Shown here piece after piece: positions 1-64,000 of a stretch of DNA of 64,000 nt. The DNA is from Bdellovibrionales bacterium (GTDB lineage Bacteria > Bdellovibrionota > Bdellovibrionia > Bdellovibrionales > JAKFYE01), in the NCBI GenBank assembly GCA_965206675.1, contig CBDBKL010000006.1, positions 75,834 to 139,833 on the forward strand, read 5' to 3'. How positions within the stretch are numbered: position 1 is the stretch's first letter; the number at the start of each line of letters is the position of its first letter. The position numbers were made by a program, and so were the translations under genes. The notes beneath the pieces are model-generated. The model was given only the letters and a program-made list of their open reading frames with translations, was not told the DNA's origin and searched no databases.

Positions 1-326
1 CTGTAAGTCCCATGACTCCCAATACACAACGACTAACATCTTTAACATATACTGGGTTTAGGCTCCTCCCCGTTCGCTCGCCGCTACTGGGGGAATCTCA
101 ATTGATTTCTTTTCCTAAGGGTACTTAGATGTTTCAGTTCCCCTCGTTCGCTTTATACAGCTATGAATTCACTGTACAATACCCGCAAGCGGGTGGGTTT
201 CCCCATTCGGACATTTCCGGATCAAAAAATATGTGCTTCTCCCCGAAACTTATCGCAGCTTATCACGTCCTTCATCGCTTCTTAGTGCCAAAGCATCCAT
301 CGTAAGCTCTTAGTAGCTTAAAACCG
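1..326 (-). rRNA. rrl: 23S rRNA, 5' portion only (gene runs off the window start)
   Basis: Reverse complement carries conserved 23S 5'-domain strings (GATGGATGCTTTGGCACTAAG, GCGATGAAGGACGTG, GGGGAACTGAAACATCTAAGTAC, CCCAGTAGCGGCGAGCGAACGGGGAG). Same strand and order as 16S and tRNA-Ile. The 5' end near 326 was placed by eye. Confidence 0.9.
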
Positions 327-418
327 CTTAAATCCTCACTAAAAATAAAATTACTAAATCAATTCTATTCAATTTTCAAAGAGCCAAGAGAGAAACATTA
401 AAGCCTATAACTAAAAGT

Positions 419-495
<77 letters not shown>

Positions 496-639
496 TCGCT
501 CTCTCAAAACTAAATAGCTAGAAATGTTTTTGGGTAATGACCTAGGAAAACTATAAAGACAACTTTGTCCTTAGACATCATCGTTATCTTTATAAAATCT
601 CGTCACGAATAAACACCTTCATGACAAAATACAATCCTT

Positions 640-2151
<1,512 letters not shown>

Positions 2152-2621
2152 AAACGAAGAATTCAAAATTCTTTAAAATTCAAAAATAAAACCGAAAAAA
2201 TTTCGGTGGACCCAAAAACATTCTGTTTCTAGCTATTCAGTTTTCAAAGAGCGAAAAAGGCCCAACTGTGCGGCCCCTTTTTACAAAGCCGATACACTCT
2301 AACACTGACCCTAACTGGGTTAAATCAGAAGCTTTCACAGCAAGCACTTTACACGAAACCCATTAGCTACAAGAACATAGCCTCACAGACCTCCACGCAG
2401 TTCTAAGGAAAAAGGGTAGAGTTGTCCAACAAAATCCTCCATGCCGCACCTACCCAAAATGTCCTGATTTAGAAAACATGGAAACTTTGCTCCGATATCA
2501 ACGGTTCACAATAATTAAGCAAGAAAATTTTATTTTGCAGCATACGTTGAATATCTCCTCGGCGCATATTAGGAAGTAGTGGAAGGCATCCAGAAAAAGG
2601 TTAAAGGGGGGAGACCTTTAC

Positions 2622-4427
2622 ATGTCCAAATCACCTATTGCATCTCCTTCATCGCCTCTTATATGGATTATTAAGGGAATTCAACGACGGCTCCTTCCCT
2701 CTAAGAAATTTATTCCTGTATCTCAAAATTGGACTAAAAACACACTTTATAAAGTCAATAACTCAAACTCCTTAAAGGCCTTTACCCTGTGCCTTCTTAT
2801 TCTCTGTTTTACTGCCCACTCTCCCATGTCTTATGGACAAAAATCTTCTCCATCGCCTTCTTCCGACCCCACAGAAACCGCAACATCTGAAGACGCCGAT
2901 TTAGAACGTTTAACTGATCCTAAATTCTTAAGAGAAAAAAAGAGAATACAACAAGAGTTCTTTGAAGCCGCTGAAGCCGCTCTTACAACAGAATTAACAC
3001 AAGTTGTAGAAGATCTTAAAGAGTTTCTTCCAAGAGCTATTGAACATTTAAATGAAAAAGTATCCACCCATGGAAGAGATCAAGTTTTAGAGTGGGCCAC
3101 AGAGTATGCCAATGAAAATGTTGAACACAAACGTCTTACTCTTGGACTTGTGGGTGAATCTAAAATCAATGCAATCTCTACAGAAGATAAAAAGTCAGAA
3201 ATTCTTGTACAGTATGAAAAATCTCTTATTCTAAAGCTAACACTTCATTCAGCACCTCACTTAGCCTTCCTTGTCTATGATCCCAGAGAAATTAGTGCTG
3301 AAACAAACCCTCATCTTCAAAGGTATATTGCACGCATTCACACTGAGAGAAAACAAGCTGTTATTCTTTTAGGAATAAGAGATGGAGAATTAGCTATCGC
3401 CTCTGGGGAAACTGTACCTTCTCTTAAAGTTTTGAGCGACATGGGAAGGTGGTGGAAACAAAGGTGGAAAGCTGTATGGAGACCTCCTACATGGAATGAT
3501 CTTTCACTCGGAGTTATAGCAGGTACAGCAAACGCTGTCTCAGCGGGTATAGCCATTCATCTTCAATCCCTTCTCAACCAAACAACTTCGATGGAGGGAC
3601 CACAAACTGATCCCAAAGTGATGGGTCTTTCATTCGCCTTTGCTTTATTTTTTGGATATTTTAATAACACATATCTTGAATGGACAACAAAGGGCCACGT
3701 CGTTGCTCAATATCTTAAAAACTACACCAGCACACTTCCCTACAATCTCTTGGCTTTAACATTTGTCGATGGCGCATCTATTAATCCGCTCACACCAGAG
3801 GGACGTGTAGGTTGGGCCACTGCCATTGGGGTAGGCGTTTTATCAAATATTCTAAAAGTCCCAATGAACAAGGCATGGCGAATTCGTAATCATAAACGTG
3901 TTAACACCGGAAAGTATTCTATACCCATTCCCTTTACCAATAAACGTATTGGCATACTACCTAAATCCAGAACTGAGATGCAAATTTTCCGTCAAATATT
4001 TGAAGTTCCAAAGTTATTAGCCTTACTGGGATTTGGCGTTTACTCAGTACAATTTTTAAACGCAACAATTGATGGAGGAGATGTTTTATTTTTAGCATCA
4101 GGTCTTGCATGGTACCGCTACGCTCTTCATCAGGCAGAAAAATACGACCATCGAGAGCAAGTACAACTCAGACGTATATGGAATAATATAACTGCTCCCA
4201 TCAAAGATAGTCTTGGCGTACTTAGGGAATTCGTAACTAAAGGGCCTCAGGCAGGAGCCACTCGCGCATGGTTAGCGGCAGAACATATTGATACTGAAAT
4301 TACAATTCCCGCCATTAATAGAGTAAAAAACATCTGCCAAATAGCATTTGGAAAAAAACCAAAGCCTTCACAACGACTTTCCAAAGAAGACATAAATAAC
4401 ATCCTCTCCAAACTCACACCTTTATAA
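2622..4427 (+). CDS. Hypothetical multi-pass membrane protein, paralog 1 of 2
   Basis: 601-aa ORF, about two-thirds identical by eye to the 7062..8852 product. Shared blocks include AIEHL.EKVST.GR, SAPHLAFLVYDPRE, VLSDMGRWW.QRWKAVW and NLLALTFVDG.SINPLTPEGR.GWATAIGVGVL. Has a hydrophobic N-terminal segment and several C-terminal hydrophobic helices. No family recognised; the true start may be internal. Confidence 0.75.
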   Translation: MSKSPIASPSSPLIWIIKGIQRRLLPSKKFIPVSQNWTKNTLYKVNNSNSLKAFTLCLLILCFTAHSPMSYGQKSSPSPSSDPTETATSEDADLERLTDPKFLREKKRIQQEFFEAAEAALTTELTQVVEDLKEFLPRAIEHLNEKVSTHGRDQVLEWATEYANENVEHKRLTLGLVGESKINAISTEDKKSEILVQYEKSLILKLTLHSAPHLAFLVYDPREISAETNPHLQRYIARIHTERKQAVILLGIRDGELAIASGETVPSLKVLSDMGRWWKQRWKAVWRPPTWNDLSLGVIAGTANAVSAGIAIHLQSLLNQTTSMEGPQTDPKVMGLSFAFALFFGYFNNTYLEWTTKGHVVAQYLKNYTSTLPYNLLALTFVDGASINPLTPEGRVGWATAIGVGVLSNILKVPMNKAWRIRNHKRVNTGKYSIPIPFTNKRIGILPKSRTEMQIFRQIFEVPKLLALLGFGVYSVQFLNATIDGGDVLFLASGLAWYRYALHQAEKYDHREQVQLRRIWNNITAPIKDSLGVLREFVTKGPQAGATRAWLAAEHIDTEITIPAINRVKNICQIAFGKKPKPSQRLSKEDINNILSKLTPL

Positions 4428-4613
4428 CTTATTTTAAAAATGCAGATTGATTCTCTTCTAAAGGATAAAAACTTCTAGACAGTTTTATACTTTTTACTAG
4501 GTTAAATGAAAATCCTACCCCCCCCCTCATAAGTGCTATTCTCTATGCTTAGCAAAAGAAATTTTGAAAAGTGTATAATTTAATCACATTCATCCAGAAA
4601 GGATATATTTATT

Positions 4614-5831
4614 ATGAGCCTACCACGAATTGTAAACTTCAAAAAATATCTAATATTAACCTTCTTAGTTTTAATGAGCTCAACTGGATATTCTAAATCT
4701 ATTGAAAAAGTTTTAGTTTTAGAAGGACAAAATTTTAATACCGCTATTCATGTAGGAATTTTCGATGGCTTTGTACAGAATGGATGGGTCCCAGAGGTTG
4801 TCGTTGCCAGTTGTGGTGGGGCTATTGCAGCCGCTCTCATCAATGCCATTCCAGGTGTGGAAGAAAGAAAAGCTTTCTTACTATCAGAGGGCTTTTTTAA
4901 TCTTTTGCAATCTGTAAAATACCGTGATCCTAAAATATTTAGCAATTTAGGTAATCTAATAAATAAGACAATCGCTATGACAGACAGACGATCTAATATG
5001 CAAAAAGGTTACAGATCACCCCCCCCCATATTTAGCGGTTATTTGTTAGAAGTTCCAAATCATTTTAACATAGAACCTTTCAATCAAAGTTTTAATCCAT
5101 TAGGTACACGCATTGTTATTATTGGTTCAAAATTAAATTTTGGGCCACAAGATGTTGGAAAAAGAGTAACACATGAAAAATTGTATCAAGAAGTTTTCTT
5201 TACCGATACTGAAACGGCTAACCTACTCAGAAATGCAATATCGCCTGTTGCCATTTCTTTTCCAAATAGTGCTGTTTCTCTGAAAACCCAAGTTATTACC
5301 GATCAATCACTTGGAGTAGCCTCAAGAGTTTCTATCACTGATCCTTATTTAATAAACCCTGCCCAAATAGGGGACACATATTTCTTAGGAGGAAGTATTG
5401 ATTTATATCCACTGGAAATAGGTTATAGGTTAGGTGATAACGTCGCAATGGTCTACCCAGGTCCTCAAGATTTCCTGGGACAATCCGCTTTAGGTTCTAG
5501 TTTTGGTTTCGATAACAATGCTCAATTACGTAAAGTAACAGGTATGTATGCAGATCATTGGATTGATTTTTCAAATTTTGAAAGTTTGGGGGAACATCAT
5601 TTTAGTGTTGTTGGAATGAATGTTATGGAAAACAAAATGAAGTTCAATTTACCGCAAGACTTTGAGACCTTTAAAAGAAATATACAAGCTCAATGGGAAT
5701 TTGGATATGCCAGGGCCGTAGAGGCACTACAACAGCCGCTCAACTCTAAACATCACATAAGAGGTATAAATCGAAAAAATACCTCACAAAGAGTCTATAA
5801 CGAAATTATACAAGCGCGAGATCTACAGTGA
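4614..5831 (+). CDS. Secreted patatin-like-fold protein with degenerate catalytic motifs (putative)
   Basis: 405-aa ORF with an N-terminal signal-like segment. The N-terminal region LVLEGQNFNTAIHVGIFDGFVQNGWVPEVVVASCGGAIAAALINA aligns by eye to the patatin GGGxRG...GxSxG block but reads EGQNFNT and ASCGG. A later LGG sits where DGG is expected. Assignment rests on a motif alignment made from memory. Confidence 0.4.
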   Translation: MSLPRIVNFKKYLILTFLVLMSSTGYSKSIEKVLVLEGQNFNTAIHVGIFDGFVQNGWVPEVVVASCGGAIAAALINAIPGVEERKAFLLSEGFFNLLQSVKYRDPKIFSNLGNLINKTIAMTDRRSNMQKGYRSPPPIFSGYLLEVPNHFNIEPFNQSFNPLGTRIVIIGSKLNFGPQDVGKRVTHEKLYQEVFFTDTETANLLRNAISPVAISFPNSAVSLKTQVITDQSLGVASRVSITDPYLINPAQIGDTYFLGGSIDLYPLEIGYRLGDNVAMVYPGPQDFLGQSALGSSFGFDNNAQLRKVTGMYADHWIDFSNFESLGEHHFSVVGMNVMENKMKFNLPQDFETFKRNIQAQWEFGYARAVEALQQPLNSKHHIRGINRKNTSQRVYNEIIQARDLQ

Positions 5832-5845
5832 GTAGCGGATATTTT

Positions 5846-6502
5846 CTATTGTAATTCTGTCATCTCTAAAATAGAGATAACAGAATCTTGTTTAAACTCC
5901 CTTGCCACGTCTAAAGCTGTTCTTCCCTTTTTATCTTCTACATTCACTTTAACCCCAGCACCTATAAGAACACGCACAAGTTCACCTCGATCCCACCGTG
6001 CAGCTATATGTAAAGCTGTCCAACCTTTATCATTTGTCGCCATTATATCAACTCCAGCATCTATAAAAGTACGTACCATTCTATCATGACCTAGCATCAC
6101 AACTTGCAAAAAAATTATCCCTCCATTTTTATCAACTCCAGTATCTAAAAGAACACGCAAAACCTCACTCCCACCATGCCCTGCTGCAAATAACAAAGCC
6201 TTATATTCACGATCATATTCCTCTGCAGTTATATCAAAGCCGTCTCTTATGAAATTGTTTCTTATAAACCTTCTTACAGACCCAACATCGTTATCCATCA
6301 CAGCTCTAAAAAAACCCTCTGGCCAAGAGTCTCCCCGAAGAGCTGACAAAAGATGGTCTGCTGAGACCTCCTCTGTACCAACTGCTGCAGGATCTCTATC
6401 AGTTAAAGAGGACTTAGAAGCTATCGAACACGACAAACTCAATAGCAAAATACATAAAGACAAAATATAAGTTAACATTTTCATATCTCTCCCCTTTTTC
6501 AA
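5846..6502 (-). CDS. Ankyrin-repeat protein with N-terminal signal peptide
   Basis: 218 aa. Hydrophobic leader MLTYILSLCILLLSLSC. ANK repeats such as FIDAGVDIMATNDKGWTALHIAARWDRGELVRVLIGAGVKVNVEDKKGRTALDVA. Confidence 0.85.
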   Translation of the reverse strand: MKKGRDMKMLTYILSLCILLLSLSCSIASKSSLTDRDPAAVGTEEVSADHLLSALRGDSWPEGFFRAVMDNDVGSVRRFIRNNFIRDGFDITAEEYDREYKALLFAAGHGGSEVLRVLLDTGVDKNGGIIFLQVVMLGHDRMVRTFIDAGVDIMATNDKGWTALHIAARWDRGELVRVLIGAGVKVNVEDKKGRTALDVAREFKQDSVISILEMTELQ

Positions 6503-7061
6503 TCTTTAGTATTTTTATTAGATATCATTGGTCTAACCTATATTGAAAGCTTTTTACTTAACACATAAGATCACTTTCGATTTTCAATGTCAGTAAGCAA
6601 GAGGAAAGCCCTATAGAAGTTGATTTGGAAATAGCTATGTTTATTTGAACGTCTTTTTCTTAAGCGCAAACCCCTACCCTAAATAAGACAAATACTTTTT
6701 GCAAACTTTATCTCTATCCTCACTAAAAATTACAAAATATGTTTTAATTTTATGACTTTTCCATCAAACGCCATATAAGTAAATTCCCTTTTGAAAACAA
6801 AAAGATAGACAGAGTAACCCACGAATACAGTTTAAAACCTTACAAGAGTTCGAAAGAATAAAAATAGCCATTGACCCCGATACAGCCTTAAAGTAGAAAA
6901 GCCGAAATCAGGAATGAGTCAGTTCACTCACTCCTAAAAAGCAAATGCAATATATACCACCATAACAGCCAGTAAAAAAGGGGTTGTTAATTAAGGGGTA
7001 ACCATAACAATTGAAAAGCATTTGTTTAAAGAGGATGAACGAAACTTAAAGGATAAGGGTA

Positions 7062-8852
7062 GTGTTTAAATCATCCATCTACAGGAACAGGTTTATCTTC
7101 ACACCGCTAATATATTGTCTCGTTCTCTGTTTTATTTTTCATCCCCCGATATCTTATGCCGTACCACCAGAACAAAATACACAATCTTCTAATACTCAAA
7201 AAAACACCGATATAGAACTTTCTCCTGAAGCTAATGCCGAAGAACTCCCAAATACAGATGAGCGCATAGACGATCCCGAAGTTGTAAAAGAAAGAATCAG
7301 AGTACAAGAAGAGTTATTTAAAACTTCCGAAGCCTCTTTAACAAATGAATTACAACCCATCGTAGAAGATCTTAGAACCTTTCTTCCAGTAGCTATTGAG
7401 CACTTAAGTGAAAAAGTGTCCACCTATGGTAGAGAAGAGGTTTTAGAATGGGCTAAGGGTTATACTGAACATAAACGTCTTACATTCGGCGAAGTCGGAG
7501 AATCCAAAATCAATTGGGTCTCTACAGAAGATAAAAAAGCAGAAATTCCTGCTCCACATAACGAAGCTTTTATTTTAAGATTAACTCTTTACTCTGCTCC
7601 TCACTTAGCCTTTCTTGTTTATGATCCTAGAGAAGTCAGTCCGGAAACCAATCCTCACCTTCAAAAGTATATTGCACGTATTCATACTGAAAGAAAACAA
7701 TCTGTTATTCTCTTAGGGGTAAGAGATGGGCAGTTGGTTGAAGCCTCTGGAGAAGCTACACCTCCTCTTAGAGTTTTAAGCGACATGGGAAGATGGTGGG
7801 GACAAAGGTGGAAGGCTGTATGGGTTCCTCCCAATATAAACGATAGCTCATTAGCGGTTGCAACTTCAATAGCTAATACAGCTTCAACAGGTATAGCTAT
7901 TGGAGCACAATATCTTACCAGTCAAATGACTCAACAATTTCAAGATAACCCCCAATCCATAGTAATGGGTGATTTGCTAAACGAACCTATCCTTCTGAAT
8001 ATTATGTCCGTTGGTGGACCTTATATTGATCCTAAAGTAATGGGTCTTTCATTTGGCTATACCTTACTATTGGGAATTTTTATTAACACCTACCTTAAAT
8101 GGGTAACTAAAGGTCCTTCCATTGCTCAATATTTTAAAAATTATACGAGCACACTTCCTTTCAATCTCTTGGCTCTAACATTTGTCGATGGCGTATCCAT
8201 TAACCCACTCACACCAGAAGGACGTATAGGTTGGGCTACCGCAATTGGAGTAGGAGTTTTGGCAAATATGGTAAAGGTCCCTATGAATAAAACCTGGCGA
8301 ATACTTAGTAACAAACGTGTTTTAACAGGAAATTATTCTATCCCCATTCCTTTTAGTGACAGAAGCATTGACATCTCCAAATCTCGAACTCATTACCAAA
8401 TATTCTATCGACAAATTTTTGAAATCCCCAAATTACTAGCCCTACTGGGCTTAAGTGTTTTCTCAATAGAGTATGTCAATGCAATGATTGATGCGGGAGA
8501 CGTCTTACTTTTAGCTTCACTTGTCAGTTGGTATCGCTATGCTCTTTATCAGGCAGAAAAACACAACCATCGGTCTCAAGTACAACTTAGACGCACATGG
8601 AATGCTATGGTTTTTCCCATCAGAGAAAGCCTCGGTATACTGAAAGACACTCTTACAAAAGGACCTCGGGCAGGAGTGGATCGTTCACGATTAGCCGTCG
8701 AGTATATGAACTCTGAAATTGCAGCACCCATAGCTGGTAAAGTCAAAAATGTTTGCCAAGTGGCCTTTGGAAAAAAATCAAAATCTCCACAGCAAAAACA
8801 GCTCTCCAGAGAAGATATTGATAACATTCTCTCCCAAATCACCCCTTTATAA
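7062..8852 (+). CDS. Hypothetical multi-pass membrane protein, paralog 2 of 2
   Basis: 596-aa ORF (GTG start in the track). Collinear with and highly similar to the 2622..4427 product, including the C-terminal tail LSREDIDNILSQITPL versus LSKEDINNILSKLTPL. Confidence 0.75.
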   Translation: MFKSSIYRNRFIFTPLIYCLVLCFIFHPPISYAVPPEQNTQSSNTQKNTDIELSPEANAEELPNTDERIDDPEVVKERIRVQEELFKTSEASLTNELQPIVEDLRTFLPVAIEHLSEKVSTYGREEVLEWAKGYTEHKRLTFGEVGESKINWVSTEDKKAEIPAPHNEAFILRLTLYSAPHLAFLVYDPREVSPETNPHLQKYIARIHTERKQSVILLGVRDGQLVEASGEATPPLRVLSDMGRWWGQRWKAVWVPPNINDSSLAVATSIANTASTGIAIGAQYLTSQMTQQFQDNPQSIVMGDLLNEPILLNIMSVGGPYIDPKVMGLSFGYTLLLGIFINTYLKWVTKGPSIAQYFKNYTSTLPFNLLALTFVDGVSINPLTPEGRIGWATAIGVGVLANMVKVPMNKTWRILSNKRVLTGNYSIPIPFSDRSIDISKSRTHYQIFYRQIFEIPKLLALLGLSVFSIEYVNAMIDAGDVLLLASLVSWYRYALYQAEKHNHRSQVQLRRTWNAMVFPIRESLGILKDTLTKGPRAGVDRSRLAVEYMNSEIAAPIAGKVKNVCQVAFGKKSKSPQQKQLSREDIDNILSQITPL

Positions 8853-8870
8853 AAAACTGACCTATAAATT

Positions 8871-11369
8871 TTATTGATTCTCTGGTTGTGGAGGTTCTTT
8901 TGTTGTTTCCACAACATTGGAAACAAAATCTTGTAATGTAAAACTATCCACCTGTATGGCTTCCCATCTGACCTGTGCACTTAATTTTAAATGATCGCAC
9001 TCTTCTTGGTTAATAATACCTTTGGTAAGAGCTTCATCTGCAACATCCACAAGTCTTTTAACTTTCGGTAATTTTTTGGCTCGAATAGCGTGTTTGACTT
9101 TTCTTTCTGCCCCTTCTGAGGCTTTAATAATTTTAAACGCATTTTCTAAACGACCCATTCCATCTTCGTCTTTATCTTTAGGAATAAAAACACCCTGTGT
9201 GAGTCGGTCTCTTTGCTCACTATCTGTTAGCATAATGTCAGCCACTTGAGAACTCAGTTCATCTGATACACCACTTGATAAGAATGTATTCACCGCACTC
9301 CAAGAGCGTATGACTCTCGCAAAGAACCAAGATAGTCCGGGAACTCTAAGGTTAGAATATATACCATCAAAAGCTCTTTCGATTTCTCTAAATCCATTTC
9401 TACAGACGTAGTGTACAAGTGGAAGATCTTCCTTTTGTTTCCCTTGGGCTTTCCAATGTCGAAGTGTAGCTGTAATCATATATAGCCAGGACATAATGTC
9501 TGCAAACCGTCCGGTGATTTTTTCTTTCTTTTTAAGTGCCCCTCCTAAAGAGCCCATGGCTATATCTGCCATGATGGCAAAGGACGCTGAAGCCCAGGCT
9601 ATCTTTTGAGAGTACCGTCTAACGGGACCGCCCAAACCTGTATCTGCAAGATAACCACGAGAAAGACTCAGTACGATGGCTCTAAAAAAGTTTTGCACAA
9701 TATGACCCATATGACCCCAAAAAGCCTTATCAAAACTTTTCAAATCATCCCTTTCTACAGACTTGATAACTTGAAAAGCATAGGGGTGAGCGCGCAAAGC
9801 TCCCTGTCCAAAAATCATAAGCGTCCGCGTGAGTATATTTGCCCCTTCCACTGTGACAGCTATGGGTACACTCATATAATGATCAGAAATAATATTCCTG
9901 GGTCCTCTAGATATTCCGGCTCCTCCGAGAACATCCATAGCATCATTTACAATAACACGACTTAACTCTGTAGCATTATACTTTGTTATAGCTGTCACCA
10001 CTGGGGGTTTGATACCTTGATTTAAAGCACCGCAAGTGTATAGCCTCATAGCTTCAATGAGGTATGTCCATCCACCGACTCGAGCTAAGGCTTCCTCTAC
10101 ACCTTCAAACCGACCGATAGCTACACCAAATTGTTTCCGAATAGAGGCGTGAGCACTTACTCCTCGAGTGATAATCTTTGCACCCCCTGCGCTCTGTGCT
10201 GGTAAAGAAATTCCTCGTCCAGCCGCTAGGCTATCCATTAACATCTTCCAACCTTTTCCAGCGTTGGGTAATCCACCAATAATAACATCTTCTGCACTGA
10301 GAACGACATCATGCCCATGTGTGGGACAATTATAAAAAGGAACTCCCATAGGATCATGACGTCTTCCAAGCACGACACCTTTTGAGTTTGAGGGAATAAG
10401 ACCGCAGGTGATTCCTAAATCTTCTCCCTTACCAAGTAGATTATCTGGATCTTTTAAACGAAAGGCTAAACCAATAACTGTAGATAGAGCGGCTAGAGTA
10501 ATCCAACGTTTATTCCAGTTGAGACGTATTTTTATGACTCCATCAGAATCTTTAAATAAAACTCCTGATGATGTAATAGAGCTGGCATCACTTCCAGCCT
10601 GTGGCTCCGTTAATCCAAAGCAGGGAATTTCTTCTCCAGAAGCCAATTTCGGTAACCATCTATTTTTCTGCTCTTCTGTACCATAATGCATAAGTAATTC
10701 TGCCGGCCCTAAGGAGTTGGGCACCATGACAGTAATACACACAGGGGCAGAACGAGATACAATTTTCATAATGACTTCACTATGTGCTAGAGGGGAAAAT
10801 TCCAAGCCGCCATATTTTTTAGGAATACCTAGGCCGAAAAACTTTTCTCGTCTTATAATTTTCCAAATATGTTCTGGAATTTCTTTTTCTTTCCAAATTT
10901 GCCAATCATTGGTGGCCTGACAAAGTTCTTCAACAGGTCCATCCAAAAAGGCTTGTTCTTCTTCTGTCAATTTAGGGTAAGGCTCATTCATTAACTTGTT
11001 CACATTTGGATGCCCCGAGAACAACTCACCTTCTGCCCAGACAACACCAGCCTCTAAGGCCACACGTTCTGTTTCAGAAATGGGCGGAAGAACATTTCTA
11101 ACGATTTTCATAACGACTGAGGAGATCAAAAATCGTCGCAAAAAAGTTAGATTAGCAAGAAGCCCAATACCTATGAATAGACCAAGTAACCAAAGAGGAG
11201 CATCAAAGCCTACAAGCACAATGGCTGTAAAGAGAGTCCAAACAAAAACTGGAACCCCTCTAAAACCCAACAAAACATAGATAAGGACTGTGCCAGTGAT
11301 ATTCCAATAGAAATACTCATTAAAGAAAAATCCCAAGATTCTTTCTTCCACGTGATTTCCTCCCCACAA
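8871..11369 (-). CDS. fadE: Long-form acyl-CoA dehydrogenase (FadE type)
   Basis: 832 aa, with N-terminal transmembrane helices followed by blocks I recognise from E. coli FadE: EEQAFLDGPVEE, VPNSLGPAELLMHYGTEEQK, EIPCFGLTEPQAGSDA, ITVEGANILTR and DLPLVHY. Confidence 0.9.
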   Translation of the reverse strand: MWGGNHVEERILGFFFNEYFYWNITGTVLIYVLLGFRGVPVFVWTLFTAIVLVGFDAPLWLLGLFIGIGLLANLTFLRRFLISSVVMKIVRNVLPPISETERVALEAGVVWAEGELFSGHPNVNKLMNEPYPKLTEEEQAFLDGPVEELCQATNDWQIWKEKEIPEHIWKIIRREKFFGLGIPKKYGGLEFSPLAHSEVIMKIVSRSAPVCITVMVPNSLGPAELLMHYGTEEQKNRWLPKLASGEEIPCFGLTEPQAGSDASSITSSGVLFKDSDGVIKIRLNWNKRWITLAALSTVIGLAFRLKDPDNLLGKGEDLGITCGLIPSNSKGVVLGRRHDPMGVPFYNCPTHGHDVVLSAEDVIIGGLPNAGKGWKMLMDSLAAGRGISLPAQSAGGAKIITRGVSAHASIRKQFGVAIGRFEGVEEALARVGGWTYLIEAMRLYTCGALNQGIKPPVVTAITKYNATELSRVIVNDAMDVLGGAGISRGPRNIISDHYMSVPIAVTVEGANILTRTLMIFGQGALRAHPYAFQVIKSVERDDLKSFDKAFWGHMGHIVQNFFRAIVLSLSRGYLADTGLGGPVRRYSQKIAWASASFAIMADIAMGSLGGALKKKEKITGRFADIMSWLYMITATLRHWKAQGKQKEDLPLVHYVCRNGFREIERAFDGIYSNLRVPGLSWFFARVIRSWSAVNTFLSSGVSDELSSQVADIMLTDSEQRDRLTQGVFIPKDKDEDGMGRLENAFKIIKASEGAERKVKHAIRAKKLPKVKRLVDVADEALTKGIINQEECDHLKLSAQVRWEAIQVDSFTLQDFVSNVVETTKEPPQPENQ

Positions 11370-11548
11370 AATATATTTACTTAAAACCTTCTTACTTTGT
11401 CTAGTATTAGAACAACGAGTAGAAAAATATAGTTTCTATCTAGAGGATATCATAAATTCCATGAGTTTATAAAACATTAACTTTCACTTGTATAGAAATA
11501 GGCGGTAGGAAAAATTTTTCTCAGACCTGAGCCTCTTAAAGCTCACTC

Positions 11549-12181
11549 CTAAACTCTGGCATTTTTTAAAATATGCTCAAAGCGTTCTCTAACGTAATTG
11601 TCAGTCCGAGAATCTTTTAAAAACCCTTTATAATAGCGATACCCCAGTACAATGGAATAGATTTGCCATGCCAGGCAAGAGACATCTATGTCTTTTTTAA
11701 AGTGTCCAACATCTATGGCTATCTGAATGGATTTTTCTAGATGGCAAATTAAATCTTTTTGAACACTTTGCACATAATCTCTCAGCATTCCACTCTGACC
11801 ATCTAGCTCAAAGAATGCGGAAATGAGAAGGCTCCCACCCGTCTCTGTTTCTTCGTTATTAACAAATTTAATCCACTTTTCGAAAAAAGCACGCAACCGA
11901 GGTTCTCCGGCACGTTCTTTAAATGCGGGTCTTAAAACTTTTTCAACAAATAAATCTGTAGCCAGTTTCAGGATCATGAGTTGTAAATTATCTTTGGCAT
12001 TGAAATGGGCAAATAACCCACTTTTTGACATTCCCACAACTTTGGCTAGGGTTCCTATAGAGAGTCCTTTTATACCCTCTTTACTGGCCATTTTTATTGC
12101 CGTTTGAAGGATGAGGTCTTTTGTTTTTTCACCTTTTGGGCTACGTGGTATAGGTTCCATATGGACAGACATATAACACAA
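11549..12181 (-). CDS. TetR-family transcriptional regulator
   Basis: N-terminal HTH LILQTAIKMASKEGIKGLSIGTLAKVVGMSKSGLFAHFNAKDNLQL. Sits between ETF-QO and fadE on the same strand, which suggests a fatty-acid-oxidation regulator. Several candidate start Met codons. Confidence 0.85.
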   Translation of the reverse strand: MCYMSVHMEPIPRSPKGEKTKDLILQTAIKMASKEGIKGLSIGTLAKVVGMSKSGLFAHFNAKDNLQLMILKLATDLFVEKVLRPAFKERAGEPRLRAFFEKWIKFVNNEETETGGSLLISAFFELDGQSGMLRDYVQSVQKDLICHLEKSIQIAIDVGHFKKDIDVSCLAWQIYSIVLGYRYYKGFLKDSRTDNYVRERFEHILKNARV

Positions 12182-12270
12182 ATGTCTTACAGATAAAATC
12201 TTCTCACGATACTCTTCTACAGATCAGCCTCAACAATGAAATATTTTTATCTTCTTTGAGCTTTAAGTAA

Positions 12271-12364
12271 GCTCAAACCGAACGGAGGCGTAGTTTTTCC
12301 TACGTCGGAGTGAGTGTTTGAGTGATTGCAACGAAATAGATAATGCTTTTTCAACAGTCCGCAG
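12271..12364. repeat. REP/MITE-like structured repeat, copy A
   Basis: GCTCAAACCGAACGGAGGCGTAGTTTTTCCTACGTCGGAGTGAGTGTTTGAGTGATTGCAACGAAATAGATAATGCTTTTTCAACAGTCCGCAG. Homologous to the copies at 16069 and 16200. Intergenic, between the ETF-QO stop and the TetR start. Confidence 0.8.
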
Positions 12365-12370
12365 TCTATT

Positions 12371-14020
12371 TTACATTTCTTTATACTTAGTCCCACTCCC
12401 CCCCTCCCTCGGGCTCCACTCAGGTCCTAAAACATCTGTAGCTTTGCAGTCCACACAGTTGGGTGCATTGACGACGAGTTTTTCTTCTTTCATTTCATAG
12501 ACCCCTGCGGGGCAAAGGGCAGAATAAAATTCAGCAACTTCTTTGGGGATATCTTTTCCTACTTTAAGATGTTGGGGAATATCATCACGGGTTTTATTTC
12601 CCGATTGATAGACAGCATCGACTTTATTTATTGTTAAATGATTTTTTTCATAGGTGATTTTATTCTTTGTGCACTTAGAAACTTCATCATCACTTTCATG
12701 ATGTTTTATATGGGGAAATACTCCTCCTGTGGCTGTCATAAGGGCTGATTTTAGTCCACCCATGTATAGACCTGATTTGAAGGCTGGCCGCATACTTTTT
12801 ACTTTTTTAAGATCTTTAAAAATAAAACTCTTTTTAATTTTCTCATCGTATTTTTTCAAAGTTTTGGAAGAGGTATCTTTTGCTTGAAGGGCTTCAAAGG
12901 CTATGTCTGCCGCTGTTATTCCAGAAATCATGGCATAGTGAATGCCTTTAAGGGCGGGCACATTGACCATTCCGGCGGCATCACCTGTTATAAGAAGACC
13001 ATCTCCGTGCAGGCGTTGGGGTAGGGAGTAAAACCCTCCTTCAGGAATGGTTTTAGCTCCCCATTCTAAGAGTTCACCATCGGTTAAAAGTTCTGAGAAA
13101 TAAGAATGTGTTTTTAGTGTTTGTAAGAGTTTATGTGTGTCTAAGTTAGATTGTTTGTAGTCCAAGCCGACAACCAAGCCGATAGCGACTTTATTTTTCC
13201 CCATGGGGTAGGCAAAACTTCCTCCAAAGGCATCATTAGGTAGGGGCCATCCCATGGTGTGGATAATTTTTTTTAAATCTGTTTTTACTTTCCATATTTC
13301 TTTAACTCCTAGGGCGTAAATTTGAGGAGCATCGGGTTCAATGGATTGCCACTTCATATAGGCCTGCGTGATGGGACCACGGGTTCCTTCTGAAAGAACA
13401 GTGATTTGTGCTGTAATATCTGTTGCAGGCATGAACTGTGCTGTAGATTGTCCCTCTCTATTTAGACCTGCTGGTGTTGTGCGCACACCTTGCACTTTAT
13501 TATTTTCAACGAGCAAGCTTTCTGCTGGAAAGTTTGTAAATATATTAACTCCTAGAGATTCTGCTTTTTCTCCCAGCCATCTGACCATTTCAGAGAGGCT
13601 TCCGTAGTAGTGGCCGTGGTTTTTCATTGTTGGAGGGGTGGGTATTTTTATTTTTGTTTTTTGATTACGTAGCCAAAGGACATCTTCATCTGTCACTTTT
13701 CCACGAAAAGGAAAGTCATTGTCACTAAGGTTGGGAAAAAGTTTTTGAAATCCGATGGGATTAACGACTGCACCGGAGAGAGTGTGTTCACCGAGGGCTT
13801 CTGCTTTTTCTAGAACGCCGATTTCGATATCCGGAAAATTAGAATTTTGGGATTTTTCTTTTTGCACTTGTTGTGCTAATCGGATGGCACCTGAGAGCCC
13901 TGCGGGCCCTGCTCCTACAAAGAGAACATCAACAGGGACACTTTCTGTATTAGGTTTTTCATTGAGAATAATTTTGGATATGTCAAAAGAGGGTTTAAAT
14001 TGAGAAGGTTTAAATAACAT
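12371..14020 (-). CDS. Electron-transfer flavoprotein:ubiquinone oxidoreductase (ETF-QO)
   Basis: 549 aa. FAD dinucleotide fold DVLFVGAGPAGLSGAIRLAQ, central LITGDAAGMVN, and C-terminal Fe-S region CPAGVYE...NCVDCKATDV...PREGGSGTKY. Confidence 0.9.
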   Translation of the reverse strand: MLFKPSQFKPSFDISKIILNEKPNTESVPVDVLFVGAGPAGLSGAIRLAQQVQKEKSQNSNFPDIEIGVLEKAEALGEHTLSGAVVNPIGFQKLFPNLSDNDFPFRGKVTDEDVLWLRNQKTKIKIPTPPTMKNHGHYYGSLSEMVRWLGEKAESLGVNIFTNFPAESLLVENNKVQGVRTTPAGLNREGQSTAQFMPATDITAQITVLSEGTRGPITQAYMKWQSIEPDAPQIYALGVKEIWKVKTDLKKIIHTMGWPLPNDAFGGSFAYPMGKNKVAIGLVVGLDYKQSNLDTHKLLQTLKTHSYFSELLTDGELLEWGAKTIPEGGFYSLPQRLHGDGLLITGDAAGMVNVPALKGIHYAMISGITAADIAFEALQAKDTSSKTLKKYDEKIKKSFIFKDLKKVKSMRPAFKSGLYMGGLKSALMTATGGVFPHIKHHESDDEVSKCTKNKITYEKNHLTINKVDAVYQSGNKTRDDIPQHLKVGKDIPKEVAEFYSALCPAGVYEMKEEKLVVNAPNCVDCKATDVLGPEWSPREGGSGTKYKEM

Positions 14021-14291
14021 GTTTTCCTCAAAAATTTCTGTTTAGTTCAAAAATTAATATTATACCGTTCGCATTTAAAACTCAGCTAATTTTTTGGATT
14101 TTCTAATCCCATATTTTGCCAATAGTGTCCGAAAATCTATCTCATCAGACGTGTGACTCTGATTTTTTAATTCCAAAGCTGTGCCCCTTTCTTGCTACAT
14201 ATAAAAATAATCAAAAAAGAAAGGCAATATATGTCACACAATACTTATATCAAATTGAGCCAAGATTTAATGTTTAAGACCATACTCTACT

Positions 14292-15191
14292 TTACAATAA
14301 GGAATAAACAGAACAACCCGATATTTCTTCTGCCTTTTTTCCTCCTAAAGCTCTCAAATGTTTTTCTACATTTGGGTAACCTCTTCGAATAGCTTCATCT
14401 AAGGGTGTTTCTTCAAAGATCTTCATTTGTGTTGTTTGACTTATATCAGCCTCAAACTCATGAAGAAGAGATATAGCTAATATATTTCCTATTCTTACAG
14501 CAAGATGTGCAGGGGATGGCTGACCACGTCCCTCCACAGTCGCATTAGGGTCAGCTCCTTTTTCGAGTAAAAGTCTCATTGTAGCAAGACGTTCAGCTTC
14601 CATCATAGTATTGGGGATGCCCATCTCTCCAATACCAGTGCGAGGTGCCAAAACTTCATGTAGAGGAGATCGATATGCCCATTTTCTTTCATAGACATTA
14701 GGCCTAGCACCTGCTTCAAGAAGAAGCTTAACAGTCTTTGAATCTCCAAAAGCCGCCGCTTTACCAAGAAGGGACTGCCCGTATCTATCAACAGCACTAG
14801 GATCAACACCTTCACCAAGTAGTGTTTCCACTATCTCTCTAAAGTGTTTCATATTACGTTCAAAGTGTTTCATTTTCTGCTCAAACGACAAATCATCTCG
14901 ACTCATCATGCTATCTTTAAAAGACTCTTTGCCCTCCACTATATGAGCCCTATTCATAAAAACAATTAAAGCATTTTCTCCGTATTGATTCTTTACCTCA
15001 GCAGGATTTACACCCTCACCTATTAAGTCTTGAAGCTTAAAATCGTGCATTCTTTCAGTCTCTAAGAACAATAAAAGTTCAACTCTCAGATCTCTCTCAG
15101 TGTCTTCATCTGCAAAGACATGGGAAGAAAGAGAAAAGATCACAACACAATAAATCCAAAAAAACTTAAGAGATGTAAGGAACGTTGTCAT
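14292..15191 (-). CDS. Ankyrin-repeat protein with N-terminal signal peptide
   Basis: 299 aa. Leader FFWIYCVVIFSLSSHVFA. ANK repeats include LLEAGARPN and LLEKGADPNATVEGRGQPSPAHLAVRIGNILAISLL. Confidence 0.85.
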   Translation of the reverse strand: MTTFLTSLKFFWIYCVVIFSLSSHVFADEDTERDLRVELLLFLETERMHDFKLQDLIGEGVNPAEVKNQYGENALIVFMNRAHIVEGKESFKDSMMSRDDLSFEQKMKHFERNMKHFREIVETLLGEGVDPSAVDRYGQSLLGKAAAFGDSKTVKLLLEAGARPNVYERKWAYRSPLHEVLAPRTGIGEMGIPNTMMEAERLATMRLLLEKGADPNATVEGRGQPSPAHLAVRIGNILAISLLHEFEADISQTTQMKIFEETPLDEAIRRGYPNVEKHLRALGGKKAEEISGCSVYSLL

Positions 15192-15563
15192 TTATAATAC
15201 CCCCATCTTTATCAAGCTCCTAACTCATGAGTCAGCAGCTTAAACTACATACAAGCCACTGACTTGTCAAAGAAGCTCAGACGTTATTCTAAAAACCCAA
15301 GTTATCTTTATTGGGTTGGGTAAAAGAATACAAGAACTTAAGTTCATTACTCAAAGCATTTATATATAGGGGCCCTCACGCGACACATTATATTATGTCC
15401 TATTTAGTTTTTTATAAAAACTAAGCAAGATCTCAATGTTTTGAAGGTGTCTGTTTGACGGGTTTAGATAAATTATGAGTCATTTTTTATTTATACTCGT
15501 GATTATATAATTCAATGAGTTTCACATCGAAGCACTACAGTAAAATTTGATATTGTTTTCCTC

Positions 15564-15959
15564 TCAATTTTTTTCTTTTTTAAATTGAACGGGAAAGAAT
15601 GCATGGAGGGGTTTTGAAGTACACTCCCCTTTTTCGTTTACCAAATGAATTTGTGTTTTGTCGTCTGCAAATTCACTAATAACCTGTAAGCACATTCCGC
15701 AGGGTGGAGCCATGTTTTCTGTTAATACAACAATTTCAGAAATGGTTTGAAATCCTGAGTGACTGACCATACTGACTATGGCGGAACGTTCAGCACAAAT
15801 TGCAGCTCCATAGCTTCCGTTTTCCACATTACATCCGGAAAAAATCTCGCCCGAATGATTTTTTAGAGCTGCTCCTACAGCATATTGAGAATATGGGGAG
15901 TACGAATTTTTCCGACTCTTCTTTGCAGCTTCGAATAAGTTTTGAATTTCAGAATTCAT
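15564..15959 (-). CDS. cdd: Cytidine deaminase
   Basis: 131 aa with the zinc-ligand motifs CAERSAI and PCGMCLQVISEF, typical of small homotetrameric Cdd. Confidence 0.9.
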   Translation of the reverse strand: MNSEIQNLFEAAKKSRKNSYSPYSQYAVGAALKNHSGEIFSGCNVENGSYGAAICAERSAIVSMVSHSGFQTISEIVVLTENMAPPCGMCLQVISEFADDKTQIHLVNEKGECTSKPLHAFFPVQFKKEKN

Positions 15960-16068
15960 AACAATCTCTCCTTATAAGTGCTATACACATACACAATAGT
16001 ATCTGAATGATAAAGAAGAAAATTTCTAAATGATTAAACTCTTTTGATATAGTTTCCCTCTATGAATG

Positions 16069-16143
16069 TCAGATACGAGGCGTTCAAGCCCAAACCGAAC
16101 GGAGGCGTAGTTTTTCCTACGTCGGAGTGAGGTTTGGGTGATT
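16069..16143. repeat. REP/MITE-like structured repeat, copy B (core only)
   Basis: 75 nt, TCAGATACGAGGCGTTCAAGCCCAAACCGAACGGAGGCGTAGTTTTTCCTACGTCGGAGTGAGGTTTGGGTGATT. Identical to 16200..16274, 131 nt downstream. Confidence 0.85.
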
Positions 16144-16182
16144 ATAGTCAAGTCGATGAAATTTTCTTGATTCGTATTAGGA

Positions 16183-16311
16183 GGACTGTCGAAAAGGTAT
16201 CAGATACGAGGCGTTCAAGCCCAAACCGAACGGAGGCGTAGTTTTTCCTACGTCGGAGTGAGGTTTGGGTGATTGCAACGAAGTAGATGATATCTTTTCG
16301 ACAGTCCGTAG
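16183..16311. repeat. REP/MITE-like structured repeat, copy C with 14-bp terminal inverted repeats
   Basis: Same core as copy B. Flanked by GGACTGTCGAAAAG (16183..16196) and its exact reverse complement CTTTTCGACAGTCC (16294..16307). Confidence 0.8.
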
Positions 16312-16316
16312 AAGAA

Positions 16317-16538
16317 TTAATGAAGAAAATGTTCTTCATTCCTTAAGCGAATATTGCAGGGGGAACACTCGGCTTCTTCAAGGATTTTATGAGTTACATA
16401 TTGACTGTGATGCGATAGCACAAGTTCTGCACCACAAAGAGGGCAATTATTTTGATGTGCAATAAAAAGTTCTTTATCTGTTAGAACATCTTCGAAACTT
16501 TGTGTAAGTTTTTCATGACTACTTTTATTCTTATTCAT
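16317..16538 (-). CDS. Small zinc-ribbon protein (hypothetical)
   Basis: 73 aa with two Cys pairs, CPLCG ... CSPC. No family recognised. The stop codon abuts repeat copy C. Confidence 0.5.
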   Translation of the reverse strand: MNKNKSSHEKLTQSFEDVLTDKELFIAHQNNCPLCGAELVLSHHSQYVTHKILEEAECSPCNIRLRNEEHFLH

Positions 16539-16990
16539 TTCTTAAACACCTCATAATTAATTATCTCCGAAGTTGATTTTCATGCCAAAAAAACAAAAAA
16601 TTACAGGACATTCCTAGAGGTCTCTCTAGGGAAAAACGTCCAACTCGACTGGACTGGCTCAATCATAGATCCAGTTAGAAAAGGTGTGTTAAAGAGGAAC
16701 GTCCAGGCCAGAAGCAAAAAATGAAATACATTTGACGTCTTTGTTCAGTAAGTCGAAGAAACTAAGGCAGGCCTATGCAGCAAAAATTATGATGGTTAAT
16801 TTTTACAAAGTCAGCTTAAAGAGAAATAAATAAAATAGTAATCATGACAGCTTTCTTATTTTCTTTTATTTCTAAAACCCATCTCTAGAGATATACACAT
16901 AAGTGATTACGACTCTTTATTTTTTAGAGAGACTAATCATACTTTAGTTATTCATGATCTTTATAGTCTTTATAAGGCTACGGAGTTGTT

Positions 16991-17671
16991 ATGAAATGTG
17001 TAGGTTTTATTTTTAGTTTTTTGTTCTCTGTTCTATCACATGCACATCCTGTCAGTAACTTAGCTACAGCTATTGAAATGGAACGACTGGATACAGTGCT
17101 AGCTATTATGAGATTTCCCCAAACTGATAGCGAAGTTCTTTCTCAATTTGCACATCTGGCTTTAGACAAACCGGTAATTTTAGAAGTGTTATTAAAAAAT
17201 GGAGCTAATCCTGAAGTGCGAGACCCTCAAACAGGAAAAACACTTTTATTTTCTGCTGTGGAGGGAAAACTTCCAATAAGTGTGGATATACTTCTTAAGT
17301 ATGGTGCTGATCCAAATTCTAGAAACAGTCATCTTCGTGCACAGACTCCCTTTCTTTTAGCGGCATATGATATACAAATGGGAATTAAAAACCGAGATAT
17401 GTTTCTTTCCATGCTTAACAATGGCGCAAACCTAGAGAGCACAACGACTCATGAAAAAAACACAGCACTGCATTTTGTTTCCAGAGATGGGATCTTAAGA
17501 GATGTAAGGTTACTTATCGAAAGAGGGGCCCCAATAAATGCTCAGAACGCGTATGGGTTCACTCCTTTAGACATAGGAGCCTATGAAAACAAAAAGTTTC
17601 TAAAAGCCCATGGCGGCTTAAGAAAAATAGAGTTAAAAAAAGGAAAAGATTCTTCTTTTAAATGCTGGTAG
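16991..17671 (+). CDS. Ankyrin-repeat protein, secreted-family member
   Basis: 226 aa. Leader MKCVGFIFSFLFSVLSHA. Contains LLKNGANPEVRD, LLKYGADPNSRNSHLRAQTPFLLAA and LIERGAPINAQNAYGFTPLDIG. C-terminal tail FKCW. Confidence 0.9.
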   Translation: MKCVGFIFSFLFSVLSHAHPVSNLATAIEMERLDTVLAIMRFPQTDSEVLSQFAHLALDKPVILEVLLKNGANPEVRDPQTGKTLLFSAVEGKLPISVDILLKYGADPNSRNSHLRAQTPFLLAAYDIQMGIKNRDMFLSMLNNGANLESTTTHEKNTALHFVSRDGILRDVRLLIERGAPINAQNAYGFTPLDIGAYENKKFLKAHGGLRKIELKKGKDSSFKCW

Positions 17672-17704
17672 AAATTTCTTTTTTAAGAAACACACAGTCT
17701 CATA

Positions 17705-18424
17705 TCAAGGGTGAGGTAATCTGGGCTGCCAACATTTAAAGGGAACAGGTGATATCTTGCTTGGTAACTTATAATTTTCCATCCCTCCATGAGCTCTAAG
17801 AGGGTATACTATTTCCCCAAATCCATCTCTAAGTGCTTTATCTAAAGGAGTTTGTTTTGACTGATTCAAAGCATTAACATCAGCCCCTCTCTGAATAAGT
17901 ATTTCCACATCAATGGGAACCACGCCTCTTGTAACAATCAAATGTAGCACTGTATCTTGTGTATAAGTCGTTTTACTTTTTACATCTGCATTTTTGTTAA
18001 GCATAGAGATAAACATATAACGATTTTCACGACCCATTCCTATTTTGCTTGCGGCTAAGAGAAAGGGTGTCTGTGCACGAAGATGACTGTTTCTAGAATT
18101 AGAATCAGCACCATATTCAAGGAGCATATACACACTCTCTCTCAATCCTCTTTCCACAGCAGAAAATAAAAGTGTATTTTCTGTACGAGAATGTCTGCTC
18201 TCGGGATCAATTCCTCTGTTAAGAAACACTTCTAACACTTCTGGTTGATCTAAGGCCAGATGCATTAGGCCGGGATATGTTTCCACATCTACATTTCCGG
18301 TTTCAATAATAGATATGACTTGACTTGTATTTCCATTTGCAATGGCTTCAATTAAATTGTTAAAAGGACCTGCCTGCAATACAACAGAGAACAAAAAACT
18401 AAAGACAAAACTCGCAAATTTCAA
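17705..18424 (-). CDS. Ankyrin-repeat protein, close paralog of 16991..17671
   Basis: 239 aa. Leader MKFASFVFSFLFSVVLQA. Contains LLEYGADSNSRNSHLRAQTPFLLAA and LIQRGADVNALNQSKQTPLDKA. The tail contains FKCW. Confidence 0.9.
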   Translation of the reverse strand: MKFASFVFSFLFSVVLQAGPFNNLIEAIANGNTSQVISIIETGNVDVETYPGLMHLALDQPEVLEVFLNRGIDPESRHSRTENTLLFSAVERGLRESVYMLLEYGADSNSRNSHLRAQTPFLLAASKIGMGRENRYMFISMLNKNADVKSKTTYTQDTVLHLIVTRGVVPIDVEILIQRGADVNALNQSKQTPLDKALRDGFGEIVYPLRAHGGMENYKLPSKISPVPFKCWQPRLPHP

Positions 18425-18544
18425 AAGAACTCCTAGTTATCAAATTTCACAAGGTTATAACATAACTGCCGGTTTATCCCTATTAAAAAATTTTCAAAAA
18501 ATATGTGTGACTCTCTTTTTAATATATGATGTAGTTTAAATTCT

Positions 18545-19486
18545 ATGGAACCCATCCCACATATTAAAAATGAAAGTGAGTTGTTTCTTCTAACTCAAAA
18601 ACGAACAACGGAATACATTGCCATGTACTCTTCTTGGTTCAAGGGCATTGTGACAGATCCACAGTATATGATGATCCCTATTGACGACCATATGGTGCAC
18701 AGAGGGGATGGTATTTTTGAAGCTTTGAGATTTAAATACAACCAATTTGTAGAATTTGATGAACACTACGACAGACTACTTCATTCAGCAAAGAGCCTTT
18801 ACTTGGATATCCCTTATTCAAAAGAAACCATTTTTAATATCTGTCAGGAGCTTTTAACATATAAAAACTCAGATAACCCTTTGCTTCGTATTTATGTTTC
18901 AAGGGGTCCGGGTGATTTTACACCTAATCCCAGCACAACATCTGGTCCCCAACTGTATATTGTTCTCACAGAAACGCCCCCACCTCCCGAGGAATTTTAT
19001 GAAAAGGGCTGCACTTTGGGTTTAAGTTCTTTACTCCAAAAACCAAACCCTTATCGAGGAATAAAGAGCTGTAACTATATTCCCAATGTTTTATTAAAAA
19101 AAGAAAGTCTTGAAAGGGGTTTTAATTTCTGTGTGAATTTTTCAGAAGAGGGCAACCTTTGTGAGGGAGCGACCGAAAACATTCTTCTTGTCTCAAAGGA
19201 CAATGAACTTCTTTCTCCACAGATGAAAGACATTCTTCCTGGAACAACATTAAAGCGCATTCTCAAACTTGCCAAACAACTTGTCACGAAGAAAATCTTA
19301 AAAGATGTACAAATGAAAGATATAAAAAAAGAAGAAATCTATTCAGCCAAAGAGATCTTTATGGTAGGAACAACATTTGAAATGTTACCTATCATATCTG
19401 TAGAAGACTCTCCTGTTGGTGATGAAAAGCCTGGGATCATTTACAAAGAGCTTTACACAGCCTTACGAAAGTTCTACACCTCCTAA
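18545..19486 (+). CDS. Class IV (branched-chain / D-amino-acid type) aminotransferase-fold protein
   Basis: 313 aa with HRGDGIFEALRF and GIKSCNYIPNVLLKKE, which match the fold-type IV PLP enzyme signature (RGDGVFE; K..NYL). Substrate not assignable. Confidence 0.75.
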   Translation: MEPIPHIKNESELFLLTQKRTTEYIAMYSSWFKGIVTDPQYMMIPIDDHMVHRGDGIFEALRFKYNQFVEFDEHYDRLLHSAKSLYLDIPYSKETIFNICQELLTYKNSDNPLLRIYVSRGPGDFTPNPSTTSGPQLYIVLTETPPPPEEFYEKGCTLGLSSLLQKPNPYRGIKSCNYIPNVLLKKESLERGFNFCVNFSEEGNLCEGATENILLVSKDNELLSPQMKDILPGTTLKRILKLAKQLVTKKILKDVQMKDIKKEEIYSAKEIFMVGTTFEMLPIISVEDSPVGDEKPGIIYKELYTALRKFYTS

Positions 19487-19568
19487 GTAAAAGTTCAAGA
19501 TAATTTAAGAGAGCCCTACACACAATATAGCAAATAATATCCTACAAAAAGTAAGCTCTATGATAGAT

Positions 19569-19605
19569 GAATCTTTTAAAATGTACATGACATTTTAAAA
19601 GATTC
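19569..19605. terminator. Bidirectional hairpin between convergent genes
   Basis: Perfect 16-bp inverted repeat GAATCTTTTAAAATGT-ACATG-ACATTTTAAAAGATTC, followed by a T-rich run. Lies between the 18545..19486 (+) and 19729..20208 (-) stops. The stem is AT-rich. Confidence 0.5.
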
Positions 19606-19728
19606 TTTTATTTCTTTACGAATTTTAGATCTCTCTTCTTCCTTAAAAAATATACGACTCATATTACAATTAGGTTTCCACACACTCGATTTCTTCTTCT
19701 TCCCCCAGAGGTACAAAACCTTATTTTT

Positions 19729-20208
19729 TTATGAAATCTTTTTTGCCGACAGTGTAAGGTAAAACTCGGCTACGATTTTTTCTTTATCAATCTTAGGAAC
19801 AACGGCATAGGTTTTAAAAGCCTTAGATTGACGCTCTCCTGTGGCAATAGCTTGAGAGATAAGATTTTCAATCCCCTCCCCTTCTTCACAGATAAAATGC
19901 ACATCATCTTCTGGCCGCCTGAGAAATTGTGCCCTTACATCTTTAAAGATAATACTAACCTTGCTCTTTGCCTCTTCAATTTTTGCAAAACCCAGAAGTC
20001 CAATAGCCATATCAGCTCCAATACAAAGTGCTCCAAAGTACATGCTTCCCAAATGGTTTTTAGTTATATAATTAAGTGGAATTTTTAATTCAATGCGCTT
20101 ATCGGACATTTCAATAACTGTTGGTGAGGCTAAAAAAACAAGTGGAATTTTTCTCAAACCCAACAGTCTAAGTTTAGCTGTTTCTCTCCAAAGGTTTTTT
20201 ATCAACAT
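19729..20208 (-). CDS. Hotdog-fold thioesterase-like protein (DUF4442-like)
   Basis: 159 aa. The block IPLNYITKNHLGSMYFGALCIGADMAIGLL resembles the YiiD C-terminal/DUF4442 thioesterase-like family as I remember it. Confidence 0.5.
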   Translation of the reverse strand: MLIKNLWRETAKLRLLGLRKIPLVFLASPTVIEMSDKRIELKIPLNYITKNHLGSMYFGALCIGADMAIGLLGFAKIEEAKSKVSIIFKDVRAQFLRRPEDDVHFICEEGEGIENLISQAIATGERQSKAFKTYAVVPKIDKEKIVAEFYLTLSAKKIS

Positions 20209-20275
20209 AAAAAGCTGCCTTGTTTTTTAATTCTTAAAAATAAAACTTTTATAGTGATGAAGCGAAAATTTTCTT

Positions 20276-21766
20276 TTAGTAACAGAACCTTCTGATTAGC
20301 TTTTGCTTCACCACAGTCAATAACCCGCCCCTGTGTTTTATAGAAAGTTCACTGGATTTTTTTCCACCTCTAATTTTTAGAAAATCATTAGTAAAAATAC
20401 TATTGCTAACCTCTAAAGGTGTTTCTCCTCTTTCATTTACAGCATTAATTTTTACTCCCTTTTCAAGAACGGTTGTTACCACTTCGGCCACTCCCCTTTC
20501 CTGGTCACTCGTACTCCCCCCACTAGATGCCACCGCTAGATGTAAAACTGTGTATCCATACATAGATCGATTATCAGTCACATCCCCACCATTATTCAGC
20601 ATAGACATAAATGCATCTTTTACACCATCGTGTCTTACATAGAATGCAGCCAACAGAAATGGAGTCTCAGCATAATCACTATTCCCTCCACCAGCATTTG
20701 GATTTGCACCATGCTTAAGAAGTATATCCACGCTTTGTTTTCGTAGTGACGGAGAATTAAAATCTTTATCTACAATTCTATATAAAGGCGTATTATTAGA
20801 ACTATCCCTCACATTAGGATTAGCTCCCTTTTTAAGTAACACATCCAACACTTCCGGTCTATCGAGTGCCGAATGAACAAGAAAAGAATACTCTCTTATA
20901 TCTATGTTTTCAGATTCAATAATGGACTCAACTTTTTCTGATTGATTATCATGAACAGCAAAAACAAGTTCTTTCAAACCAACCCTATCCCTATCTGAAG
21001 TTGACAACCTATAAGCCATCAATAGATCTTTAAGACGACTTCTTGCCGCTAAAGCCTCTGGTGTGTACCCATGTTTATTTAGGGCTTTAATATCCGCTCC
21101 CCGCTCAATAAGTTCCAATGCCACCTTACTTAATTCTACATCCATTCGTGGAGTGTTAGCTCTAGTCCACCGGTCAAAAGAAGCAGCCACATGGTGCAAA
21201 GCTGTCTTTTTATTCACGGATCGATTATCAGCTACATCTCCACCATTATTAAGCATAGCCATAAACGCAGGACTGACAGTTTCCGTCCCTATGTAGAATG
21301 CAGCTAACAAAAATGGAGTCTCAGAATAAGGGCTACCTTTTCCTTTGGCATTCGGATCAGCCCCATACTTAAGAAGTATATCCACACTTTCTAGCCATTT
21401 TTCTATTCGACCAACTGTTCTATAAGATGACACTGTAGTAATAAGCCCTATAATTTCATATAAGGGCGTATTATTATTAGACCCCACTCTCACATCAGGA
21501 TCGGCCCCCTTTTCAAGTAACACCTCCAACACTTGCGGTCTATCAAAAGCCGAGTGGATAAGATAAGAATACTGTTTCATATCTATGTCTTCAGATTCAA
21601 GAATGGACTTAACTTTTTCTGGTTCATTGTTATGAATAGCAAGAACAAACTCACCCAAAGCTGCATCCGAAGGCCCTTGCGTGATGTTAGCCGACTCTGC
21701 TTGTAATATAATAGAAAATATAAAAACAAAGATAAGTCCCACCGACTTCATCTTAATAGCCTCCAA
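20276..21766 (-). CDS. Ankyrin-repeat protein, tandemly duplicated two-module member of the family
   Basis: 496 aa. Leader MKSVGLIFVFIFSIILQA, so the likely start is a few codons inside the track ORF. Two collinear modules, each containing ..LEVLLEKGADP.., ..ILLK.GA.PNA.., ETPFLLAAFY and MLNNGGDV.DNRS. Confidence 0.9.
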   Translation of the reverse strand: MEAIKMKSVGLIFVFIFSIILQAESANITQGPSDAALGEFVLAIHNNEPEKVKSILESEDIDMKQYSYLIHSAFDRPQVLEVLLEKGADPDVRVGSNNNTPLYEIIGLITTVSSYRTVGRIEKWLESVDILLKYGADPNAKGKGSPYSETPFLLAAFYIGTETVSPAFMAMLNNGGDVADNRSVNKKTALHHVAASFDRWTRANTPRMDVELSKVALELIERGADIKALNKHGYTPEALAARSRLKDLLMAYRLSTSDRDRVGLKELVFAVHDNQSEKVESIIESENIDIREYSFLVHSALDRPEVLDVLLKKGANPNVRDSSNNTPLYRIVDKDFNSPSLRKQSVDILLKHGANPNAGGGNSDYAETPFLLAAFYVRHDGVKDAFMSMLNNGGDVTDNRSMYGYTVLHLAVASSGGSTSDQERGVAEVVTTVLEKGVKINAVNERGETPLEVSNSIFTNDFLKIRGGKKSSELSIKHRGGLLTVVKQKLIRRFCY

Positions 21767-21843
21767 GCTTCATTATTTTTGATAAGTCTCATAATGACGG
21801 CAACCAACTCTATAGATTTCTCTTTATTAATGCAAGGAGTTCT

Positions 21844-22800
21844 TTAAGAAAAGCAACGACTTCGTGCTATACGAGGGAGAGGGTTTACACCTTTAGAGCC
21901 TTCTCCTCTACCAGTTTGTATCCAAAACCTTTCTATCTCTTCCAGAGATACATCACTTCTATTTGCTCCGGCCTTAACCAATAATTTTATAACTTCTGCT
22001 GGAACATCAAAAAACACAGCATAATCTAGAGGAGTTATTCCTCCTCTATCTATTACATTGACATCAACTTTTAGTTCAATCAACTTACTAACAATATGTA
22101 ATCGATCATGAGATTTATTAGTAAACTCCCCTGAATATATAACAGCTAGATGCAGAGGTGCCATACCCGCAGCAAAATTTCTTACTCCTGGTTTAGCTCC
22201 GGCTTTAATTAAATAAACAACATTTTCAAAGGCTCCTGATTCAACGGCTGCATGTAAGGGTGTATCTCCATATCGATTTTCTATAGTATGTATATCGACC
22301 TCTTGTTTAAGAAGTAAACGCAAAACTCCATTACCTATTGGAAAAGAAGAAACATGGTGAACAAGTGAAATCCCTCTACTATCGCTTACATTTTTATTGG
22401 TTTTTGCATCCTTTAAAAGAAGGTTAAAAATATCCCAGCGAGGTCCACTATTCCGCCGCAATTGCTCTGACTGTATGAGAAAAAGATTTGCAGCGCGATA
22501 TAAAGGAGTCCAACGACTAAAAACATGGGAGCTCAAATAGGCCATCTCTTTGGCTGCTTCACCAGCATGAATAGGATTAGAATGCACTTCTTCTTTTAGA
22601 ATGGCTGCGCTTGTTCTTTGAATATCCATTTTTAAATCTATTCCACCGCTTTCAATACCGGCTTTAACTATTTTAACATCTTCTATTTCACCCCTTTCAA
22701 TAGCCATAAGAAAATCTCTCTGACTGATCTTCTGTCCCTCTGCTTCTGCATGAATCCAAAGAGAGAATATAAAAACAAAGATAAAAGCTAGATGTTTCAT
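21844..22800 (-). CDS. Ankyrin-repeat protein with N-terminal signal peptide
   Basis: 318 aa. Leader MKHLAFIFVFIFSLWIHA. ANK repeats GDTPLHAAVESGAFENVVYLIKAGAKPGVRN and GMAPLHLAV. Confidence 0.88.
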   Translation of the reverse strand: MKHLAFIFVFIFSLWIHAEAEGQKISQRDFLMAIERGEIEDVKIVKAGIESGGIDLKMDIQRTSAAILKEEVHSNPIHAGEAAKEMAYLSSHVFSRWTPLYRAANLFLIQSEQLRRNSGPRWDIFNLLLKDAKTNKNVSDSRGISLVHHVSSFPIGNGVLRLLLKQEVDIHTIENRYGDTPLHAAVESGAFENVVYLIKAGAKPGVRNFAAGMAPLHLAVIYSGEFTNKSHDRLHIVSKLIELKVDVNVIDRGGITPLDYAVFFDVPAEVIKLLVKAGANRSDVSLEEIERFWIQTGRGEGSKGVNPLPRIARSRCFS

Positions 22801-22959
22801 AGGAAGAACTCCTATCTAAAATAAGCTGCCCGATCAAAAATAAATCAACCGACTAAAAATTATACAATAATTATAGTTTTTACTTTTATATCGAATACAA
22901 AACTTATTCATGATATACTTACTTTAATACCCCCAACTGTAAAAATCACCGGAGTATCA

Positions 22960-23913
22960 TTGAAAGCGTTTACGATTTTTATTTTTACAGCCTTACTCAC
23001 GACTCTTCCGTTATCAGCAAATGATAACGATATGAGTGATAAAGAGCTTGCATTACAGATCATTGAAGAAAAGACACCTGAGTTCCCTATTCAAGAACAA
23101 ACATTTATCCAGACATCATTAGTGTCAAATCCAGAATTAAATATAGAGCATTATTATCAAGAGATGTCTGCAGAACGTTTCCTTCAAGTCCTTAGAGATG
23201 GATGGTTAGATAATTTAGAAGATAATATGCTAAAAAAACTTGAAGCTAAAATAAAGGAGCAATTTCCACAAAACTCCCAACAATCGCAACAAATTATATT
23301 AGAATCTTTAAAACCAACTGTTAAAATACTATCTTCAAGAACATCTACTGTGCTTTCAGAAGTACTCCCTGCCAAAAGCTATCCTGCAAGATTTATAGTC
23401 ATAACTAACACTATATTTCTAGGTTTTTTTGAAAGAGAGGCTCTAAGTAACAGCAATAGTATACTCACAGCCCTACTCTTACCTAAAGAAATGATTTCAA
23501 CTCGCAGGCTTTCACTCCAACAAAAAAAAGATCTTCTAAGGCGTGCATCGAATGAACATTTGGAAAATTATTCTAGAAACACATATTTGTTTAGACAAAT
23601 GTTAAGTGAACCTGACATAGCCGGAGATCCTGAAGCCCGTCAGATGCTTGAACGATTGGAACGTATAGAAAGAAGAACCCTCGAAGAAGCCGCTCAAAAA
23701 TCTTATGATGTAGCACTTGAAACTGCTCTTTCTTCTCCGCAAACAGATAATATCATGGAATTTACAACAATAGCTGTGGACATTTATCAGAGAGAATTTA
23801 AAAAACACGCAGATGAATGGGGCAAAACAGTTAGAAGAACATTTGAGAATATGAGATCCCCTGAAGAATTGAAGGAAAAATCACAAAAGGAGCCAAACAG
23901 TTGCCCTTATTAA
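22960..23913 (+). CDS. Hypothetical secreted protein
   Basis: 317-aa ORF with leader FTIFIFTALLTTLPLSA. Helical and charged composition. No family recognised. Confidence 0.6.
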   Translation: MKAFTIFIFTALLTTLPLSANDNDMSDKELALQIIEEKTPEFPIQEQTFIQTSLVSNPELNIEHYYQEMSAERFLQVLRDGWLDNLEDNMLKKLEAKIKEQFPQNSQQSQQIILESLKPTVKILSSRTSTVLSEVLPAKSYPARFIVITNTIFLGFFEREALSNSNSILTALLLPKEMISTRRLSLQQKKDLLRRASNEHLENYSRNTYLFRQMLSEPDIAGDPEARQMLERLERIERRTLEEAAQKSYDVALETALSSPQTDNIMEFTTIAVDIYQREFKKHADEWGKTVRRTFENMRSPEELKEKSQKEPNSCPY

Positions 23914-24100
23914 AGAGTTTAAAATAATGACTCGATTGCGTATATTCAATTAACCTGCACAACAAAATGTTTATCAACAAGCAACCACCCGATACTTTCA
24001 AATCACCCATCCTCTCAAAAAATACAAAAATAATAAAAGTATAAATAATTGATTTAGCTATGTTTTTTATATTCATGTAGTCTATTGACTACAAAACTTT

Positions 24101-24604
24101 CTAGACTGTGGATTCTGGTGGGCATTTTGAGCGGCATTCGAAGCAATAGCCCTGTAGTTCCATAAGATGATCTGTGAGGATAAATCCAAGTTTTTCAGCA
24201 ATATCTTTTTGTAGTTTTTCGATTTGGGAGTTGTAAAACTCACTGATGCGTCCACAGTGTAGACAAACCATATGATCGTGATGTCCCCCTTCGATGAGTT
24301 CGTACCGAGCGGGCATATTATTAACTCGGGTTTCACTGATAATTTTATTTTCAACAAGTCTTTTTAGGAAACGATAAATTGTAGCAAATCCGATGCTGGA
24401 ATCAACGGGATGTATACATTCATAGAGTTCTTGAGCGGTGATATGCTTTGGCATTTTGTAGAGATAGCTAAGTATTGTAATTCTCTGTTCTGTCACTTTT
24501 AGTCCCATTTTTCGAATCATACGTTTATGATCTTCTTCTGATCGTTTTGGTAAGTGAGGTAGTTCTTTTATTTGATGATTGTTTAAAAAGCGGTGTGTCT
24601 CCAT
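24101..24604 (-). CDS. Fur-family metalloregulator (Fur/Zur/PerR not distinguishable)
   Basis: 167 aa with GLKVTEQRITIL, HHDHMVCLHCGRISEF and a C-terminal CFEC pair, the classic Fur-family DNA-binding and metal-site motifs. Confidence 0.88.
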   Translation of the reverse strand: METHRFLNNHQIKELPHLPKRSEEDHKRMIRKMGLKVTEQRITILSYLYKMPKHITAQELYECIHPVDSSIGFATIYRFLKRLVENKIISETRVNNMPARYELIEGGHHDHMVCLHCGRISEFYNSQIEKLQKDIAEKLGFILTDHLMELQGYCFECRSKCPPESTV

Positions 24605-24895
24605 AATTTTCCTCTAATCTCTTACATGTGTTTTTATCTCTGCCGAACTCGTGGTGGCCTTGAAAGCACAACACTATTTGGACTTTCTGGCCGTTTATGT
24701 CAATTGAATAATGACATTCACTTTCAATAAGCATCCCCCTCCCCTCAAGATAAACTAAAAAGTTTTAGATGAAGTATAGGAAATAGTAATTTATACAAAT
24801 GCTAAGGAACTCGAGGATAAAAGAATTCTTAGCTTGAGATTATTAATTGCCGAAGGAAAGCCAAAATACTAAGCTGCGTCAACCCAAGGGAAACT

Positions 24896-25249
24896 ATGAA
24901 GAAAAGCCAATATAAAGGACATTCTTTCGAATTTTTAGTTTTAGAACATAGGCCAGAGGGTGAAACTGACGGACCTGCTTCCAGAGTATTGTCATGTCTT
25001 ACTTTTTCAAAAATTGAAATGCTTCTAAAGGGTCAACCAAGATTTGATACTTTCCCTGTAACACTTTCCGCTCCACAAGATGGAACTAAGATAGATGCTA
25101 ATGTTGAAGTCATTAGCGGTGACGGTAAGACTTTTAAGGTTAAATTTTTAAACCCATCTAAAGAACTTTTAAAAAAACTTTCTTGGTGGGATGAAGCTAC
25201 AGTTCAGCCTGCTCCTTCGCCTTCCCAAAGTGAGGATATCGTCGTTTAA
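24896..25249 (+). CDS. Hypothetical protein
   Basis: 117-aa ORF with no recognisable motif. Its 3' end overlaps the convergent type IIG gene by about 50 nt. Confidence 0.4.
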   Translation: MKKSQYKGHSFEFLVLEHRPEGETDGPASRVLSCLTFSKIEMLLKGQPRFDTFPVTLSAPQDGTKIDANVEVISGDGKTFKVKFLNPSKELLKKLSWWDEATVQPAPSPSQSEDIVV

Positions 25250-28134
25250 ACCAAGTTCTAACTTCTAAAATATCATCTTCATCCAAACCATAAAGCTCAT
25301 TCACAAAAGGCTCTACTAATTCATCTACCTTTCCAGTAAGCCCCCTTTCTCCATAATGTTTTTCCTTTATTTGAAGAACAGAATCACAAATCATTTCTGC
25401 TTTTCGTAATTGTGCTTTTGTAGGAATCACTATAGGCAAATAGTGGAAGTAGTTTGTCATAAAATCCACTGTGTTTTGGACAAAGTTTTTTGCAAAATAT
25501 CTCATTAAATGAGAGCATAAAATAATTAACAAATATTTATTTAATCTTTGATCAAATGGTAAAATTAAATTTTCCTTTACCCCAAAAACACCACCAAAAC
25601 TCAATCTATAAGTTGGAGCGTATAAACCTGTGACCGTACAAGCAATTCCTGTTTGGAAATAATATTTCGCATTTTGAAAGCGAGGTTTTTTAGGGGTACC
25701 AGGAGGCCATTTATTTCTTTTTTTCAAAGTTCGAACAGATTTTTCCGACCAATCAATCCAATAATCTATAGGTTTCCAAAAATTGTTTAACTCCCCACCT
25801 CTTGTATCTTGCTCCCCTCCCTTATCAAAAGGAATAAAATATCGGTCTGAATCAAAATCTAATACTTTTATTCCATTGTTCTTTTCATCTTCCGTTAAAG
25901 AAGATAGCATAGAGGAAGAAATAATATTTTTCTCTGATACATCTAAAATGTTTTTCCTTCTAGGGTTAGCTTGAATCCCTTTTGATTTTCTTAAAAAGTT
26001 TTTATCGTCTGCTGTAGCTAACCCTTGCATAACAGAAGCCAATTGCCAAAGTTTTGCAACAAGAATACCCCCCCCCTTTTTTTTTCTTCTTACCAATAAG
26101 CAATCAATTTTTTTCTCTAACAATTTTGTTTTTGAACTTAAAATATTTTTTCCCATAGGAAGATCAGAACAAAACAAAGCTAATGAAGCATTTCCACAAA
26201 GAATAGGGTGAGTACAGTCTTGTTGATTTAAAAGACTCCTACTTGGAAATTCCCCTTTGAGTTTTTCTCTTTTTATACGTGGATTTTTTAATCTTAAATA
26301 AGAAAGCGCATAAGGAATTTGATAAGAATATAACTTACTCTTTTCGATTTTATTATGCTCTTTTTGTAAATAAGATAGCGCGAATTCATACTCTTTATCT
26401 CTAGGATGAATAGGCCATGCATCTGTAAATCTATAATAAGACGATTCCCTTTCTTTTTCTGCAACAGGTGTTTTTTTTAATAGAAAATATACAAGGAAAA
26501 ACGTCTCTCCCTAGGAAGGCATTTCTATGTAATTGAAATATATTTTGAATCTTTGATCTCTTAAAAATTTCTTTTCTTAATTCTTCATTTATTTTAGTCA
26601 TTAAAAAAGTATTACTAAGAATAAAGAACAGATTTCCACCCTCTTTTAAAATATTTATGCTTTGAAGTATGAAATAACTATAAGAGTCCTTACCTCCTAA
26701 ATTATATTGATTTTTAATCGCCTCAGTGACTTTAACACCATATGGTGGGTTTCCAATTATTAAATCGGGAATAAATCCTTCAATTTGAGAAAATAACCCA
26801 CTATCTAAAAAATCCCTGGAGTTAACAATTTTACCAAAATCAAATTTCCCTTTAGGAGCAATAGCATTCCATACGCCCGGTGTTGAATATAGTTCCAAAA
26901 ACATTCCAAGTTGTGTTGTTTGAACAGCAAAAGGATCAATATCTATTGCTTGTATATGAGACATTGTACTTTTGTGAGCTTCAATGACTTTATTTGGTCC
27001 TCCGGACTTCCCTAGATAAGCATTTTTCACCCTCTCATATACTTCACGAACAAAATGCCCCGAACCACAAGCCGGTTCCATAATTTTTTTATTTTTCCAA
27101 GTGCCTAAAGTATTTTCAGCACTATTGACCATTGCTTTAACAATTTCAGGGGGAGTATAGACATTTCCAAGTGATTTAACTTGAAGATCAAGTTCTTCCG
27201 ATTTAACTAACCCATCCCAAATATCTCCTATCGGATTGCCGCGCCCTTCAAATACGAGAGCCTGAGTGATAGAGGCACTGCTCATAATTTCAGAAACAAA
27301 CTTTTCACACCAGTCAGAAAGTTCTAAAGCATCATAAGGATCAGCTTTTAAGATTCCAGGAAAATTCTTGGCCCATTTCTTAATCTCTTGTTTAAATTTC
27401 TCTGGAAAAGTAACGTCCTTTCTATCAGTAAAAATTTTTATGAATAATATTTTTAAAGTTAGAGAAAGAGCTACACTCGATAAAATACTTTTGATGACTA
27501 CATCCTCTTTAACCTTTTCTAGAGATGCATCAACAAAAGATTTTCTTGTATGCAAAATTTTATCAAAATCCTTTTTTCGTTTACCCAGTTTTGCACTCGC
27601 AAATTTATATTCTATTGGAAAGTATTGGTCAGTTAGATCTTCAAATATAACCTCTCTAACTTTTTTGAGAAGTTTAATTGTTTGATTTAAGGTGAGCTGC
27701 TCAGTTAATAGCCCTGACCCTTTTTGCTGCAAAGCTTTCTCCCAAGAAATAGGGTCACAGGGGGCATAAGAAAACTCTTCACTCTTATCTTTTAATCGTT
27801 TATACCACTTATGTTCGACTCCATTTGACAATAGTGCATAAGGGGGAGGAATAGGGAAAGAATCGCCTAAACAATAATCAAATAACTGATCGACATCTCT
27901 CTTAACGAGTTTATGTTTTTCCCTTTTAGCCTCTACTAGAAGAATAATGCCTGTTTGATTTTTAAAACCTCCATCATAAGGCCCCTTCTGCTGACCTCTT
28001 TTCCTTACGTAGGTTTGTTCATCAAAAAATCTACTTCTTCTTCTTGGATATCCTAATTCATCCTCAAGATAGGGATATATCAATTTGCTGAAAGTATTAA
28101 ATTCATTCCATCCTTGTTTTGACATCTGAGCCAC
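25197..28134 (-). pseudogene. Type IIG restriction-modification enzyme (nuclease + N6-adenine methyltransferase + specificity region), split by a frameshift at a homopolymer
   Basis: The upstream ORF (26431..28134) has the nuclease-like D..LLVEAKRE, the SAM block IMEPACGSGHF and the catalytic LIIGNPPYG. The downstream ORF (25197..26177) is in the adjacent frame, which is open from about 26470. The frame switch coincides with T8 at 26471..26478; removing one base fuses everything into about 980 codons. Confidence 0.8.
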
Positions 28135-28194
28135 TTTTCTTTATTTTTCAATCAAAGTAAGGAAAAAAGTATTATTTATAAGGAATTCTAAAAT

Positions 28195-29073
28195 ATGGCA
28201 AGTATGAAGATATCGTCGGTTGATGGAAACAGTCAGTGGTTAGATGGGGGCTCGATGTTTGGAAACGCTCCACGAGCTGTTTGGGAGAAGTGGATACAGG
28301 TGGACGAGAAGGGCCGGATTCCTTTAGCTTGTCGTTCTCTACTTTTAGAAGTGGAGGGTAAGAAGGTTCTTTGTGAGACAGGTATAGGGGCTTTTTTTGA
28401 TCCTAAGTTAGCGGACCGTTTTGGAGTACAGGATAAAGAGACGCATAAGCTTTTAGAAAACTTAAACTCTTTAGGCCTTCAGGAAGAAGACATAGATTAT
28501 GTGATTTTGTCGCACTTACATTTTGATCATGCAGGGGGATTGTTACCGACGTTTAAGGAGATAGAGGCGGGTGATTCACGTTTACTGTTTCCAAAGGCAA
28601 AGTATTTTGTGGGAAAGGTGGCCTTTGAGCGTGCGGAGAATCCACATGTTAGAGATCGGGCTTCATTTATTCCACAGTTAACGGAAAAGTTAAAAGCCAG
28701 TGGTCGATTAGTTATCATAGAAAACTCTGGTGTTTGTGATGAACTTCCTGGAAAGATAGAGTTTCGTTTTTCAAATGGTCACACGCCGGGACAGATGCAT
28801 ACGGTTTGTCACTCTGGAGATACGGCAGTGGTTTTTGCTGGGGATTTGGTTCCGGGAACACAGTGGGTCCATTTACCAATAACGATGGGTTATGATCGTT
28901 ATGCGGAGATGGTGATTAACGAGAAGGAAGAGTTATACAGAGATGTTGTGAGTAAGGGGTGGTGGATTTTTTACACTCATGACAATGAGTATTCGTATTC
29001 GAGAGTTGAAAATAAAGAAGGGCGTTTTATTCCTGTGGATTTGAAAAAACAAGTGGCTCATTTAGAGTTATAG
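28195..29073 (+). CDS. MBL-fold metallo-hydrolase
   Basis: 292 aa with the HxHxDH motif ILSHLHFDHAGG and downstream His/Asp ligands. Confidence 0.85.
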   Translation: MASMKISSVDGNSQWLDGGSMFGNAPRAVWEKWIQVDEKGRIPLACRSLLLEVEGKKVLCETGIGAFFDPKLADRFGVQDKETHKLLENLNSLGLQEEDIDYVILSHLHFDHAGGLLPTFKEIEAGDSRLLFPKAKYFVGKVAFERAENPHVRDRASFIPQLTEKLKASGRLVIIENSGVCDELPGKIEFRFSNGHTPGQMHTVCHSGDTAVVFAGDLVPGTQWVHLPITMGYDRYAEMVINEKEELYRDVVSKGWWIFYTHDNEYSYSRVENKEGRFIPVDLKKQVAHLEL

Positions 29074-29152
29074 GATTTTTTATAATAGTGTTCATGAATA
29101 TATATTTAGTATTTCATAGAGCCATATTTGAATGTTAATGAGATTAAGTTTT

Positions 29153-31003
29153 TTAAATGATTTTTAAAATTATGGGGCCGTAGCTCAGCTGGGAGAGCGT
29201 TACACTGGCAGTGTAAAGGTCGACGGTTCGATCCCGTTCGGCTCCACCATTCCCAACGCTGGACGAACCAGCGACCATTAAAAAGTCATCGTGGCCAAGA
29301 ACAGAAGTCCCCAGCCCGATAGCCTTTTTTATGCCTGAAAACTTATCCTCACGAGATGCATTTTTGCGAAATGATGCCTCAAGTAGCCTTCCGAGTTTAC
29401 GAAAAGGGAGGACAACCCCTTGCTTGTCAGAGGCCTTTCCAAAGGCCCTAGCTTGGCGGTATTCATTGGCCCAGAAATCAATTTGGATAACATTCTCTGG
29501 GTGAACACGAATAGATTTGATTACCTCTTGCACAATGGCCCGTTTCTTGGAAACTTTTGCCTTGCGAAAACTATCCTGACGGAGCTTTCTTATTCCATCC
29601 AAAATTAAATTGGGATCAATTGCCCTACCTTCAACTTCAAATAAAGATTTTTCCTCCAGCTTTAACTTTTCGTTTTCCAGTTTTTCAAGCCTCTCTTCAT
29701 TTTCCTTGATACGCACAAGTAAGGCCTCAAGTCCCTTTGCTACTTGGTTATCGGCCACAAGATTAACTAGTTTTTCATTTTCCAACTTTAGCTTTTCAAT
29801 CTCTCTTTTCTTTTTTCCAAGAAGTGCTTTTGAAACTTTCGGCCGGCTTTTTATCTGCTCAGACAATGCCTTAACAAATTGCTCACTCATCGCCTCGTTA
29901 TTAATCAGAGAAAACAACTGCTTTCTAATCAACTTCTCAAATGCCTCTGCGCTATACCTTTGAATTTTGCAGTTTGTTTTTTTTGTATGCCCGTAATAAA
30001 AATACTTCCCGTTTCGTCCCGTTCCCGACTGTCCACAAAGTGGCCCACCACATTCATCACAGATAGTAATGCCGGAGTAGGAAAAATCAAACGTGGTTGC
30101 ATATTTAACTTTTTTATTCAAATTGAGTTTTTCTTGAACCCTAGAAAAAGTATCCTCGTCAATAATAGCATCCCAACTGGCCTTAACAATGGCGTATTTA
30201 TCTTCTTGCTTTAAAGATTCTTGATTAAGCTCTTTATTTATCTTATTGACTTCACGCTTTCCAATGTATGCATGATTAGTTAAAGTTCTCCAAATTGAAT
30301 CGGTTGTAAATTTCTTGCCACCGCATTTATTTCCTGTTCTGCTAACCCAAGATTTGTTTCTACATTCACGACTTTCAAGATCACGAACAATTTCAGCAAG
30401 GCTTTTTCCAGATAGATATGAATCAAAAATACCTTTCACTATCTCGGCCTCTTTTGGGTTTACAAGGAGCTTTCCCGATTGGGAGGAATCCTTGTCATAA
30501 CCAAGAAAAGGGGTTCCGCCATTTGAAAGACCACGAAGTGCCCGCGCATGAAAATTACTTTTAATTCTTTCGGCCGTTAGCTCACGTTCAAATTGGGCCA
30601 ATGCCATAATAATTGTCATAAAGACTTTTCCAGCAGGGCTTGTCGTATCAAAGTCGTATTGAAGGCAAATGAAATCGCAGCCGCAATCTTCAAGCTCTTT
30701 AATGAAATTTAAAAAGTCAGTGACAGAACGGCTTAAGCGAGAAAGCTCTGTTACTAAAATTGTATTAATGCGTTTACTTTTCACATCGTAAAGCATTCTC
30801 TGAAACTCTGGGCGGTCAGTGTTTTTCCCCGAGTAGGCCTCATCTTTATAGATATTAACGAGTTTTCCCCATTTGCCATTTTCATAGGTGTTTTTTTCAT
30901 TAACTTTCATCTTAAGTCTTTGAATTTGAGAAGTAATCGACCCTTCCTTATTTCTTGCCTGTTCGTCCGTACTAACTCTACAGTAAATTGCTACTTTTCT
31001 CAT
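29153..31003 (-). CDS. Large serine recombinase (integrase); 3' end of the ORF runs antisense through tRNA-Ala
   Basis: 616 aa. Resolvase catalytic domain VAIYCRVSTDEQ...VTELSRLSRS, a recombinase domain, the zinc ribbon CDECGGPLCGQ...YYGHTKKTNC, then a coiled coil. The last ~32 codons (..NGGAERDRTVDLYTASVTLSQLSYGPIILKII) are the antisense of the tRNA and its upstream flank. Confidence 0.9.
   Translation of the reverse strand: MRKVAIYCRVSTDEQARNKEGSITSQIQRLKMKVNEKNTYENGKWGKLVNIYKDEAYSGKNTDRPEFQRMLYDVKSKRINTILVTELSRLSRSVTDFLNFIKELEDCGCDFICLQYDFDTTSPAGKVFMTIIMALAQFERELTAERIKSNFHARALRGLSNGGTPFLGYDKDSSQSGKLLVNPKEAEIVKGIFDSYLSGKSLAEIVRDLESRECRNKSWVSRTGNKCGGKKFTTDSIWRTLTNHAYIGKREVNKINKELNQESLKQEDKYAIVKASWDAIIDEDTFSRVQEKLNLNKKVKYATTFDFSYSGITICDECGGPLCGQSGTGRNGKYFYYGHTKKTNCKIQRYSAEAFEKLIRKQLFSLINNEAMSEQFVKALSEQIKSRPKVSKALLGKKKREIEKLKLENEKLVNLVADNQVAKGLEALLVRIKENEERLEKLENEKLKLEEKSLFEVEGRAIDPNLILDGIRKLRQDSFRKAKVSKKRAIVQEVIKSIRVHPENVIQIDFWANEYRQARAFGKASDKQGVVLPFRKLGRLLEASFRKNASREDKFSGIKKAIGLGTSVLGHDDFLMVAGSSSVGNGGAERDRTVDLYTASVTLSQLSYGPIILKII
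29174..29249 (+). tRNA. tRNA-Ala (anticodon GGC), CCA encoded
   Basis: GGGGCCGTAGCTCAGCTGGGAGAGCGTTACACTGGCAGTGTAAAGGTCGACGGTTCGATCCCGTTCGGCTCCACCA. Acceptor GGGGCCG/CGGCTCC with the G3:U70 alanine identity pair. Anticodon stem TTACA/TGTAA with loop CTGGCAG. Confidence 0.93.
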
Positions 31004-31007
31004 GAAG

Positions 31008-31265
31008 CTATTTTCTCCTCCTATTTTCTAATTTTTTCACAACTAATTTAATCTTCAGTCCAATGCCGTTAGCGATTCTTACTAATTGATTAAGAGAAAT
31101 TGCCTTTTCAGTACCTCGAAGTGTTTTGTTTACATTTCGTCGATCCATTCCGACAATCCTTCCAACGTCACCTTGAGATAACCCCTGCCTTTTCATCTCT
31201 TTTAAAATTGCATCCGTCAAATCCTCTTTAAGATCGGGGACTTGGGTATTACTTAAATCAACCAT
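31008..31265 (-). CDS. XRE-family helix-turn-helix protein
   Basis: 85 aa. HTH LSQGDVGRIVGMDRRNVNKTLRG. Stop codon is 2 nt before the recombinase start, so likely co-transcribed. Confidence 0.8.
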   Translation of the reverse strand: MVDLSNTQVPDLKEDLTDAILKEMKRQGLSQGDVGRIVGMDRRNVNKTLRGTEKAISLNQLVRIANGIGLKIKLVVKKLENRRRK

Positions 31266-31682
31266 ATTACAAATAGGATAGCGTGTTTTTACACACTAGT
31301 CAAGAATAAAAAAACCATCCGCTTTTACAGGCACTTACGTTGTTAAATTTGGGTAGATCAGCCTGCAAAGCCGCCTTAAGCGGGCCTTGTTCTCATATTT
31401 CCCAATCGGGATGGGTCTAAAAACTATCTTGAAATTCTTAATATCCTTCTCATTCATCGTTTTTTTAGATCGCTTTGCCGATTTGTTTTTTGGCATACTT
31501 TTAAGCAGTCTGATTTATTGCGGGGTTTCCTTTCAAATTACCAAGCCGATTAAAGTTTTTGGTCATGTTTTTTGAATTCCTTTTTTTAAGTTGCATATTC
31601 CTAAAGCGTTAATCTTTAACAGAGAGTTTAAGGGCTAGTCTCATATGCTGAATTTCCTCACAAGGAGTTGACTAATCAAAAA

Positions 31683-34145
31683 TCAGGCGACCAATTTTTT
31701 TAAGTCTTCAAGAATATATTTTTCTGGATTTAAAGATGTTGTTTCTTGATCTCTAAACATTCTCACTATTTCATTCAGTTTAACCCTATTCATAAACCCA
31801 AGGTCACAAAGTTTTACAAAATCATCTTTTGAAATCCCTGTCATAACCTCAAAAAATTCTGGCGATTTTGTTTGAATAACGTGATCTATATTGTATTCTC
31901 TCTCATAAGTCATATAAATAAAATCTGACATACAAATGGCAAGTCTTTTTATTTGAGTTGCATACCATTTTTTACGAGTTTGGCGTTCTTTATCCCTGTC
32001 TTTCTCTGAAAAATCATCAATTATTTTTTCTTTTTCCTCGATTGGAAGATTTGGATCAAGTATCGCCTCATCTAAAATAGAAGCATCTGCCCCTATTTGA
32101 GCAAGTTCTTCTACATTGATATTTCCCACATCTTGAGTTCTATATCCCTTGACTTTTTTCAGTATCTCTAGAAGATCAGGGTTATTTTCAAGAAGCCTTA
32201 AGCAACTATAATTTACCAAAGTATTTGACGTAATCTTTCTGGCAAGAGCGATTTTTGAACCTTCATGATTGAGGGCTTCAAAAATATCTTTTGATGTTGT
32301 TGGAGTGCTAACCAAGCTACCTTCATAAAATCTTTTAATATCTAAGGTGTCACATAGTCCTGTGGTGATAATCTCTAAGTTATCCTTGCTAGAATCCAAT
32401 TTTCCTTCTGAGCTTTCTTTTTGAGCAATTTGATCTGCAATATTCAGTGCACAATCATAGGTAACTTTTAAAGAGCGAGTAATGGCAAAATCAAAAACCC
32501 ACGCCTTTCTTTTTAAAATCTTTTTTGTTTTCTTGTCAACCCAAGAAGACTGAACACGAAAGATTGCTTGAAAATAAGATTCTGCTGACTGAACATCTGT
32601 CAGTATAAGAATGCTATCCCACTCTTTTATTGTTACTCCAGTTAAAAACCTCCCACAAGTAAAAGTAATAGTTCCAAGCTTGGAAGAGTCCTTGTTGATT
32701 TTCTCGATAGCTTCTTGAACCTTGCCCTTGTCCCTTGCGATTATATTCTCATCATTATCATTGCTCTTATTATCACTTCCTGAAGCGTTAATGAGAGTAA
32801 ATTTTGAAAAATAAGGATGCACTTCAAGTTTTTTAATCAGCGCAGTTATTGAATCAACTCGATTTACCCACCACACACTATGCCTTTTAGCAGGGCACCC
32901 TAAATTTTCACCAAGCTTGCCATATACGCTTATTGACCTTGCGCCATGCCCTGACTTATGAAGGCCTTCAATGAAGTGATCTACGGCATCTTCATGTACA
33001 AAATTTCCATTTTGTGTTTCAAGCAATGTGTTAAGAGAAAAATCTATATCATCGGTTTTAAATTTATCTTTTTGCTCCTTAATATCATCTTCAGTAATTT
33101 CTATAGTAGAGATATTTATATCAGGAAGTTGCCTGTACACACCTTCTTTTTCTTCGTTGGGATCTAGCTCTGCTTCTCTTTTTTTTCTTTTTTGCTCATC
33201 AAGGTAGCTGTAGGTATAAACTTGTTGAGGGCAAAAATCATCTTGCTCAATTAATCTGAAAGGGGTCCCCGATAGTCCTAATCTATTCTTATACTTAAGT
33301 TTATCTAATATATTTTTTGCCCTTTCAGTTCGACTTCCATAATGAACCTCATCGAAAATTATTAAGTCCCAAGATATGTTTGGAATTTTATGAAGCCTTT
33401 CCTTGGTATTACCGTTTTTGTCTATCCATAAATCTTGAAGGGAAACACACATAACGATTGGCCCATTGATCTGGGGAAAATTTCCATTATTGGTTAAAGT
33501 TGGATCTAACGGTCTATCACTTTTCTTTTTGGCTCTGACTCCTGTCCAACTATCAAACGCAATGTGATTATTTACTGTATCAATCCATTCACCGATAACA
33601 TCTGGCTTATATGTGACTACTAATGTATATTGACAGCTTAGGGCCTTAGCCAAGTGGATGCTAGTAAAACATTTTCCAAATCTCATTTTCGCATTGATGA
33701 GAAATCTGTTTGAATGAGTCGCTGAGCCAATAACTTCTTTAGGGTATTCTTTCAGAAACCACTTCTTCGCTTTTTCGACAGCCATCTGCTGCTCCTCTCT
33801 AGGAGAAAAATTATCAGATCTATTGCTGCCATATTTGATTTTATTGTATGCTTTTCTAACCTCACTAAATGGGTCATTTTTGTTACCTGTTTTAAACCAC
33901 TCTTTACCCGGCCCATCTTTAATCCATTTGCAACCATTTAAAATCATTTGGTTGTGTATATCTTTATCCGTTTTTCCTTCAGGAAGTTCACCTATTAGCA
34001 AAAACTTAGGTCGCTCTGGATTACTTGTTCCGAACTGCTCTTCAACACGCTCCTTGGATCGACCAATTTTGGAATGACCAACCTTGACCATACCTTGTTG
34101 CAGATACGTTTCCGTGGAGTAGGCATATAGCTCTTTCTTTGCCAT
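31683..34145 (-). CDS. GIY-YIG-like (T5orf172-type) domain fused to an SF2 (Res/SNF2-like) helicase
   Basis: 820 aa. N-terminus LYAYSTETYLQQGMVKVGHSKIGRSKERVEEQ...KEWF resembles the T5orf172/GIY-YIG-superfamily pattern. Helicase motifs: Q-like SPREEQQ, motif I MRFGKCFT, motif II IIFDEVHYG, motif III LGLSGTPF, motif VI-like QAIFRVQS. The start codon abuts the stop of the methyltransferase gene. Confidence 0.75.
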   Translation of the reverse strand: MAKKELYAYSTETYLQQGMVKVGHSKIGRSKERVEEQFGTSNPERPKFLLIGELPEGKTDKDIHNQMILNGCKWIKDGPGKEWFKTGNKNDPFSEVRKAYNKIKYGSNRSDNFSPREEQQMAVEKAKKWFLKEYPKEVIGSATHSNRFLINAKMRFGKCFTSIHLAKALSCQYTLVVTYKPDVIGEWIDTVNNHIAFDSWTGVRAKKKSDRPLDPTLTNNGNFPQINGPIVMCVSLQDLWIDKNGNTKERLHKIPNISWDLIIFDEVHYGSRTERAKNILDKLKYKNRLGLSGTPFRLIEQDDFCPQQVYTYSYLDEQKRKKREAELDPNEEKEGVYRQLPDINISTIEITEDDIKEQKDKFKTDDIDFSLNTLLETQNGNFVHEDAVDHFIEGLHKSGHGARSISVYGKLGENLGCPAKRHSVWWVNRVDSITALIKKLEVHPYFSKFTLINASGSDNKSNDNDENIIARDKGKVQEAIEKINKDSSKLGTITFTCGRFLTGVTIKEWDSILILTDVQSAESYFQAIFRVQSSWVDKKTKKILKRKAWVFDFAITRSLKVTYDCALNIADQIAQKESSEGKLDSSKDNLEIITTGLCDTLDIKRFYEGSLVSTPTTSKDIFEALNHEGSKIALARKITSNTLVNYSCLRLLENNPDLLEILKKVKGYRTQDVGNINVEELAQIGADASILDEAILDPNLPIEEKEKIIDDFSEKDRDKERQTRKKWYATQIKRLAICMSDFIYMTYEREYNIDHVIQTKSPEFFEVMTGISKDDFVKLCDLGFMNRVKLNEIVRMFRDQETTSLNPEKYILEDLKKLVA

Positions 34146-35594
34146 CTAAGACCATTCTCCAATTTTTTTATCCAGATGAAGCATTTCTTCTCTTGTTAAA
34201 TCAAAATATCTCGCAAGGCTTTTGTCATCAATTTCGGATAGATCTTCCATGAGAGGTACCCATGACCACCTATCTTTTGGAATATCTTGGGTTAGCTTTC
34301 TTAACCCTAATAAGTATCGGCAAAAATTTGTCTGAAGATATCTGATTAAACTTAAAGCTTCATTTTTATTTTCAAACGAACCTATTACATTATATGTTTC
34401 GGTAGAAATAGCCCCTTTTTCAATTAAGAAAATCTGATGTTTTGGAAGTGTACACCTTCTTGCGCCCGTTGCATACGCTCTGGGAATAGCCACTTTCCAC
34501 TCATCAATACTTTCTGAATGTCTAATTACATTACTTCTCTTGATCCATTTTATTTTTCTGCCTTTTGTGTAACACTTTACCGAATCACTTTTATCTTTTT
34601 CATATTCACTACTTGTAGAAAAGTAGTTAGTTGGAAGTCCAAAAGGTTTTCTTGACCAAGCAATATCTGATACAAAACACCCTTGGTGCTTGTTTAAAAC
34701 CTTAGTCACAATAGAACTAGCCTTGGGGTCATCTGGTATAATATCGAACCTAGATAAATCGACTTCGATTTCTTCACCTGAGTCGATAAACTTAGTCATT
34801 CCCAAATAATCCTTGTCAATATTCAAAAAACAAACCCCACCTTGTACATGAACAGTTGGGAACACATCCTCAGAGCGTCCAAAATACGACAAGTTTTTCA
34901 CATGTTGTGATTCCATTATTCTGCGCCTGAATTTCGCCAAGCCCTTACCAGAAGAAAACCAACGAGCTGGAATGACAAGCACAAATTCATTTATTGATTT
35001 GTTTTCAAAGAGATGTTCAACGAAGATGTTATAAATTGGCTTAGCACTGGCTTTTGCACCTCCATCAGCTTCTTGATAGGGCGGGTTCCCAACAACTATT
35101 ATTCTTTTATTTCCTGATTTATCTTTTATATATTCAACCATATTTTCAAACTCCTTTTTAAAAATGTTTTCATCTAATTTTCCATCTATCTCTGAAAGGT
35201 AATTTCCGTTTTTGATAATATGGTTATATTTTTCATCATGAGATTTTGTATTTCCAAGAAAAGTTCTCAAACTAAGCCTGTGGTGCCTTTCATCAGGGGC
35301 AAGGGCAAAATATCTGTTTGATTCAAAAATTTCCTTATGAATATCCTTTACATCCATTAGTTTCGATTGTTTCTTAAGCACTGAAACACAACTCATATAT
35401 GAACAGGCAAACAATAGTTCCCCTGCTTTACAGAAGGGGTCAAAAAAAACTACATTTTTATCTAAAAAAACATCAGAAGACAACAAAGACACCATCTCAA
35501 TTGCTTTATCCATTCTAAGTATGGGTTGATCCCGACCAATTGTATCCCCGAGTACGTCAACAACATGGGCACTTGGTTTCAGTAGGGCACTCAT
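34146..35594 (-). CDS. N6-adenine DNA methyltransferase (Eco57I-like/gamma-type) with C-terminal specificity region
   Basis: 482 aa. Motif I FFDPFCKAGELL. Catalytic motif IV VVGNPPYQEADGG, followed by AKPIYNIFVE. Confidence 0.85.
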   Translation of the reverse strand: MSALLKPSAHVVDVLGDTIGRDQPILRMDKAIEMVSLLSSDVFLDKNVVFFDPFCKAGELLFACSYMSCVSVLKKQSKLMDVKDIHKEIFESNRYFALAPDERHHRLSLRTFLGNTKSHDEKYNHIIKNGNYLSEIDGKLDENIFKKEFENMVEYIKDKSGNKRIIVVGNPPYQEADGGAKASAKPIYNIFVEHLFENKSINEFVLVIPARWFSSGKGLAKFRRRIMESQHVKNLSYFGRSEDVFPTVHVQGGVCFLNIDKDYLGMTKFIDSGEEIEVDLSRFDIIPDDPKASSIVTKVLNKHQGCFVSDIAWSRKPFGLPTNYFSTSSEYEKDKSDSVKCYTKGRKIKWIKRSNVIRHSESIDEWKVAIPRAYATGARRCTLPKHQIFLIEKGAISTETYNVIGSFENKNEALSLIRYLQTNFCRYLLGLRKLTQDIPKDRWSWVPLMEDLSEIDDKSLARYFDLTREEMLHLDKKIGEWS

Positions 35595-35596
35595 TT

Positions 35597-36373
35597 TTAC
35601 ACACCTTCTTCCAAGGGCTGATATTCAGGTGCAAAATCTTTACTTTTGAATAAAAATTTAGCAAAAGAAAATTCATTGCTAATCAATTTTTTCTTACCAA
35701 TTAAACTCGTTATAAAAGCAGAGGCTTTTTCAAAGATGATTGGAATAGAGTTTTCTGCCTCACACTTTTCAAAGAAATTTGCCCAAGTTAATCTGAACTC
35801 CATTTTTTGATGGCCTCTTTTGTTAAACCATTTTTTTCCTGGCTTTGTTTTCGAGGCTTTTTCTTTGGCCACAACCTCAGAGCTTAGTGATGAGAGGGTT
35901 TCATTTTCATGGATTTGCCACTTAATCGCAGACAAAATATGTGCAAAGAAATCTTCGTAGTCAGATATTAAATCCAATGAATTTTCATAACCAATTTTAG
36001 ATTTTATAAAACTCAAGGTATAAACAAGAACTCTAGTTCGGCAATTATTTACATTCTTTGAGTCAATATCAATTGCCCACAAAGTATTTAAAGAGTTAGC
36101 TACTGCATAGAAGGCTGCATTTTTAGAGTATTGTGGCAATGCTTTTCTATATAAGGAATCTAATCTCCGACGATAAATTGCAAGAACAATATTTCCATGG
36201 CCACAACATGGCTCAAAGAATATATTATTTTCATTTGACCAGAAACCGCGCCTATTTTTACTTAATAAGTCAAGCATATCTTCAACATATTTCTCAGGAG
36301 TAAAGACTTCTCCCAAATCCCTTATGCGATCCCTGCTTCTGTGAGGCAAAGCGCCTATTTCTATAATGTTCAT
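35597..36373 (-). CDS. Methyltransferase-like protein lacking the catalytic (D/N/S)PP(Y/F) motif
   Basis: 258 aa. Motif X GEVFTPEKYVEDMLDLL, motif I FFEPCCGHGNIVLAIY and AIDID are present. I found no NPPY-type tetrapeptide anywhere in the ORF. First gene of the tightly packed three-gene operon. Confidence 0.65.
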   Translation of the reverse strand: MNIIEIGALPHRSRDRIRDLGEVFTPEKYVEDMLDLLSKNRRGFWSNENNIFFEPCCGHGNIVLAIYRRRLDSLYRKALPQYSKNAAFYAVANSLNTLWAIDIDSKNVNNCRTRVLVYTLSFIKSKIGYENSLDLISDYEDFFAHILSAIKWQIHENETLSSLSSEVVAKEKASKTKPGKKWFNKRGHQKMEFRLTWANFFEKCEAENSIPIIFEKASAFITSLIGKKKLISNEFSFAKFLFKSKDFAPEYQPLEEGV

Positions 36374-36583
36374 TGCTAGACCATCAGTTACTACAAACTA
36401 AATCGGCCTATTTATTGAGAGAATTAAGAAAAAAACTCCATATATTGCCAATAGGAAAAAATATCGACTCAAGTCTTACCCTTTATGTCAAATATTTGAG
36501 AACCAATACTACCTGGTTACGGGTAGCATTGATTTTTAGGCCACCGTTCCATAATTCAAATTTCCAAGCTAATTAGGGTCACC

Positions 36584-37024
36584 TTATTCATGGGAACTCG
36601 CTTTTCCCTGCACGATCTTTTTATATTTATAATTTAGGTTGAGTTTCTGAATAGTCTCTTTAAGGTCAACCCCAGATTTCATGGCCTCTCTGAGAAATTT
36701 TTTTTCATTAAAGAACTCTCGCTCAAGGGCTTTCATGTCTTTTTTAAACTGTCCCTTCTTTAAATAACGCTCAATCACGATAGAGGCCAGGGAAGAAGGA
36801 CTTAGGGTTATCGCCTGGCACTCGCTCTTGAGAGTATTCATCATTTCATAAAGGGCCTTTGACCCTTTGGCGTTTAGCCCCAGTCTAATAGTTTTGTTAT
36901 CTTGCATTTCTGTCTCCCCCAGTTGACTTGCTCCATTGAATATTATCTGAAATATTCCATATTCTATGCCTTTCAATGACTTTGTTTCCTTTTCTATGGG
37001 TTGGAATAAGTTCTTCTGACTCAA
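36584..37024 (-). CDS. Hypothetical protein
   Basis: 146-aa ORF with helical, lysine-rich composition. No family recognised. Starts 42 nt from the IS3 left end. Confidence 0.5.
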   Translation of the reverse strand: MSQKNLFQPIEKETKSLKGIEYGIFQIIFNGASQLGETEMQDNKTIRLGLNAKGSKALYEMMNTLKSECQAITLSPSSLASIVIERYLKKGQFKKDMKALEREFFNEKKFLREAMKSGVDLKETIQKLNLNYKYKKIVQGKASSHE

Positions 37025-37095
37025 CGGAAAAATGACCTGGTCGGCTTAATCCTTACCAACTAAAATGTTGGTTGCAGCGCAAAAAAGGAGGCCAT

Positions 37096-37374
37096 ATGCC
37101 CAGAAAACGCTTCTCCACAGAGGAGATCATCAAGCACATCAGAACCGCCGAAATTGAGCAGGCAAGAGGTGTTTCTCAAGACATGATTGCCAAGAGGATT
37201 GGGGTCAGTTCTGTAACCCTATCCCGGTGGAAAAAAGAGTTTGGTGGCCTAAGAATTGACCAGGCCAAAAGGCTCAAACAGTTGGAAAAAGAAAATGCTC
37301 AACTCAAACGACTGCTCGCCGATTCTGAGCTCGATAAGTTTATTCTCAAGGAAACCCTTGGGGGAAACCTCTAG
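37096..37374 (+). CDS. IS3-family transposase OrfA (HTH)
   Basis: MPRKRFSTEEIIKHIR...VSSVTLSRWKKEF plus a leucine-zipper-like tail. The ATG at 37096 is preceded by AAGGAGG; the track start at 37072 is probably too early. Confidence 0.88.
   Translation: MPRKRFSTEEIIKHIRTAEIEQARGVSQDMIAKRIGVSSVTLSRWKKEFGGLRIDQAKRLKQLEKENAQLKRLLADSELDKFILKETLGGNL
37362..37368 (+). promoter_or_regulatory. Programmed -1 ribosomal frameshift heptamer G GGA AAC
   Basis: In the orfA frame the codons are ctt ggG GGA AAC ctc tag, so X XXY YYZ is in the correct phase. The -1 frame is open from 37338 and reads ..WGKPLGPARRKALASHMIGQFNISERRAC into OrfB. A TCTAG-GCCCGG-CTAGA palindrome follows immediately. Confidence 0.65.
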
Positions 37375-37406
37375 GCCCGGCTAGAAGAAAGGCTCTGGCC
37401 AGTCAT

Positions 37407-38219
37407 ATGATTGGCCAGTTCAATATATCTGAACGTCGGGCTTGTAAACTCGCCAATATATCCAGAGCTTCTTTCCGCTATACCCCCATAAAAAACCCCT
37501 TTGATGACAAACTCAGAGCAAGAATTGTTGAGTTGGCATCTCTCTTCGGCCGTTATGGTTATAAAAAGATTACCCACATGCTTAACTCCGAGGGGATGCT
37601 CGTGGGTAAAGACAAGGTATTAAGAATATGGAGAGAAGAGGGGCTAAAGGTTCCTCAGAAACAACCCAATCGTGGACGTCTTTGGTTGGCCAATGGTTCG
37701 TGCATTCGACTCCGTCCAGAGTACCCCAACCATGTCTGGTCATATGACTTCGTTAACCACCAAACTTATGACGGAAAAAAGTTAAAAATCTTGAATATCA
37801 TTGATGAATACACGAGAGAGTGCTTAGCATCTCACGTTGGGAGAAGAATTACCTCAATGAACGTGGTTTATATTCTTGCGGACCTTTTTTTAACGAAAGG
37901 GGTGCCAAAGCATATTAGATCAGACAACGGGCCAGAGTTTATTGCGAAGAATCTCCTTTCTTGGTTTAAACTTCTTGATATTGCTCCTCTGTTTATCCAT
38001 CCCGGCAGTCCCTGGGAAAATGGTTACTGCGAATCCTTTAATGGAAAAATGAGGTATGAGCTTTTAGATGGAGAAGTTTTTTATAGTTTGACAGAGGCAA
38101 AGGTCATCATAGCAAGTTGGGTTCGGCAATATAATACGATCCGTCCCCATTCGTCACTCGGGGGAAGCCCCCCGGCTCCGGAGGCAGATGCTCCTCCGCT
38201 AGAGCTATTTGCAGTTTAA
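37407..38219 (+). CDS. IS3-family transposase OrfB (DDE/rve integrase core), probably made as an OrfAB fusion
   Basis: 270 aa with NHVWSYDF, HIRSDNGPEF, PWENGYCESFNG and IRPHSSLGG. Confidence 0.9.
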   Translation: MIGQFNISERRACKLANISRASFRYTPIKNPFDDKLRARIVELASLFGRYGYKKITHMLNSEGMLVGKDKVLRIWREEGLKVPQKQPNRGRLWLANGSCIRLRPEYPNHVWSYDFVNHQTYDGKKLKILNIIDEYTRECLASHVGRRITSMNVVYILADLFLTKGVPKHIRSDNGPEFIAKNLLSWFKLLDIAPLFIHPGSPWENGYCESFNGKMRYELLDGEVFYSLTEAKVIIASWVRQYNTIRPHSSLGGSPPAPEADAPPLELFAV

Positions 38220-38364
38220 GGAAAAATAACATCTGGGCGAGGCAGTCAAGGGCCTTCGGTCGGCCGATGGCCGATTACACCCTTGACAGTCCTCTGCGCA
38301 GATGTTGAACGGCAATTATGGCCCTGCTACGCAGGTCCGACTCTAGAAAAGAATGATTAGGCGG

Positions 38365-38670
38365 TTAAAAGATATTGCGCGCTGAAACTAACAATGATAC
38401 TGGTACAACTATTCCCAGCCGGCCAGCGTTTTCTACCAAGTGAAAGATTTTGTCTTCCTGGATACTGTATGACCCTGAATAAAATAGAACAGAATCTAAA
38501 ATATCAGACGGATTTTCACTTATGGGTTTTCGCTGAATACCAACGCTCATAAATCCATCTGGAGAATAAATAAGAAGCCCTGACATAGCCTCTCCCCATG
38601 GCCCTTTAGTGCCATCTGGCCTTTCAATCTCAAAGCTCTCAAGGCCCCATGAACCGTGAAGGGACATCAT
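38365..38670 (-). CDS. Lipocalin-like domain protein whose 3' end runs into the IS3 right end (possibly truncated)
   Basis: 101 aa. LHGSWGLESFEIERPDGTKGPWGEAMSGLLIYSPDGFMSVGIQ...FYSGSYSIQEDKIFHLVENA matches the bacterial lipocalin-like domain pattern as I recall it. The last nine residues (LLVSARNIF) are encoded by IS sequence. Confidence 0.6.
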   Translation of the reverse strand: MMSLHGSWGLESFEIERPDGTKGPWGEAMSGLLIYSPDGFMSVGIQRKPISENPSDILDSVLFYSGSYSIQEDKIFHLVENAGRLGIVVPVSLLVSARNIF

Positions 38671-38944
38671 CTTTTACCTCACTTTTAGTCTCAATAAATA
38701 CCAGTGAATTGAGACTTGCCGTGCATTAAATAGCTGAAATAGATATAAAAAGTCAAATATATTTTGAGACTTGATCTAAGCTGCTGAAAATACCTCTATT
38801 TTTCATATCTTTTTTACAGACTCAATTTTTGTCAGCTACTTCCAACACCGCGGCCCTTCTCAGGGGTTATCAAGAGAAGCCATACTTTCTATACCTTGCG
38901 AGATAGCAAGGAAACTCTCTCTTAAAAATGAGGATAAGGTTAAG

Positions 38945-39035
38945 CGGAAAGCCACCGGAAAGCCTGCGGAAAGTCTTAAAAAAGCCATAAAAATCGCCGG
39001 AAAGCTTGAAAAAGCCTACTCAAAATAGCGGAAAG
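38945..39035. repeat. Iteron-like array of five CGGAAAG motifs
   Basis: CGGAAAG starts at 38945, 38956, 38967, 38998 and 39029, giving spacings of 11, 11, 31 and 31 nt. The last three sit in about 31-nt imperfect tandem units (CGGAAAG-n-AAAAAGCC). A further direct repeat GCTAGTTACG occurs at 39070 and 39108. Confidence 0.75.
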
Positions 39036-39126
39036 TATGTAAAAAAGGAGCTGTTTCTTAACAATATCGGCTAGTTACGCTGAGAGCTAAAAGTTTTCGT
39101 AATTTCAGCTAGTTACGGAGGTCAAA

Positions 39127-40374
39127 TTGAATAGTGGTACTATAAATCCATTTAAGCCAGGAAATCCTGTTCCCCCTGGAGTCTTTGCAGGGAGGGGGAA
39201 GGAGCTAGGGCAAATCAGTAAATGCATTATGCAAACCTCTCATTTCTCACCTCAAAATATTTTAATTATGGGAGAAAGAGGAATTGGTAAAACCTCTATG
39301 GCATATGTCGTAAAGGCCATGGCCGAAAAGAATCTTCCTCTTATACATGAAGCGCAAAATAATTTGATCACGGCCTATCTCAGTGTGAAAAAGAATACGC
39401 CCTCCCCGGTGGTCATTTCTCAAATAGTGGAAGAGCTAGAAACTCAACTTGAGCCGTTCCGCACACTGCTTGGTGCGGCCTCTGACTCCATTAAGAATTT
39501 TGTTAAAAATTTTCAATCAATTTCTGTTCAGGGTCTTGAGATCAAGACAAGCGAGAAAAAGACGATACCAATCGAGGAAATTTATATCGAAGCCAAAAAG
39601 ACTTTAAGAAAATGTGCTAACGCTTGTAAAAATACGGAAAATATAGAGGATTCTAGGTCCATTTGTATTATTGTCGATGAACTTGATAGGATGGCGGACT
39701 TTGAAAATTTCTCTTCATTTTGGAAAGGGCTACAAGAAACTCTTGGAGCAGATGATTGTAATAGCTTAATGCTCGTTTTTGTTGGGATGCCAGAAATAAA
39801 GGATAAGTTAGCTGCAGACCATGAATCAATTATTCGAACCTTTACCCCAATATACCTTGATAGGATGGAGAGACAAGACGCAGAAGAAGTTATAAAAAAA
39901 GCTTTAGATGGAAGTGGAAAGACAATATCGAATGAAGCAGTTGAAAAGATATTAAACTATTCAGAATATTTCCCTCATTTAATCCAAGAATTAGGTTACT
40001 CAGCTTTTGAAGTATCTGAACGTAATGAGATTACTGGAAAAGACGTTGATTTAGGGATTCATGGTAATGAGTCTTACCCTGGATCAATAGCAAGGCTTGG
40101 GGAACTCTTTTTTTCCCGAATGTATGATGAGATCAAAAAGAGCAAAAATTTCAAAGAAATTCTCAAAATAATTGCAACGCTATCTGGCATTAAGCAAAAG
40201 TGGGTGTCCAGGCAAGCAGTACTAAAAGAGTTCTCTGGAAAGAGTACAAACTTAGATTCGTCGATAAGAGTGCTAAAAGAAAAGAAACTAATTATTACAA
40301 ACCCAGAGATGCAAGGACAATATAGGATTTCTTCTAAAATGTTTCAAGCATACATAGAAAAGATTTTTATATGA
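39127..40374 (+). CDS. P-loop NTPase (Orc1/Cdc6-like or STAND-like AAA ATPase) with C-terminal winged-helix-like region
   Basis: 415 aa. TTG start preceded by GGAGG. Lead-in FAGRGKELGQI, Walker A ILIMGERGIGKTSMAY, Walker B ICIIVDELDR. Confidence 0.8.
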   Translation: MNSGTINPFKPGNPVPPGVFAGRGKELGQISKCIMQTSHFSPQNILIMGERGIGKTSMAYVVKAMAEKNLPLIHEAQNNLITAYLSVKKNTPSPVVISQIVEELETQLEPFRTLLGAASDSIKNFVKNFQSISVQGLEIKTSEKKTIPIEEIYIEAKKTLRKCANACKNTENIEDSRSICIIVDELDRMADFENFSSFWKGLQETLGADDCNSLMLVFVGMPEIKDKLAADHESIIRTFTPIYLDRMERQDAEEVIKKALDGSGKTISNEAVEKILNYSEYFPHLIQELGYSAFEVSERNEITGKDVDLGIHGNESYPGSIARLGELFFSRMYDEIKKSKNFKEILKIIATLSGIKQKWVSRQAVLKEFSGKSTNLDSSIRVLKEKKLIITNPEMQGQYRISSKMFQAYIEKIFI

Positions 40375-40378
40375 AAAT

Positions 40379-42847
40379 ATGATTGGTGAAGAAAAGCACA
40401 AAGTCTCTGAAATTGAGGAAATAGAAAAAAGACTTGAGCAATTAAGTAGGGAAAGATCAGAACTCCTCAAGAAATTATCTAGTCTAAGATTAAAAAATAA
40501 TACGAAAAATATTCCGTTATTAGGGAGAATATTAGATATTTCTTCACCGAATACACCAGAAGAGAAAATAAACCTTTTTAAAAAACTATTTTGTTGTCGT
40601 GAAGATATTTTTCCAAGATTTTGGGAGAATGAAAAAACTGGAAAGAGAGGATATTCGCCTGTTTGTTCTAATGAATGGGTAAGACCTATTTGTAGAAAGC
40701 CAGAGGTTAAATGTAGTGATTGCCAGCACCAAAGCTTTCTACCCTTAGATGAAATATCCATCAAATCGCATTTGCAAGGATTTCATATTGCTGGAACTTA
40801 TGCCATAAGAGAGAATAATACTTGTATTTTTCTTGCGGCAGATTTTGATAGGGCCTCTTGGAAAGAAGATTCCTTAGCATATAAAAAAGCAGCCAGAGAG
40901 CTTGGAGTTGAAGTTTGTATTGAACGCTCAAAGTCAGGTAATGGGGCACATGCTTGGATATTTTTTCAGGAACCAATTTGGGCCAGAAAGGCAAGACAGG
41001 TTGGAACGTTGATTCTTGTTCGGGCGACTTCAATCAGCCAGAAAATTAAACTTAACAGTCACGATCGTTTTTTTCCTAGCCAAGATACAGTTCCTAAAGG
41101 TGGATTTGGAAATCTTATAGCACTACCTTTGCAGAGAGTAGCAAGAGGACAGGGCAATAGTGTTTTTGTTGATGATGAATTTAGGCCTGTTGAAGATCAA
41201 TGGAAATTCCTAAGCGGTATTCGTCGATTATCTCAGGACGACATAGATCTTTTGCTAAACAAAAATTTATCTCAAAATATGATTTTAAATTTTGATATTG
41301 AAGACTTTGATCTCAGGATAACTGAAAAAGCATTGGATTCGATTTCAAAGAAATTAAAACTAGAAGAATTTTATGAAACGATAAATTTAAGAATTTCAGA
41401 TCAAATTTACATAAATACCGAAAACCTCCCTGATATTTTAGTTGGGGCATTTAGAAGAAAGGCCACATTTGCTAATCCAGAGTTCTTCAAGAAACAAAAA
41501 ATGAGATTTTCAACTTGGGATACACCGAGATTTATTTGCTGCGCAGAAAACTTAGGCAATGAAATGTCAGTTCCAAGAGGAAGTCTTGATGAATGTCTAG
41601 CGATTGCAAGTGAAGTTGGGGCAAACGTTAATATTTTTGATGAAAGACCTAATCATAAAAAGATCAAAGTAAAATTCACTGGAGAATTAAGACAAGATCA
41701 AAAGAAGGCCATCAGAAAAATTATCAATTACGATACAGGGGTTCTCGTAGCTCCTCCAGGAGTTGGGAAAACGGTTATGGGATGCCACCTTATAGCTAAA
41801 AGGAAAGTTCCAACTTTGGTATTAGTTCATCGTAGGCCTCTTATGGATCAATGGGTAGAGAGGCTTAAAGAATTTTTAGATATTGCCCCCAAGGAAATAG
41901 GTTCATTTGGAGGCTCAAAGAAAAGGCCAAAGGGAAAGATAGATGTTGCTATGTTGCAAACACTTTCTAAACTAGAAGATTGTGAAGAAATGTTGTCTGA
42001 ATATGGACAGATAATTGTCGATGAATGCCATCATATTCCGGCCCAATCCTTTGAGCAAGTTATGAAAAAGATTCCGGCCAAATACTTTGTTGGGTTGACA
42101 GCAACTCCGTATCGAAAAGATGGCCATCAGGCCATTATTCATATGCAGTTAGGCCCTACCCGACACGAAATGGAAGATTTCGGAGCCAATGCATTAGAAA
42201 AGAAAGTATTTATTAAAGAAACCAATCTTCAATTTCCAGAAAATTTAAAAAGACTCGAAATTCATGAAATCTGGGACATCCTAATTGGCCATGATGGCAG
42301 AACTTCTATGATCGTTCAAGATATTAAAAGCGAGTTGGAAGCAAATCGTTTCCCATTAATCATATCAGAGAGAAAAGAACACTTGGCCAATATTTCAACT
42401 AAAATAAAGACCTCTTCCATCAAGGCCAAAGAATTTATACTGATTGGAGATATGGGCAAGAAAAAGAGAAAGGAAATTTTGGATCAAATCCATAACTGTG
42501 TTCAAAATAAAGAACAATTTTACATTTTATCTACAGGCTCTTTTATTGGGGAGGGTTTTGATCTTCCTATTTTAGATTCCTTAATTTTAACAATGCCAGT
42601 GTCATTTAAAGGTCGATTAGTTCAATATGCGGGGCGAATACATAGGATATTTGAGAAAAAAGAGGAAGTGAGAATATTTGATTACTTAGACCCTCACAGC
42701 AATCTAACCATTAAGATGCTAAAGAAAAGGATTCCTGTTTATAAAAAGATGGGTTATAAAATTATCTCAGACCATGGGAAAAAAGTGGATCAGATTTTAT
42801 ATCAAACAAGATTGTTCTCTGAGTTTGAAGGCAATATGACCCATTAG
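40379..42847 (+). CDS. Archaeo-eukaryotic primase (PrimPol)-like domain fused to an SF2 helicase
   Basis: 822 aa. N-terminal coiled coil, then a Cys cluster (CSNEWVRPICRKPEVKCSDC). AEP motifs FLAADFD (DxD), SKSGNGAHAWIFF (sGxGxH) and GFGNLIALPL. Helicase motifs LVAPPGVGKT, IIVDECHHI, GLTATPYR and VQYAGRIHR. Confidence 0.8.
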   Translation: MIGEEKHKVSEIEEIEKRLEQLSRERSELLKKLSSLRLKNNTKNIPLLGRILDISSPNTPEEKINLFKKLFCCREDIFPRFWENEKTGKRGYSPVCSNEWVRPICRKPEVKCSDCQHQSFLPLDEISIKSHLQGFHIAGTYAIRENNTCIFLAADFDRASWKEDSLAYKKAARELGVEVCIERSKSGNGAHAWIFFQEPIWARKARQVGTLILVRATSISQKIKLNSHDRFFPSQDTVPKGGFGNLIALPLQRVARGQGNSVFVDDEFRPVEDQWKFLSGIRRLSQDDIDLLLNKNLSQNMILNFDIEDFDLRITEKALDSISKKLKLEEFYETINLRISDQIYINTENLPDILVGAFRRKATFANPEFFKKQKMRFSTWDTPRFICCAENLGNEMSVPRGSLDECLAIASEVGANVNIFDERPNHKKIKVKFTGELRQDQKKAIRKIINYDTGVLVAPPGVGKTVMGCHLIAKRKVPTLVLVHRRPLMDQWVERLKEFLDIAPKEIGSFGGSKKRPKGKIDVAMLQTLSKLEDCEEMLSEYGQIIVDECHHIPAQSFEQVMKKIPAKYFVGLTATPYRKDGHQAIIHMQLGPTRHEMEDFGANALEKKVFIKETNLQFPENLKRLEIHEIWDILIGHDGRTSMIVQDIKSELEANRFPLIISERKEHLANISTKIKTSSIKAKEFILIGDMGKKKRKEILDQIHNCVQNKEQFYILSTGSFIGEGFDLPILDSLILTMPVSFKGRLVQYAGRIHRIFEKKEEVRIFDYLDPHSNLTIKMLKKRIPVYKKMGYKIISDHGKKVDQILYQTRLFSEFEGNMTH

Positions 42848-42908
42848 CTGCGTAGAACCTTGAAGGGTGAGGTGAAGAAGTTCATTTTTAACAAAAAAAA
42901 GCGGGAGA

Positions 42909-44479
42909 GAGAGTTTAAAAAATTTTGTGTATGAGCAGAAAAACTCTTAATCGGAATTAAAAGTTTTTGGGCGAGAACTATTTCTCGCCCTTACAATGAC
43001 TCAATATCAGGCCACGCCAGCGGCGTCAATAAGAAAAATTACAAAGGGGGCAAGGCCCCCATATCGGGCCCTCTAGGCGGCCCTCAATACTCTCAAAAAT
43101 TGAAATTCGGGCCCGTCCCTTGGAAACTACCGTTTCCCACGGGCCCGAAAAAACGGCCCTTAAAGGCCCAGGGGAACCCTTCCATCGAAGTGGATTGAGA
43201 GCTGTCCGATCATCTCTGCCCAGCCCTGCTTCTTCATCGTCCACTTCTTGCTTGCCTCCATGACTGCAAGGTAGAGCAATTTTGAGAGGGCATCGTCACT
43301 GGGAAAATGCCCTCTATTTTTTGTCACCTTCCGAAGTTGGCGGTGGAATCCTTCGATGATATTTGTCGTATAGATCATTTTCCGTATGGGGGGCGAGTAT
43401 TTGAAAAACGTAGCAAGATTCTCCCAATTGCTCCTCCAGGACTTAATGACCACTGGATATTTACGGCCCCATTTCTCGTCTAGTTCTTTGAGCTTTTCGA
43501 GAGCAATTTCCTCTGATGTTGCTTGGTACACCGTCTTCAGATCCCCTGCAAATTCTTTTTGATTATTTGACCCGACATACTTCAATGAGTTGCGGATTTG
43601 ATGGACAATACAGAGCTGTATCTCTGTCTTTGGAAATATGCTTGAGATGGCCTCCGGTAACCCCTTAAGTCCGTCCACACATGCGATGAGAATATCCTTA
43701 ACGCCCCTGTTGGAAATGTCAGTGAAAACTTGCATCCAAAACTTAGAACTCTCGGAGTCTCCAACATAGAACCCCAATACTTCTCGTTTACCCTCAAGGT
43801 TGATCGCAAGGGCCACATAGACAGTTCGAGCGACAACTTTCCCTTCGACTTTTGCCTTATACCTGATGCCATCAAAAAAAACTATAGGGTAAACTTCGTC
43901 AAGTTGTCTTGCCTGCCACTCCTTGCTTAAAGACAGGATTTTTTCAGTGGTTTGGGAAATAAAAGTTGGTGAAACTTCGGCCCCCAGATACAAGTCAGAG
44001 AGGTGTTCAGCAATATCGGTTGTTGTCATTCCCTTGGCGTACATGCTGATAATTTTCTTTTCAAGATCGCTAGTTTTTGTCTTGTATTTGGGCAGGGCCT
44101 TGGGAGTAAACTCGCCTTTACGATCCCGAGGAACTTCAATGCTGACTTCACCAGATTCAGTTTTCAGTTTTTTTGAGTAGTGGCCATTGCGAGAATTATC
44201 AGTTTTTTTTGCCCTGGCATCGTTGTGTTCATATCCAAGGTGATCGGTCATCTCTTCCTTGAGCATCGTTTCGATGGCATCCTTGAAGAGAAAACTGAGG
44301 GGGCCATCTTTGGCAAGAATTTCTTCGACGCTGCCGCACTGCCTTGCTCTGCGCCAATACTCTGCCATTTGTTCTTTTGAGGGGGGTTCTTTGCGTAAAT
44401 CGACCATAGGGTACCTCCTTAATCAGGATAAATCCGATTAAAGAGATCGTCTATCATCCACAATTTATTTTAAACTCCC
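42909..44479 (-). mobile_element. IS256-family insertion sequence with 8-bp target-site duplication
   Basis: Terminal inverted repeats GAGAGTTTAAAAAATTTTGTGTATGA (42909..) versus reverse complement GGGAGTTTAAAATAAATTGTGGATGA (..44479), 21 of 26 matching. Direct repeat GCGGGAGA at 42901..42908 and 44480..44487. Confidence 0.88.
43160..44407 (-). CDS. IS256-family (mutator-type) transposase
   Basis: 415 aa with LGYEHNDARAKKTDNSRNGHYSKKLKTESGEVSIEVPRDRKGEF, YVALAINLEGKREVLG, CVDGLKGL and QLCIVHQIRN. Confidence 0.93.
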   Translation of the reverse strand: MVDLRKEPPSKEQMAEYWRRARQCGSVEEILAKDGPLSFLFKDAIETMLKEEMTDHLGYEHNDARAKKTDNSRNGHYSKKLKTESGEVSIEVPRDRKGEFTPKALPKYKTKTSDLEKKIISMYAKGMTTTDIAEHLSDLYLGAEVSPTFISQTTEKILSLSKEWQARQLDEVYPIVFFDGIRYKAKVEGKVVARTVYVALAINLEGKREVLGFYVGDSESSKFWMQVFTDISNRGVKDILIACVDGLKGLPEAISSIFPKTEIQLCIVHQIRNSLKYVGSNNQKEFAGDLKTVYQATSEEIALEKLKELDEKWGRKYPVVIKSWRSNWENLATFFKYSPPIRKMIYTTNIIEGFHRQLRKVTKNRGHFPSDDALSKLLYLAVMEASKKWTMKKQGWAEMIGQLSIHFDGRVPLGL

Positions 44480-44657
44480 GCGGGAGAAGGGAACACTCTC
44501 CCCTAACCTGAAAGTTATTGTAGCATTGATCTCCCAAAATATTTTTCTTTCAAGGCAATGCTTCTATTAGTTGATGAAATTGACCTCCTCTATAACAAAG
44601 AAAAGAGAGTAACGATATAGGGAAAAGACTAGAAATAATCTTCCTCTACAAGGACCA

Positions 44658-45545
44658 TCACTTTCTCCATGCCGGTGGCTTCCATGGGAAATTATCTACC
44701 CCATCATATGAATAATTTTTTTCTTCAATGTAGTATGAATCACTTTCAATTTCTTCATCGCTGTCAACCTCGACTGTTCCATCATCCCATAAAATAGTTA
44801 ACACTTGGCCATGAGAATTTAAAGGGAGGCTCCATTCAAACAACTCGGAATCTTGTTTTACTTTATAGCCTACAATCCATGAGTTAGCTGGAACGATGTC
44901 AAAATCGCTTGGAATACTTTGTGACTTTAGGGCTTTGTACGCAAACGTTCCTTCAGCAACTATTCTTGAGTCAGACATTTGGAGACTATATCTAAAACTA
45001 TCTGAAGATCTATAGAACTGAATCTGCCTATTTTTTGAGACAATAAGGCAGCATGACGCCGTTGTCATACTGATAAACTTAAATGCTGAAGCCATCAAAG
45101 ATACATCAAAGTAATTTGATACTTGTCGAATTGAATCCCAACATGGCTCTTGGGGGTTAAAGTAATTCTGGACCATACGCTTGGGCATAAGAAGCTCGCT
45201 CGCAAATTGATCCGCTCTTAACTCCTTATCCCTTGATATATCAAAGGTTTCAATCATTCTATTTGAACAAACAAAAGTTTGCTCTTCGCCAAAGGTTACA
45301 TCCAGATTTAGATGCCCAAGTTCATGAGCTACAGAGAATCTTCTTCTTTTTGGATATGTTTGTTTTGAGTTAATTCCTATAGTAGCAAGTTGCCCATTAA
45401 ATAGAAGAACCCCCTCAATACCGTCAAAGTCTTTTTCAAATATTTCTATCTCTTGAGAGGCACAAATACCAAAAGGGTCTATCGGGAAATTGTTAATGCC
45501 TAGGTCATCTAAGAATTGATTTGCACATCGTTCTGCTTTATTCAT
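44658..45545 (-). CDS. ImmA/IrrE-family zinc metallopeptidase (CapP-like CBASS regulator candidate)
   Basis: 295 aa with HExxH in SVAHELGHLNLD. Overlaps the upstream XRE gene by 8 nt. The pair is divergent from the CBASS operon. Confidence 0.8.
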   Translation of the reverse strand: MNKAERCANQFLDDLGINNFPIDPFGICASQEIEIFEKDFDGIEGVLLFNGQLATIGINSKQTYPKRRRFSVAHELGHLNLDVTFGEEQTFVCSNRMIETFDISRDKELRADQFASELLMPKRMVQNYFNPQEPCWDSIRQVSNYFDVSLMASAFKFISMTTASCCLIVSKNRQIQFYRSSDSFRYSLQMSDSRIVAEGTFAYKALKSQSIPSDFDIVPANSWIVGYKVKQDSELFEWSLPLNSHGQVLTILWDDGTVEVDSDEEIESDSYYIEEKNYSYDGVDNFPWKPPAWRK

Positions 45546-45882
45546 TGGAGTATGACTTCTTTTTTAAAAACTCCATGTGACTTTTTAAGTAGTCACGATC
45601 TTTTTCACTAAGTTCCTTAAAACCCCTGTAAAACTCTTTCCATTCCTGTTGTACTCTTGGTTCATTTTCCTGATTACTCCTACCAGTTAAATAATCAATG
45701 GATACTTCGAGCGTAATGGCGAGCTTTCTTAAAATTGGTAGATTGGGCATACGGCTACCTTTTTCAAACTGATTTATCGCCGCAGGGGTTATACTGGCCC
45801 TTCTTGCTAATTCTGCCTGAGACCAGTGATGTTTCTCCCTAGCTTCTCTCAATCTAAAAGAAAAGATTCCCAAATCTTCCAT
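45538..45882 (-). CDS. XRE-family HTH repressor (CapH-like CBASS regulator candidate)
   Basis: 114 aa. HTH WSQAELARRASITPAAINQFEKGSRMPNL. Divergently transcribed from the patatin gene. Confidence 0.8.
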   Translation of the reverse strand: MEDLGIFSFRLREAREKHHWSQAELARRASITPAAINQFEKGSRMPNLPILRKLAITLEVSIDYLTGRSNQENEPRVQQEWKEFYRGFKELSEKDRDYLKSHMEFLKKKSYSNE

Positions 45883-46077
45883 TTTACCTCCAAAAGCTCT
45901 TTATATACCAAATTTAGGGTGTTTCTCTCCAGAGAAAGATAACAAAACGATAATTTTTATTATTAAATAGTTGACAGTGGCCCAGTTGTTTATTACCATA
46001 TAGTTAAGAATATAAGGCTAAATAGTTAATTGGCAATCTTTTTTCAACTAGAGCTGTAAACGGGTTAAAAATAGGGA

Positions 46078-47178
46078 ATGAGCATGGAAAATAATAGAAA
46101 ATCAGGAGTTTCACCGTACAGGGTTTTATCCTTAGACGGCGGCGGAATGAGAGGACTCTATGCAGCATCCCTTCTGAAAGAACTATCTGACCGGTTTAAT
46201 CAATCTGCCCCTAAAGATATTGGAAAAGGATTTGACCTAATTGTGGGTACAAGTACTGGAGGAATTATTGCGGCAGGCTTAGCTGCCGGAGTTGACATTA
46301 ATAATCTAATCAAAATTTATGCGGAGGAGGGAAGGCATATTTTTACCAATCCTATTCCCAAGGGGAAAATCCGTATCTTAACATGGATATTCCGACATTT
46401 TTGCAAATCCGCAAATAGTAATGAAAAACTAAAGATCGAACTCCAAAAAATTTTAAAAAAAGAAACAGTTGGAGAACTTTTTAATAGAAGAAAGATTGGA
46501 CTTTGCCTTACAGCAATTAATCTCTCTAATGGTCGGCCTCGGGTATTCAAAACGCCGCACGACCCAGAGAGATGTGCGGATGACAACCGAACTTTAGCTG
46601 ATGTATGCTTGGCTACTTCTGCGGCACCTATAGTTTTTCCAATCGCCGTAATTGAAGAGCCAAATAATTCAGATTTAAAAGAAGGGTTTATTGACGGTGG
46701 TCTTTGGGCCAACAACCCAGTTTTAATCGGTCTTATTGAATCGTTACGTTTGTCGAAAAGAGAACAAGCTATAGAAGTAATTTCAGTAGGTACATGCCCT
46801 CCCCCAGGAGGACCACAATTTGACGATAAAAATACGAATAAAGGAGTTAAGTACTGGAGAGCGGGTGTTCGTTCTTTGGATATGTCAATGAATGCTCAAT
46901 CGGAAGGGTTTAATTTCATGTGCGGTTTTTTAGCCAATAGCTTAAAAAATCTAGATAAACAAGTTACAATCTGTCGTTTAAATGTCAATAGTCTTTCAAA
47001 AGAGCAGATTGACAAGATAGGCCTTGATGTTGCGACAAAGGAAGCGTGTGACATCTTAAGAAGAACAGGTATTACGGATGGTCAGCAAATCTATAGCAAA
47101 ATCCTGAAATATCCAAATAATGAAGAGTTTAAAATACTGAAAGATATTTTTACTAATTTACCACATCCATCTAAATGA
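46078..47178 (+). CDS. Patatin-like phospholipase, CBASS effector type (CapV/CapE-like)
   Basis: 366 aa with all three intact motifs: LSLDGGGMRGLY (oxyanion), VGTSTGGIIA (GxSxG) and FIDGGLWANNP (DGG). Confidence 0.9.
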   Translation: MSMENNRKSGVSPYRVLSLDGGGMRGLYAASLLKELSDRFNQSAPKDIGKGFDLIVGTSTGGIIAAGLAAGVDINNLIKIYAEEGRHIFTNPIPKGKIRILTWIFRHFCKSANSNEKLKIELQKILKKETVGELFNRRKIGLCLTAINLSNGRPRVFKTPHDPERCADDNRTLADVCLATSAAPIVFPIAVIEEPNNSDLKEGFIDGGLWANNPVLIGLIESLRLSKREQAIEVISVGTCPPPGGPQFDDKNTNKGVKYWRAGVRSLDMSMNAQSEGFNFMCGFLANSLKNLDKQVTICRLNVNSLSKEQIDKIGLDVATKEACDILRRTGITDGQQIYSKILKYPNNEEFKILKDIFTNLPHPSK

Positions 47179-48179
47179 AGGAGCACGTCATGACAAATCT
47201 ACAAAAGCAATTCGAAAAGTTTCATCGTGAAATCAAAGTTGAAACTGAGGAGCTGAGAGAAAAAAGAGATATTATTATCAATAAAATTAAAGACTCTTTA
47301 AACAGAAATGGATGTCCGGTTCCTGAACTCTTTAACCAAGGGAGCTATATTTACGGGGTTGGGATAAAACCTATCTCAAATGAGCAGGAATATGACATAG
47401 ATGTTGGATTAATTTTTAACATTAGATCAGACGAATACTCAGCAAAAGAAGTTCGGATGTGGGTTTACGATGCTATTGGGGAGCATACCCAAAACGTAGA
47501 AGAAAAAGGACCTTGCATTAGAGTTCGATATCAAGCAGGATATCATGTTGATTTGATTTGCTATTCTCTAAGCACAGATTACGATGGGCATAGAAAATTC
47601 AAGTTTGCTCATAAGAGTGATGGTTGGAAAGAAGCTGATCCCGAAAAGCTCAAATCCTATATTAAGGAAGCTCGAAGACCATTTGAAAATAGTAGAGACT
47701 CAAGTGGTGTTGACCAACTTCAGCGTGTAGTGCGATATTTAAAGAGATGGAATGATAAGGCTTTGCCGGATGAATCTGAAGATAAACCCGTTGGGCTAGC
47801 ACTACTTCTTCTTTGCATAAAGCACTTGATTACACCTATATTTGACTCTGAGGGTAAAAGTAATGATTTAGAAGCACTAAGAACAATAATCGGTCAAATA
47901 AAATCTCTGTCAAGAATCTCTGTTAAAAAGCCAACTCCAGAATATGAAGATGTCTTCGAAAAAATTGGCAATGATGGTATGTTAAGTCTTATTGGGAGAT
48001 TTAAACAATTGGACGAATCTTTGTTTAATGCCCTCAATGAAAGTGATTTAGAAAAGGCATGTAAGATAATAAGATGTGAGTTTGGTAATGACTTCCCTCT
48101 TGAAAAAGACGAAGAAAAATCAGCAACGGTAGCTTCCATCATCGCTTCCGTTGAAGCTACGAAGCCTTATGCAAATTGA
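47175..48179 (+). CDS. cGAS/DncV-like nucleotidyltransferase (CD-NTase)
   Basis: 334 aa. NQGSYIYGVG (GS..G), EYDIDVGLIF (DxD) and GYHVDLICY (third acidic residue). The ATG at 47190, preceded by AAGGAG, is the more likely start; the 47175 ATG overlaps the patatin stop. Confidence 0.75.
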   Translation: MKEHVMTNLQKQFEKFHREIKVETEELREKRDIIINKIKDSLNRNGCPVPELFNQGSYIYGVGIKPISNEQEYDIDVGLIFNIRSDEYSAKEVRMWVYDAIGEHTQNVEEKGPCIRVRYQAGYHVDLICYSLSTDYDGHRKFKFAHKSDGWKEADPEKLKSYIKEARRPFENSRDSSGVDQLQRVVRYLKRWNDKALPDESEDKPVGLALLLLCIKHLITPIFDSEGKSNDLEALRTIIGQIKSLSRISVKKPTPEYEDVFEKIGNDGMLSLIGRFKQLDESLFNALNESDLEKACKIIRCEFGNDFPLEKDEEKSATVASIIASVEATKPYAN

Positions 48180-48903
48180 AATCAAGGATTTTATAAAAGA
48201 TACGGAAGAAGTTCGAAAAAAATTCCCCGGTCTTTACTACATGGTCGACACGCGAGAAATTCGTGGTAGGATTGTATTCCACTCTTATTATGAAAATGAA
48301 GGAACAGAGGATACTCCCTATTGGGTAATCAAGCCTGTTGAGGATAATAACCAAGTATTAGATTTGAAGGGTAATTATTCAATAAGAATATCCTTTTCGC
48401 AAAAGGATGACACTATTTCCATATATTTTGCAAAAGTTTATGAAACCCAAGGGCGCATCCGAGATACTGCAAGAAGAATGCGAAAACCTTTAAAAGACCT
48501 TCACCTTAATCAAGACAACGACAATAGTTGTTGTTTAGGTGTATTTGATAACCGTCCCTTGTCACTTTTAGAGTTCGTTGAAACAAGAATTTATCCTTAT
48601 TTAGTTTGGCAAGCGTATTATGACAAGTACGGGAAAACCCCTCCTTGTGGAGAGTGTCCTCACGAAAAAAATAAAGCATATGAAACCAGGCTTAATGAGG
48701 AGAGAAATAAGCGTGCATATTTAAACACTATCTCCCCTAAAGGAAGTAATCGAAACGTTCCTTGTCCTTGTGGTAGCCGTAAAAAATATAAAAAATGTTG
48801 CTGGAGAAAAAATAAAGAGAAAAAAGAGGAGATAGAGTTTAGAATAGATTTTTTTAGCAAGCAGCTAACAAATAAAAAACACCCTAGTGCAAACGCTGAA
48901 TGA
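48151..48903 (+). CDS. E2 (UBC)-like protein with C-terminal SEC-C zinc motif (candidate Cap2-short)
   Basis: 250 aa; the likely start is the ATG at 48169, overlapping the CD-NTase stop. LKDLHLNQDNDNSCCLGVF resembles the E2 HPN-x7-C-L active-site loop, with the same His-to-Cys spacing as UbcH5 as I recall it. C-terminal CGEC and VPCPCGSRKKYKKCCW (SEC-C motif). Confidence 0.45.
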   Translation: MKLRSLMQIEIKDFIKDTEEVRKKFPGLYYMVDTREIRGRIVFHSYYENEGTEDTPYWVIKPVEDNNQVLDLKGNYSIRISFSQKDDTISIYFAKVYETQGRIRDTARRMRKPLKDLHLNQDNDNSCCLGVFDNRPLSLLEFVETRIYPYLVWQAYYDKYGKTPPCGECPHEKNKAYETRLNEERNKRAYLNTISPKGSNRNVPCPCGSRKKYKKCCWRKNKEKKEEIEFRIDFFSKQLTNKKHPSANAE

Positions 48904-49103
48904 ATAGAAAGAGAAAAGAGGTGGGTTTATTATTAGAGATTTATAAAGTTGGAGAGGGGGCTTGTAATTTTATTGACAATCCCAGAAAACCACAGCATAC
49001 TGCTTAGGTACAGCTAAAGATTCTCGAATTTTTGATCTGTAGCTAAGCAAAATCAGGTAGATGACTCATTCCAAATTGTCTCCACCAAATGATTTGGTCC
49101 ATT

Positions 49104-49150
49104 CCGGACACATGGTTTACACTTTATACCGGAGACATAGTTTACACTTT
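49104..49150 (+). repeat. Two 22-nt direct repeats
   Basis: CCGGACACATGGTTTACACTTT (49104..49125) and CCGGAGACATAGTTTACACTTT (49129..49150), 20 of 22 identical. Preceded by the palindrome ACCAAAT-G-ATTTGGT (49084..49098). Upstream of the methyltransferase gene. Confidence 0.75.
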
Positions 49151-49225
49151 TAAAGATCCCAATTTGATAAGCAAACTGAACAGATATGTGATATCCGTAG
49201 ATCTGAAAAAAATGAGTATGCAAAA

Positions 49226-49936
49226 ATGAATAGACTAAATTTGGTAAACCGACGAAAAGAGAAAATCATGAACGTTCAAGACAATCAAACGGGCTACAAC
49301 ATATGGGCCTCTTTTTACGATGAATACCCTAACCCCACGGTCGCTATTGATGAATTATCTTTTCCGCAAGTTTACTCCCATGAAACAAAAAAGAGAGCGT
49401 TGGAGATTGGATGCGGTACGGGCCGCCACACATTACGTCTTCTTAAGAATGCAAACCATGTCACGGCTATTGATATTTCCAAAGGCATGCTTGAAAAAGC
49501 TAAGCAAAAAACATCCAGTTACTCTGAAGTTCATTTTCTTTTGGGCGATTTTCTAACCACTGAATTTAAAAATCCTCCGTTTGACTTTCTTGTGATGAGC
49601 CTGGTTCTAGAACATATTTCTAACCTTACATCCTTTTTCAAAAAAGCTCGGAGCCTAGTGAAAGAGGGTGGTCATTTTTACTTCTCTGAAATACATCCAA
49701 AAAGAGGAGTTCTTGCACACTTTAAAAGTCCAAGTGGAGAAGAAGTTTACCTTTCAAGCTCACCCCACACCGAAGAAGAGATCTTTTCTTCTGCTACAAC
49801 GAATGGATTCACGGTTCAAGAGGTGCGTTCTGTCTTTGGACGTCCAGAGCTTGTAAAGCAAAACAGCAAATGGGCAAAGTATGAAAACACGCCCATGATT
49901 CAAATCTGGAACCTCCGCTCCGAGAGAACTAAATGA
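49226..49936 (+). CDS. Class I SAM-dependent methyltransferase (small-molecule type)
   Basis: 236 aa; SAM motif ALEIGCGTGRHTLRL, then AIDISKGML. The ATG at 49268 is an alternative start. Confidence 0.8.
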   Translation: MNRLNLVNRRKEKIMNVQDNQTGYNIWASFYDEYPNPTVAIDELSFPQVYSHETKKRALEIGCGTGRHTLRLLKNANHVTAIDISKGMLEKAKQKTSSYSEVHFLLGDFLTTEFKNPPFDFLVMSLVLEHISNLTSFFKKARSLVKEGGHFYFSEIHPKRGVLAHFKSPSGEEVYLSSSPHTEEEIFSSATTNGFTVQEVRSVFGRPELVKQNSKWAKYENTPMIQIWNLRSERTK

Positions 49937-49983
49937 CAACCCATAAGATCTTGTATAAGAGATCCTATCCACAAAAAGATCCC

Positions 49984-50325
49984 TTATTTATCTAGAAATA
50001 AAGTTACTGATTTTTCTATACATTCAGCAACCGCCCTACGTTTAGCTTTTTCAATAAACTTAGCCTTTCTTACTTTCCAATCAAGACTTTTTAAATGATC
50101 TGCCAATGCAACTCCATTAATCTTCTTACCCTTAATTAATACTTCAAACGGATAACCCTTGGTATGAGAGGTAATAGGACAACAAATGGCAAGATGAGTT
50201 TTTTTATTGTAACTTTTGGGCGAAATGACAATAGCCGGTCGCTTTCCTTTTTGTTCACGTCCTATTTGTGGAGAAAAATTTAACCAGATCAAATCACCCC
50301 TATTGGGAACATAAGACATCACCAA
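49984..50325 (-). CDS. mazF: MazF/PemK-family endoribonuclease toxin
   Basis: 113 aa. PNRGDLIWLNFSPQIGREQKGKRPAIVISP is the family signature. Overlaps the upstream antitoxin gene. Confidence 0.9.
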   Translation of the reverse strand: MVMSYVPNRGDLIWLNFSPQIGREQKGKRPAIVISPKSYNKKTHLAICCPITSHTKGYPFEVLIKGKKINGVALADHLKSLDWKVRKAKFIEKAKRRAVAECIEKSVTLFLDK

Positions 50326-50552
50326 ACCTCTCGACCTTGAGGAGGAAAGTCAGTCGTTGTGTGTAAATTATCTTCTGTCACTTCATCTAAAAGATCACTC
50401 AGCTTAAGCTTTTTTTGAGATGGGAAAATGATAATTTTTCCATCTCTATGTTCAATCGTTACTGGAACATCAGCGGACAAACGAGCTTGCTCAATAATCG
50501 TCTTAGGTATTCTAACACCAATTGAATTTCCCCATTTTTGCAGTTTGGCCAC
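50319..50552 (-). CDS. mazE: MazE/AbrB-fold antitoxin
   Basis: SpoVT/AbrB motif AKLQKWGNSIGVRIPKTII. The GTG at 50552 is preceded by AAGGAGG, so the track start at 50594 is probably too early. Confidence 0.85.
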   Translation of the reverse strand: MAKLQKWGNSIGVRIPKTIIEQARLSADVPVTIEHRDGKIIIFPSQKKLKLSDLLDEVTEDNLHTTTDFPPQGREVW

Positions 50553-50731
50553 ACCAAGCCTCCTTTTAAAGAAGTATATACAATATATAAACATCTGTCA
50601 AAAATTATATAGCCCTGATTAAGTGTCTAGCTATAAAAACTTGTTATTTAAGCTACCTCGAAAAATTTATAGTCAACTGAACCACCTCGTAAACCCATAG
50701 TCATTAACTGAATATCCCTCTATCAAATAAA

Positions 50732-51454
50732 TTATGTACACTTTTTACATGCATCATGGTTAAAGTGTCCACATTCCTCTGGACAATTGAATAAAACATG
50801 TTCACCCGTTGTCCATACATAAAGCCCATGTCCATAAAAACTAAAAGAATCATCTTTTAAAGTGTATATATCAACCGTTCTATGAGTTGAATATCCTGTA
50901 TCTGTTTTTAATACGGCAAACTCAGGATATCCATCATTGTTCAAATCTTTCCAATAGATACCCTTTCTTATTTTCACAAAAACCACCTCTTTCCAAAACG
51001 GATCATAACCTTCATTCTCTACTTTCATCTCCTGTAAAACTTTACTGCCAGATTTTAAAATCAAAAGATGATGTCCTATTGGTAATCTAGCCCCATCAGG
51101 AAAATGTTCTACTCCGAAGAAAAACCTTTTAATCTCTAAAGTTCTGTTGTCCATTGGTTGAATTTTTGAAAGACCACAGGCCACATGTAGGTAATCAATA
51201 GTTGCCTTTATCCCCTTTTTTTCATCTTCTGGCGTACAGTAAATTTTTTTATATTCCTCTTTGCTGGGAGGAGGGTTCGCTTCAGAGTATACTTCATAAC
51301 TTTCTTCATCAGCTTCTGGTGAAAAAGTATGGTCTCTATTATAAGCAGTAGGAGTTATATGACGACAGGAAATAAACCCTATAGTTATAAAAACAATCAC
51401 TATGAACTTACTGATTAAGTGTTTCATTATAATATCTATACACTTTTTTGACAT
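50732..51454 (-). CDS. Hypothetical exported protein, possible lipoprotein
   Basis: Hydrophobic leader KHLISKFIVIVFITIGFISC with a lipobox-like FISC. C-terminal Cys-rich tail (CPEECGHFNHDACKKC). Start ambiguous (51427, 51454 or 51520). Overlaps the end of the transglycosylase gene. Confidence 0.55.
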   Translation of the reverse strand: MSKKCIDIIMKHLISKFIVIVFITIGFISCRHITPTAYNRDHTFSPEADEESYEVYSEANPPPSKEEYKKIYCTPEDEKKGIKATIDYLHVACGLSKIQPMDNRTLEIKRFFFGVEHFPDGARLPIGHHLLILKSGSKVLQEMKVENEGYDPFWKEVVFVKIRKGIYWKDLNNDGYPEFAVLKTDTGYSTHRTVDIYTLKDDSFSFYGHGLYVWTTGEHVLFNCPEECGHFNHDACKKCT

Positions 51455-52097
51455 GCTTTTCCCCTTCTTTATCCCAAGAATGATAATATTTAAAACCATT
51501 GAATATATTTTTTGAAACATCTTTTGATTTGTATCTTTTGGGAAGCCATTTTATTTTATGACCTAACCATCGAATGCCTGTAGCTATATTAACTAGAGGG
51601 TCTAAACGCTCGTCCCTTTCTAAGTAAATTGGATGATCTCTGACTTCGATGTAACCAGTACGGTCTGGATTCCCTCTAAGAGTTTTTAATGTACTACCTG
51701 TTAATTGCATTAACCCTGTAGCTGTACTTTTAGGGTCACTAGTTCTCACCCCTGGACGAAAGCTCGATTCAGCAGCAATGAGAGCTTTAACAAGTAAAGG
51801 ATCAACTTGTTTATGTAATTCTTTTTTATTTTTCCAGTATTCTGTCCAAAACTGAATCATAGGGTCATATTGATGAAACCCTTTAAATCCTTTGATAGCT
51901 GGTAATTTAGGATAATTTTTTGGCCCACTGGAATAATAAATATGCCTTAAATTAGAAGCGTGCAATAATTTTTCTTTTCCCTTGGGGTTTTTCCTACAAT
52001 GTGCAGAAACAGGGGCAATGCCACTCTTTTTGGTTCTGCGAGTGTGATCTTTGACATAATGTTCGCCTATAGGACAAGAGGGGTTACGTAACACCAT
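51408..52097 (-). CDS. Lytic transglycosylase (SLT domain)
   Basis: 229 aa. ALIAAESSFRPG with the catalytic Glu-Ser, followed by ATGLMQLT. Confidence 0.85.
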   Translation of the reverse strand: MVLRNPSCPIGEHYVKDHTRRTKKSGIAPVSAHCRKNPKGKEKLLHASNLRHIYYSSGPKNYPKLPAIKGFKGFHQYDPMIQFWTEYWKNKKELHKQVDPLLVKALIAAESSFRPGVRTSDPKSTATGLMQLTGSTLKTLRGNPDRTGYIEVRDHPIYLERDERLDPLVNIATGIRWLGHKIKWLPKRYKSKDVSKNIFNGFKYYHSWDKEGEKHVKKVYRYYNETLNQ

Positions 52098-52162
52098 AAT
52101 TTTCCTTTAATGAAGTTTTATAACTAACACAGAATGATTAAATTGCGAATTCTTTTTATGAT

Positions 52163-52410
52163 AAATTTTTTATGAATAAAAATTAAAACTATTCTTACTT
52201 TCTAATTATTATGTCCGGTTTTCGGACAATCCGGACATTTTAAATATCCGGACACCAAAAATCTTATTTTTATAAAATTAAAGAAAATGGTACTTAATTC
52301 TAATAAAATTTTTATGAATATAAATTAAAATCATTCTTGTTTTGCTAATTATTATGTCCGATTTTCGGACAATCCAAATGTTTCAGACAGTCTAGGACAT
52401 TTCAAATATA
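52163..52410. repeat. Two imperfect direct repeat units about 143 nt apart (each roughly 85-100 nt), each carrying a TGTCCG-N5-CGGACA palindrome
   Basis: Unit 1 starts about 52163 and unit 2 about 52306. They share TTTTTATGAATA.AAATTAAAA..ATTCTT..TT..CTAATTATTATGTCCG.TTTTCGGACAATCC. Palindromes at 52212..52228 and 52365..52381. Extra CCGGACA half-sites at 52231 and 52248. Confidence 0.8.
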
Positions 52411-52516
52411 AAATAGGATAATCTTCCAAAGATTTGATTTGAAAGGTTCTTCTAGAAAACCTTTATAATTTTATTTGTTGAAATCTTCAAAAAATTAATT
52501 TAGATTATCCCCCTAT

Positions 52517-52762
52517 ATGGGAAATTCATGTACAAAATGTAATCGCTGTCTTATGCCTTTTAAAAATGACCCTGGTCAAAGAGAATCCGACCAATATTGT
52601 AGTTATTGCTTTAAAAATGGAGAATTTGTTTACAAAGGCAATGATGTTAATGAATTTAAGAAATACTGTTATGAAGCCATGATAAATCAAGGCATGAATA
52701 AATATTTAGCCAAACTTTACACCTTTATGATCTCCTTTGCCCCTGACTGGAAGAAAAAGTAA
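52517..52762 (+). CDS. Small zinc-ribbon domain protein
   Basis: 81 aa with CTKCNRC ... CSYC, resembling the 'putative zinc ribbon domain' small proteins. Confidence 0.6.
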   Translation: MGNSCTKCNRCLMPFKNDPGQRESDQYCSYCFKNGEFVYKGNDVNEFKKYCYEAMINQGMNKYLAKLYTFMISFAPDWKKK

Positions 52763-52948
52763 TTATCTTTGCAGACTGATATACTCATTATTTGCAGTTA
52801 CAGGTAATCTAGCAAGTTAGTTTTGGCCCATCATAGTTCTTATCTCCCAACTATTGTAATTGATTGTTTTTCCAACACTTTTTAGTATTTCACCACTGAA
52901 AGTTTTAATGCTTGGAATCGCCTTATTTTTAGTATATACTGAAAATAA

Positions 52949-53242
52949 GTAAAATTTGAATGGGATGAAAGTAAAGCTACAAAAAACTTAAACAAACATG
53001 GGATTAGCTTTTTTCTAGCCATGACTGTTTTTGATGACCCATTTGCCTTGATAGCTCCAGATGACAAACATTCAAGTCATACTGAAAAGCGAGAATGGAT
53101 TATTGGAAAGTCAGATAAAGGCATCCTTGTTGTTGTTTTCACTAAACGGCTTTACGGGCGCACTTACCGTATTATTAGTGCTCGTAAAGCGAATAAGAAG
53201 GAGAAAGAAACTTATGAAAAGTACAAAAGAATTCCCCTTTAA
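52949..53242 (+). CDS. brnT: BrnT-family toxin; homology extends upstream of any canonical start codon
   Basis: The frame reads (V)KFEWDESKATKNLNKHGISFFLAMTVFDDPFAL...RIISARKANKKEKETYE, the BrnT signature. The first ATG is at 53021. An in-frame TAA at 52946 is followed by GTA. Confidence 0.65.
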   Translation, partial: VKFEWDESKATKNLNKHGISFFLAMTVFDDPFALIAPDDKHSSHTEKREWIIGKSDKGILVVVFTKRLYGRTYRIISARKANKKEKETYEKYKRIPL

Positions 53243-53480
53243 AAAAGCAAGAAGAATTACACTAAAAGAAACCTCAGCCGCTAAAAAAGCAATTGAAGCA
53301 AAAACTGGAAAGAAGCGTAAAATAAGAGGACGTCCAATAAAATTAGAAGAAGAGAAATATGTGCCAACTTCAATCAGACTTCACCCCCAAATTTTAAAAT
53401 GGGCTAAGAGCGAAGCCAAAAAAAGAAAAATTGGCTACCAAAGTGTTATCAATGAAATATTGCTTAAAAAATCTATGTGA
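53214..53480 (+). CDS. brnA: BrnA-family antitoxin
   Basis: 88 aa from the ATG at 53214. RGRPIKLEEEKYVPTSIRLHPQILKWAKSEAKKRKIGYQSVINEILLK matches the BrnA pattern (RGRP...IRLD...GxGYQTLIN). Overlaps the brnT stop. Confidence 0.85.
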   Translation: MKSTKEFPFKKARRITLKETSAAKKAIEAKTGKKRKIRGRPIKLEEEKYVPTSIRLHPQILKWAKSEAKKRKIGYQSVINEILLKKSM

Positions 53481-53521
53481 CCTGTGATAGATTCATTTTA
53501 AACTTATAACTAGGACGTACA

Positions 53522-54667
53522 ATGGCTCGCTATATTTTTATCACAAGCTATTTTTTATTCTTATTCATCACTGCCTATTACATCTATTGTTCTATCTCCC
53601 AACTCATGAACAAAAAAAATAAAAAACTACTCTATCTGCTTTATGGCTTCATATTTGGAATCATTCTTTTTCAACTCAATTTTAGACTAAACGAATCTTT
53701 CTCTCAATCCCCATGGCTTCCAATTCTTGCCAATATCATCTATGGCTTGATGGGATTCCTAGGCACTCTACTCGTCTTTTTAATCTTTAAAGATCTCGTA
53801 AGGATTCTATCCAAATTAACGAAACAAACATCAAAAATAAACACCCAACGACGTGACTTTTTCAAAACATCTGCTCTTTGGGGTATTGGAGGAAGCGGAA
53901 CTCTCATTAGCAGCGTCGGTTTCTATCAAGCACAAACTCCCAACATGGAAACCGTCCAAATCCCTTTACCTCGCCTACCTCAGATCTTTGACAGAACCAC
54001 CATCGTGCAAATCTCTGATTTACACATCGGACCAACTATCGGAAGAAAATACACCGAAGAAGTTGTTGAAAAAACCAATTATGAACAACCCGATTTTATT
54101 GCCGTCACTGGAGATCTTATTGACGGCAGAGTTAAACACTTAAAGGAAAAAACAGCACCTCTCAAAAATCTAAGAGCAAAATACGGTGTGTTTTATGTCA
54201 CTGGAAATCACGAATTCTATTGGAATGCAGAAGAATGGGTTTCTTACTTAGAAAATGAACTCAACATGAAAGCCTTACGTAACACACATGTGGTTTTTGA
54301 GCGAGAAAATCAACGCTTAGTTCTGGCTGGTGCAGAAGATCTCACTTTAGGGTCAGATCCCCTCAAAGCCAGCGAAGGAAGCTCACCAGACGACTTTAAA
54401 CTCCTGTTAGCCCACCAACCCCGAAGTTGTTATAAGGCCAAAGAAGCTGGCTTTGACTATATGATTTGTGGACACACTCACGGCGGACAGTACTATCCTA
54501 TGGCATGGCTGGTTTACTTGTTTCAACCCTATGTCAAAGGACTTTACAATCATGAAGGCATGCAGCTTTATGTTTCTAAAGGGGCTGGTTATTGGGGACC
54601 TCCCAATCGCTTTGGGGTTAAAAATGAAATCACTAAACACATTCTAAGATCAACCTCCCATCTTTAA
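53522..54667 (+). CDS. Membrane-anchored metallophosphoesterase (YaeI-like)
   Basis: 381 aa. N-terminal transmembrane helices, then QISDLHIGP, VTGDLIDG, YVTGNHEF and CGHTHGGQ. Confidence 0.88.
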   Translation: MARYIFITSYFLFLFITAYYIYCSISQLMNKKNKKLLYLLYGFIFGIILFQLNFRLNESFSQSPWLPILANIIYGLMGFLGTLLVFLIFKDLVRILSKLTKQTSKINTQRRDFFKTSALWGIGGSGTLISSVGFYQAQTPNMETVQIPLPRLPQIFDRTTIVQISDLHIGPTIGRKYTEEVVEKTNYEQPDFIAVTGDLIDGRVKHLKEKTAPLKNLRAKYGVFYVTGNHEFYWNAEEWVSYLENELNMKALRNTHVVFERENQRLVLAGAEDLTLGSDPLKASEGSSPDDFKLLLAHQPRSCYKAKEAGFDYMICGHTHGGQYYPMAWLVYLFQPYVKGLYNHEGMQLYVSKGAGYWGPPNRFGVKNEITKHILRSTSHL

Positions 54668-54718
54668 TAAACAAAAACTCATTGATATTAGAAAACTCTA
54701 CGTTTATAAAACAAAGAA

Positions 54719-55747
54719 ATGGAAGTAAAAAATAACCAAATCCTTCTTTATACAACTGATGATGGTAAAGTTGATATTGAATTAAGACTAGATCCTGAAA
54801 ATCAAACAATTTGGCTGACTCAACCTCAAATGGCTAAACTATTTGATATTGGAGTCAATACTATTAACCATCATATTTCAAATATTTACAGAGAGGAAGA
54901 GCTTCAAGAAAATGGAACTATTCGATATTATCGAATAGTTCAACGCGAGGGCCAAAGAGATATTGAAAGAGAAGTTATCCACTACAATCTCAAGCTTATT
55001 TTAGCTGTTGGTTATAGAATACGTTCGCACAGGGGGACGCAATTTAGACGTTGGGCTACAGAACATTTAAATGAGTATCTCATCAAAGGTTTTGTCTTAA
55101 ATGATAAAAAACTTAAAAATCCCGATGTATGGGATTACTTTGATGAACTACTTGAACAGATACGTGACATTCGTAGCTCTGAAAAAAGATTTTATTTAAA
55201 GGTAAAAGATCTTTTTAGACAAACAAGCATAGACTATGACAAAAGGGATAAGAGGGCTCAAGAATTTTTTGCTACGATATAGAATAAACTGATTTTTGCT
55301 GAAACAGGACAAACAGCTGCAGAACTTATTATTTCTCGTGCTGATGGTAATCAACCAAATATGGGATTAACTTCTTTCACAGGAACCAAAGTACGAAAGA
55401 GAGATACTGTTATATCAAAAAATTATTTATCTCAAGAAGAACTCTTAAACCTTAATCATATTGTCTCCATGTTTTTAGATTTTGCTGAAGATCGTGCTAA
55501 AAGAAGAAAATAAATTAGTATGCAAGAATGGGTGGAGCAAACAGATAAATTTTTAAATTTAAATGAAAGAGATGTTCTCATAGGAACGGGAAACAAATCT
55601 CATGTTCAAATGGAAAATTTTGTTAAACAAGAGTTTAAAAAATTTGAGAAAAATCGTCATATGGAAGATTTTATAAAATCTGAAAAAGAACATGTGAGAG
55701 AATTAGAACAAATTGTCAAAAAAATTAAACCTGACGGGAAAGAATAA
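54719..55747 (+). pseudogene. RhuM-family protein gene interrupted by two in-frame stop codons
   Basis: A single reading frame carries RhuM-like sequence throughout (LYTTDDGKV...IWLTQPQMAKLF...GTQFRRWAT...FFATI*NKLIFAETGQTAAELI...AKRRK*ISMQEWVEQTDKFLNLNERDVL). TAG at 55280..55282 and TAA at 55511..55513. Confidence 0.8.
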
Positions 55748-56182
55748 ACATCAAAAGCTGCTAAAAAATGAGTTTAACAAGAGGATTCTAAGCAGAAAAA
55801 GCGGCACAACGTGATTTTCTTCCCCTACTGTTTTCTATGACATCAAGATACGGTCGAAGGTGCTCTAGAGTTTCTCCTGTTGTCATTGGAGAAACTTCTC
55901 TCAGTAAATTCAATACAAGTTGAAAATCGACCCCTATTCCTCCCCCGACCTACCATTTAGAATAATATATTTTTTACTATAGATTTTTCACAGATTTTCT
56001 TTCTAAGAATTTGATTTTTCTTAAATAGATTTACTGACATCCTAAGGATACATGTTTAAAACCCCAATGAGGATCTGAACTCAGACAAACCAATTATAAA
56101 CTTGAAACGTTTAATTTACTGGTTTATTTTGCTAATTACATGTTGGGACAAAAACTATATTAGACTATACGGAGAGAGTGTT

Positions 56183-57028
56183 ATGAAAGCTTTAATGATT
56201 CTAATTGTTTCATGCCTTTTATTTGGAAATACCTCGTTTGCCAATATAGACACACAAAGCCACTTAAACGAACCAATAGATTTTAGTTCGTATTCCGTAC
56301 CTGAAATCATATCAACTATGAATCAAATTCAAAAATCCATCAGAGCTTCTTTTTTAGACACGGGTTTAGCTATTAAAGATCGCGATCAACTCTGGTCACT
56401 GGAAGGACATATGTCAGGTTTCAGTTCTGGTTATATTTCCGGAGAAGGTTTTGAATCAAGAAGAATTGGAGATGGCGAAGTGTTTATTCTTCAAAGTTCT
56501 TCTCTGAGTGAAAAGGATCAGGCCCACGTCAACGATATGGTAGAATCTATGACAGCATATAGAGAACAGAATCCGAATGCGAAAGTAGGATACTGCTTTC
56601 AGAGAATTTTCGCAGACCTTCAAGAGCTTCAAGAAAAAATCAAACTAGAAGAACAATACCTCCAAAATTTACTTCCTGGATTTTTTAACAATATGAGGAC
56701 AGCTATTGATACTGTACAACAGAAGATGATTAATGAGGACAATGAAATAAATGATACGCTTTATGGAGAATATAGTCGAATATTTTCCTGGGCTGAAAAA
56801 ACTTATATCATTTTACCTGAAATGAATCTAAGATTTTCCTCTCTACAGTTAGATAACAAAACTTTTTGGCACAGAAATATATTACACGTAAAGTTTGGTA
56901 GAAACATTCCTTTGTCAGGTGATTGTGTTGACCAATCTGATTATGAACGCAGAAAGTGGGTTAATGACTATTTTGGATTAACTCGTACTCCTGTTTCTCC
57001 AGAAAAACATACATTAAGAGTTTATTAA
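56183..57028 (+). CDS. Hypothetical secreted protein
   Basis: The ATG at 56183 is preceded by GGAGAGAG and gives the leader MKALMILIVSCLLFGNTSFA. No family recognised. Confidence 0.6.
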   Translation: MKALMILIVSCLLFGNTSFANIDTQSHLNEPIDFSSYSVPEIISTMNQIQKSIRASFLDTGLAIKDRDQLWSLEGHMSGFSSGYISGEGFESRRIGDGEVFILQSSSLSEKDQAHVNDMVESMTAYREQNPNAKVGYCFQRIFADLQELQEKIKLEEQYLQNLLPGFFNNMRTAIDTVQQKMINEDNEINDTLYGEYSRIFSWAEKTYIILPEMNLRFSSLQLDNKTFWHRNILHVKFGRNIPLSGDCVDQSDYERRKWVNDYFGLTRTPVSPEKHTLRVY

Positions 57029-57064
57029 TAACCAATTGCAATTCACAAACGTCTACTGGTTAAA

Positions 57065-57928
57065 TCACTCCACTAACTGACTATAGGTTTCTGGGCGACG
57101 ATCTCGATAAAACTGCCAAGTGTCTCGAACCTGTTTAATCATATCCAGATCCAATTCAGCAGTGACAAGTTCATCTTGATCTCTTGAAGCTTGAGCAATG
57201 ATCTGTCCTTTGGGATCACAAAAGTAAGATTGCCCATAAAACTCTCCAATGTTCCAAGGGGCTTCTGTGCCCACTCGGTTAATGGTCGCAATAAAATATC
57301 CGTTGGCTACGGCATGAGCGGGCTGTTCAATTTTCCAAAGGTATTCGGATAAACCTGCAACGGTGGCTGAGGGGTTAAAAACAATTTCTGCACCATTGAG
57401 CCCAAGGCAACGAGCTCCATCGGGAAAGTGACGATCGTAACAGATATAAACTCCTATGGTAGCGTATTGAGTTTTAAAAACGGGATAACCTAAGTTGCCT
57501 GGTTTAAAGAAAAACTTTTCCCAAAAACCTGCCACTTGCGGAATATGATTTTTTCGATATTTCCCTAGGTAAGTTCCATCGGCATCAATAACAGCAGCCG
57601 TGTTATAGTAAACGCCTGTCATTTCCTCTTCGTAGATGGGAACAACCATAACCATAGAGTGTTTTTTAGCTAACTCTTGCATCATGACCACAGTAGGACC
57701 ATCGGGTATGGGCTCTGCCAATCCATACCATTTTGTATCTTGGGATGGACAAAAATAGGGGCCTGTAAACACTTCTTGAAAGCATAAAACTTGAACCCCT
57801 TGTTGAGCGGCTTTTTCCACATAGGGTAAGTGAGCTTCTATCATTCCTTTGCGATGATCTTTGCAGGGCTTTGATGTATCAACTTTGTTTCCCATTTGGA
57901 TAAGACCACATTTTACATTTCTTGCCAT
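57065..57928 (-). CDS. Carbon-nitrogen hydrolase, beta-ureidopropionase / N-carbamoyl-amino-acid amidohydrolase type
   Basis: 287 aa. Glu-Lys-Cys triad contexts CFQEVF, YRKNHIP and ICYDRHFPD. Adjacent to the dihydropyrimidinase gene. Confidence 0.8.
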   Translation of the reverse strand: MARNVKCGLIQMGNKVDTSKPCKDHRKGMIEAHLPYVEKAAQQGVQVLCFQEVFTGPYFCPSQDTKWYGLAEPIPDGPTVVMMQELAKKHSMVMVVPIYEEEMTGVYYNTAAVIDADGTYLGKYRKNHIPQVAGFWEKFFFKPGNLGYPVFKTQYATIGVYICYDRHFPDGARCLGLNGAEIVFNPSATVAGLSEYLWKIEQPAHAVANGYFIATINRVGTEAPWNIGEFYGQSYFCDPKGQIIAQASRDQDELVTAELDLDMIKQVRDTWQFYRDRRPETYSQLVE

Positions 57929-57945
57929 ATTTCCCTACCTATTAT

Positions 57946-59331
57946 TTAAAGTGCAAAGTTAAAAGGTTTTCTTTTAATAAAGCTTCCCTGTCCTTTAGTG
58001 ACTTGGTCGGTTTTTCCTTCTCGAACCACGATGTGGCCATTAGACAAAACGGTTCTCACCTTTCCGGTGAGTTCCCAACCTTCATACATAGAGTAATCCA
58101 CGTTATGGTGATGAGTTTTTGCACTGATGGTGTGTTTTTTATTGGGATCAAAGATAACAATATCGGCATCTTTTCCAAGACCAAGGCTTCCTTTATTGTG
58201 AAGACCAAAAATATTAGCAGGGTTCGTGCACATAACTTCTACAAAACGGTTCATGGTCAGTCGTCCTTTGCGCACGCCTTCGGAGTAGACGAGTTCCATA
58301 CGATGTTCGATTCCCGGACCGCCGTTGGGAATTTTGGAAAAATCATCTTTGCCCATATCTTTTTGTCCGCAAAAGTTAAAGGGACAGTGATCTGTTGCGA
58401 CGGTGTGCACGTGGCCTGATTGAAGACCGTACCATAGGGCTTCTTGATCGTCTTTTTTTCTCATAGGGGGAGACATGACGTACTTTGCGCCTTCAAAGCC
58501 TTCTTTTTCATAGACGGAGTCATCGAGAAGAAGGTATTGCGTACATGTTTCCACTAGAATTCTTTGATCTCTTAAAAACTTTTTTAAAACTTCATTGATG
58601 GTTTGTCGAGCTGATGTGTGCACGAGGTAAATACTAGAGCCTGTTTTATAGGCCAGGTCCATCACTCGATTCGCCGCTTCTGATTCTGCCAGTGCGGGGT
58701 GAGCAAGGGGGTGATAGCGAGGAGAGAGTGTTCCTTCTTCTTTAAATTGTTCTGTTAGAATGTCGATCATATCGCCGTTTTCGGCGTGAACGGTGACGAG
58801 TCCTCCTAGGCGGCGCACTTCTTTCATAAGACCGAGCATCATTTTATCATCAATCATGAGGGCACCTTTATAGGCCATAAAGGTTTTAAAAGAAGTGATT
58901 CCTCCTTCGATAATCCCTGCAATTTCTTTTTTTGTTTTTTCGTTAAAGTCAGTGACAGCGCAGTGAAAGGAATAATCTCCTACGGCTTTTTTTGCTTTTT
59001 CATGCCATGTGTTTAGACAATCTTGAAGGCTATTGCCTTGGGTTTGGATGGCAAAGTCTACGATGGAGGTTGTGCCTCCATGGAAACCGGCTAGGGTTCC
59101 TGTTTCAAAATCATCTGAAGCCATAGTTCCCATAAAGGGAAGTTCCATGTGTGTGTGGGCGTCTATTCCTCCGGGGATGACGTAGCAATCTTTGGCGTCC
59201 AAGGTTTCATCGGCGGGGTAATCAAGGTTTTGGCCGATAGCTACAATTTTTCCTTCGGAAACGTAGATATCCCCTGGGTAGTGATCATGGGCAGAGTAGA
59301 TGTGACCATTTTTAATAAGAATATTTGCCAT
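57946..59331 (-). CDS. Dihydropyrimidinase / D-hydantoinase
   Basis: GGIDAHTHMELPFMG, SFKTFMAYK (carbamylated Lys), VHAENGD, YLVHTS and ATDHCPF. The ATG at 59331 is preferred over the TTG at 59349. Confidence 0.9.
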   Translation of the reverse strand: MANILIKNGHIYSAHDHYPGDIYVSEGKIVAIGQNLDYPADETLDAKDCYVIPGGIDAHTHMELPFMGTMASDDFETGTLAGFHGGTTSIVDFAIQTQGNSLQDCLNTWHEKAKKAVGDYSFHCAVTDFNEKTKKEIAGIIEGGITSFKTFMAYKGALMIDDKMMLGLMKEVRRLGGLVTVHAENGDMIDILTEQFKEEGTLSPRYHPLAHPALAESEAANRVMDLAYKTGSSIYLVHTSARQTINEVLKKFLRDQRILVETCTQYLLLDDSVYEKEGFEGAKYVMSPPMRKKDDQEALWYGLQSGHVHTVATDHCPFNFCGQKDMGKDDFSKIPNGGPGIEHRMELVYSEGVRKGRLTMNRFVEVMCTNPANIFGLHNKGSLGLGKDADIVIFDPNKKHTISAKTHHHNVDYSMYEGWELTGKVRTVLSNGHIVVREGKTDQVTKGQGSFIKRKPFNFAL

Positions 59332-59557
59332 AGAGAAATCCCTTCCCAAAACCTATATAAAGTATGACTAAGGGCTGTCAATAGCGACACAATGATACTT
59401 GTCTGTCACGAAAATAATCTTTCAGTATTCTTTTTTTGATCTCAGTTAGTATCTACCACGAGAGCTGCCTTTCTATAGCATTAGAGGTAAAATGATAACT
59501 TGCGACATTACCCTTTACAGAAAATTTGTTAAGAATGGTTAAAGCTAGGAGGCCCTA

Positions 59558-60643
59558 ATGAGTCAGAAGCTCGAGTGTTATCAGAATGGTATTCGATTTG
59601 AAAATCCCTTTTTAGTCGGTTCCGGACCTCCTTCTACAAATGCTAAGGTGATTGGTCGTTCTTTGGAAGCGGGCTGGGGTGGCTCGGTGATTAAGACACT
59701 TTCTTTGGATCACACAAAGGTGCGCAACATTGCTCCTCGCTACGGTAAGCATTTTCATCAGGGAGAGTGCATTGGTTTTACGAATAACGAATTGATCACG
59801 GATCGTCCTATTGATGTTTGGGTGGAGGAGATTAAGGAGCTTAAGAAGAAATTTCCCACGAAGGTATTGATTGCTTCTATTATGGATGAGCCTGTTAAGG
59901 AAAATTGGCATCAGTTGACAGAGATGGTGTGTAAAGCTGGTGTGGACATGATTGAGTTGAATTTGTCTTGTCCTCATGGGATGCCGGAGAGAAAAATGGG
60001 TCAGGCCATGGGTCAGTGTCCGGATATTATTAAAGATGTGGTGGGTTGGTGTAAGGAAGCATCGACTGTTCCTATTCTGGCAAAGATGACTCCGAATATT
60101 ACGAACATTACGGAGCCAGCTAAGGCGGCTTTGGATTCGGGTGCGGATGGTTTAACAGCGATTAATACAATTTTATCTGTAGCGAGCATTGATATGAAAA
60201 CTTTTAAACCTGTCCCGAATGTTAAGGGTGTGAGTGCTTTTGGTGGTTATTCGTATACGGCAGTGAAACCTGTGGGTTTGAGAATGGTGGGAGAGTTATC
60301 TATGGCTTTTCCTGGTGTGGAGATTTCTGGTGTGGGCGGTATTATGAACGGCCAGAGTGCTGCAGAGTACGTGTGTATGGGTGCGGGCACTTTGCAAGTG
60401 TGCACGAAGATCATGCTGGATGGATTTAAAGTCATTGATATGTTGAAGAGTGAATTGGTGGCTATACTTGATGAGCACGAGATGGATCATCTTCATGATT
60501 TAAAGGGTAAGTCGTTAGAGTACTTTGGAACGATGAAGGAGATGGCGGATCGTTTGGAGGCTTCTAAGAAAGAGACGAAGGCTCACACGAATTCTTTCAA
60601 TCAAGATAACATTGTGGACGTTTCTAAAGAACTCACAAACTAA
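59558..60643 (+). CDS. Dihydropyrimidine dehydrogenase PreA-like (DHOD-fold FMN subunit), without a C-terminal ferredoxin domain
   Basis: 361 aa. NPFLVGSGPPSTN, GWGGSVIKT and ELNLSCPHGMPERKMGQAMGQ match PreA/DPD domain IV. There are no Cys clusters in the C-terminal 50 residues. Confidence 0.8.
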   Translation: MSQKLECYQNGIRFENPFLVGSGPPSTNAKVIGRSLEAGWGGSVIKTLSLDHTKVRNIAPRYGKHFHQGECIGFTNNELITDRPIDVWVEEIKELKKKFPTKVLIASIMDEPVKENWHQLTEMVCKAGVDMIELNLSCPHGMPERKMGQAMGQCPDIIKDVVGWCKEASTVPILAKMTPNITNITEPAKAALDSGADGLTAINTILSVASIDMKTFKPVPNVKGVSAFGGYSYTAVKPVGLRMVGELSMAFPGVEISGVGGIMNGQSAAEYVCMGAGTLQVCTKIMLDGFKVIDMLKSELVAILDEHEMDHLHDLKGKSLEYFGTMKEMADRLEASKKETKAHTNSFNQDNIVDVSKELTN

Positions 60644-60706
60644 CAGCAATCTTTATCTGTAATTTCATAGAAATCAGATCTTCCCACCTAAAAAAGGCAA
60701 CTAAAA

Positions 60707-61006
60707 TTAAGCAACTTTAGGGGGTTTAATACTAATTGAGACTTTCAATGCAAAGGCCACTTTGGTAAGGAAATCCATACTCACTTGACTGACTATCCCT
60801 GATTCCATACGAGCAATAGACGATTGCTTAGTTCCAATAAGTTTAGCAAGTTTTGCTTGAGATAAATTTTTCTTTAATCTCTTATTTTTAAGATTTTTGA
60901 TAATTCGTTTCTTTTCTAAAACAAGAGAAATTTCCATATCCGTAAGTCCCATACCTTTTGCGAAATCTTTTGCTGTCTTATAAACAACTGTATTTTTCTT
61001 TTTCAT
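60707..61006 (-). CDS. XRE-family HTH protein (antitoxin-like, orphan)
   Basis: 99 aa. HTH LSQAKLAKLIGTKQSSIARMESG. Confidence 0.75.
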   Translation of the reverse strand: MKKKNTVVYKTAKDFAKGMGLTDMEISLVLEKKRIIKNLKNKRLKKNLSQAKLAKLIGTKQSSIARMESGIVSQVSMDFLTKVAFALKVSISIKPPKVA

Positions 61007-61099
61007 ATACTTCCCTCTCCACTTGTCTCAAAATAACAATATTCATTTCTACACTCTATAACGAAATCGTTATAGAGTCAAGTTATTTGTAAAAATTTT

Positions 61100-61851
61100 G
61101 GTTCAAGATAACTTAAGGGGTTTTTGACGCAACATAGAAAGTAATAATCTATAGAGGTCTTGATTTCTGTGGTTAAATCTAAACTCACACTCTTTTAAAT
61201 GCAAATAAAAAGTACTCTTACTCATGCCGCGGAATTTAGATAGCCTTACCTTAGCTAATCCCCAAAAGTTCTCTATCCCGTTAATATGGTTTCTCACATT
61301 TCCTTGCTTCTTTGAAAACTCATTGTTTCCATGATGAACTCTGTAATGTTTCTTATAACCCATGTCTACAAGTCCATCATACGTTTTAAAGCCATCTGTA
61401 AACAAAACCGAGTCCTTAGCTATCTTTGTGCTTATAAGAGAGAAAATCTCACTTCTAGAGCAATTTCTAATCACTTGGGTATAAACCTTGCCTTCTCTTT
61501 TCTTAAGACCAAAGACTATCGTTTTACCACTTGCTCCCCTTCCTCTTCTGCCACGAACCCGTCTTGCTCCAAAGTAGCTCTCATCCATTTCTATCTCACC
61601 TTTGTCAAACATGCTCTCTTGTTCACAAAACTGAACTATTGTTTCTCGTAGTTTTTTTAAAATGTTGTTAATACTTGGACGACTAATTTCTGTTAGCTTG
61701 GATATTTGTTCGGCTGTTAAATCAATGCTAAAATACTTAATAATTTGACGAAATTTAGCTTCTGAAATCCTTGAACGCACACAATACCTATTTTTCACAA
61801 TAATCACAGTAAGTTAACTCCTCTCAAAGTCAACTTAAGTTATCTTGAACC
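61100..61851 (-). mobile_element. IS1595-family insertion sequence (small, IS1016-like size)
   Basis: A perfect 27-bp inverted repeat, AAAAATTTTGGTTCAAGATAACTTAAG (61091..61117) and its reverse complement (61834..61860). If the outer AAAATTTT is read as an 8-bp palindromic target duplication, the element is 61100..61851 (752 bp). Confidence 0.85.
61103..61807 (-). CDS. IS1595-family (ISXO2-like) transposase
   Basis: 234 aa with DESYFGARRVRGRRGRGASGKTIVFGLKKREGKVYTQVI. GTG start. The stop lies inside the left terminal repeat. Confidence 0.88.
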   Translation of the reverse strand: MIIVKNRYCVRSRISEAKFRQIIKYFSIDLTAEQISKLTEISRPSINNILKKLRETIVQFCEQESMFDKGEIEMDESYFGARRVRGRRGRGASGKTIVFGLKKREGKVYTQVIRNCSRSEIFSLISTKIAKDSVLFTDGFKTYDGLVDMGYKKHYRVHHGNNEFSKKQGNVRNHINGIENFWGLAKVRLSKFRGMSKSTFYLHLKECEFRFNHRNQDLYRLLLSMLRQKPLKLS

Positions 61852-62067
61852 AAAATTTTTTGACCGAACAGTTAATAATTTTTATGACTCAAAAGTAAAA
61901 GTTGATTATCAAAGTAAAATATTTTTTAATAATGTTCTCCTTTTAGCCCGATTTGTCTTCAAGTAAAAATACCTGCAATATACCCCAAGCACACCATTTT
62001 TTCATCCTTGCTGAACACAAATCACAAAGTAGCTTTAGGTTAGACTCTGAATGACAAGCTATGATTA

Positions 62068-62128
62068 GAAAATTGGAGTTAAAAACTCCATTTTTTTAGT
62101 AAAATTGGAGTTTTTAACTCCAATTTTC
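62068..62128. repeat. Perfect 23-bp inverted repeat pair
   Basis: GAAAATTGGAGTTAAAAACTCCA (62068..62090) and its exact reverse complement (62106..62128), separated by 15 nt. Each arm is itself a small palindrome (GGAGTT..AACTCC). Immediately upstream of a TTGACT-N18-TATAAT promoter-like pair (62129..62158). Confidence 0.8.
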
Positions 62129-62164
62129 TTGACTTTAAATGTCCTATTATATTATAATGAGCGT

Positions 62165-63289
62165 ATGTATTCTCGAAGATTGAAATTTTCTCAAGAACAC
62201 AGCTCCTTTCTCTTTGGCCCTCGAGGAGTTGGTAAATCTTGGTTTCTAGCCCACAAATACAAGAAGGCCCTTTTCTTTGACCTACTCAATTCAGACACCT
62301 ACACAGAACTACTGGCTTCTCCTCACAACCTTTCTCGCTATATTCCCGATGATTTTAAGCAATGGATTATCATTGATGAGATTCAAAAAATTCCTGCCCT
62401 CCTAGATGAAGTCCACAGACTTATTGCTACAAGAAATCTCAAGTTTATTTTGACAGGATCAAGCGCAAGGAAACTAAAGGCAAAAAATATCAATCTTCTT
62501 GCAGGAAGAGCACTTACAGAATACATGTACCCCCTGACTGTACCAGAACTTGGCAGCGACTTTTCTCTTAAAAAATCCTTAAAGTATGGACACCTTCCTA
62601 TGGCGTACCGTTCAAAAACTCCGAAGAAATTTTTAGCAAGCTATGTCCACACCTATATGAAAGAGGAAATTCAACAGGAGGGACTAACAAGAAGATTACC
62701 AAATTTCTCTCGGTTTTTAATAGCAGCGAGCTTTTCTCAAGGTAGCCCTCTTAATCTTTCCCATATTTCAAGGGAATGTTCTGTTCATCGTAAGGTGGTG
62801 GAATCCTATTTTTCCATTCTCAGAGATACCCTTTTATCTTATGAACTCAAACCCTTTGTAAAAAAAGCAAAACGCAAACTCGTCAAGTCTGTTAAGTTTT
62901 ACTATTTTGATGTAGGTATATTTCAAACCCTTCGTCCTCAAGGCCCTCTGGATACACAAATTAATGGAATTGCATTAGAAACTCTTGTGCTTCAAGAAAT
63001 TCTTGCTCAAAACAAATACCAAGATTGCAATTACCAGGTATATTATTGGCGCACTCAAGGAAATAAACATGAGGTTGATTTTATTCTCTATGGTGAAAAG
63101 GGATTAAAAGCCATTGAAGTTAAATTTTCAGAAAAAATAAAATCCTCTGATTATCAAGGGCTTTTAGAATTTTCTAAAGATTACCCACAAGCAAAATTAT
63201 TTTTACTTTATATGGGTAAAAAAAGCTATACTTTCGATAATATTCAAATTTTACCTGTAGAAAAATTTCTTAAAAAAATGCCTTTATAA
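62165..63289 (+). CDS. AAA ATPase with DUF4143-type C-terminal domain
   Basis: Walker A FGPRGVGKSW, then IIIDEIQKIPALLDEVH and C-terminal HEVDFILYG. The ATG at 62165 is preferred; the track TTG at 62105 lies inside the palindrome. Confidence 0.8.
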   Translation: MYSRRLKFSQEHSSFLFGPRGVGKSWFLAHKYKKALFFDLLNSDTYTELLASPHNLSRYIPDDFKQWIIIDEIQKIPALLDEVHRLIATRNLKFILTGSSARKLKAKNINLLAGRALTEYMYPLTVPELGSDFSLKKSLKYGHLPMAYRSKTPKKFLASYVHTYMKEEIQQEGLTRRLPNFSRFLIAASFSQGSPLNLSHISRECSVHRKVVESYFSILRDTLLSYELKPFVKKAKRKLVKSVKFYYFDVGIFQTLRPQGPLDTQINGIALETLVLQEILAQNKYQDCNYQVYYWRTQGNKHEVDFILYGEKGLKAIEVKFSEKIKSSDYQGLLEFSKDYPQAKLFLLYMGKKSYTFDNIQILPVEKFLKKMPL

Positions 63290-63489
63290 GTAAGGACTCA
63301 TGTACACCCTAAACGGTTTCCTTCATACTCTTTTAACGTCTTATTTTTTAAAATTGTTACAATCAATTAGCCTCTCTAAAAATCAACCTTAAGACATCAT
63401 AAACAAGATTTTGACTTCCTCAAAAAATTGATCTAAGCCCCAACCACAAACTGAGAGGATTTACATCCTACGAGTCAAAGGAGCAAAAT

Positions 63490-63669
63490 ATGAAACATAT
63501 AGTCACTATACTTTTTATTTTTGCGATAGGTTTTACGACTGAGGCTAAGAGCACGGCATTTTTTCAAGAGACATCTATAGAAGAGTCAGAGGATATCCTA
63601 TCTTTTGTGCGTAAAATTCATGCTCGTTACTATTACTGCTATGACAAGTTTGAGAATTATAGTAAATAG
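63490..63669 (+). CDS. Small exported protein (hypothetical, below ORF-track cutoff)
   Basis: 59-aa ORF. ATG preceded by AAAGGAG. Leader MKHIVTILFIFAIGFTTEA. Confidence 0.35.
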   Translation: MKHIVTILFIFAIGFTTEAKSTAFFQETSIEESEDILSFVRKIHARYYYCYDKFENYSK

Positions 63670-63671
63670 AA

Positions 63672-63977
63672 GTGGTGACCCAGAAGCTCTTTACTTTTCT
63701 GACAGAAAAAGCGCAATGGATGATAGTTAGCGAGGGTGAATCAACTGATACCATTGAATATTCTTTTAGTCGTGCGGCCGCATTGGGTTTGATATTTGGA
63801 GGACGAACTGAATCTAAACGGGTTTTGCGTCGGCTCTTGGCGCACGTGCAATCTGACGATGATAAACAATTTCTTGAGATTGCCTTATTGTCACACGATC
63901 AGTTACAAACAGAGGGGCTAGCAGCGTACTACGATGGCGGACTTATTGTACATTACTCACCCGCCAGCCCTTATTAA
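63672..63977 (+). CDS. Hypothetical protein
   Basis: 101-aa ORF (GTG start) directly after the small ORF. No family recognised. Confidence 0.4.
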   Translation: MVTQKLFTFLTEKAQWMIVSEGESTDTIEYSFSRAAALGLIFGGRTESKRVLRRLLAHVQSDDDKQFLEIALLSHDQLQTEGLAAYYDGGLIVHYSPASPY

Positions 63978-64000
63978 GAAGACACTGCTGTCAGAAAGAA

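Follow-up and report, generated by a model that had tools for sequence, protein, structure and literature searches.

The DrdVI family of restriction-modification (R-M) systems is filed under Type IIG by REBASE (PMC6430315). It is described as a "split methylase" Type IIG group in which a translocase is fused to a GIY-YIG restriction endonuclease (PMC6430315, PMC4996451, PMC10113651). Its members include DrdVI from Deinococcus wulumuqiensis NEB 479 (pDrdVI), composed of M1.DrdVI, M2.DrdVI and the DrdVI R protein, and MaeIV from Methanococcus aeolicus. Clones carrying M1 and M2 write m6A at short asymmetric sites, GCAGCC in the case of DrdVI and GCACY for MaeIV (PMC6430315, PMC10113651); in GCAGCC, adenine is confined to one strand. 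The literature found on this family documents methylation and reports neither restriction, nor where the DNA is cut, nor a dependence on ATP. Nor was any publication found that pairs Eco57I with ResIII or T5orf172 with ResIII, and none of the terms sought in a 2025 EcoSal review of R-M biology as pointers to the DrdVI family occurs there. A looser analogue is DnmA-YeeB-YeeC of B. subtilis and Vibrio crassostreae: in these sets, located in defence islands, an adenine methylase that acts on an asymmetric site is encoded alongside a helicase of the SF2 type and a T5orf172 nuclease, and the B. subtilis one confers neither phage protection nor a transformation barrier (PMC9973331).

The locus described here lies in a stretch of 64,000 nucleotides (the window) from a Bdellovibrionales bacterium and comprises three consecutive genes (Table 1). 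It very probably belongs to the DrdVI family, as an intact, divergent representative. The gene order is that of DrdVI and all three proteins are homologous to their DrdVI counterparts in pairwise comparisons: 29% identity between gene 1 and M1.DrdVI (E 1e-15), 32% from NPPY onward between gene 2 and M2.DrdVI (E 1e-47), and 27% over the full length between gene 3 and DrdVI R (E 6e-75). Gene 1 encodes a small M1 protein with N-terminal methyltransferase motifs only, directly upstream of M2; M2 is of the Eco57I type, NPPY being followed by a recognition region at the C-terminal end; and R is homologous, over its full length, to the GIY-YIG and translocase fusion of DrdVI. The PADLOC profile PDLC03626 (REBASE Type IIG) matches corresponding regions in DrdVI R and M2, in a fused Enterococcus relative and in genes 2 and 3 of the window. 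An earlier note, written from the DNA alone, had proposed an R-M-type cassette, either atypical Type III-like or a new defence system. The R-M assignment is borne out by these homologies; the novelty is not, as the trio matches an R-M subtype that has already been described.

Table 1. Positions of the three genes and of the regions of gene 3 in the window.
Feature	Position	Strand	Basis
Gene 1 (M1-like subunit, 258 aa)	35597..36373	-	ORF list
Gene 2 (M2-like subunit, 482 aa)	34146..35594	-	ORF list
Gene 3 (R subunit, 820 aa; putative nuclease and translocase fusion)	31683..34145	-	ORF list
Gene 3, predicted N-terminal T5orf172/GIY-YIG-type nuclease domain (aa 1 to ~105)	33831..34145	-	PF10544 in relatives, invariant residues
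Gene 3, SF2 ATPase/translocase core (aa ~113-560)	32466..33809	-	ResIII, SF2 motifs
Gene 3, C-terminal region (aa ~561-820)	31686..32465	-	Invariant blocks, DrdVI R alignment

The genes are tightly packed, with TAA-AA-ATG between genes 1 and 2 (a 2-nt spacer) and TAG-ATG between genes 2 and 3 (a 0-nt spacer) on the coding strand; the layout, sizes and spacers given earlier for these three minus-strand genes agree with the coordinates and the junctions. Judging from their hundreds to thousands of length-matched relatives each, the three are real genes and not chance ORFs. Along the operon, sites resembling promoters or terminators show no excess over shuffled sequence.

The distance to DrdVI is considerable: identity is only 27-32%, so specificity and details may differ. 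Both M2 proteins have a deviant motif I with a lysine (DPFCKAG in the window, DPCTKSG in DrdVI), whereas their N-terminal regions are not alignable by BLAST. M1 is 258 residues long in the window, with a conserved helical tail, instead of 212 in DrdVI, and its motif III reads ENETL instead of HGDAL. Unlike DrdVI, the window proteins belong to a tightly conserved clade with members in Bdellovibrionota, Legionella, Nitrosomonas and Methylococcales.

From its N- to its C-terminal end, R is formed by a putative nuclease domain, an SF2 motor and a long C-terminal region, the boundary between the last two being drawn by eye from the motifs. All the motifs quoted earlier for this protein are found: LYAYS, KVGHSKIGRSKERVEEQ and KEWF, followed by the SF2 motifs RFGKCFT (Walker A-like, with K158), DEVH, SGTP and QAIFRVQS, the latter four being kept in 115-120 of 120 relatives. 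Altogether 3982 relatives of gene 3 were found. The protein matches Pfam ResIII (2.5e-12) and weakly SNF2-rel, as well as PDLC03626 of PADLOC (4e-16), and its motor matches the DNA helicase family PHROG 16 (3e-14). The combination of a T5orf172/GIY-YIG domain with this helicase, as put forward in the earlier note, holds at the level of the family and not of the window sequence alone: gene 3 itself has no Pfam match for its N-terminal domain at E<=0.1, while PF10544 matches 5 of 14 close relatives (59-81% identity, best E 8e-7), is precomputed on many others, and exceeds the Pfam cut-off in two remote R relatives. Remote relatives are also named "GIY-YIG nuclease family protein" by PGAP. Residues Y7, Y9, K21-V22-G23, R33 and E82 are invariant among 14 sequences, with the tyrosines, the arginine and the glutamate placed as in GIY...YIG...R...E, and the motif E[WF]F occurs within the first 125 residues in 117 of 120 relatives. 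The Pfam matches in relatives thus support the prediction that the N-terminus of gene 3 is a T5orf172/GIY-YIG domain. The C-terminal region is highly conserved and can be aligned to the corresponding end of DrdVI R; these last 260 residues belong to no known family and have no sequence match in Pfam or the PDB. A PDB sequence search with the three proteins and with the alignments of genes 2 and 3 returned a sole, marginal match, to Type I HsdR and XPB for gene 3, and an NCBIfam search no useful family.

Gene 2 had been read as a gamma-type N6-adenine methyltransferase, a reading that its fold and its profile matches uphold. It matches Pfam Eco57I (1.3e-18) and, in PADLOC, MTase_II PDLC03375 (7.6e-39) and REase_MTase_IIG PDLC03626 (1.2e-29). 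The quoted DPFCKAG and GNPPYQ are both present, the former within an invariant, deviant motif I (DPFCKAGE), the latter being the catalytic motif, which is retained as NPPY in 120/120 M2 relatives. Motifs X and I (residues 12-59) precede NPPY (170-173), which is followed by the C-terminal target-recognition region. The AF2 model (pLDDT 85) displays a Rossmann region with seven strands, and its Foldseek neighbours are CamA (1e-15), BrxX/PglX (9e-15), MmeI (1e-10), LlaBIII (4xqk, 7e-10) and TaqI (2e-9), besides Type I HsdM; no Type III Mod is found among the 50 structural matches listed. In this model the gamma-class N6-adenine methyltransferase fold is complete, and gene 2 has a target-recognition domain of its own. 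Residues 1-21 of M2 are conserved yet disordered. The "split" label does not account for the need of M1, the fold of M2 being already complete.

Gene 1 corresponds to the cofactor-binding N-terminal half of a gamma-class N6-adenine methyltransferase, followed by a conserved helical tail. It had been described as methyltransferase-like and devoid of a catalytic motif, and this is what is observed: GEVFTPEKYVEDML, FFEPCCGHGN and AIDID are all present, motifs X (GEVFTP), I (FFEPCCGHGN) and II (AIDID) are kept, motif III is a variant (IHENETL), and motif IV (NPPY) is absent. The pattern [DNS]PP[YFW] is missing from the protein, and from all of its 120 closest relatives. Its AF2 model has a pLDDT of 83, and the adenine methyltransferase CamA aligns with ~105-115 of its residues in a Foldseek search of the PDB. 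Because the residues of motifs X, I and II are canonical and invariant, M1 probably binds S-adenosylmethionine. A pseudogene fragment, the degraded remnant that the earlier note had asked about, was ruled out by the conserved length of the protein, the 46 invariant columns of its alignment, and its universal co-occurrence with genes 2 and 3, gene 1 being present in every related operon with upstream DNA. Defence-annotation profiles yield for gene 1 weak, partial methylase matches only. A profile search with M1 collected 2872 cluster representatives, the top matches being mostly small stand-alone proteins.

The order of the trio is identical in every related locus with upstream DNA (Bdellovibrionota, Legionella, Nitrosomonas, Methylococcales and others), and the M1, M2, R architecture is found in every sampled neighbourhood. 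Since the trio and its order are kept while the flanks vary from locus to locus, gene 1 is best viewed as a conserved subunit: M1 is a paralogue of the cofactor-binding half only, obligatorily co-encoded and conserved. Clustering of the flanking ORFs of 38 loci revealed no fourth conserved gene. Conservation is highest for R (53-76% identity); M2 is 52-65% identical across the clade, and both M1 and M2 are unusually well conserved from end to end, recognition region included. Natural fusions, namely an M1+M2 fusion followed by an R gene (P0437) and, on an Enterococcus plasmid, an M1 gene followed by a fused R-M2 gene (motor and methylase in one 1446-aa chain), suggest a joint action of M1, M2 and R. 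Unsplit methylases of the same family occur in phages, among them the chimera P0402. The neighbourhoods of the trio are defence islands or mobile elements, and the cassette moves between phyla. The more particular link to an XRE and serine recombinase pair, proposed earlier as part of a mobile cassette, is weak: among the 38 clustered loci, only 2 others have a related recombinase close to the trio. A small recombinase is found near DrdVI too. No second copy of the tRNA-Ala 3' end, which could have marked an island boundary, occurs within the 64-kb window.

Several known systems share parts of this organization. Type ISP enzymes (LlaGI, LlaBIII) likewise unite a gamma-class adenine methylase and a recognition domain with a nuclease and an ATP-driven SF2 motor, and act on an asymmetric site modified on one strand; the Enterococcus relative mentioned above also resembles them in that motor and methylase share one chain. 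The resemblance between M2 and the methylase-recognition part of LlaBIII is one of fold only, however, and Type ISP is a single polypeptide with an Mrr/PD-(D/E)xK nuclease and no M1, whereas the window encodes three polypeptides, a T5orf172/GIY-YIG-type domain and M1. DnmA-YeeB-YeeC shares with the trio the co-encoded methylase, SF2 helicase and T5orf172 nuclease. As described in PMC9973331, however, its methylase is long and MmeI-like, helicase and nuclease are two distinct proteins, and M1 is missing, while in the window gene 3 joins the helicase to the T5orf172-type domain and M1 is present.

Type III systems (EcoP15I, EcoP1I) call for closer comparison, as the trio might be an atypical one, a Mod/Res pair with a nuclease-domain swap and an extra subunit. 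As in Type III, the methylase is encoded ahead of the helicase-nuclease, and an ATP-dependent motor is associated with asymmetric sites modified on one strand; those of the DrdVI family indeed have the A on one strand (PMC6430315). Gene 3 matches ResIII, and an M1 relative is labelled "type III restriction endonuclease subunit M" by PGAP. But ResIII is a generic SF2 domain, and the methylase differs in class and domain order: in Mod the catalytic motif precedes the cofactor motif and the recognition domain lies in the middle, an arrangement that M2, with motifs X and I ahead of NPPY and a C-terminal recognition region, does not fit. It is gamma-class, like CamA, TaqI, PglX and MmeI, and the 50 structural matches listed, LlaBIII and HsdM among them, contain no Type III Mod. 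The nuclease of Res is a C-terminal PD-(D/E)xK domain, instead of an N-terminal T5orf172 domain of another fold class, Type III has no M1-like subunit, and REBASE places the DrdVI family in Type IIG (PMC6430315). Membership of Type III was rejected on the gamma class of M2, the domain order and the N-terminal nuclease type, and the Type III-like reading of the earlier note falls with it; even an atypical Type III system is extremely improbable.

Two further explanations bear on what the cassette does rather than on its kinship. It may methylate only, having lost restriction or never possessed it, with an epigenetic or orphan methylase and inert or repurposed partners. That the record for DrdVI and MaeIV is confined to methylation (PMC6430315, PMC10113651), that Bibersteinia copies are fragmented and inactive (PMC4996451), and that B. 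subtilis DnmA-YeeB-YeeC shows no protective effect (PMC9973331) would all agree with it. It is nonetheless unlikely: none of the three window genes is disrupted or departs from the length typical of the family, R keeps its nuclease-type and ATPase residues without exception across phyla, R is the gene conserved best, the cassette crosses phyla and sits in defence islands, and the phage-borne unsplit methylases fit a selection to evade working restriction. Very unlikely, in turn, is a defence in which methylation is not the self-marker, M1 or M2 sensing for example infection or cofactor depletion and releasing the nuclease-motor in an abortive-infection-like manner. A cofactor-binding module without catalytic residues, such as M1, would suit a sensor, and the whole-length conservation of M1 and M2, recognition region included, is unlike the diversifying specificities of R-M systems. 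Against this, cloned members of the DrdVI family write defined m6A motifs (PMC6430315, PMC10113651), NPPY is retained in every M2 relative surveyed, and phage-borne unsplit methylases make sense as a shield against methylation-sensitive cutting.

As a DrdVI-like R-M system, the trio could operate as follows. M1, M2 and R would form one complex, which would derive its sequence recognition from M2 and mark self DNA with m6A on a single strand. Where the mark is absent, the motor of R would hydrolyse ATP and translocate from the site, after which the GIY-YIG domain would cut, probably off-site and probably only when two enzymes converge. Type III and Type ISP are both one-strand-modifying, ATP-dependent systems in which translocation is followed by cleavage upon convergence of enzymes, and cutting on convergence is proposed here by analogy with them, the translocation-collision mechanism of Type ISP being carried over to the window trio. 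M1 may either complete or activate the cofactor site of M2, or tie methylation and restriction to the supply of cofactor. A more specific view of M1 is offered tentatively, as a possibility that is less likely to be right than wrong: M1 would not be the missing half of a split enzyme, but an extra, catalytically dead cofactor-binding paralogue, retained by every member of the family and serving as an S-adenosylmethionine-dependent switch or as an obligate partner, which would permit M1-M2-R to methylate or restrict. Phages may then escape by means of single-chain chimeras, made up of an M1-type N-terminal half and an M2-type catalytic and recognition part, that would need no partner.

For the window, the practical result is an annotation as a DrdVI-like R-M system within a defence island, and not as a new system. 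Defence-annotation profiles fit it partially, genes 2 and 3 matching profiles of a generic kind (Type II methylase and Type IIG). The DrdVI-type family looks large, since the M1 profile alone finds the 2872 cluster representatives mentioned above. The trio adds to this REBASE-catalogued R-M family, for which no mechanism has been published, a divergent cross-phylum clade that spans predatory Bdellovibrionota, Legionella, nitrifiers and methanotrophs, and it raises the question of why a methylase whose fold is complete should always be accompanied by a separate half-methylase.

The three minus-strand genes of the trio (gene 1, M1-like; gene 2, M2-like; gene 3, R-like) occupy in the ORF list exactly the positions proposed in the earlier note (table), and the spacers of 2 nt and 0 nt reported there are real: the coding-strand sequence is TAA-AA-ATG at the first junction and TAG-ATG at the second. 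All the motif strings that it quoted were found in the three proteins, and its domain calls, together with the general idea of a system resembling restriction-modification (R-M), were correct. Its claim of a new architecture does not stand, as the trio is, on sequence grounds, a new and divergent member of the DrdVI family, recorded in REBASE as a Type IIG “split methylase” R-M system comprising M1.DrdVI, M2.DrdVI, and DrdVI R.

Positions of the trio and of the surrounding features in the window
Feature	Positions	Strand	Remarks
Gene 1 (M1-like)	35597-36373	-	258-aa ORF (ORF list)
Gene 2 (M2-like)	34146-35594	-	482-aa ORF (ORF list)
Gene 3 (R-like)	31683-34145	-	820-aa ORF (ORF list)
23S rRNA, first 312 positions	1-323	-	part of rRNA operon (1-2152)
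tRNA-Ile	419-495	-	part of rRNA operon (1-2152)
16S rRNA, complete	642-2152	-	part of rRNA operon (1-2152)
Type IIG-like ORF	26431-28134	-	567 aa, GTG start; nuclease-type N-terminus (HSDR_N_2) and Eco57I/N6_Mtase domain
Large serine recombinase ORF	29153-31003	opposite to tRNA-Ala	616 aa; end overlaps tRNA-Ala in antisense
tRNA-Ala(GGC)	29174-29249	+	inside 3' end of serine recombinase ORF
XRE regulator	31008-31265		directly upstream of serine recombinase
146-aa ORF	36584-37024	-	TTG start; directly upstream of gene 1, same strand
IS3-type element	37072-38219	+	ORFs of 100 and 270 aa; by eye, HTH start in one, integrase-like core in the other
STAND-type NTPase and 822-aa protein	39127-42847	+	NTPase of 415 aa, second ORF 4 nt later

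The assignment relies on pairwise BLASTP matches to all three DrdVI proteins: gene 1 with M1.DrdVI (29% identity, 1e-15), gene 2 with M2.DrdVI from NPPY onward (32% identity, 1e-47), and gene 3 with DrdVI R over its full length (27% identity, 6e-75). It relies also on a common PADLOC profile, REase_MTase_IIG (PDLC03626), which is matched by gene 2, by gene 3 in the helicase region of the profile, by DrdVI R and M2.DrdVI, and by a 1446-aa Enterococcus protein. On the 15.5-kb plasmid pDrdVI of Deinococcus wulumuqiensis NEB 479, 12 of the 15 annotated features were covered, and the trio is the sole R-M candidate among them; the genome announcement of this strain (PMC6430315) assigns “M1-2.DrdVI, GCAGCC, 6mA, IIG” to the plasmid, with confirmation through cloning in E. 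coli.

A plasmid search returned proteins related to gene 3 over its full length (26-29% identity); the same plasmids carry gene 1-like matches, with a gene 1-like ORF just upstream in the regions inspected. In Mycobacteroides chelonae pMchErm55, PGAP names the three counterparts “type III restriction endonuclease subunit M”, “Eco57I ... methylase domain-containing protein”, and “GIY-YIG nuclease family protein”, respectively. Around one remote gene 1 match, a 232-aa protein, a 542-aa Eco57I methylase, and a 854-aa ResIII protein follow in order, and a second neighbourhood holds a 786-aa natural fusion of the M1-like and M2-like proteins (P0437) followed by a 791-aa T5orf172-ResIII protein. 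The plasmid search also gave 32 matching records in Enterococcus and nine in Lactococcus. In the one inspected, the Enterococcus faecium plasmid NZ_LR135198.1 (4226-9305 of the extracted locus), a 248-aa M1-like gene precedes the 1446-aa protein, which combines a ResIII motor and an Eco57I methylase in one chain and whose first ~580 residues can be aligned to residues 3-582 of gene 3, T5orf172 region included. The Type IIG label of the family probably stems from this fused form. The Type III-like character suggested in the earlier note was rejected: the trio departs from Type III in methylase class, in domain order, and in both the type and the location of its nuclease. Type ISP enzymes and the DnmA-YeeB-YeeC clusters are functionally closest, although the trio is a member of neither.

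Gene 1 matches no Pfam family; against Type II and Type IIG methylase profiles, it gives only weak matches, limited to their N-terminal ~100 positions. Its invariant residues form motif X (GEVFTP), motif I (FFEPxxGHGN), and motif II (AIDID); an IxENETL block, which we take to be motif III of gamma-class methylases, stands where related small proteins carry NIIxGDSL. The AlphaFold2 model is confident (pLDDT 83, pTM 0.81) and consists of three short strands with long helices between them and a final helical tail. Its best matches among solved structures are to the adenine methyltransferase CamA, with ~105-115 residues aligned at ~22% identity. From this motif content and the extent of the CamA match, gene 1 is the cofactor-binding half of a gamma-class methylase, without anything from motif IV on; a [DNS]PP[YFW] motif is absent from gene 1 and from all of its 120 closest relatives. 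That the gene might be a degraded remnant is contradicted by its relatives, which measure 245-297 aa (median 263), share 46 invariant columns, and are present beside genes 2 and 3; gene 1 is a conserved subunit. Among 1.84 billion cluster representatives, the gene 1 profile matched 2872 proteins (E<=0.001); the best 149, excluding the representative of the window's own family, are mostly stand-alone proteins (142 under 300 aa) and the match is confined to the N-half. In a profile-profile comparison, the motif X-I region aligns with gene 2 residues 12-64 (probability 79%), and the N-halves of the two proteins are paralogous by this comparison.

Gene 2 matches Pfam Eco57I (1.3e-18) and, besides the Type IIG profile, PADLOC MTase_II (PDLC03375), and NPPY is found in 120 of 120 relatives. 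The model (pLDDT 85) exhibits a Rossmann region of seven strands (48-52, 95-99, 127-129, 164-169 with NPPY next, 201-209, 232-238, 254-260) followed by a mixed C-terminal domain. Since its structural neighbours cover the whole length (CamA 1e-15, BrxX/PglX 9e-15, MmeI 1e-10, LlaBIII 7e-10, TaqI 2e-9), gene 2 is a complete methylase with a recognition domain. Motif I is deviant, DPFCKAGE (residues 52-59) in 117 of the 120 relatives, with an invariant lysine at the usual position of the first glycine, a feature common to M2.DrdVI (DPCTKSG) and the fusion P0437 (NPSTKGG). Residues 1-21 combine strong conservation with predicted disorder, which is what a partner-binding segment would be expected to show.

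Gene 3 matches ResIII (2.5e-12), and its alignment displays an invariant K158 (GKCFT), DExH, SGTP, and Q526/R530. In the first ~100 residues, Y7, Y9, K21-V22-G23, R33, and E82 are invariant. Pfam T5orf172 is detected in five of 14 close relatives (best 8e-7), the window protein alone falling below a match; it is precomputed on many more relatives, two remote ones exceeding the cut-off. The C-terminal ~260 residues matched no family, though they are very conserved, and PDB sequence searches with the trio proteins returned nothing useful.

For gene 3, 3982 relatives were found; the top 120 (58-100% identity) are nearly all 806-843 aa long, with one 684-aa fragment, and belong to Bacteriovorax, Bdellovibrio, Peredibacter, Legionella, and Methylococcaceae. 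The order ~260 aa, ~485 aa (Eco57I), ~815 aa recurs in Legionella pneumophila, Bacteriovorax stolpii, and a Methylococcaceae genome. From species-representative genomes, 35 loci were retrieved, and relatives of genes 1 and 2 lie immediately upstream of gene 3 at every locus with enough upstream DNA, those without a gene 1 or gene 2 match being cut by contig ends. At a few loci, one gene is only partly matched or interrupted by an insertion. To note, in two loci (L029 and L040, from Methylococcales and Gammaproteobacteria genomes), ~3-4 kb lie between the match to gene 2 and that to gene 3, with a truncation in one gene, which suggests insertions disrupting the cassette. When all flanking ORFs were clustered, the only three families common across loci were those of the trio, which is thus a self-contained cassette landing in varied contexts: the Legionella copy lies within an integrative conjugative element, that of B. 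stolpii adjoins TIR, SLATT, and Schlafen-type genes, and the methanotroph copy adjoins GmrSD.

In the window, the trio lies in a mobile and defence-rich region. The tRNA-Ala, the serine recombinase, and the XRE regulator look like an island integrated at the tRNA; a second copy of the tRNA-Ala 3' end was sought within the window and none was found. The 822-aa protein combines an AEP-TOTE primase domain (6e-92) with an SF2 helicase and forms, together with the STAND-type NTPase, a TOTE conflict-system pair, which places the trio within a defence island. The 567-aa ORF harbors EPACGSGHF and NPPY and ends just past the methylase domain, lacking any recognition domain, and may represent a truncated Type IIG enzyme. 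No Pfam family matches the 146-aa ORF, nor is this ORF conserved beside the trio at other loci.

In the proposed mechanism, the C-terminal domain of M2 would recognise a short asymmetric site in which M2 would methylate one adenine; as only one strand of GCAGCC holds an A, a single strand would carry the mark. R would join M1-M2 and, on unmodified DNA, translocate with ATP and cut via its GIY-YIG domain. ATP-dependent enzymes that modify one strand (Type III, Type ISP) need two converging enzymes, which spares newly replicated self DNA, and by analogy cutting would be expected to need two converging enzymes here. The solid part of this mechanism is the domain content, the conservation, and the methylation by cloned M1 and M2 in two family members, DrdVI and MaeIV. 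M1 keeps every cofactor-binding residue class of gamma-class methylases and therefore probably binds S-adenosylmethionine; it cannot simply be a missing half, since M2 has its own complete fold. Action of M1 in one complex with M2 and R is supported by the natural M1-M2 fusion and by the retention of M1 even alongside a fused R-M2 protein.

Single-chain relatives illustrate how the two parts can combine. P0402 (472 aa) has an N-half that shares 48% identity with gene 1 over residues 13-119, and at GNPPYQ this N-half passes straight into a gene 2-homologous region; the full-length BLAST alignment with gene 2 gives 36% identity. The gene (6001-7419 of the extracted locus) was observed on a 50.7-kb contig of Logan ERR3094284. 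The other products encoded there include DNA polymerase A, a primase-helicase, a terminase, an amidase, and a glycoside hydrolase 19, a gene content indicative of a phage. Other phages have single-chain relatives as well, and small M1-like folds are found in phage proteomes. One ordinary-looking methylase can thus be built from an N-half of the M1 type and a catalytic and recognition part of the M2 type. It is suggestive that such a single-chain methylase would benefit a phage if unmethylated DNA is restricted by the host system, and P0402 may be a phage counter-measure to the DrdVI-type R-M family.

Follow-up and report, generated by a model that had tools for sequence, protein, structure and literature searches.

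An IS-excision-enhancer-type gene beside an independent Orc1/Cdc6-fold ATPase gene in a defense island of a Bdellovibrionales bacterium

INTRODUCTION

The IS-excision enhancer (IEE) of Escherichia coli has been characterized genetically and biochemically (PMC9943667; 10.1101/2023.06.07.543989), and its catalytic residues have been mapped to D142, D144, D216, Y128, K451, and R735 (PMC9943667). E. coli IEE is a DNA-dependent ATPase without unwinding activity, and its tyrosine steric gate favors dNTPs over RNA primers. A functional analogy to DNA polymerase theta, which combines an SF2 helicase-like ATPase with an error-prone polymerase in microhomology-mediated end joining, was drawn by the IEE authors (PMC9943667). 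Archaeo-eukaryotic primase (AEP) domains are also found in the TOTE conflict systems (2022), the source of the name of the profile PF22548 (AEP-TOTE), and in CRISPR-associated Prim-Pol (CAPP), for which solved structures exist (7nqd, 7nqf, 7p9j). XPB, of TFIIH, translocates on double-stranded DNA and is not a classical unwinding helicase.

Here, we analyzed two adjacent genes, ORF1 and ORF2, in a 64,000-nucleotide stretch of DNA from a Bdellovibrionales bacterium (the window). A preliminary description had read them as an orphan two-gene module, a sensor ATPase with a polymerase-helicase effector, forming a candidate anti-phage system, with a replication-initiation module as the alternative. 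This interpretation was partly supported by our analysis; the general idea of a locus tied to genetic conflict held.

RESULTS

Layout of the locus

The two genes lie on the same strand with a 4-nt spacer, as had been described, and the window contains the following features.

29153..31003, - strand: large serine recombinase (Resolvase and Recombinase domains), abutting tRNA-Ala
29174-29249, + strand: tRNA-Ala
37072..38219, + strand: IS3-family element (orfA, 37072-37374; orfB, 37407-38219; rve, rve_3, HTH_21)
38755..39126, + strand: conserved upstream region of ORF1, with promoter-like sites near 38734-38791 and GGAGG
38945..39047, no strand assigned: five copies of CGGAAAG at spacings of 11, 11, 31, and 31 bp, a short form of 10-11-bp-period arrays
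39127..40374, + strand: ORF1, 415-aa AAA+ ATPase of Orc1/Cdc6 fold (Walker A, G49-S57; Walker B, D184/E185; modeled C-terminal winged helix, about residues 340-415)
40379..42847, + strand: ORF2, 822 aa, ATG start, AEP polymerase and XPB-like SF2 ATPase, assigned to the IEE family by homology
40382..40501, + strand: N-terminal long helix of ORF2, coiled-coil-like (residues 2-41; AF2 secondary structure)
40562..41248, + strand: AEP (Z1568-like/AEP-TOTE) polymerase domain of ORF2 (residues 62-290; PF22548)
40664-40723, + strand: Cys4 cluster of ORF2 (C96, C105, C112, C115)
41684..42748, + strand: SF2 ATPase core of ORF2, XPB/Rad25-like (ResIII and Helicase_C)
42911..44477, - strand: IS256-family element (transposase, 43160-44407; Transposase_mut, 4.5e-112)
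From 44658: CBASS genes (CapP/CapH with patatin, cyclase, and E2), 1.8 kb downstream of the pair

The reported context of IS3 and IS256 copies, a CBASS operon, and a tRNA-linked island was thus confirmed. The tRNA-Ala and the recombinase together mark the left end of the island carrying the pair, and the tRNA and the 3′ end of the recombinase gene are 82% identical to those of a second genome (locus L036). Within this defense island, the pair has a type IIG-like restriction-modification system on one side and the CapH/CapP CBASS on the other. The conserved block that carries the pair begins ~0.5 kb after the IS3-family element, which is missing at that position in L036. The IS256-family element (terminal inverted repeats, 42911-42934 and 44454-44477) is inserted 64 nt past the ORF2 stop codon, with homology to L036 ending at 42900. 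Both flanking IS families form circular copy-out-paste-in intermediates (10.1101/2023.06.07.543989).

The start codon of ORF1 is TTG, preceded at a distance of 5 nt by its ribosome-binding site, GGAGG (39117-39121). This start is backed by the near-invariant residues N7, P8, F9, P11, P14, F20, G22, and R23 in the family alignment, and the 381-aa database gene calls begin too late. Neither the sequence upstream of ORF2 nor a scan for promoter-like sites revealed an obvious promoter or ribosome-binding site dedicated to this gene, and the two genes are probably co-transcribed in this genome and in one close relative. The upstream region of ORF1 opens a 4.1-kb block (38755-42900) shared with L036 at 96% identity, and it is also common, from 38822, to locus L148, which carries ORF1 only.

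ORF2 is a homolog of IEE

On the basis of sequence, ORF2 is a member of the known IEE family. BLASTP aligned it collinearly and over its full length with IEE of E. coli O157:H7 (ECs1305; 42% identity over 749 aa, E = 0), so that the description of the pair as an orphan without experimental characterization did not hold for ORF2, whose family had already been named. All sequence motifs listed previously were present (FLAADFD, SKSGNGAHAWIFF, GFGNLIALPL, APPGVGKT, DECHH, TATPYR, and QYAGRIHR), and profile searches agreed with the domain calls (AEP-TOTE, 6e-92; ResIII, 2e-28; Helicase_C). The enterohemorrhagic E. coli (EHEC) IEE itself matched PF22548 (1.7e-98), followed by ResIII and Helicase_C as in ORF2, and the two architectures correspond end to end (N-terminal helix, Cys4, Z1568-like/AEP-TOTE domain, linker, and XPB-like SF2 core). 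The predicted coiled coil and Cys cluster were borne out by a long helix in the structure model (pLDDT, 86), whose consensus is kept across the family alignment, and by four family-invariant cysteines. The AEP catalytic residues (D155, D157, H191, D229) and the steric gate (Y141) are also family-invariant, and the SF2 motifs comprise K464 (I), DECHH 548-552 (II), TATP 574-577 (III), and Q749, R753, and R756 (VI). The mapped IEE residues D142, D144, D216, Y128, K451, and R735 correspond to D155, D157, D229, Y141, K464, and R753 of ORF2, all of them invariant in a 35-sequence family alignment. The family yielded 7993 matches (~8000 members), all with the same architecture, and Pfam and PGAP name its proteins by the AEP domain of the TOTE conflict system.

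The folds of the two halves were consistent with this assignment. The C-terminal half matched XPBII and Rad25 among PDB sequences, with TFIIH XPB at the top of the Foldseek results; translocation by XPB agrees with the observation that IEE does not unwind DNA. Whereas XPB/Rad25 and archaeal XPB-Bax1 are partnered with TFIIH subunits or a nuclease, the motor of ORF2 is fused to a polymerase. CAPP provided the closest solved AEP fold (7p9j; TM-score, 0.79; sequence E = 2e-15), and the PADLOC profile for cas-associated PrimPol matched ORF2 at 6e-83. Unlike ORF2, however, CAPP lacks an SF2 fusion, ORF2 scored 95.6 bits against the NCBIfam CAPP model (cut-off, 200 bits), and no CRISPR-cas genes were found in the ORF2 neighborhood. 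DNA polymerase theta differs in its A-family polymerase fold, reversed domain order, and eukaryotic origin. Collinear homology, shared architecture, conserved catalytic residues, and the XPB and CAPP PrimPol folds therefore identify ORF2 as an IEE homolog.

ORF2 differs from E. coli IEE in its phylum-level lineage (GC, ~36%) and longer N-terminal helix, and it translationally abuts the ATPase gene before it; E. coli iee, in contrast, stands alone after a yfjJ-like gene. Both genes are carried in IS-rich integrative islands. In E. coli, iee sits behind the yfjJ-like gene in int-alpA-yfjI-yfjJ islands; K-12 carries a Hachiman-type AbpAB pair in this slot, and another strain has a truncated iee with different cargo in its place, which is cargo-slot behavior. 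The ORF2 family usually lacks a fixed partner, and no neighbor was conserved across 35 genome loci of ORF2 relatives.

ORF1 belongs to a separate family

ORF1, an independent gene unrelated to ORF2, is normally solitary and belongs to a family of its own whose members are single genes. The motifs noted previously (FAGRGKELGQI, GERGIGKTS, and IIVDELDR) were all present, as were AAA_16 (1e-8) and AAA_22 matches and an nSTAND1 match at its cut-off. The structure model (pLDDT, 86; pTM, 0.82) comprised an AAA+ core, a lid, and the C-terminal winged helix that had been suspected. This three-part fold is shared with archaeal Orc1/Cdc6 initiators (2qby, 1fnn, 1w5s), the best fold matches, which include origin-DNA-bound structures, although identity to them is just 12-14% and the score against the Orc1/Cdc6 family TIGR02928 (27 bits) falls far under the cut-off of 181 bits. 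Unlike archaeal Orc1/Cdc6, ORF1 represents a bacterial or viral solo gene without MCM or replisome partners, and fusions to LRR repeats or to a nucleotide cyclase, as in STAND NTPases, occur in rare relatives. Nearly all of the 443 representative clusters are ~410 aa long, and neither sensor repeats nor an effector domain were detected in ORF1 by profiles, structure model, or family survey.

Next to ORF1-family genes lie tandem arrays of repeats with a period of 11 bp (10-11 bp). The CGGAAAG copies of the window sit at identical positions in L036, and far longer arrays adjoin ORF1 relatives at five loci (L042, L044, L045, L136, L147). In an enrichment test, 13 arrays were found in 123 kb near ORF1-family genes vs 5 in 837 kb of background. 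Archaeal orc1/cdc6 genes are likewise adjoined by repeated DNA, the ORB elements.

The two genes are not a conserved pair

Co-occurrence was assessed in samples of the two families (35 genome loci and 6 metagenome loci of ORF2 relatives; ~100 loci of ORF1 relatives). An ORF1-like gene accompanied none of the 41 sampled ORF2 relatives, being absent from 35/35 genome loci (tblastn and a family HMM with positive controls) and from 6/6 loci of relatives at 68-70% (listed gene calls). These closest other relatives have a Gp49 and HTH pair upstream in place of ORF1. Conversely, no ORF2-like gene adjoined the ~100 other ORF1 relatives, as judged by tblastn and family HMM for 94 loci (L042-L135), by tblastn for L147 and L148, and by the listed genes for L136-L139. 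ORF1 relatives at 58-71% are solo. Behind one ORF1 relative (58%) lies a large helicase-nuclease of another kind (DUF4011, SF1, MTES_1575). The pair, with 370 nt of upstream sequence, was kept as one block in L036 and, among the loci compared, was found in just these two near-identical genomes. In L148 (90.7% nucleotide identity), ORF1 is intact and ORF2 is missing, with homology ending right at the beginning of ORF2 (window position 40384); remnants of the first ORF2 codons seem to persist, and ORF2 may have been lost there by deletion, in which case the pair could be ancestral to this small clade.

DISCUSSION

The distribution of the two families indicates that ORF1 and ORF2 came to lie side by side recently, in this lineage, and do not form an obligate two-component system. 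Because ORF2 belongs to the known IEE family, ORF1 is an unrelated, normally solitary gene, and their adjacency is lineage-specific, the pair does not represent a new immune system made up of two genes. That ORF2 falls in a named and characterized family partly refutes the earlier reading. Nevertheless, the genes are only 4 nt apart, ORF2 has no obvious promoter or ribosome-binding site of its own, and two genomes retain the pair, all of which is compatible with a functional operon.

These operon features, together with the 96% identity of the block, the surrounding type IIG-like restriction-modification and CBASS genes, the LRR or cyclase fusions of rare ORF1 relatives (a STAND-like signaling architecture), the helicase-nuclease behind one of them, and the computational prediction of the AEP domain as a conflict effector, would suit a lineage-specific anti-phage or anti-plasmid system. 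In such a system, ORF1 would use its winged helix to assemble on foreign or structured DNA as an ATP-driven sensor or switch and would recruit or license the ORF2 polymerase-translocase, producing aberrant DNA or scrambled replication intermediates of the invader. We regard this as unlikely. The sensor-effector reading found no comparative support, with co-occurrence confined to two near-identical genomes, the nearest independent relatives of each gene solo or with other partners, and ORF1 intact without ORF2 in L148; moreover, ORF1 has neither sensor repeats nor an effector domain, and PADLOC models matched neither protein, apart from the generic PrimPol profile for ORF2.

The earlier alternative, a module that initiates replication of the tRNA-Ala island, was poorly supported and appears quite improbable. 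In such a module, ORF1 would bind upstream iteron-like repeats serving as the origin, and ORF2 would prime and unwind DNA. The origin-DNA-bound Orc1/Cdc6 structures matched by ORF1, the enriched repeat arrays, the AEP and helicase-like domains joined in ORF2, the nearby island recombinase, and the position of E. coli iee after replication-type genes (DUF3987/YfjI and a Gp2-like protein) could each be read in this way. However, the score of ORF1 lies far below the Orc1/Cdc6 cut-off, the local array is short with 5 copies only, E. coli IEE does not unwind DNA and prefers dNTPs to RNA primers, and an initiator should co-vary with its primase-helicase, whereas these two families never co-occur elsewhere in the sampled loci. 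The full-length ORF2 architecture was found in none of 50,697 phage genomes, and on plasmids the ORF2-type gene is an accessory on large replicons with their own replication systems. Assigning the pair to a TOTE conflict system is highly improbable. ORF2 shares the AEP domain family and a predicted conflict role with TOTE systems, matches PF22548, and has homologs that PGAP calls [quoted passage not shown]; this name fits the domain family, not the ORF1-ORF2 operon, and the system-level assignment is contradicted because the defining TPR-OB/CSD and TBP components are missing around the pair within the window and among 104 neighbors of 35 ORF2 relatives.

We consider it fairly probable that ORF2 is an IEE-type enzyme whose substrates are DNA ends and transposition intermediates, and that its neighbor ORF1 is an independent DNA-binding ATPase, which would bind the repeats of ~11-bp period that adjoin its gene. 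As in E. coli, the XPB-like SF2 domain would serve as a DNA-dependent ATPase that grips the double-stranded part of the substrate without unwinding it, while the polymerase would join or extend 3′ single-stranded ends, tolerating primer and template slippage and finding microhomologies of at least 4 bp. In cells, this activity would work with an active transposase on copy-out-paste-in ISs, as for the E. coli homolog with the IS3, IS1, and IS30 families. Its products, formed from transposition intermediates, could be IS excisions, either precise or imprecise, and adjacent deletions. IS excision and microhomology-mediated end joining are activities of the E. coli protein and are predicted for ORF2 from homology, and 42% identity is no proof of a shared cellular role.

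ORF2 would accordingly be an island-borne enzyme aimed at other mobile DNA, a single-gene cargo of integrative islands and defense hotspots. Its type of AEP domain has reportedly been classed computationally by Aravind and co-workers as a TOTE conflict system effector. Given this classification and the presence of the gene in defense hotspots, the IEE family could primarily serve in defense against phages or plasmids and excise ISs as a by-product.

Relationship of ORF2 to the IS-excision enhancer

The preliminary description of this region had recognized two adjacent genes, and the ORFs themselves, their 4-nt gap and every motif quoted for them were confirmed in the sequence, while the domain assignments of both were upheld by our profile searches.

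39127-40374, + strand: ORF1, 415 aa, TTG start with GGAGG upstream
40379-42847, + strand: ORF2, 822 aa

In these searches, ORF2 matched the PF22548 AEP-TOTE model (6.1e-92; residues 62-290), along with ResIII (2e-28) and Helicase_C. The EHEC IS-excision enhancer (IEE) scored 1.7e-98 on the same PF22548 model and has the Pfam architecture of ORF2. This protein was reached by tblastn of plasmids, which led to E. coli homologues, one of which was traced to a 786-aa protein of E. coli O157:H7 (WP_000233452.1), which is IEE itself (ECs1305; an AEP of the "Z1568-like family"). A single collinear BLASTP alignment connected residues 59-803 of ORF2 with residues 46-785 of IEE at 42% identity over 749 residues, and the orphan status first assigned to the gene was accordingly given up. 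The catalytic carboxylates of IEE (D142, D144, and D216) aligned with D155, D157, and D229 of ORF2, its tyrosine steric gate (Y128) with Y141, and its ATP-binding lysine (K451) and arginine finger (R735) with K464 and R753, the roles of the IEE residues being those described in PMC9943667. All six ORF2 residues, together with a four-cysteine cluster, were invariant in a 35-sequence family alignment. In the predicted structure of ORF2 (pLDDT 86), the C-terminal half resembled XPB/TFIIH and the AEP domain resembled CRISPR-associated Prim-Pol. The family is large, with 7993 matches at E <= 1e-10 that are full length, share ~50% identity, and span many phyla with a constant architecture. Because of the homology, shared architecture, mapped residues, and predicted structure, ORF2 is best described as a new, distant member of the named and partly characterized IEE family. 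What had appeared to be a candidate new defense system is thus refiled under a family that is already known, and one family of approximately 8000 members now joins three literatures: the IEE IS-excision factor, the "TOTE conflict system AEP", and the cas-associated PrimPol profile.

Two other known systems were compared with the locus. Membership in the TOTE conflict system was rejected, as the TPR-OB and TBP partners are absent: no gene for a TPR plus OB/cold-shock partner was found within ~10 kb of the pair, no TPR-OB/cold-shock gene occurred among the 104 neighbors of 35 ORF2 relatives, and no TBP-domain protein was found near the pair or among those same 104 neighbors. No papers turned up in a literature search on AEP-TOTE, PF22548, and TOTE conflict. 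ORF2 also differs from CAPP, scoring 95.6 bits on NCBIfam PrimPol_Msp against a cut-off of 200, with no cas matches among the neighbors of the pair and no CRISPR-like array in 38600-43000.

IEE in E. coli

[quoted passage not shown] The enzyme prefers dNTPs (PMC9943667). Enhancement of IS excision, Mn2+-dependent polymerase activity, and MMEJ activity are known for the E. coli protein only. The iee gene is carried by >30% of E. coli assemblies (PMC9943667; Chandler preprint), and our own search found matches in 1730 of 5426 complete genomes, where they bear the PGAP label [quoted passage not shown].

In E. coli islands of the int-alpA-yfjI-yfjJ type, iee is a single-gene cargo 3' of the yfjJ-like gene (L141/L145, EDL933-type strains). 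The same slot is occupied in K-12 CP4-57 (L144) by a Hachiman-type AbpAB pair (YfjL/YfjK), and in strain OHT76-1 (L146) iee is cut down to a 336-nt remnant, the other cargo being a 1652-aa AAA protein and a 478-aa protein. Such turnover of cargo after the yfjJ-like gene is the behavior of a defense hotspot. It would fit an enzyme whose target is mobile DNA, IS excision itself being such an activity, and it sharpens the question of whether IS excision is the true function of the family or a by-product of a role against mobile DNA. YfjK, the CP4-57 "cryptic helicase" with ionizing-radiation phenotypes, was rejected as the E. coli homologue of ORF2, since K-12 YfjK is AbpB and has no homology to ORF2 (E = 0.09), the true homologue being IEE; its partner YfjL/AbpA is a Cap4-nuclease and HamA protein.

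Island context

The surroundings reported earlier for the pair, namely a tRNA-linked island with IS3, IS256, and CBASS, were borne out by neighborhood annotation.

1-323, - strand: 5' end of the 23S gene, in an rRNA operon at the start of the window
419-495, - strand: tRNA-Ile of the rRNA operon
642-2152, - strand: complete 16S gene of the rRNA operon
26431-28134: Eco57I/N6_Mtase protein with an HSDR_N domain, in a restriction-modification-like set left of tRNA-Ala
29153-31003, - strand: serine recombinase abutting tRNA-Ala
29174-29249, + strand: tRNA-Ala
31008-31265: 85-aa HTH_37 gene adjoining the recombinase
31683-36373: split type IIG-like restriction-modification set inside the island
37072-38219: IS3-family element
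42911-44477: IS256-family element with terminal inverted repeats
44658-48903: CBASS operon (CapH/CapP regulators, patatin effector, CD-NTase, E2-like protein with SEC-C motif)
49984-50325: MazF/PemK toxin gene just past the CBASS operon

The recombinase ORF runs on into tRNA-Ala, and its final ~30 codons correspond to the antisense of that tRNA. The type IIG-like set consists of an 820-aa ResIII/SNF2-like protein, an Eco57I-type methyltransferase, and a small methyltransferase-like protein. A crude search found no terminal inverted repeats for the IS3 element, and a generic search pattern found no repeat of the tRNA-Ala 3' end marking the far island boundary. The flanking IS3- and IS256-family elements are each present as one copy in the window. 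Both families form circular copy-out-paste-in intermediates, the proposed target class of IEE (10.1101/2023.06.07.543989), and this match between the flanking elements and the proposed targets may be a coincidence.

ORF1 and ORF2 as neighbors

The preliminary description had taken the two genes to be a module, and this view did not survive the examination of co-occurrence. An ORF1-like gene was found by tblastn and a family HMM in 0 of 35 genome loci of ORF2 relatives (91 and 35 matches in the HMM positive controls), and ORF1 was also missing from the listed gene calls of the six closest ORF2-relative loci. Conversely, no ORF2-like gene was detected by tblastn or the family HMM in 94 ORF1-family loci (L042-L135), by tblastn in L147 and L148, or among the listed gene calls of L136-L139, these being further loci of ORF1 relatives. 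The pair was found only in the source genome of the window and in L036, where ORF2 is 97% identical. L036 shares window positions 38755-42900 at 96% identity beside the same tRNA-Ala and recombinase end, keeping just the 3' part of the serine recombinase; it is the same island site and no independent acquisition. In L148, 90.7% identity to window positions 38822-40384 ends at the start of ORF2 with no ORF2 beyond, and ORF1 therefore persists there intact without its neighbor. What look like traces of the first ORF2 codons in L148 weakly suggest a deletion at that point. The closest relatives come from MAGs labeled Bacteriovoracaceae, Bdellovibrionales, and Oligoflexia. The tempting ORF1-ORF2 operon is thus a local, lineage-specific juxtaposition of two independent genes, which are probably co-transcribed, and there is a small chance that a working ATPase-IEE pair was built in this lineage.

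A 101-aa Lipocalin_5 fragment (38365-38670, - strand) separates the IS3 element from the ORF1 block and has the same N-terminus (SLHGSWGL) as a chimeric ORF of L148 (3-512, - strand), which ends in a fragment of a serine-recombinase "Recombinase" domain. The shared SLHGSWGL and the chimeric ORF are evidence of a rearrangement or deletion at this junction.

Each gene keeps different company elsewhere. No conserved neighbor was found around the ORF2 relatives, the recurrent ones being XRE-type HTH proteins (six loci), toxin-antitoxin genes, and integrases, or around the ORF1-family loci L042-L135. The nearest independent relatives of ORF2 (68-70%) lie in a Gp49(HigB-like)-HTH-ORF2 operon, in which the HTH protein is of the HTH_37/XRE type and both upstream genes stop 1-10 nt short of the IEE-like gene.

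L037, 1746-2314: Gp49 and HTH_37/XRE genes
L038, 9390-9994: Gp49 and HTH_37/XRE genes
L140, 1003-1616: Gp49 and HTH_37/XRE genes

From this arrangement, the IEE-like gene would seem to be controlled by a pair of toxin-antitoxin-like or regulatory type. In Syntrophorhabdales relatives, a 91-aa XRE HTH protein stands at the Gp49-HTH position. The ORF1 relatives with 46-71% identity are solo genes adjoining HipBA or HEPN/MNT modules. One ORF1 relative (58%), in L042 from a Bacteriovoracaceae MAG, is followed after 456 nt by a different helicase-nuclease, a 1330-aa protein (8692-12684) that adjoins an integrase and joins a Zn-ribbon and DUF4011 to an SF1 helicase (AAA_11/AAA_12) and MTES_1575, a second case of an ORF1-type ATPase neighboring a large helicase-type protein.

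The ORF1 family and its repeat arrays

Profile searches of ORF1 returned AAA_16 and AAA_22, with nSTAND1 at 27.2 against a cut-off of 27.1. The structural model was confident (pLDDT 86; pTM 0.82), and its top Foldseek PDB matches, 2qby_A (6e-11), 1w5t, 1fnn, and 1w5s, aligned along its whole length, so that the AAA+ core, lid, and C-terminal winged helix are all covered by matches to the archaeal Orc1/Cdc6 fold. The TIGR02928 score was 27 bits (cut-off, 181.3), from a match to the N-terminal 90 residues alone; by its sequence, ORF1 is not an Orc1/Cdc6 family member. It is a member of an uncharacterized family of solo ATPases comprising 443 representative clusters at E <= 1e-10, nearly all of ~410 aa and matching end to end, which matches PHROG 6841 and also has members close to integrases on viral contigs. 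The sensor repeats and effector domain that flank the NTPase in STAND/AVAST proteins were not found in ORF1, all 415 aa of which are accounted for by the ATPase, lid, and winged helix. Fusions are confined to rare members of the family (P0242, P0247), with leucine-rich repeats at the N-terminus or an adenylate/guanylate cyclase domain at the C-terminus, and they hint at a capacity of the ATPase to act as a STAND-like signaling switch. PADLOC returned no system-level match for ORF1.

Next to genes of the ORF1 family lie tandem arrays repeating every 10-11 bp (or 20-22 bp), with a sequence that differs from lineage to lineage.

Tandem arrays beside ORF1-family genes (locus, position, repeat, copies)
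L044, 6573-6886, GGGCGGTAAGT, ~23 copies
L045, 6648-6963 and 8303-8659 (both sides of the gene), GTGGGGAAGT, 74-nt units, ×4.3 and ×4.6
L042, 6890-6945, AGTCTCCGGTA, 5.1 copies
L136, 5821-5891, GGAACCTACCG, 6.5 copies
L147, upstream of the gene, inside 1-236, CTGAAAA, ~8 copies
Window, 38945-39047, CGGAAAG, 5 copies, identical in L036

The 123 kb lying <=900 nt from ORF1-family genes contained 13 arrays and the remaining 837 kb contained 5 (Poisson P ~1e-12), an enrichment of roughly 18- to 35-fold over background, with the caveat that the near regions are richer in intergenic DNA than the background. No known family matched them. The arrays look iteron-, centromere-, or ORB-like, and, with repeats one helical turn apart, they suggest that a protein lines up on one face of the DNA, for which the winged helix of ORF1 would be the simplest candidate. 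They may serve in autoregulation, as an origin, as a centromere-like site, or in some other way, and they represent a small, new, and testable lead.

Replication or defense

A replicative primase-helicase would be one way to understand a polymerase and an SF2 ATPase in the same protein. However, coverage of ORF2 of at least 80% was found in 0 of 50,697 phage genome records, where matches were limited to the helicase half and represented T5-D10-like helicases, and the 98 plasmid matches were accessory genes on large plasmids or replicons. The absence of the full architecture from phages and its accessory status on plasmids, together with the lack of unwinding and the dNTP preference of IEE, argue against a replicative role for ORF2. 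The array finding, in turn, keeps a replication function alive for ORF1 alone, not for the ORF1-ORF2 pair.

A further reading places both genes in immunity. Orc1/Cdc6-fold ATPases of the ORF1 type and their arrays of 11-bp period would make up a hitherto undescribed module of mobile elements that binds DNA arrays, captured here as a loader or regulator of an IEE-type polymerase-translocase, which would yield a real two-component system against replicating or transposing foreign DNA. We consider this scenario rather improbable. Beyond the assignment of ORF2 to the IEE family, the novelty of the locus lies in the repeat arrays of ORF1, the possible ATPase-IEE pair, and the question of the biological role of the whole IEE/"TOTE-AEP" family. 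If an array module has indeed been captured for an IEE-type enzyme, the IEE family as a whole would have immunity, and not IS housekeeping, as its natural role.
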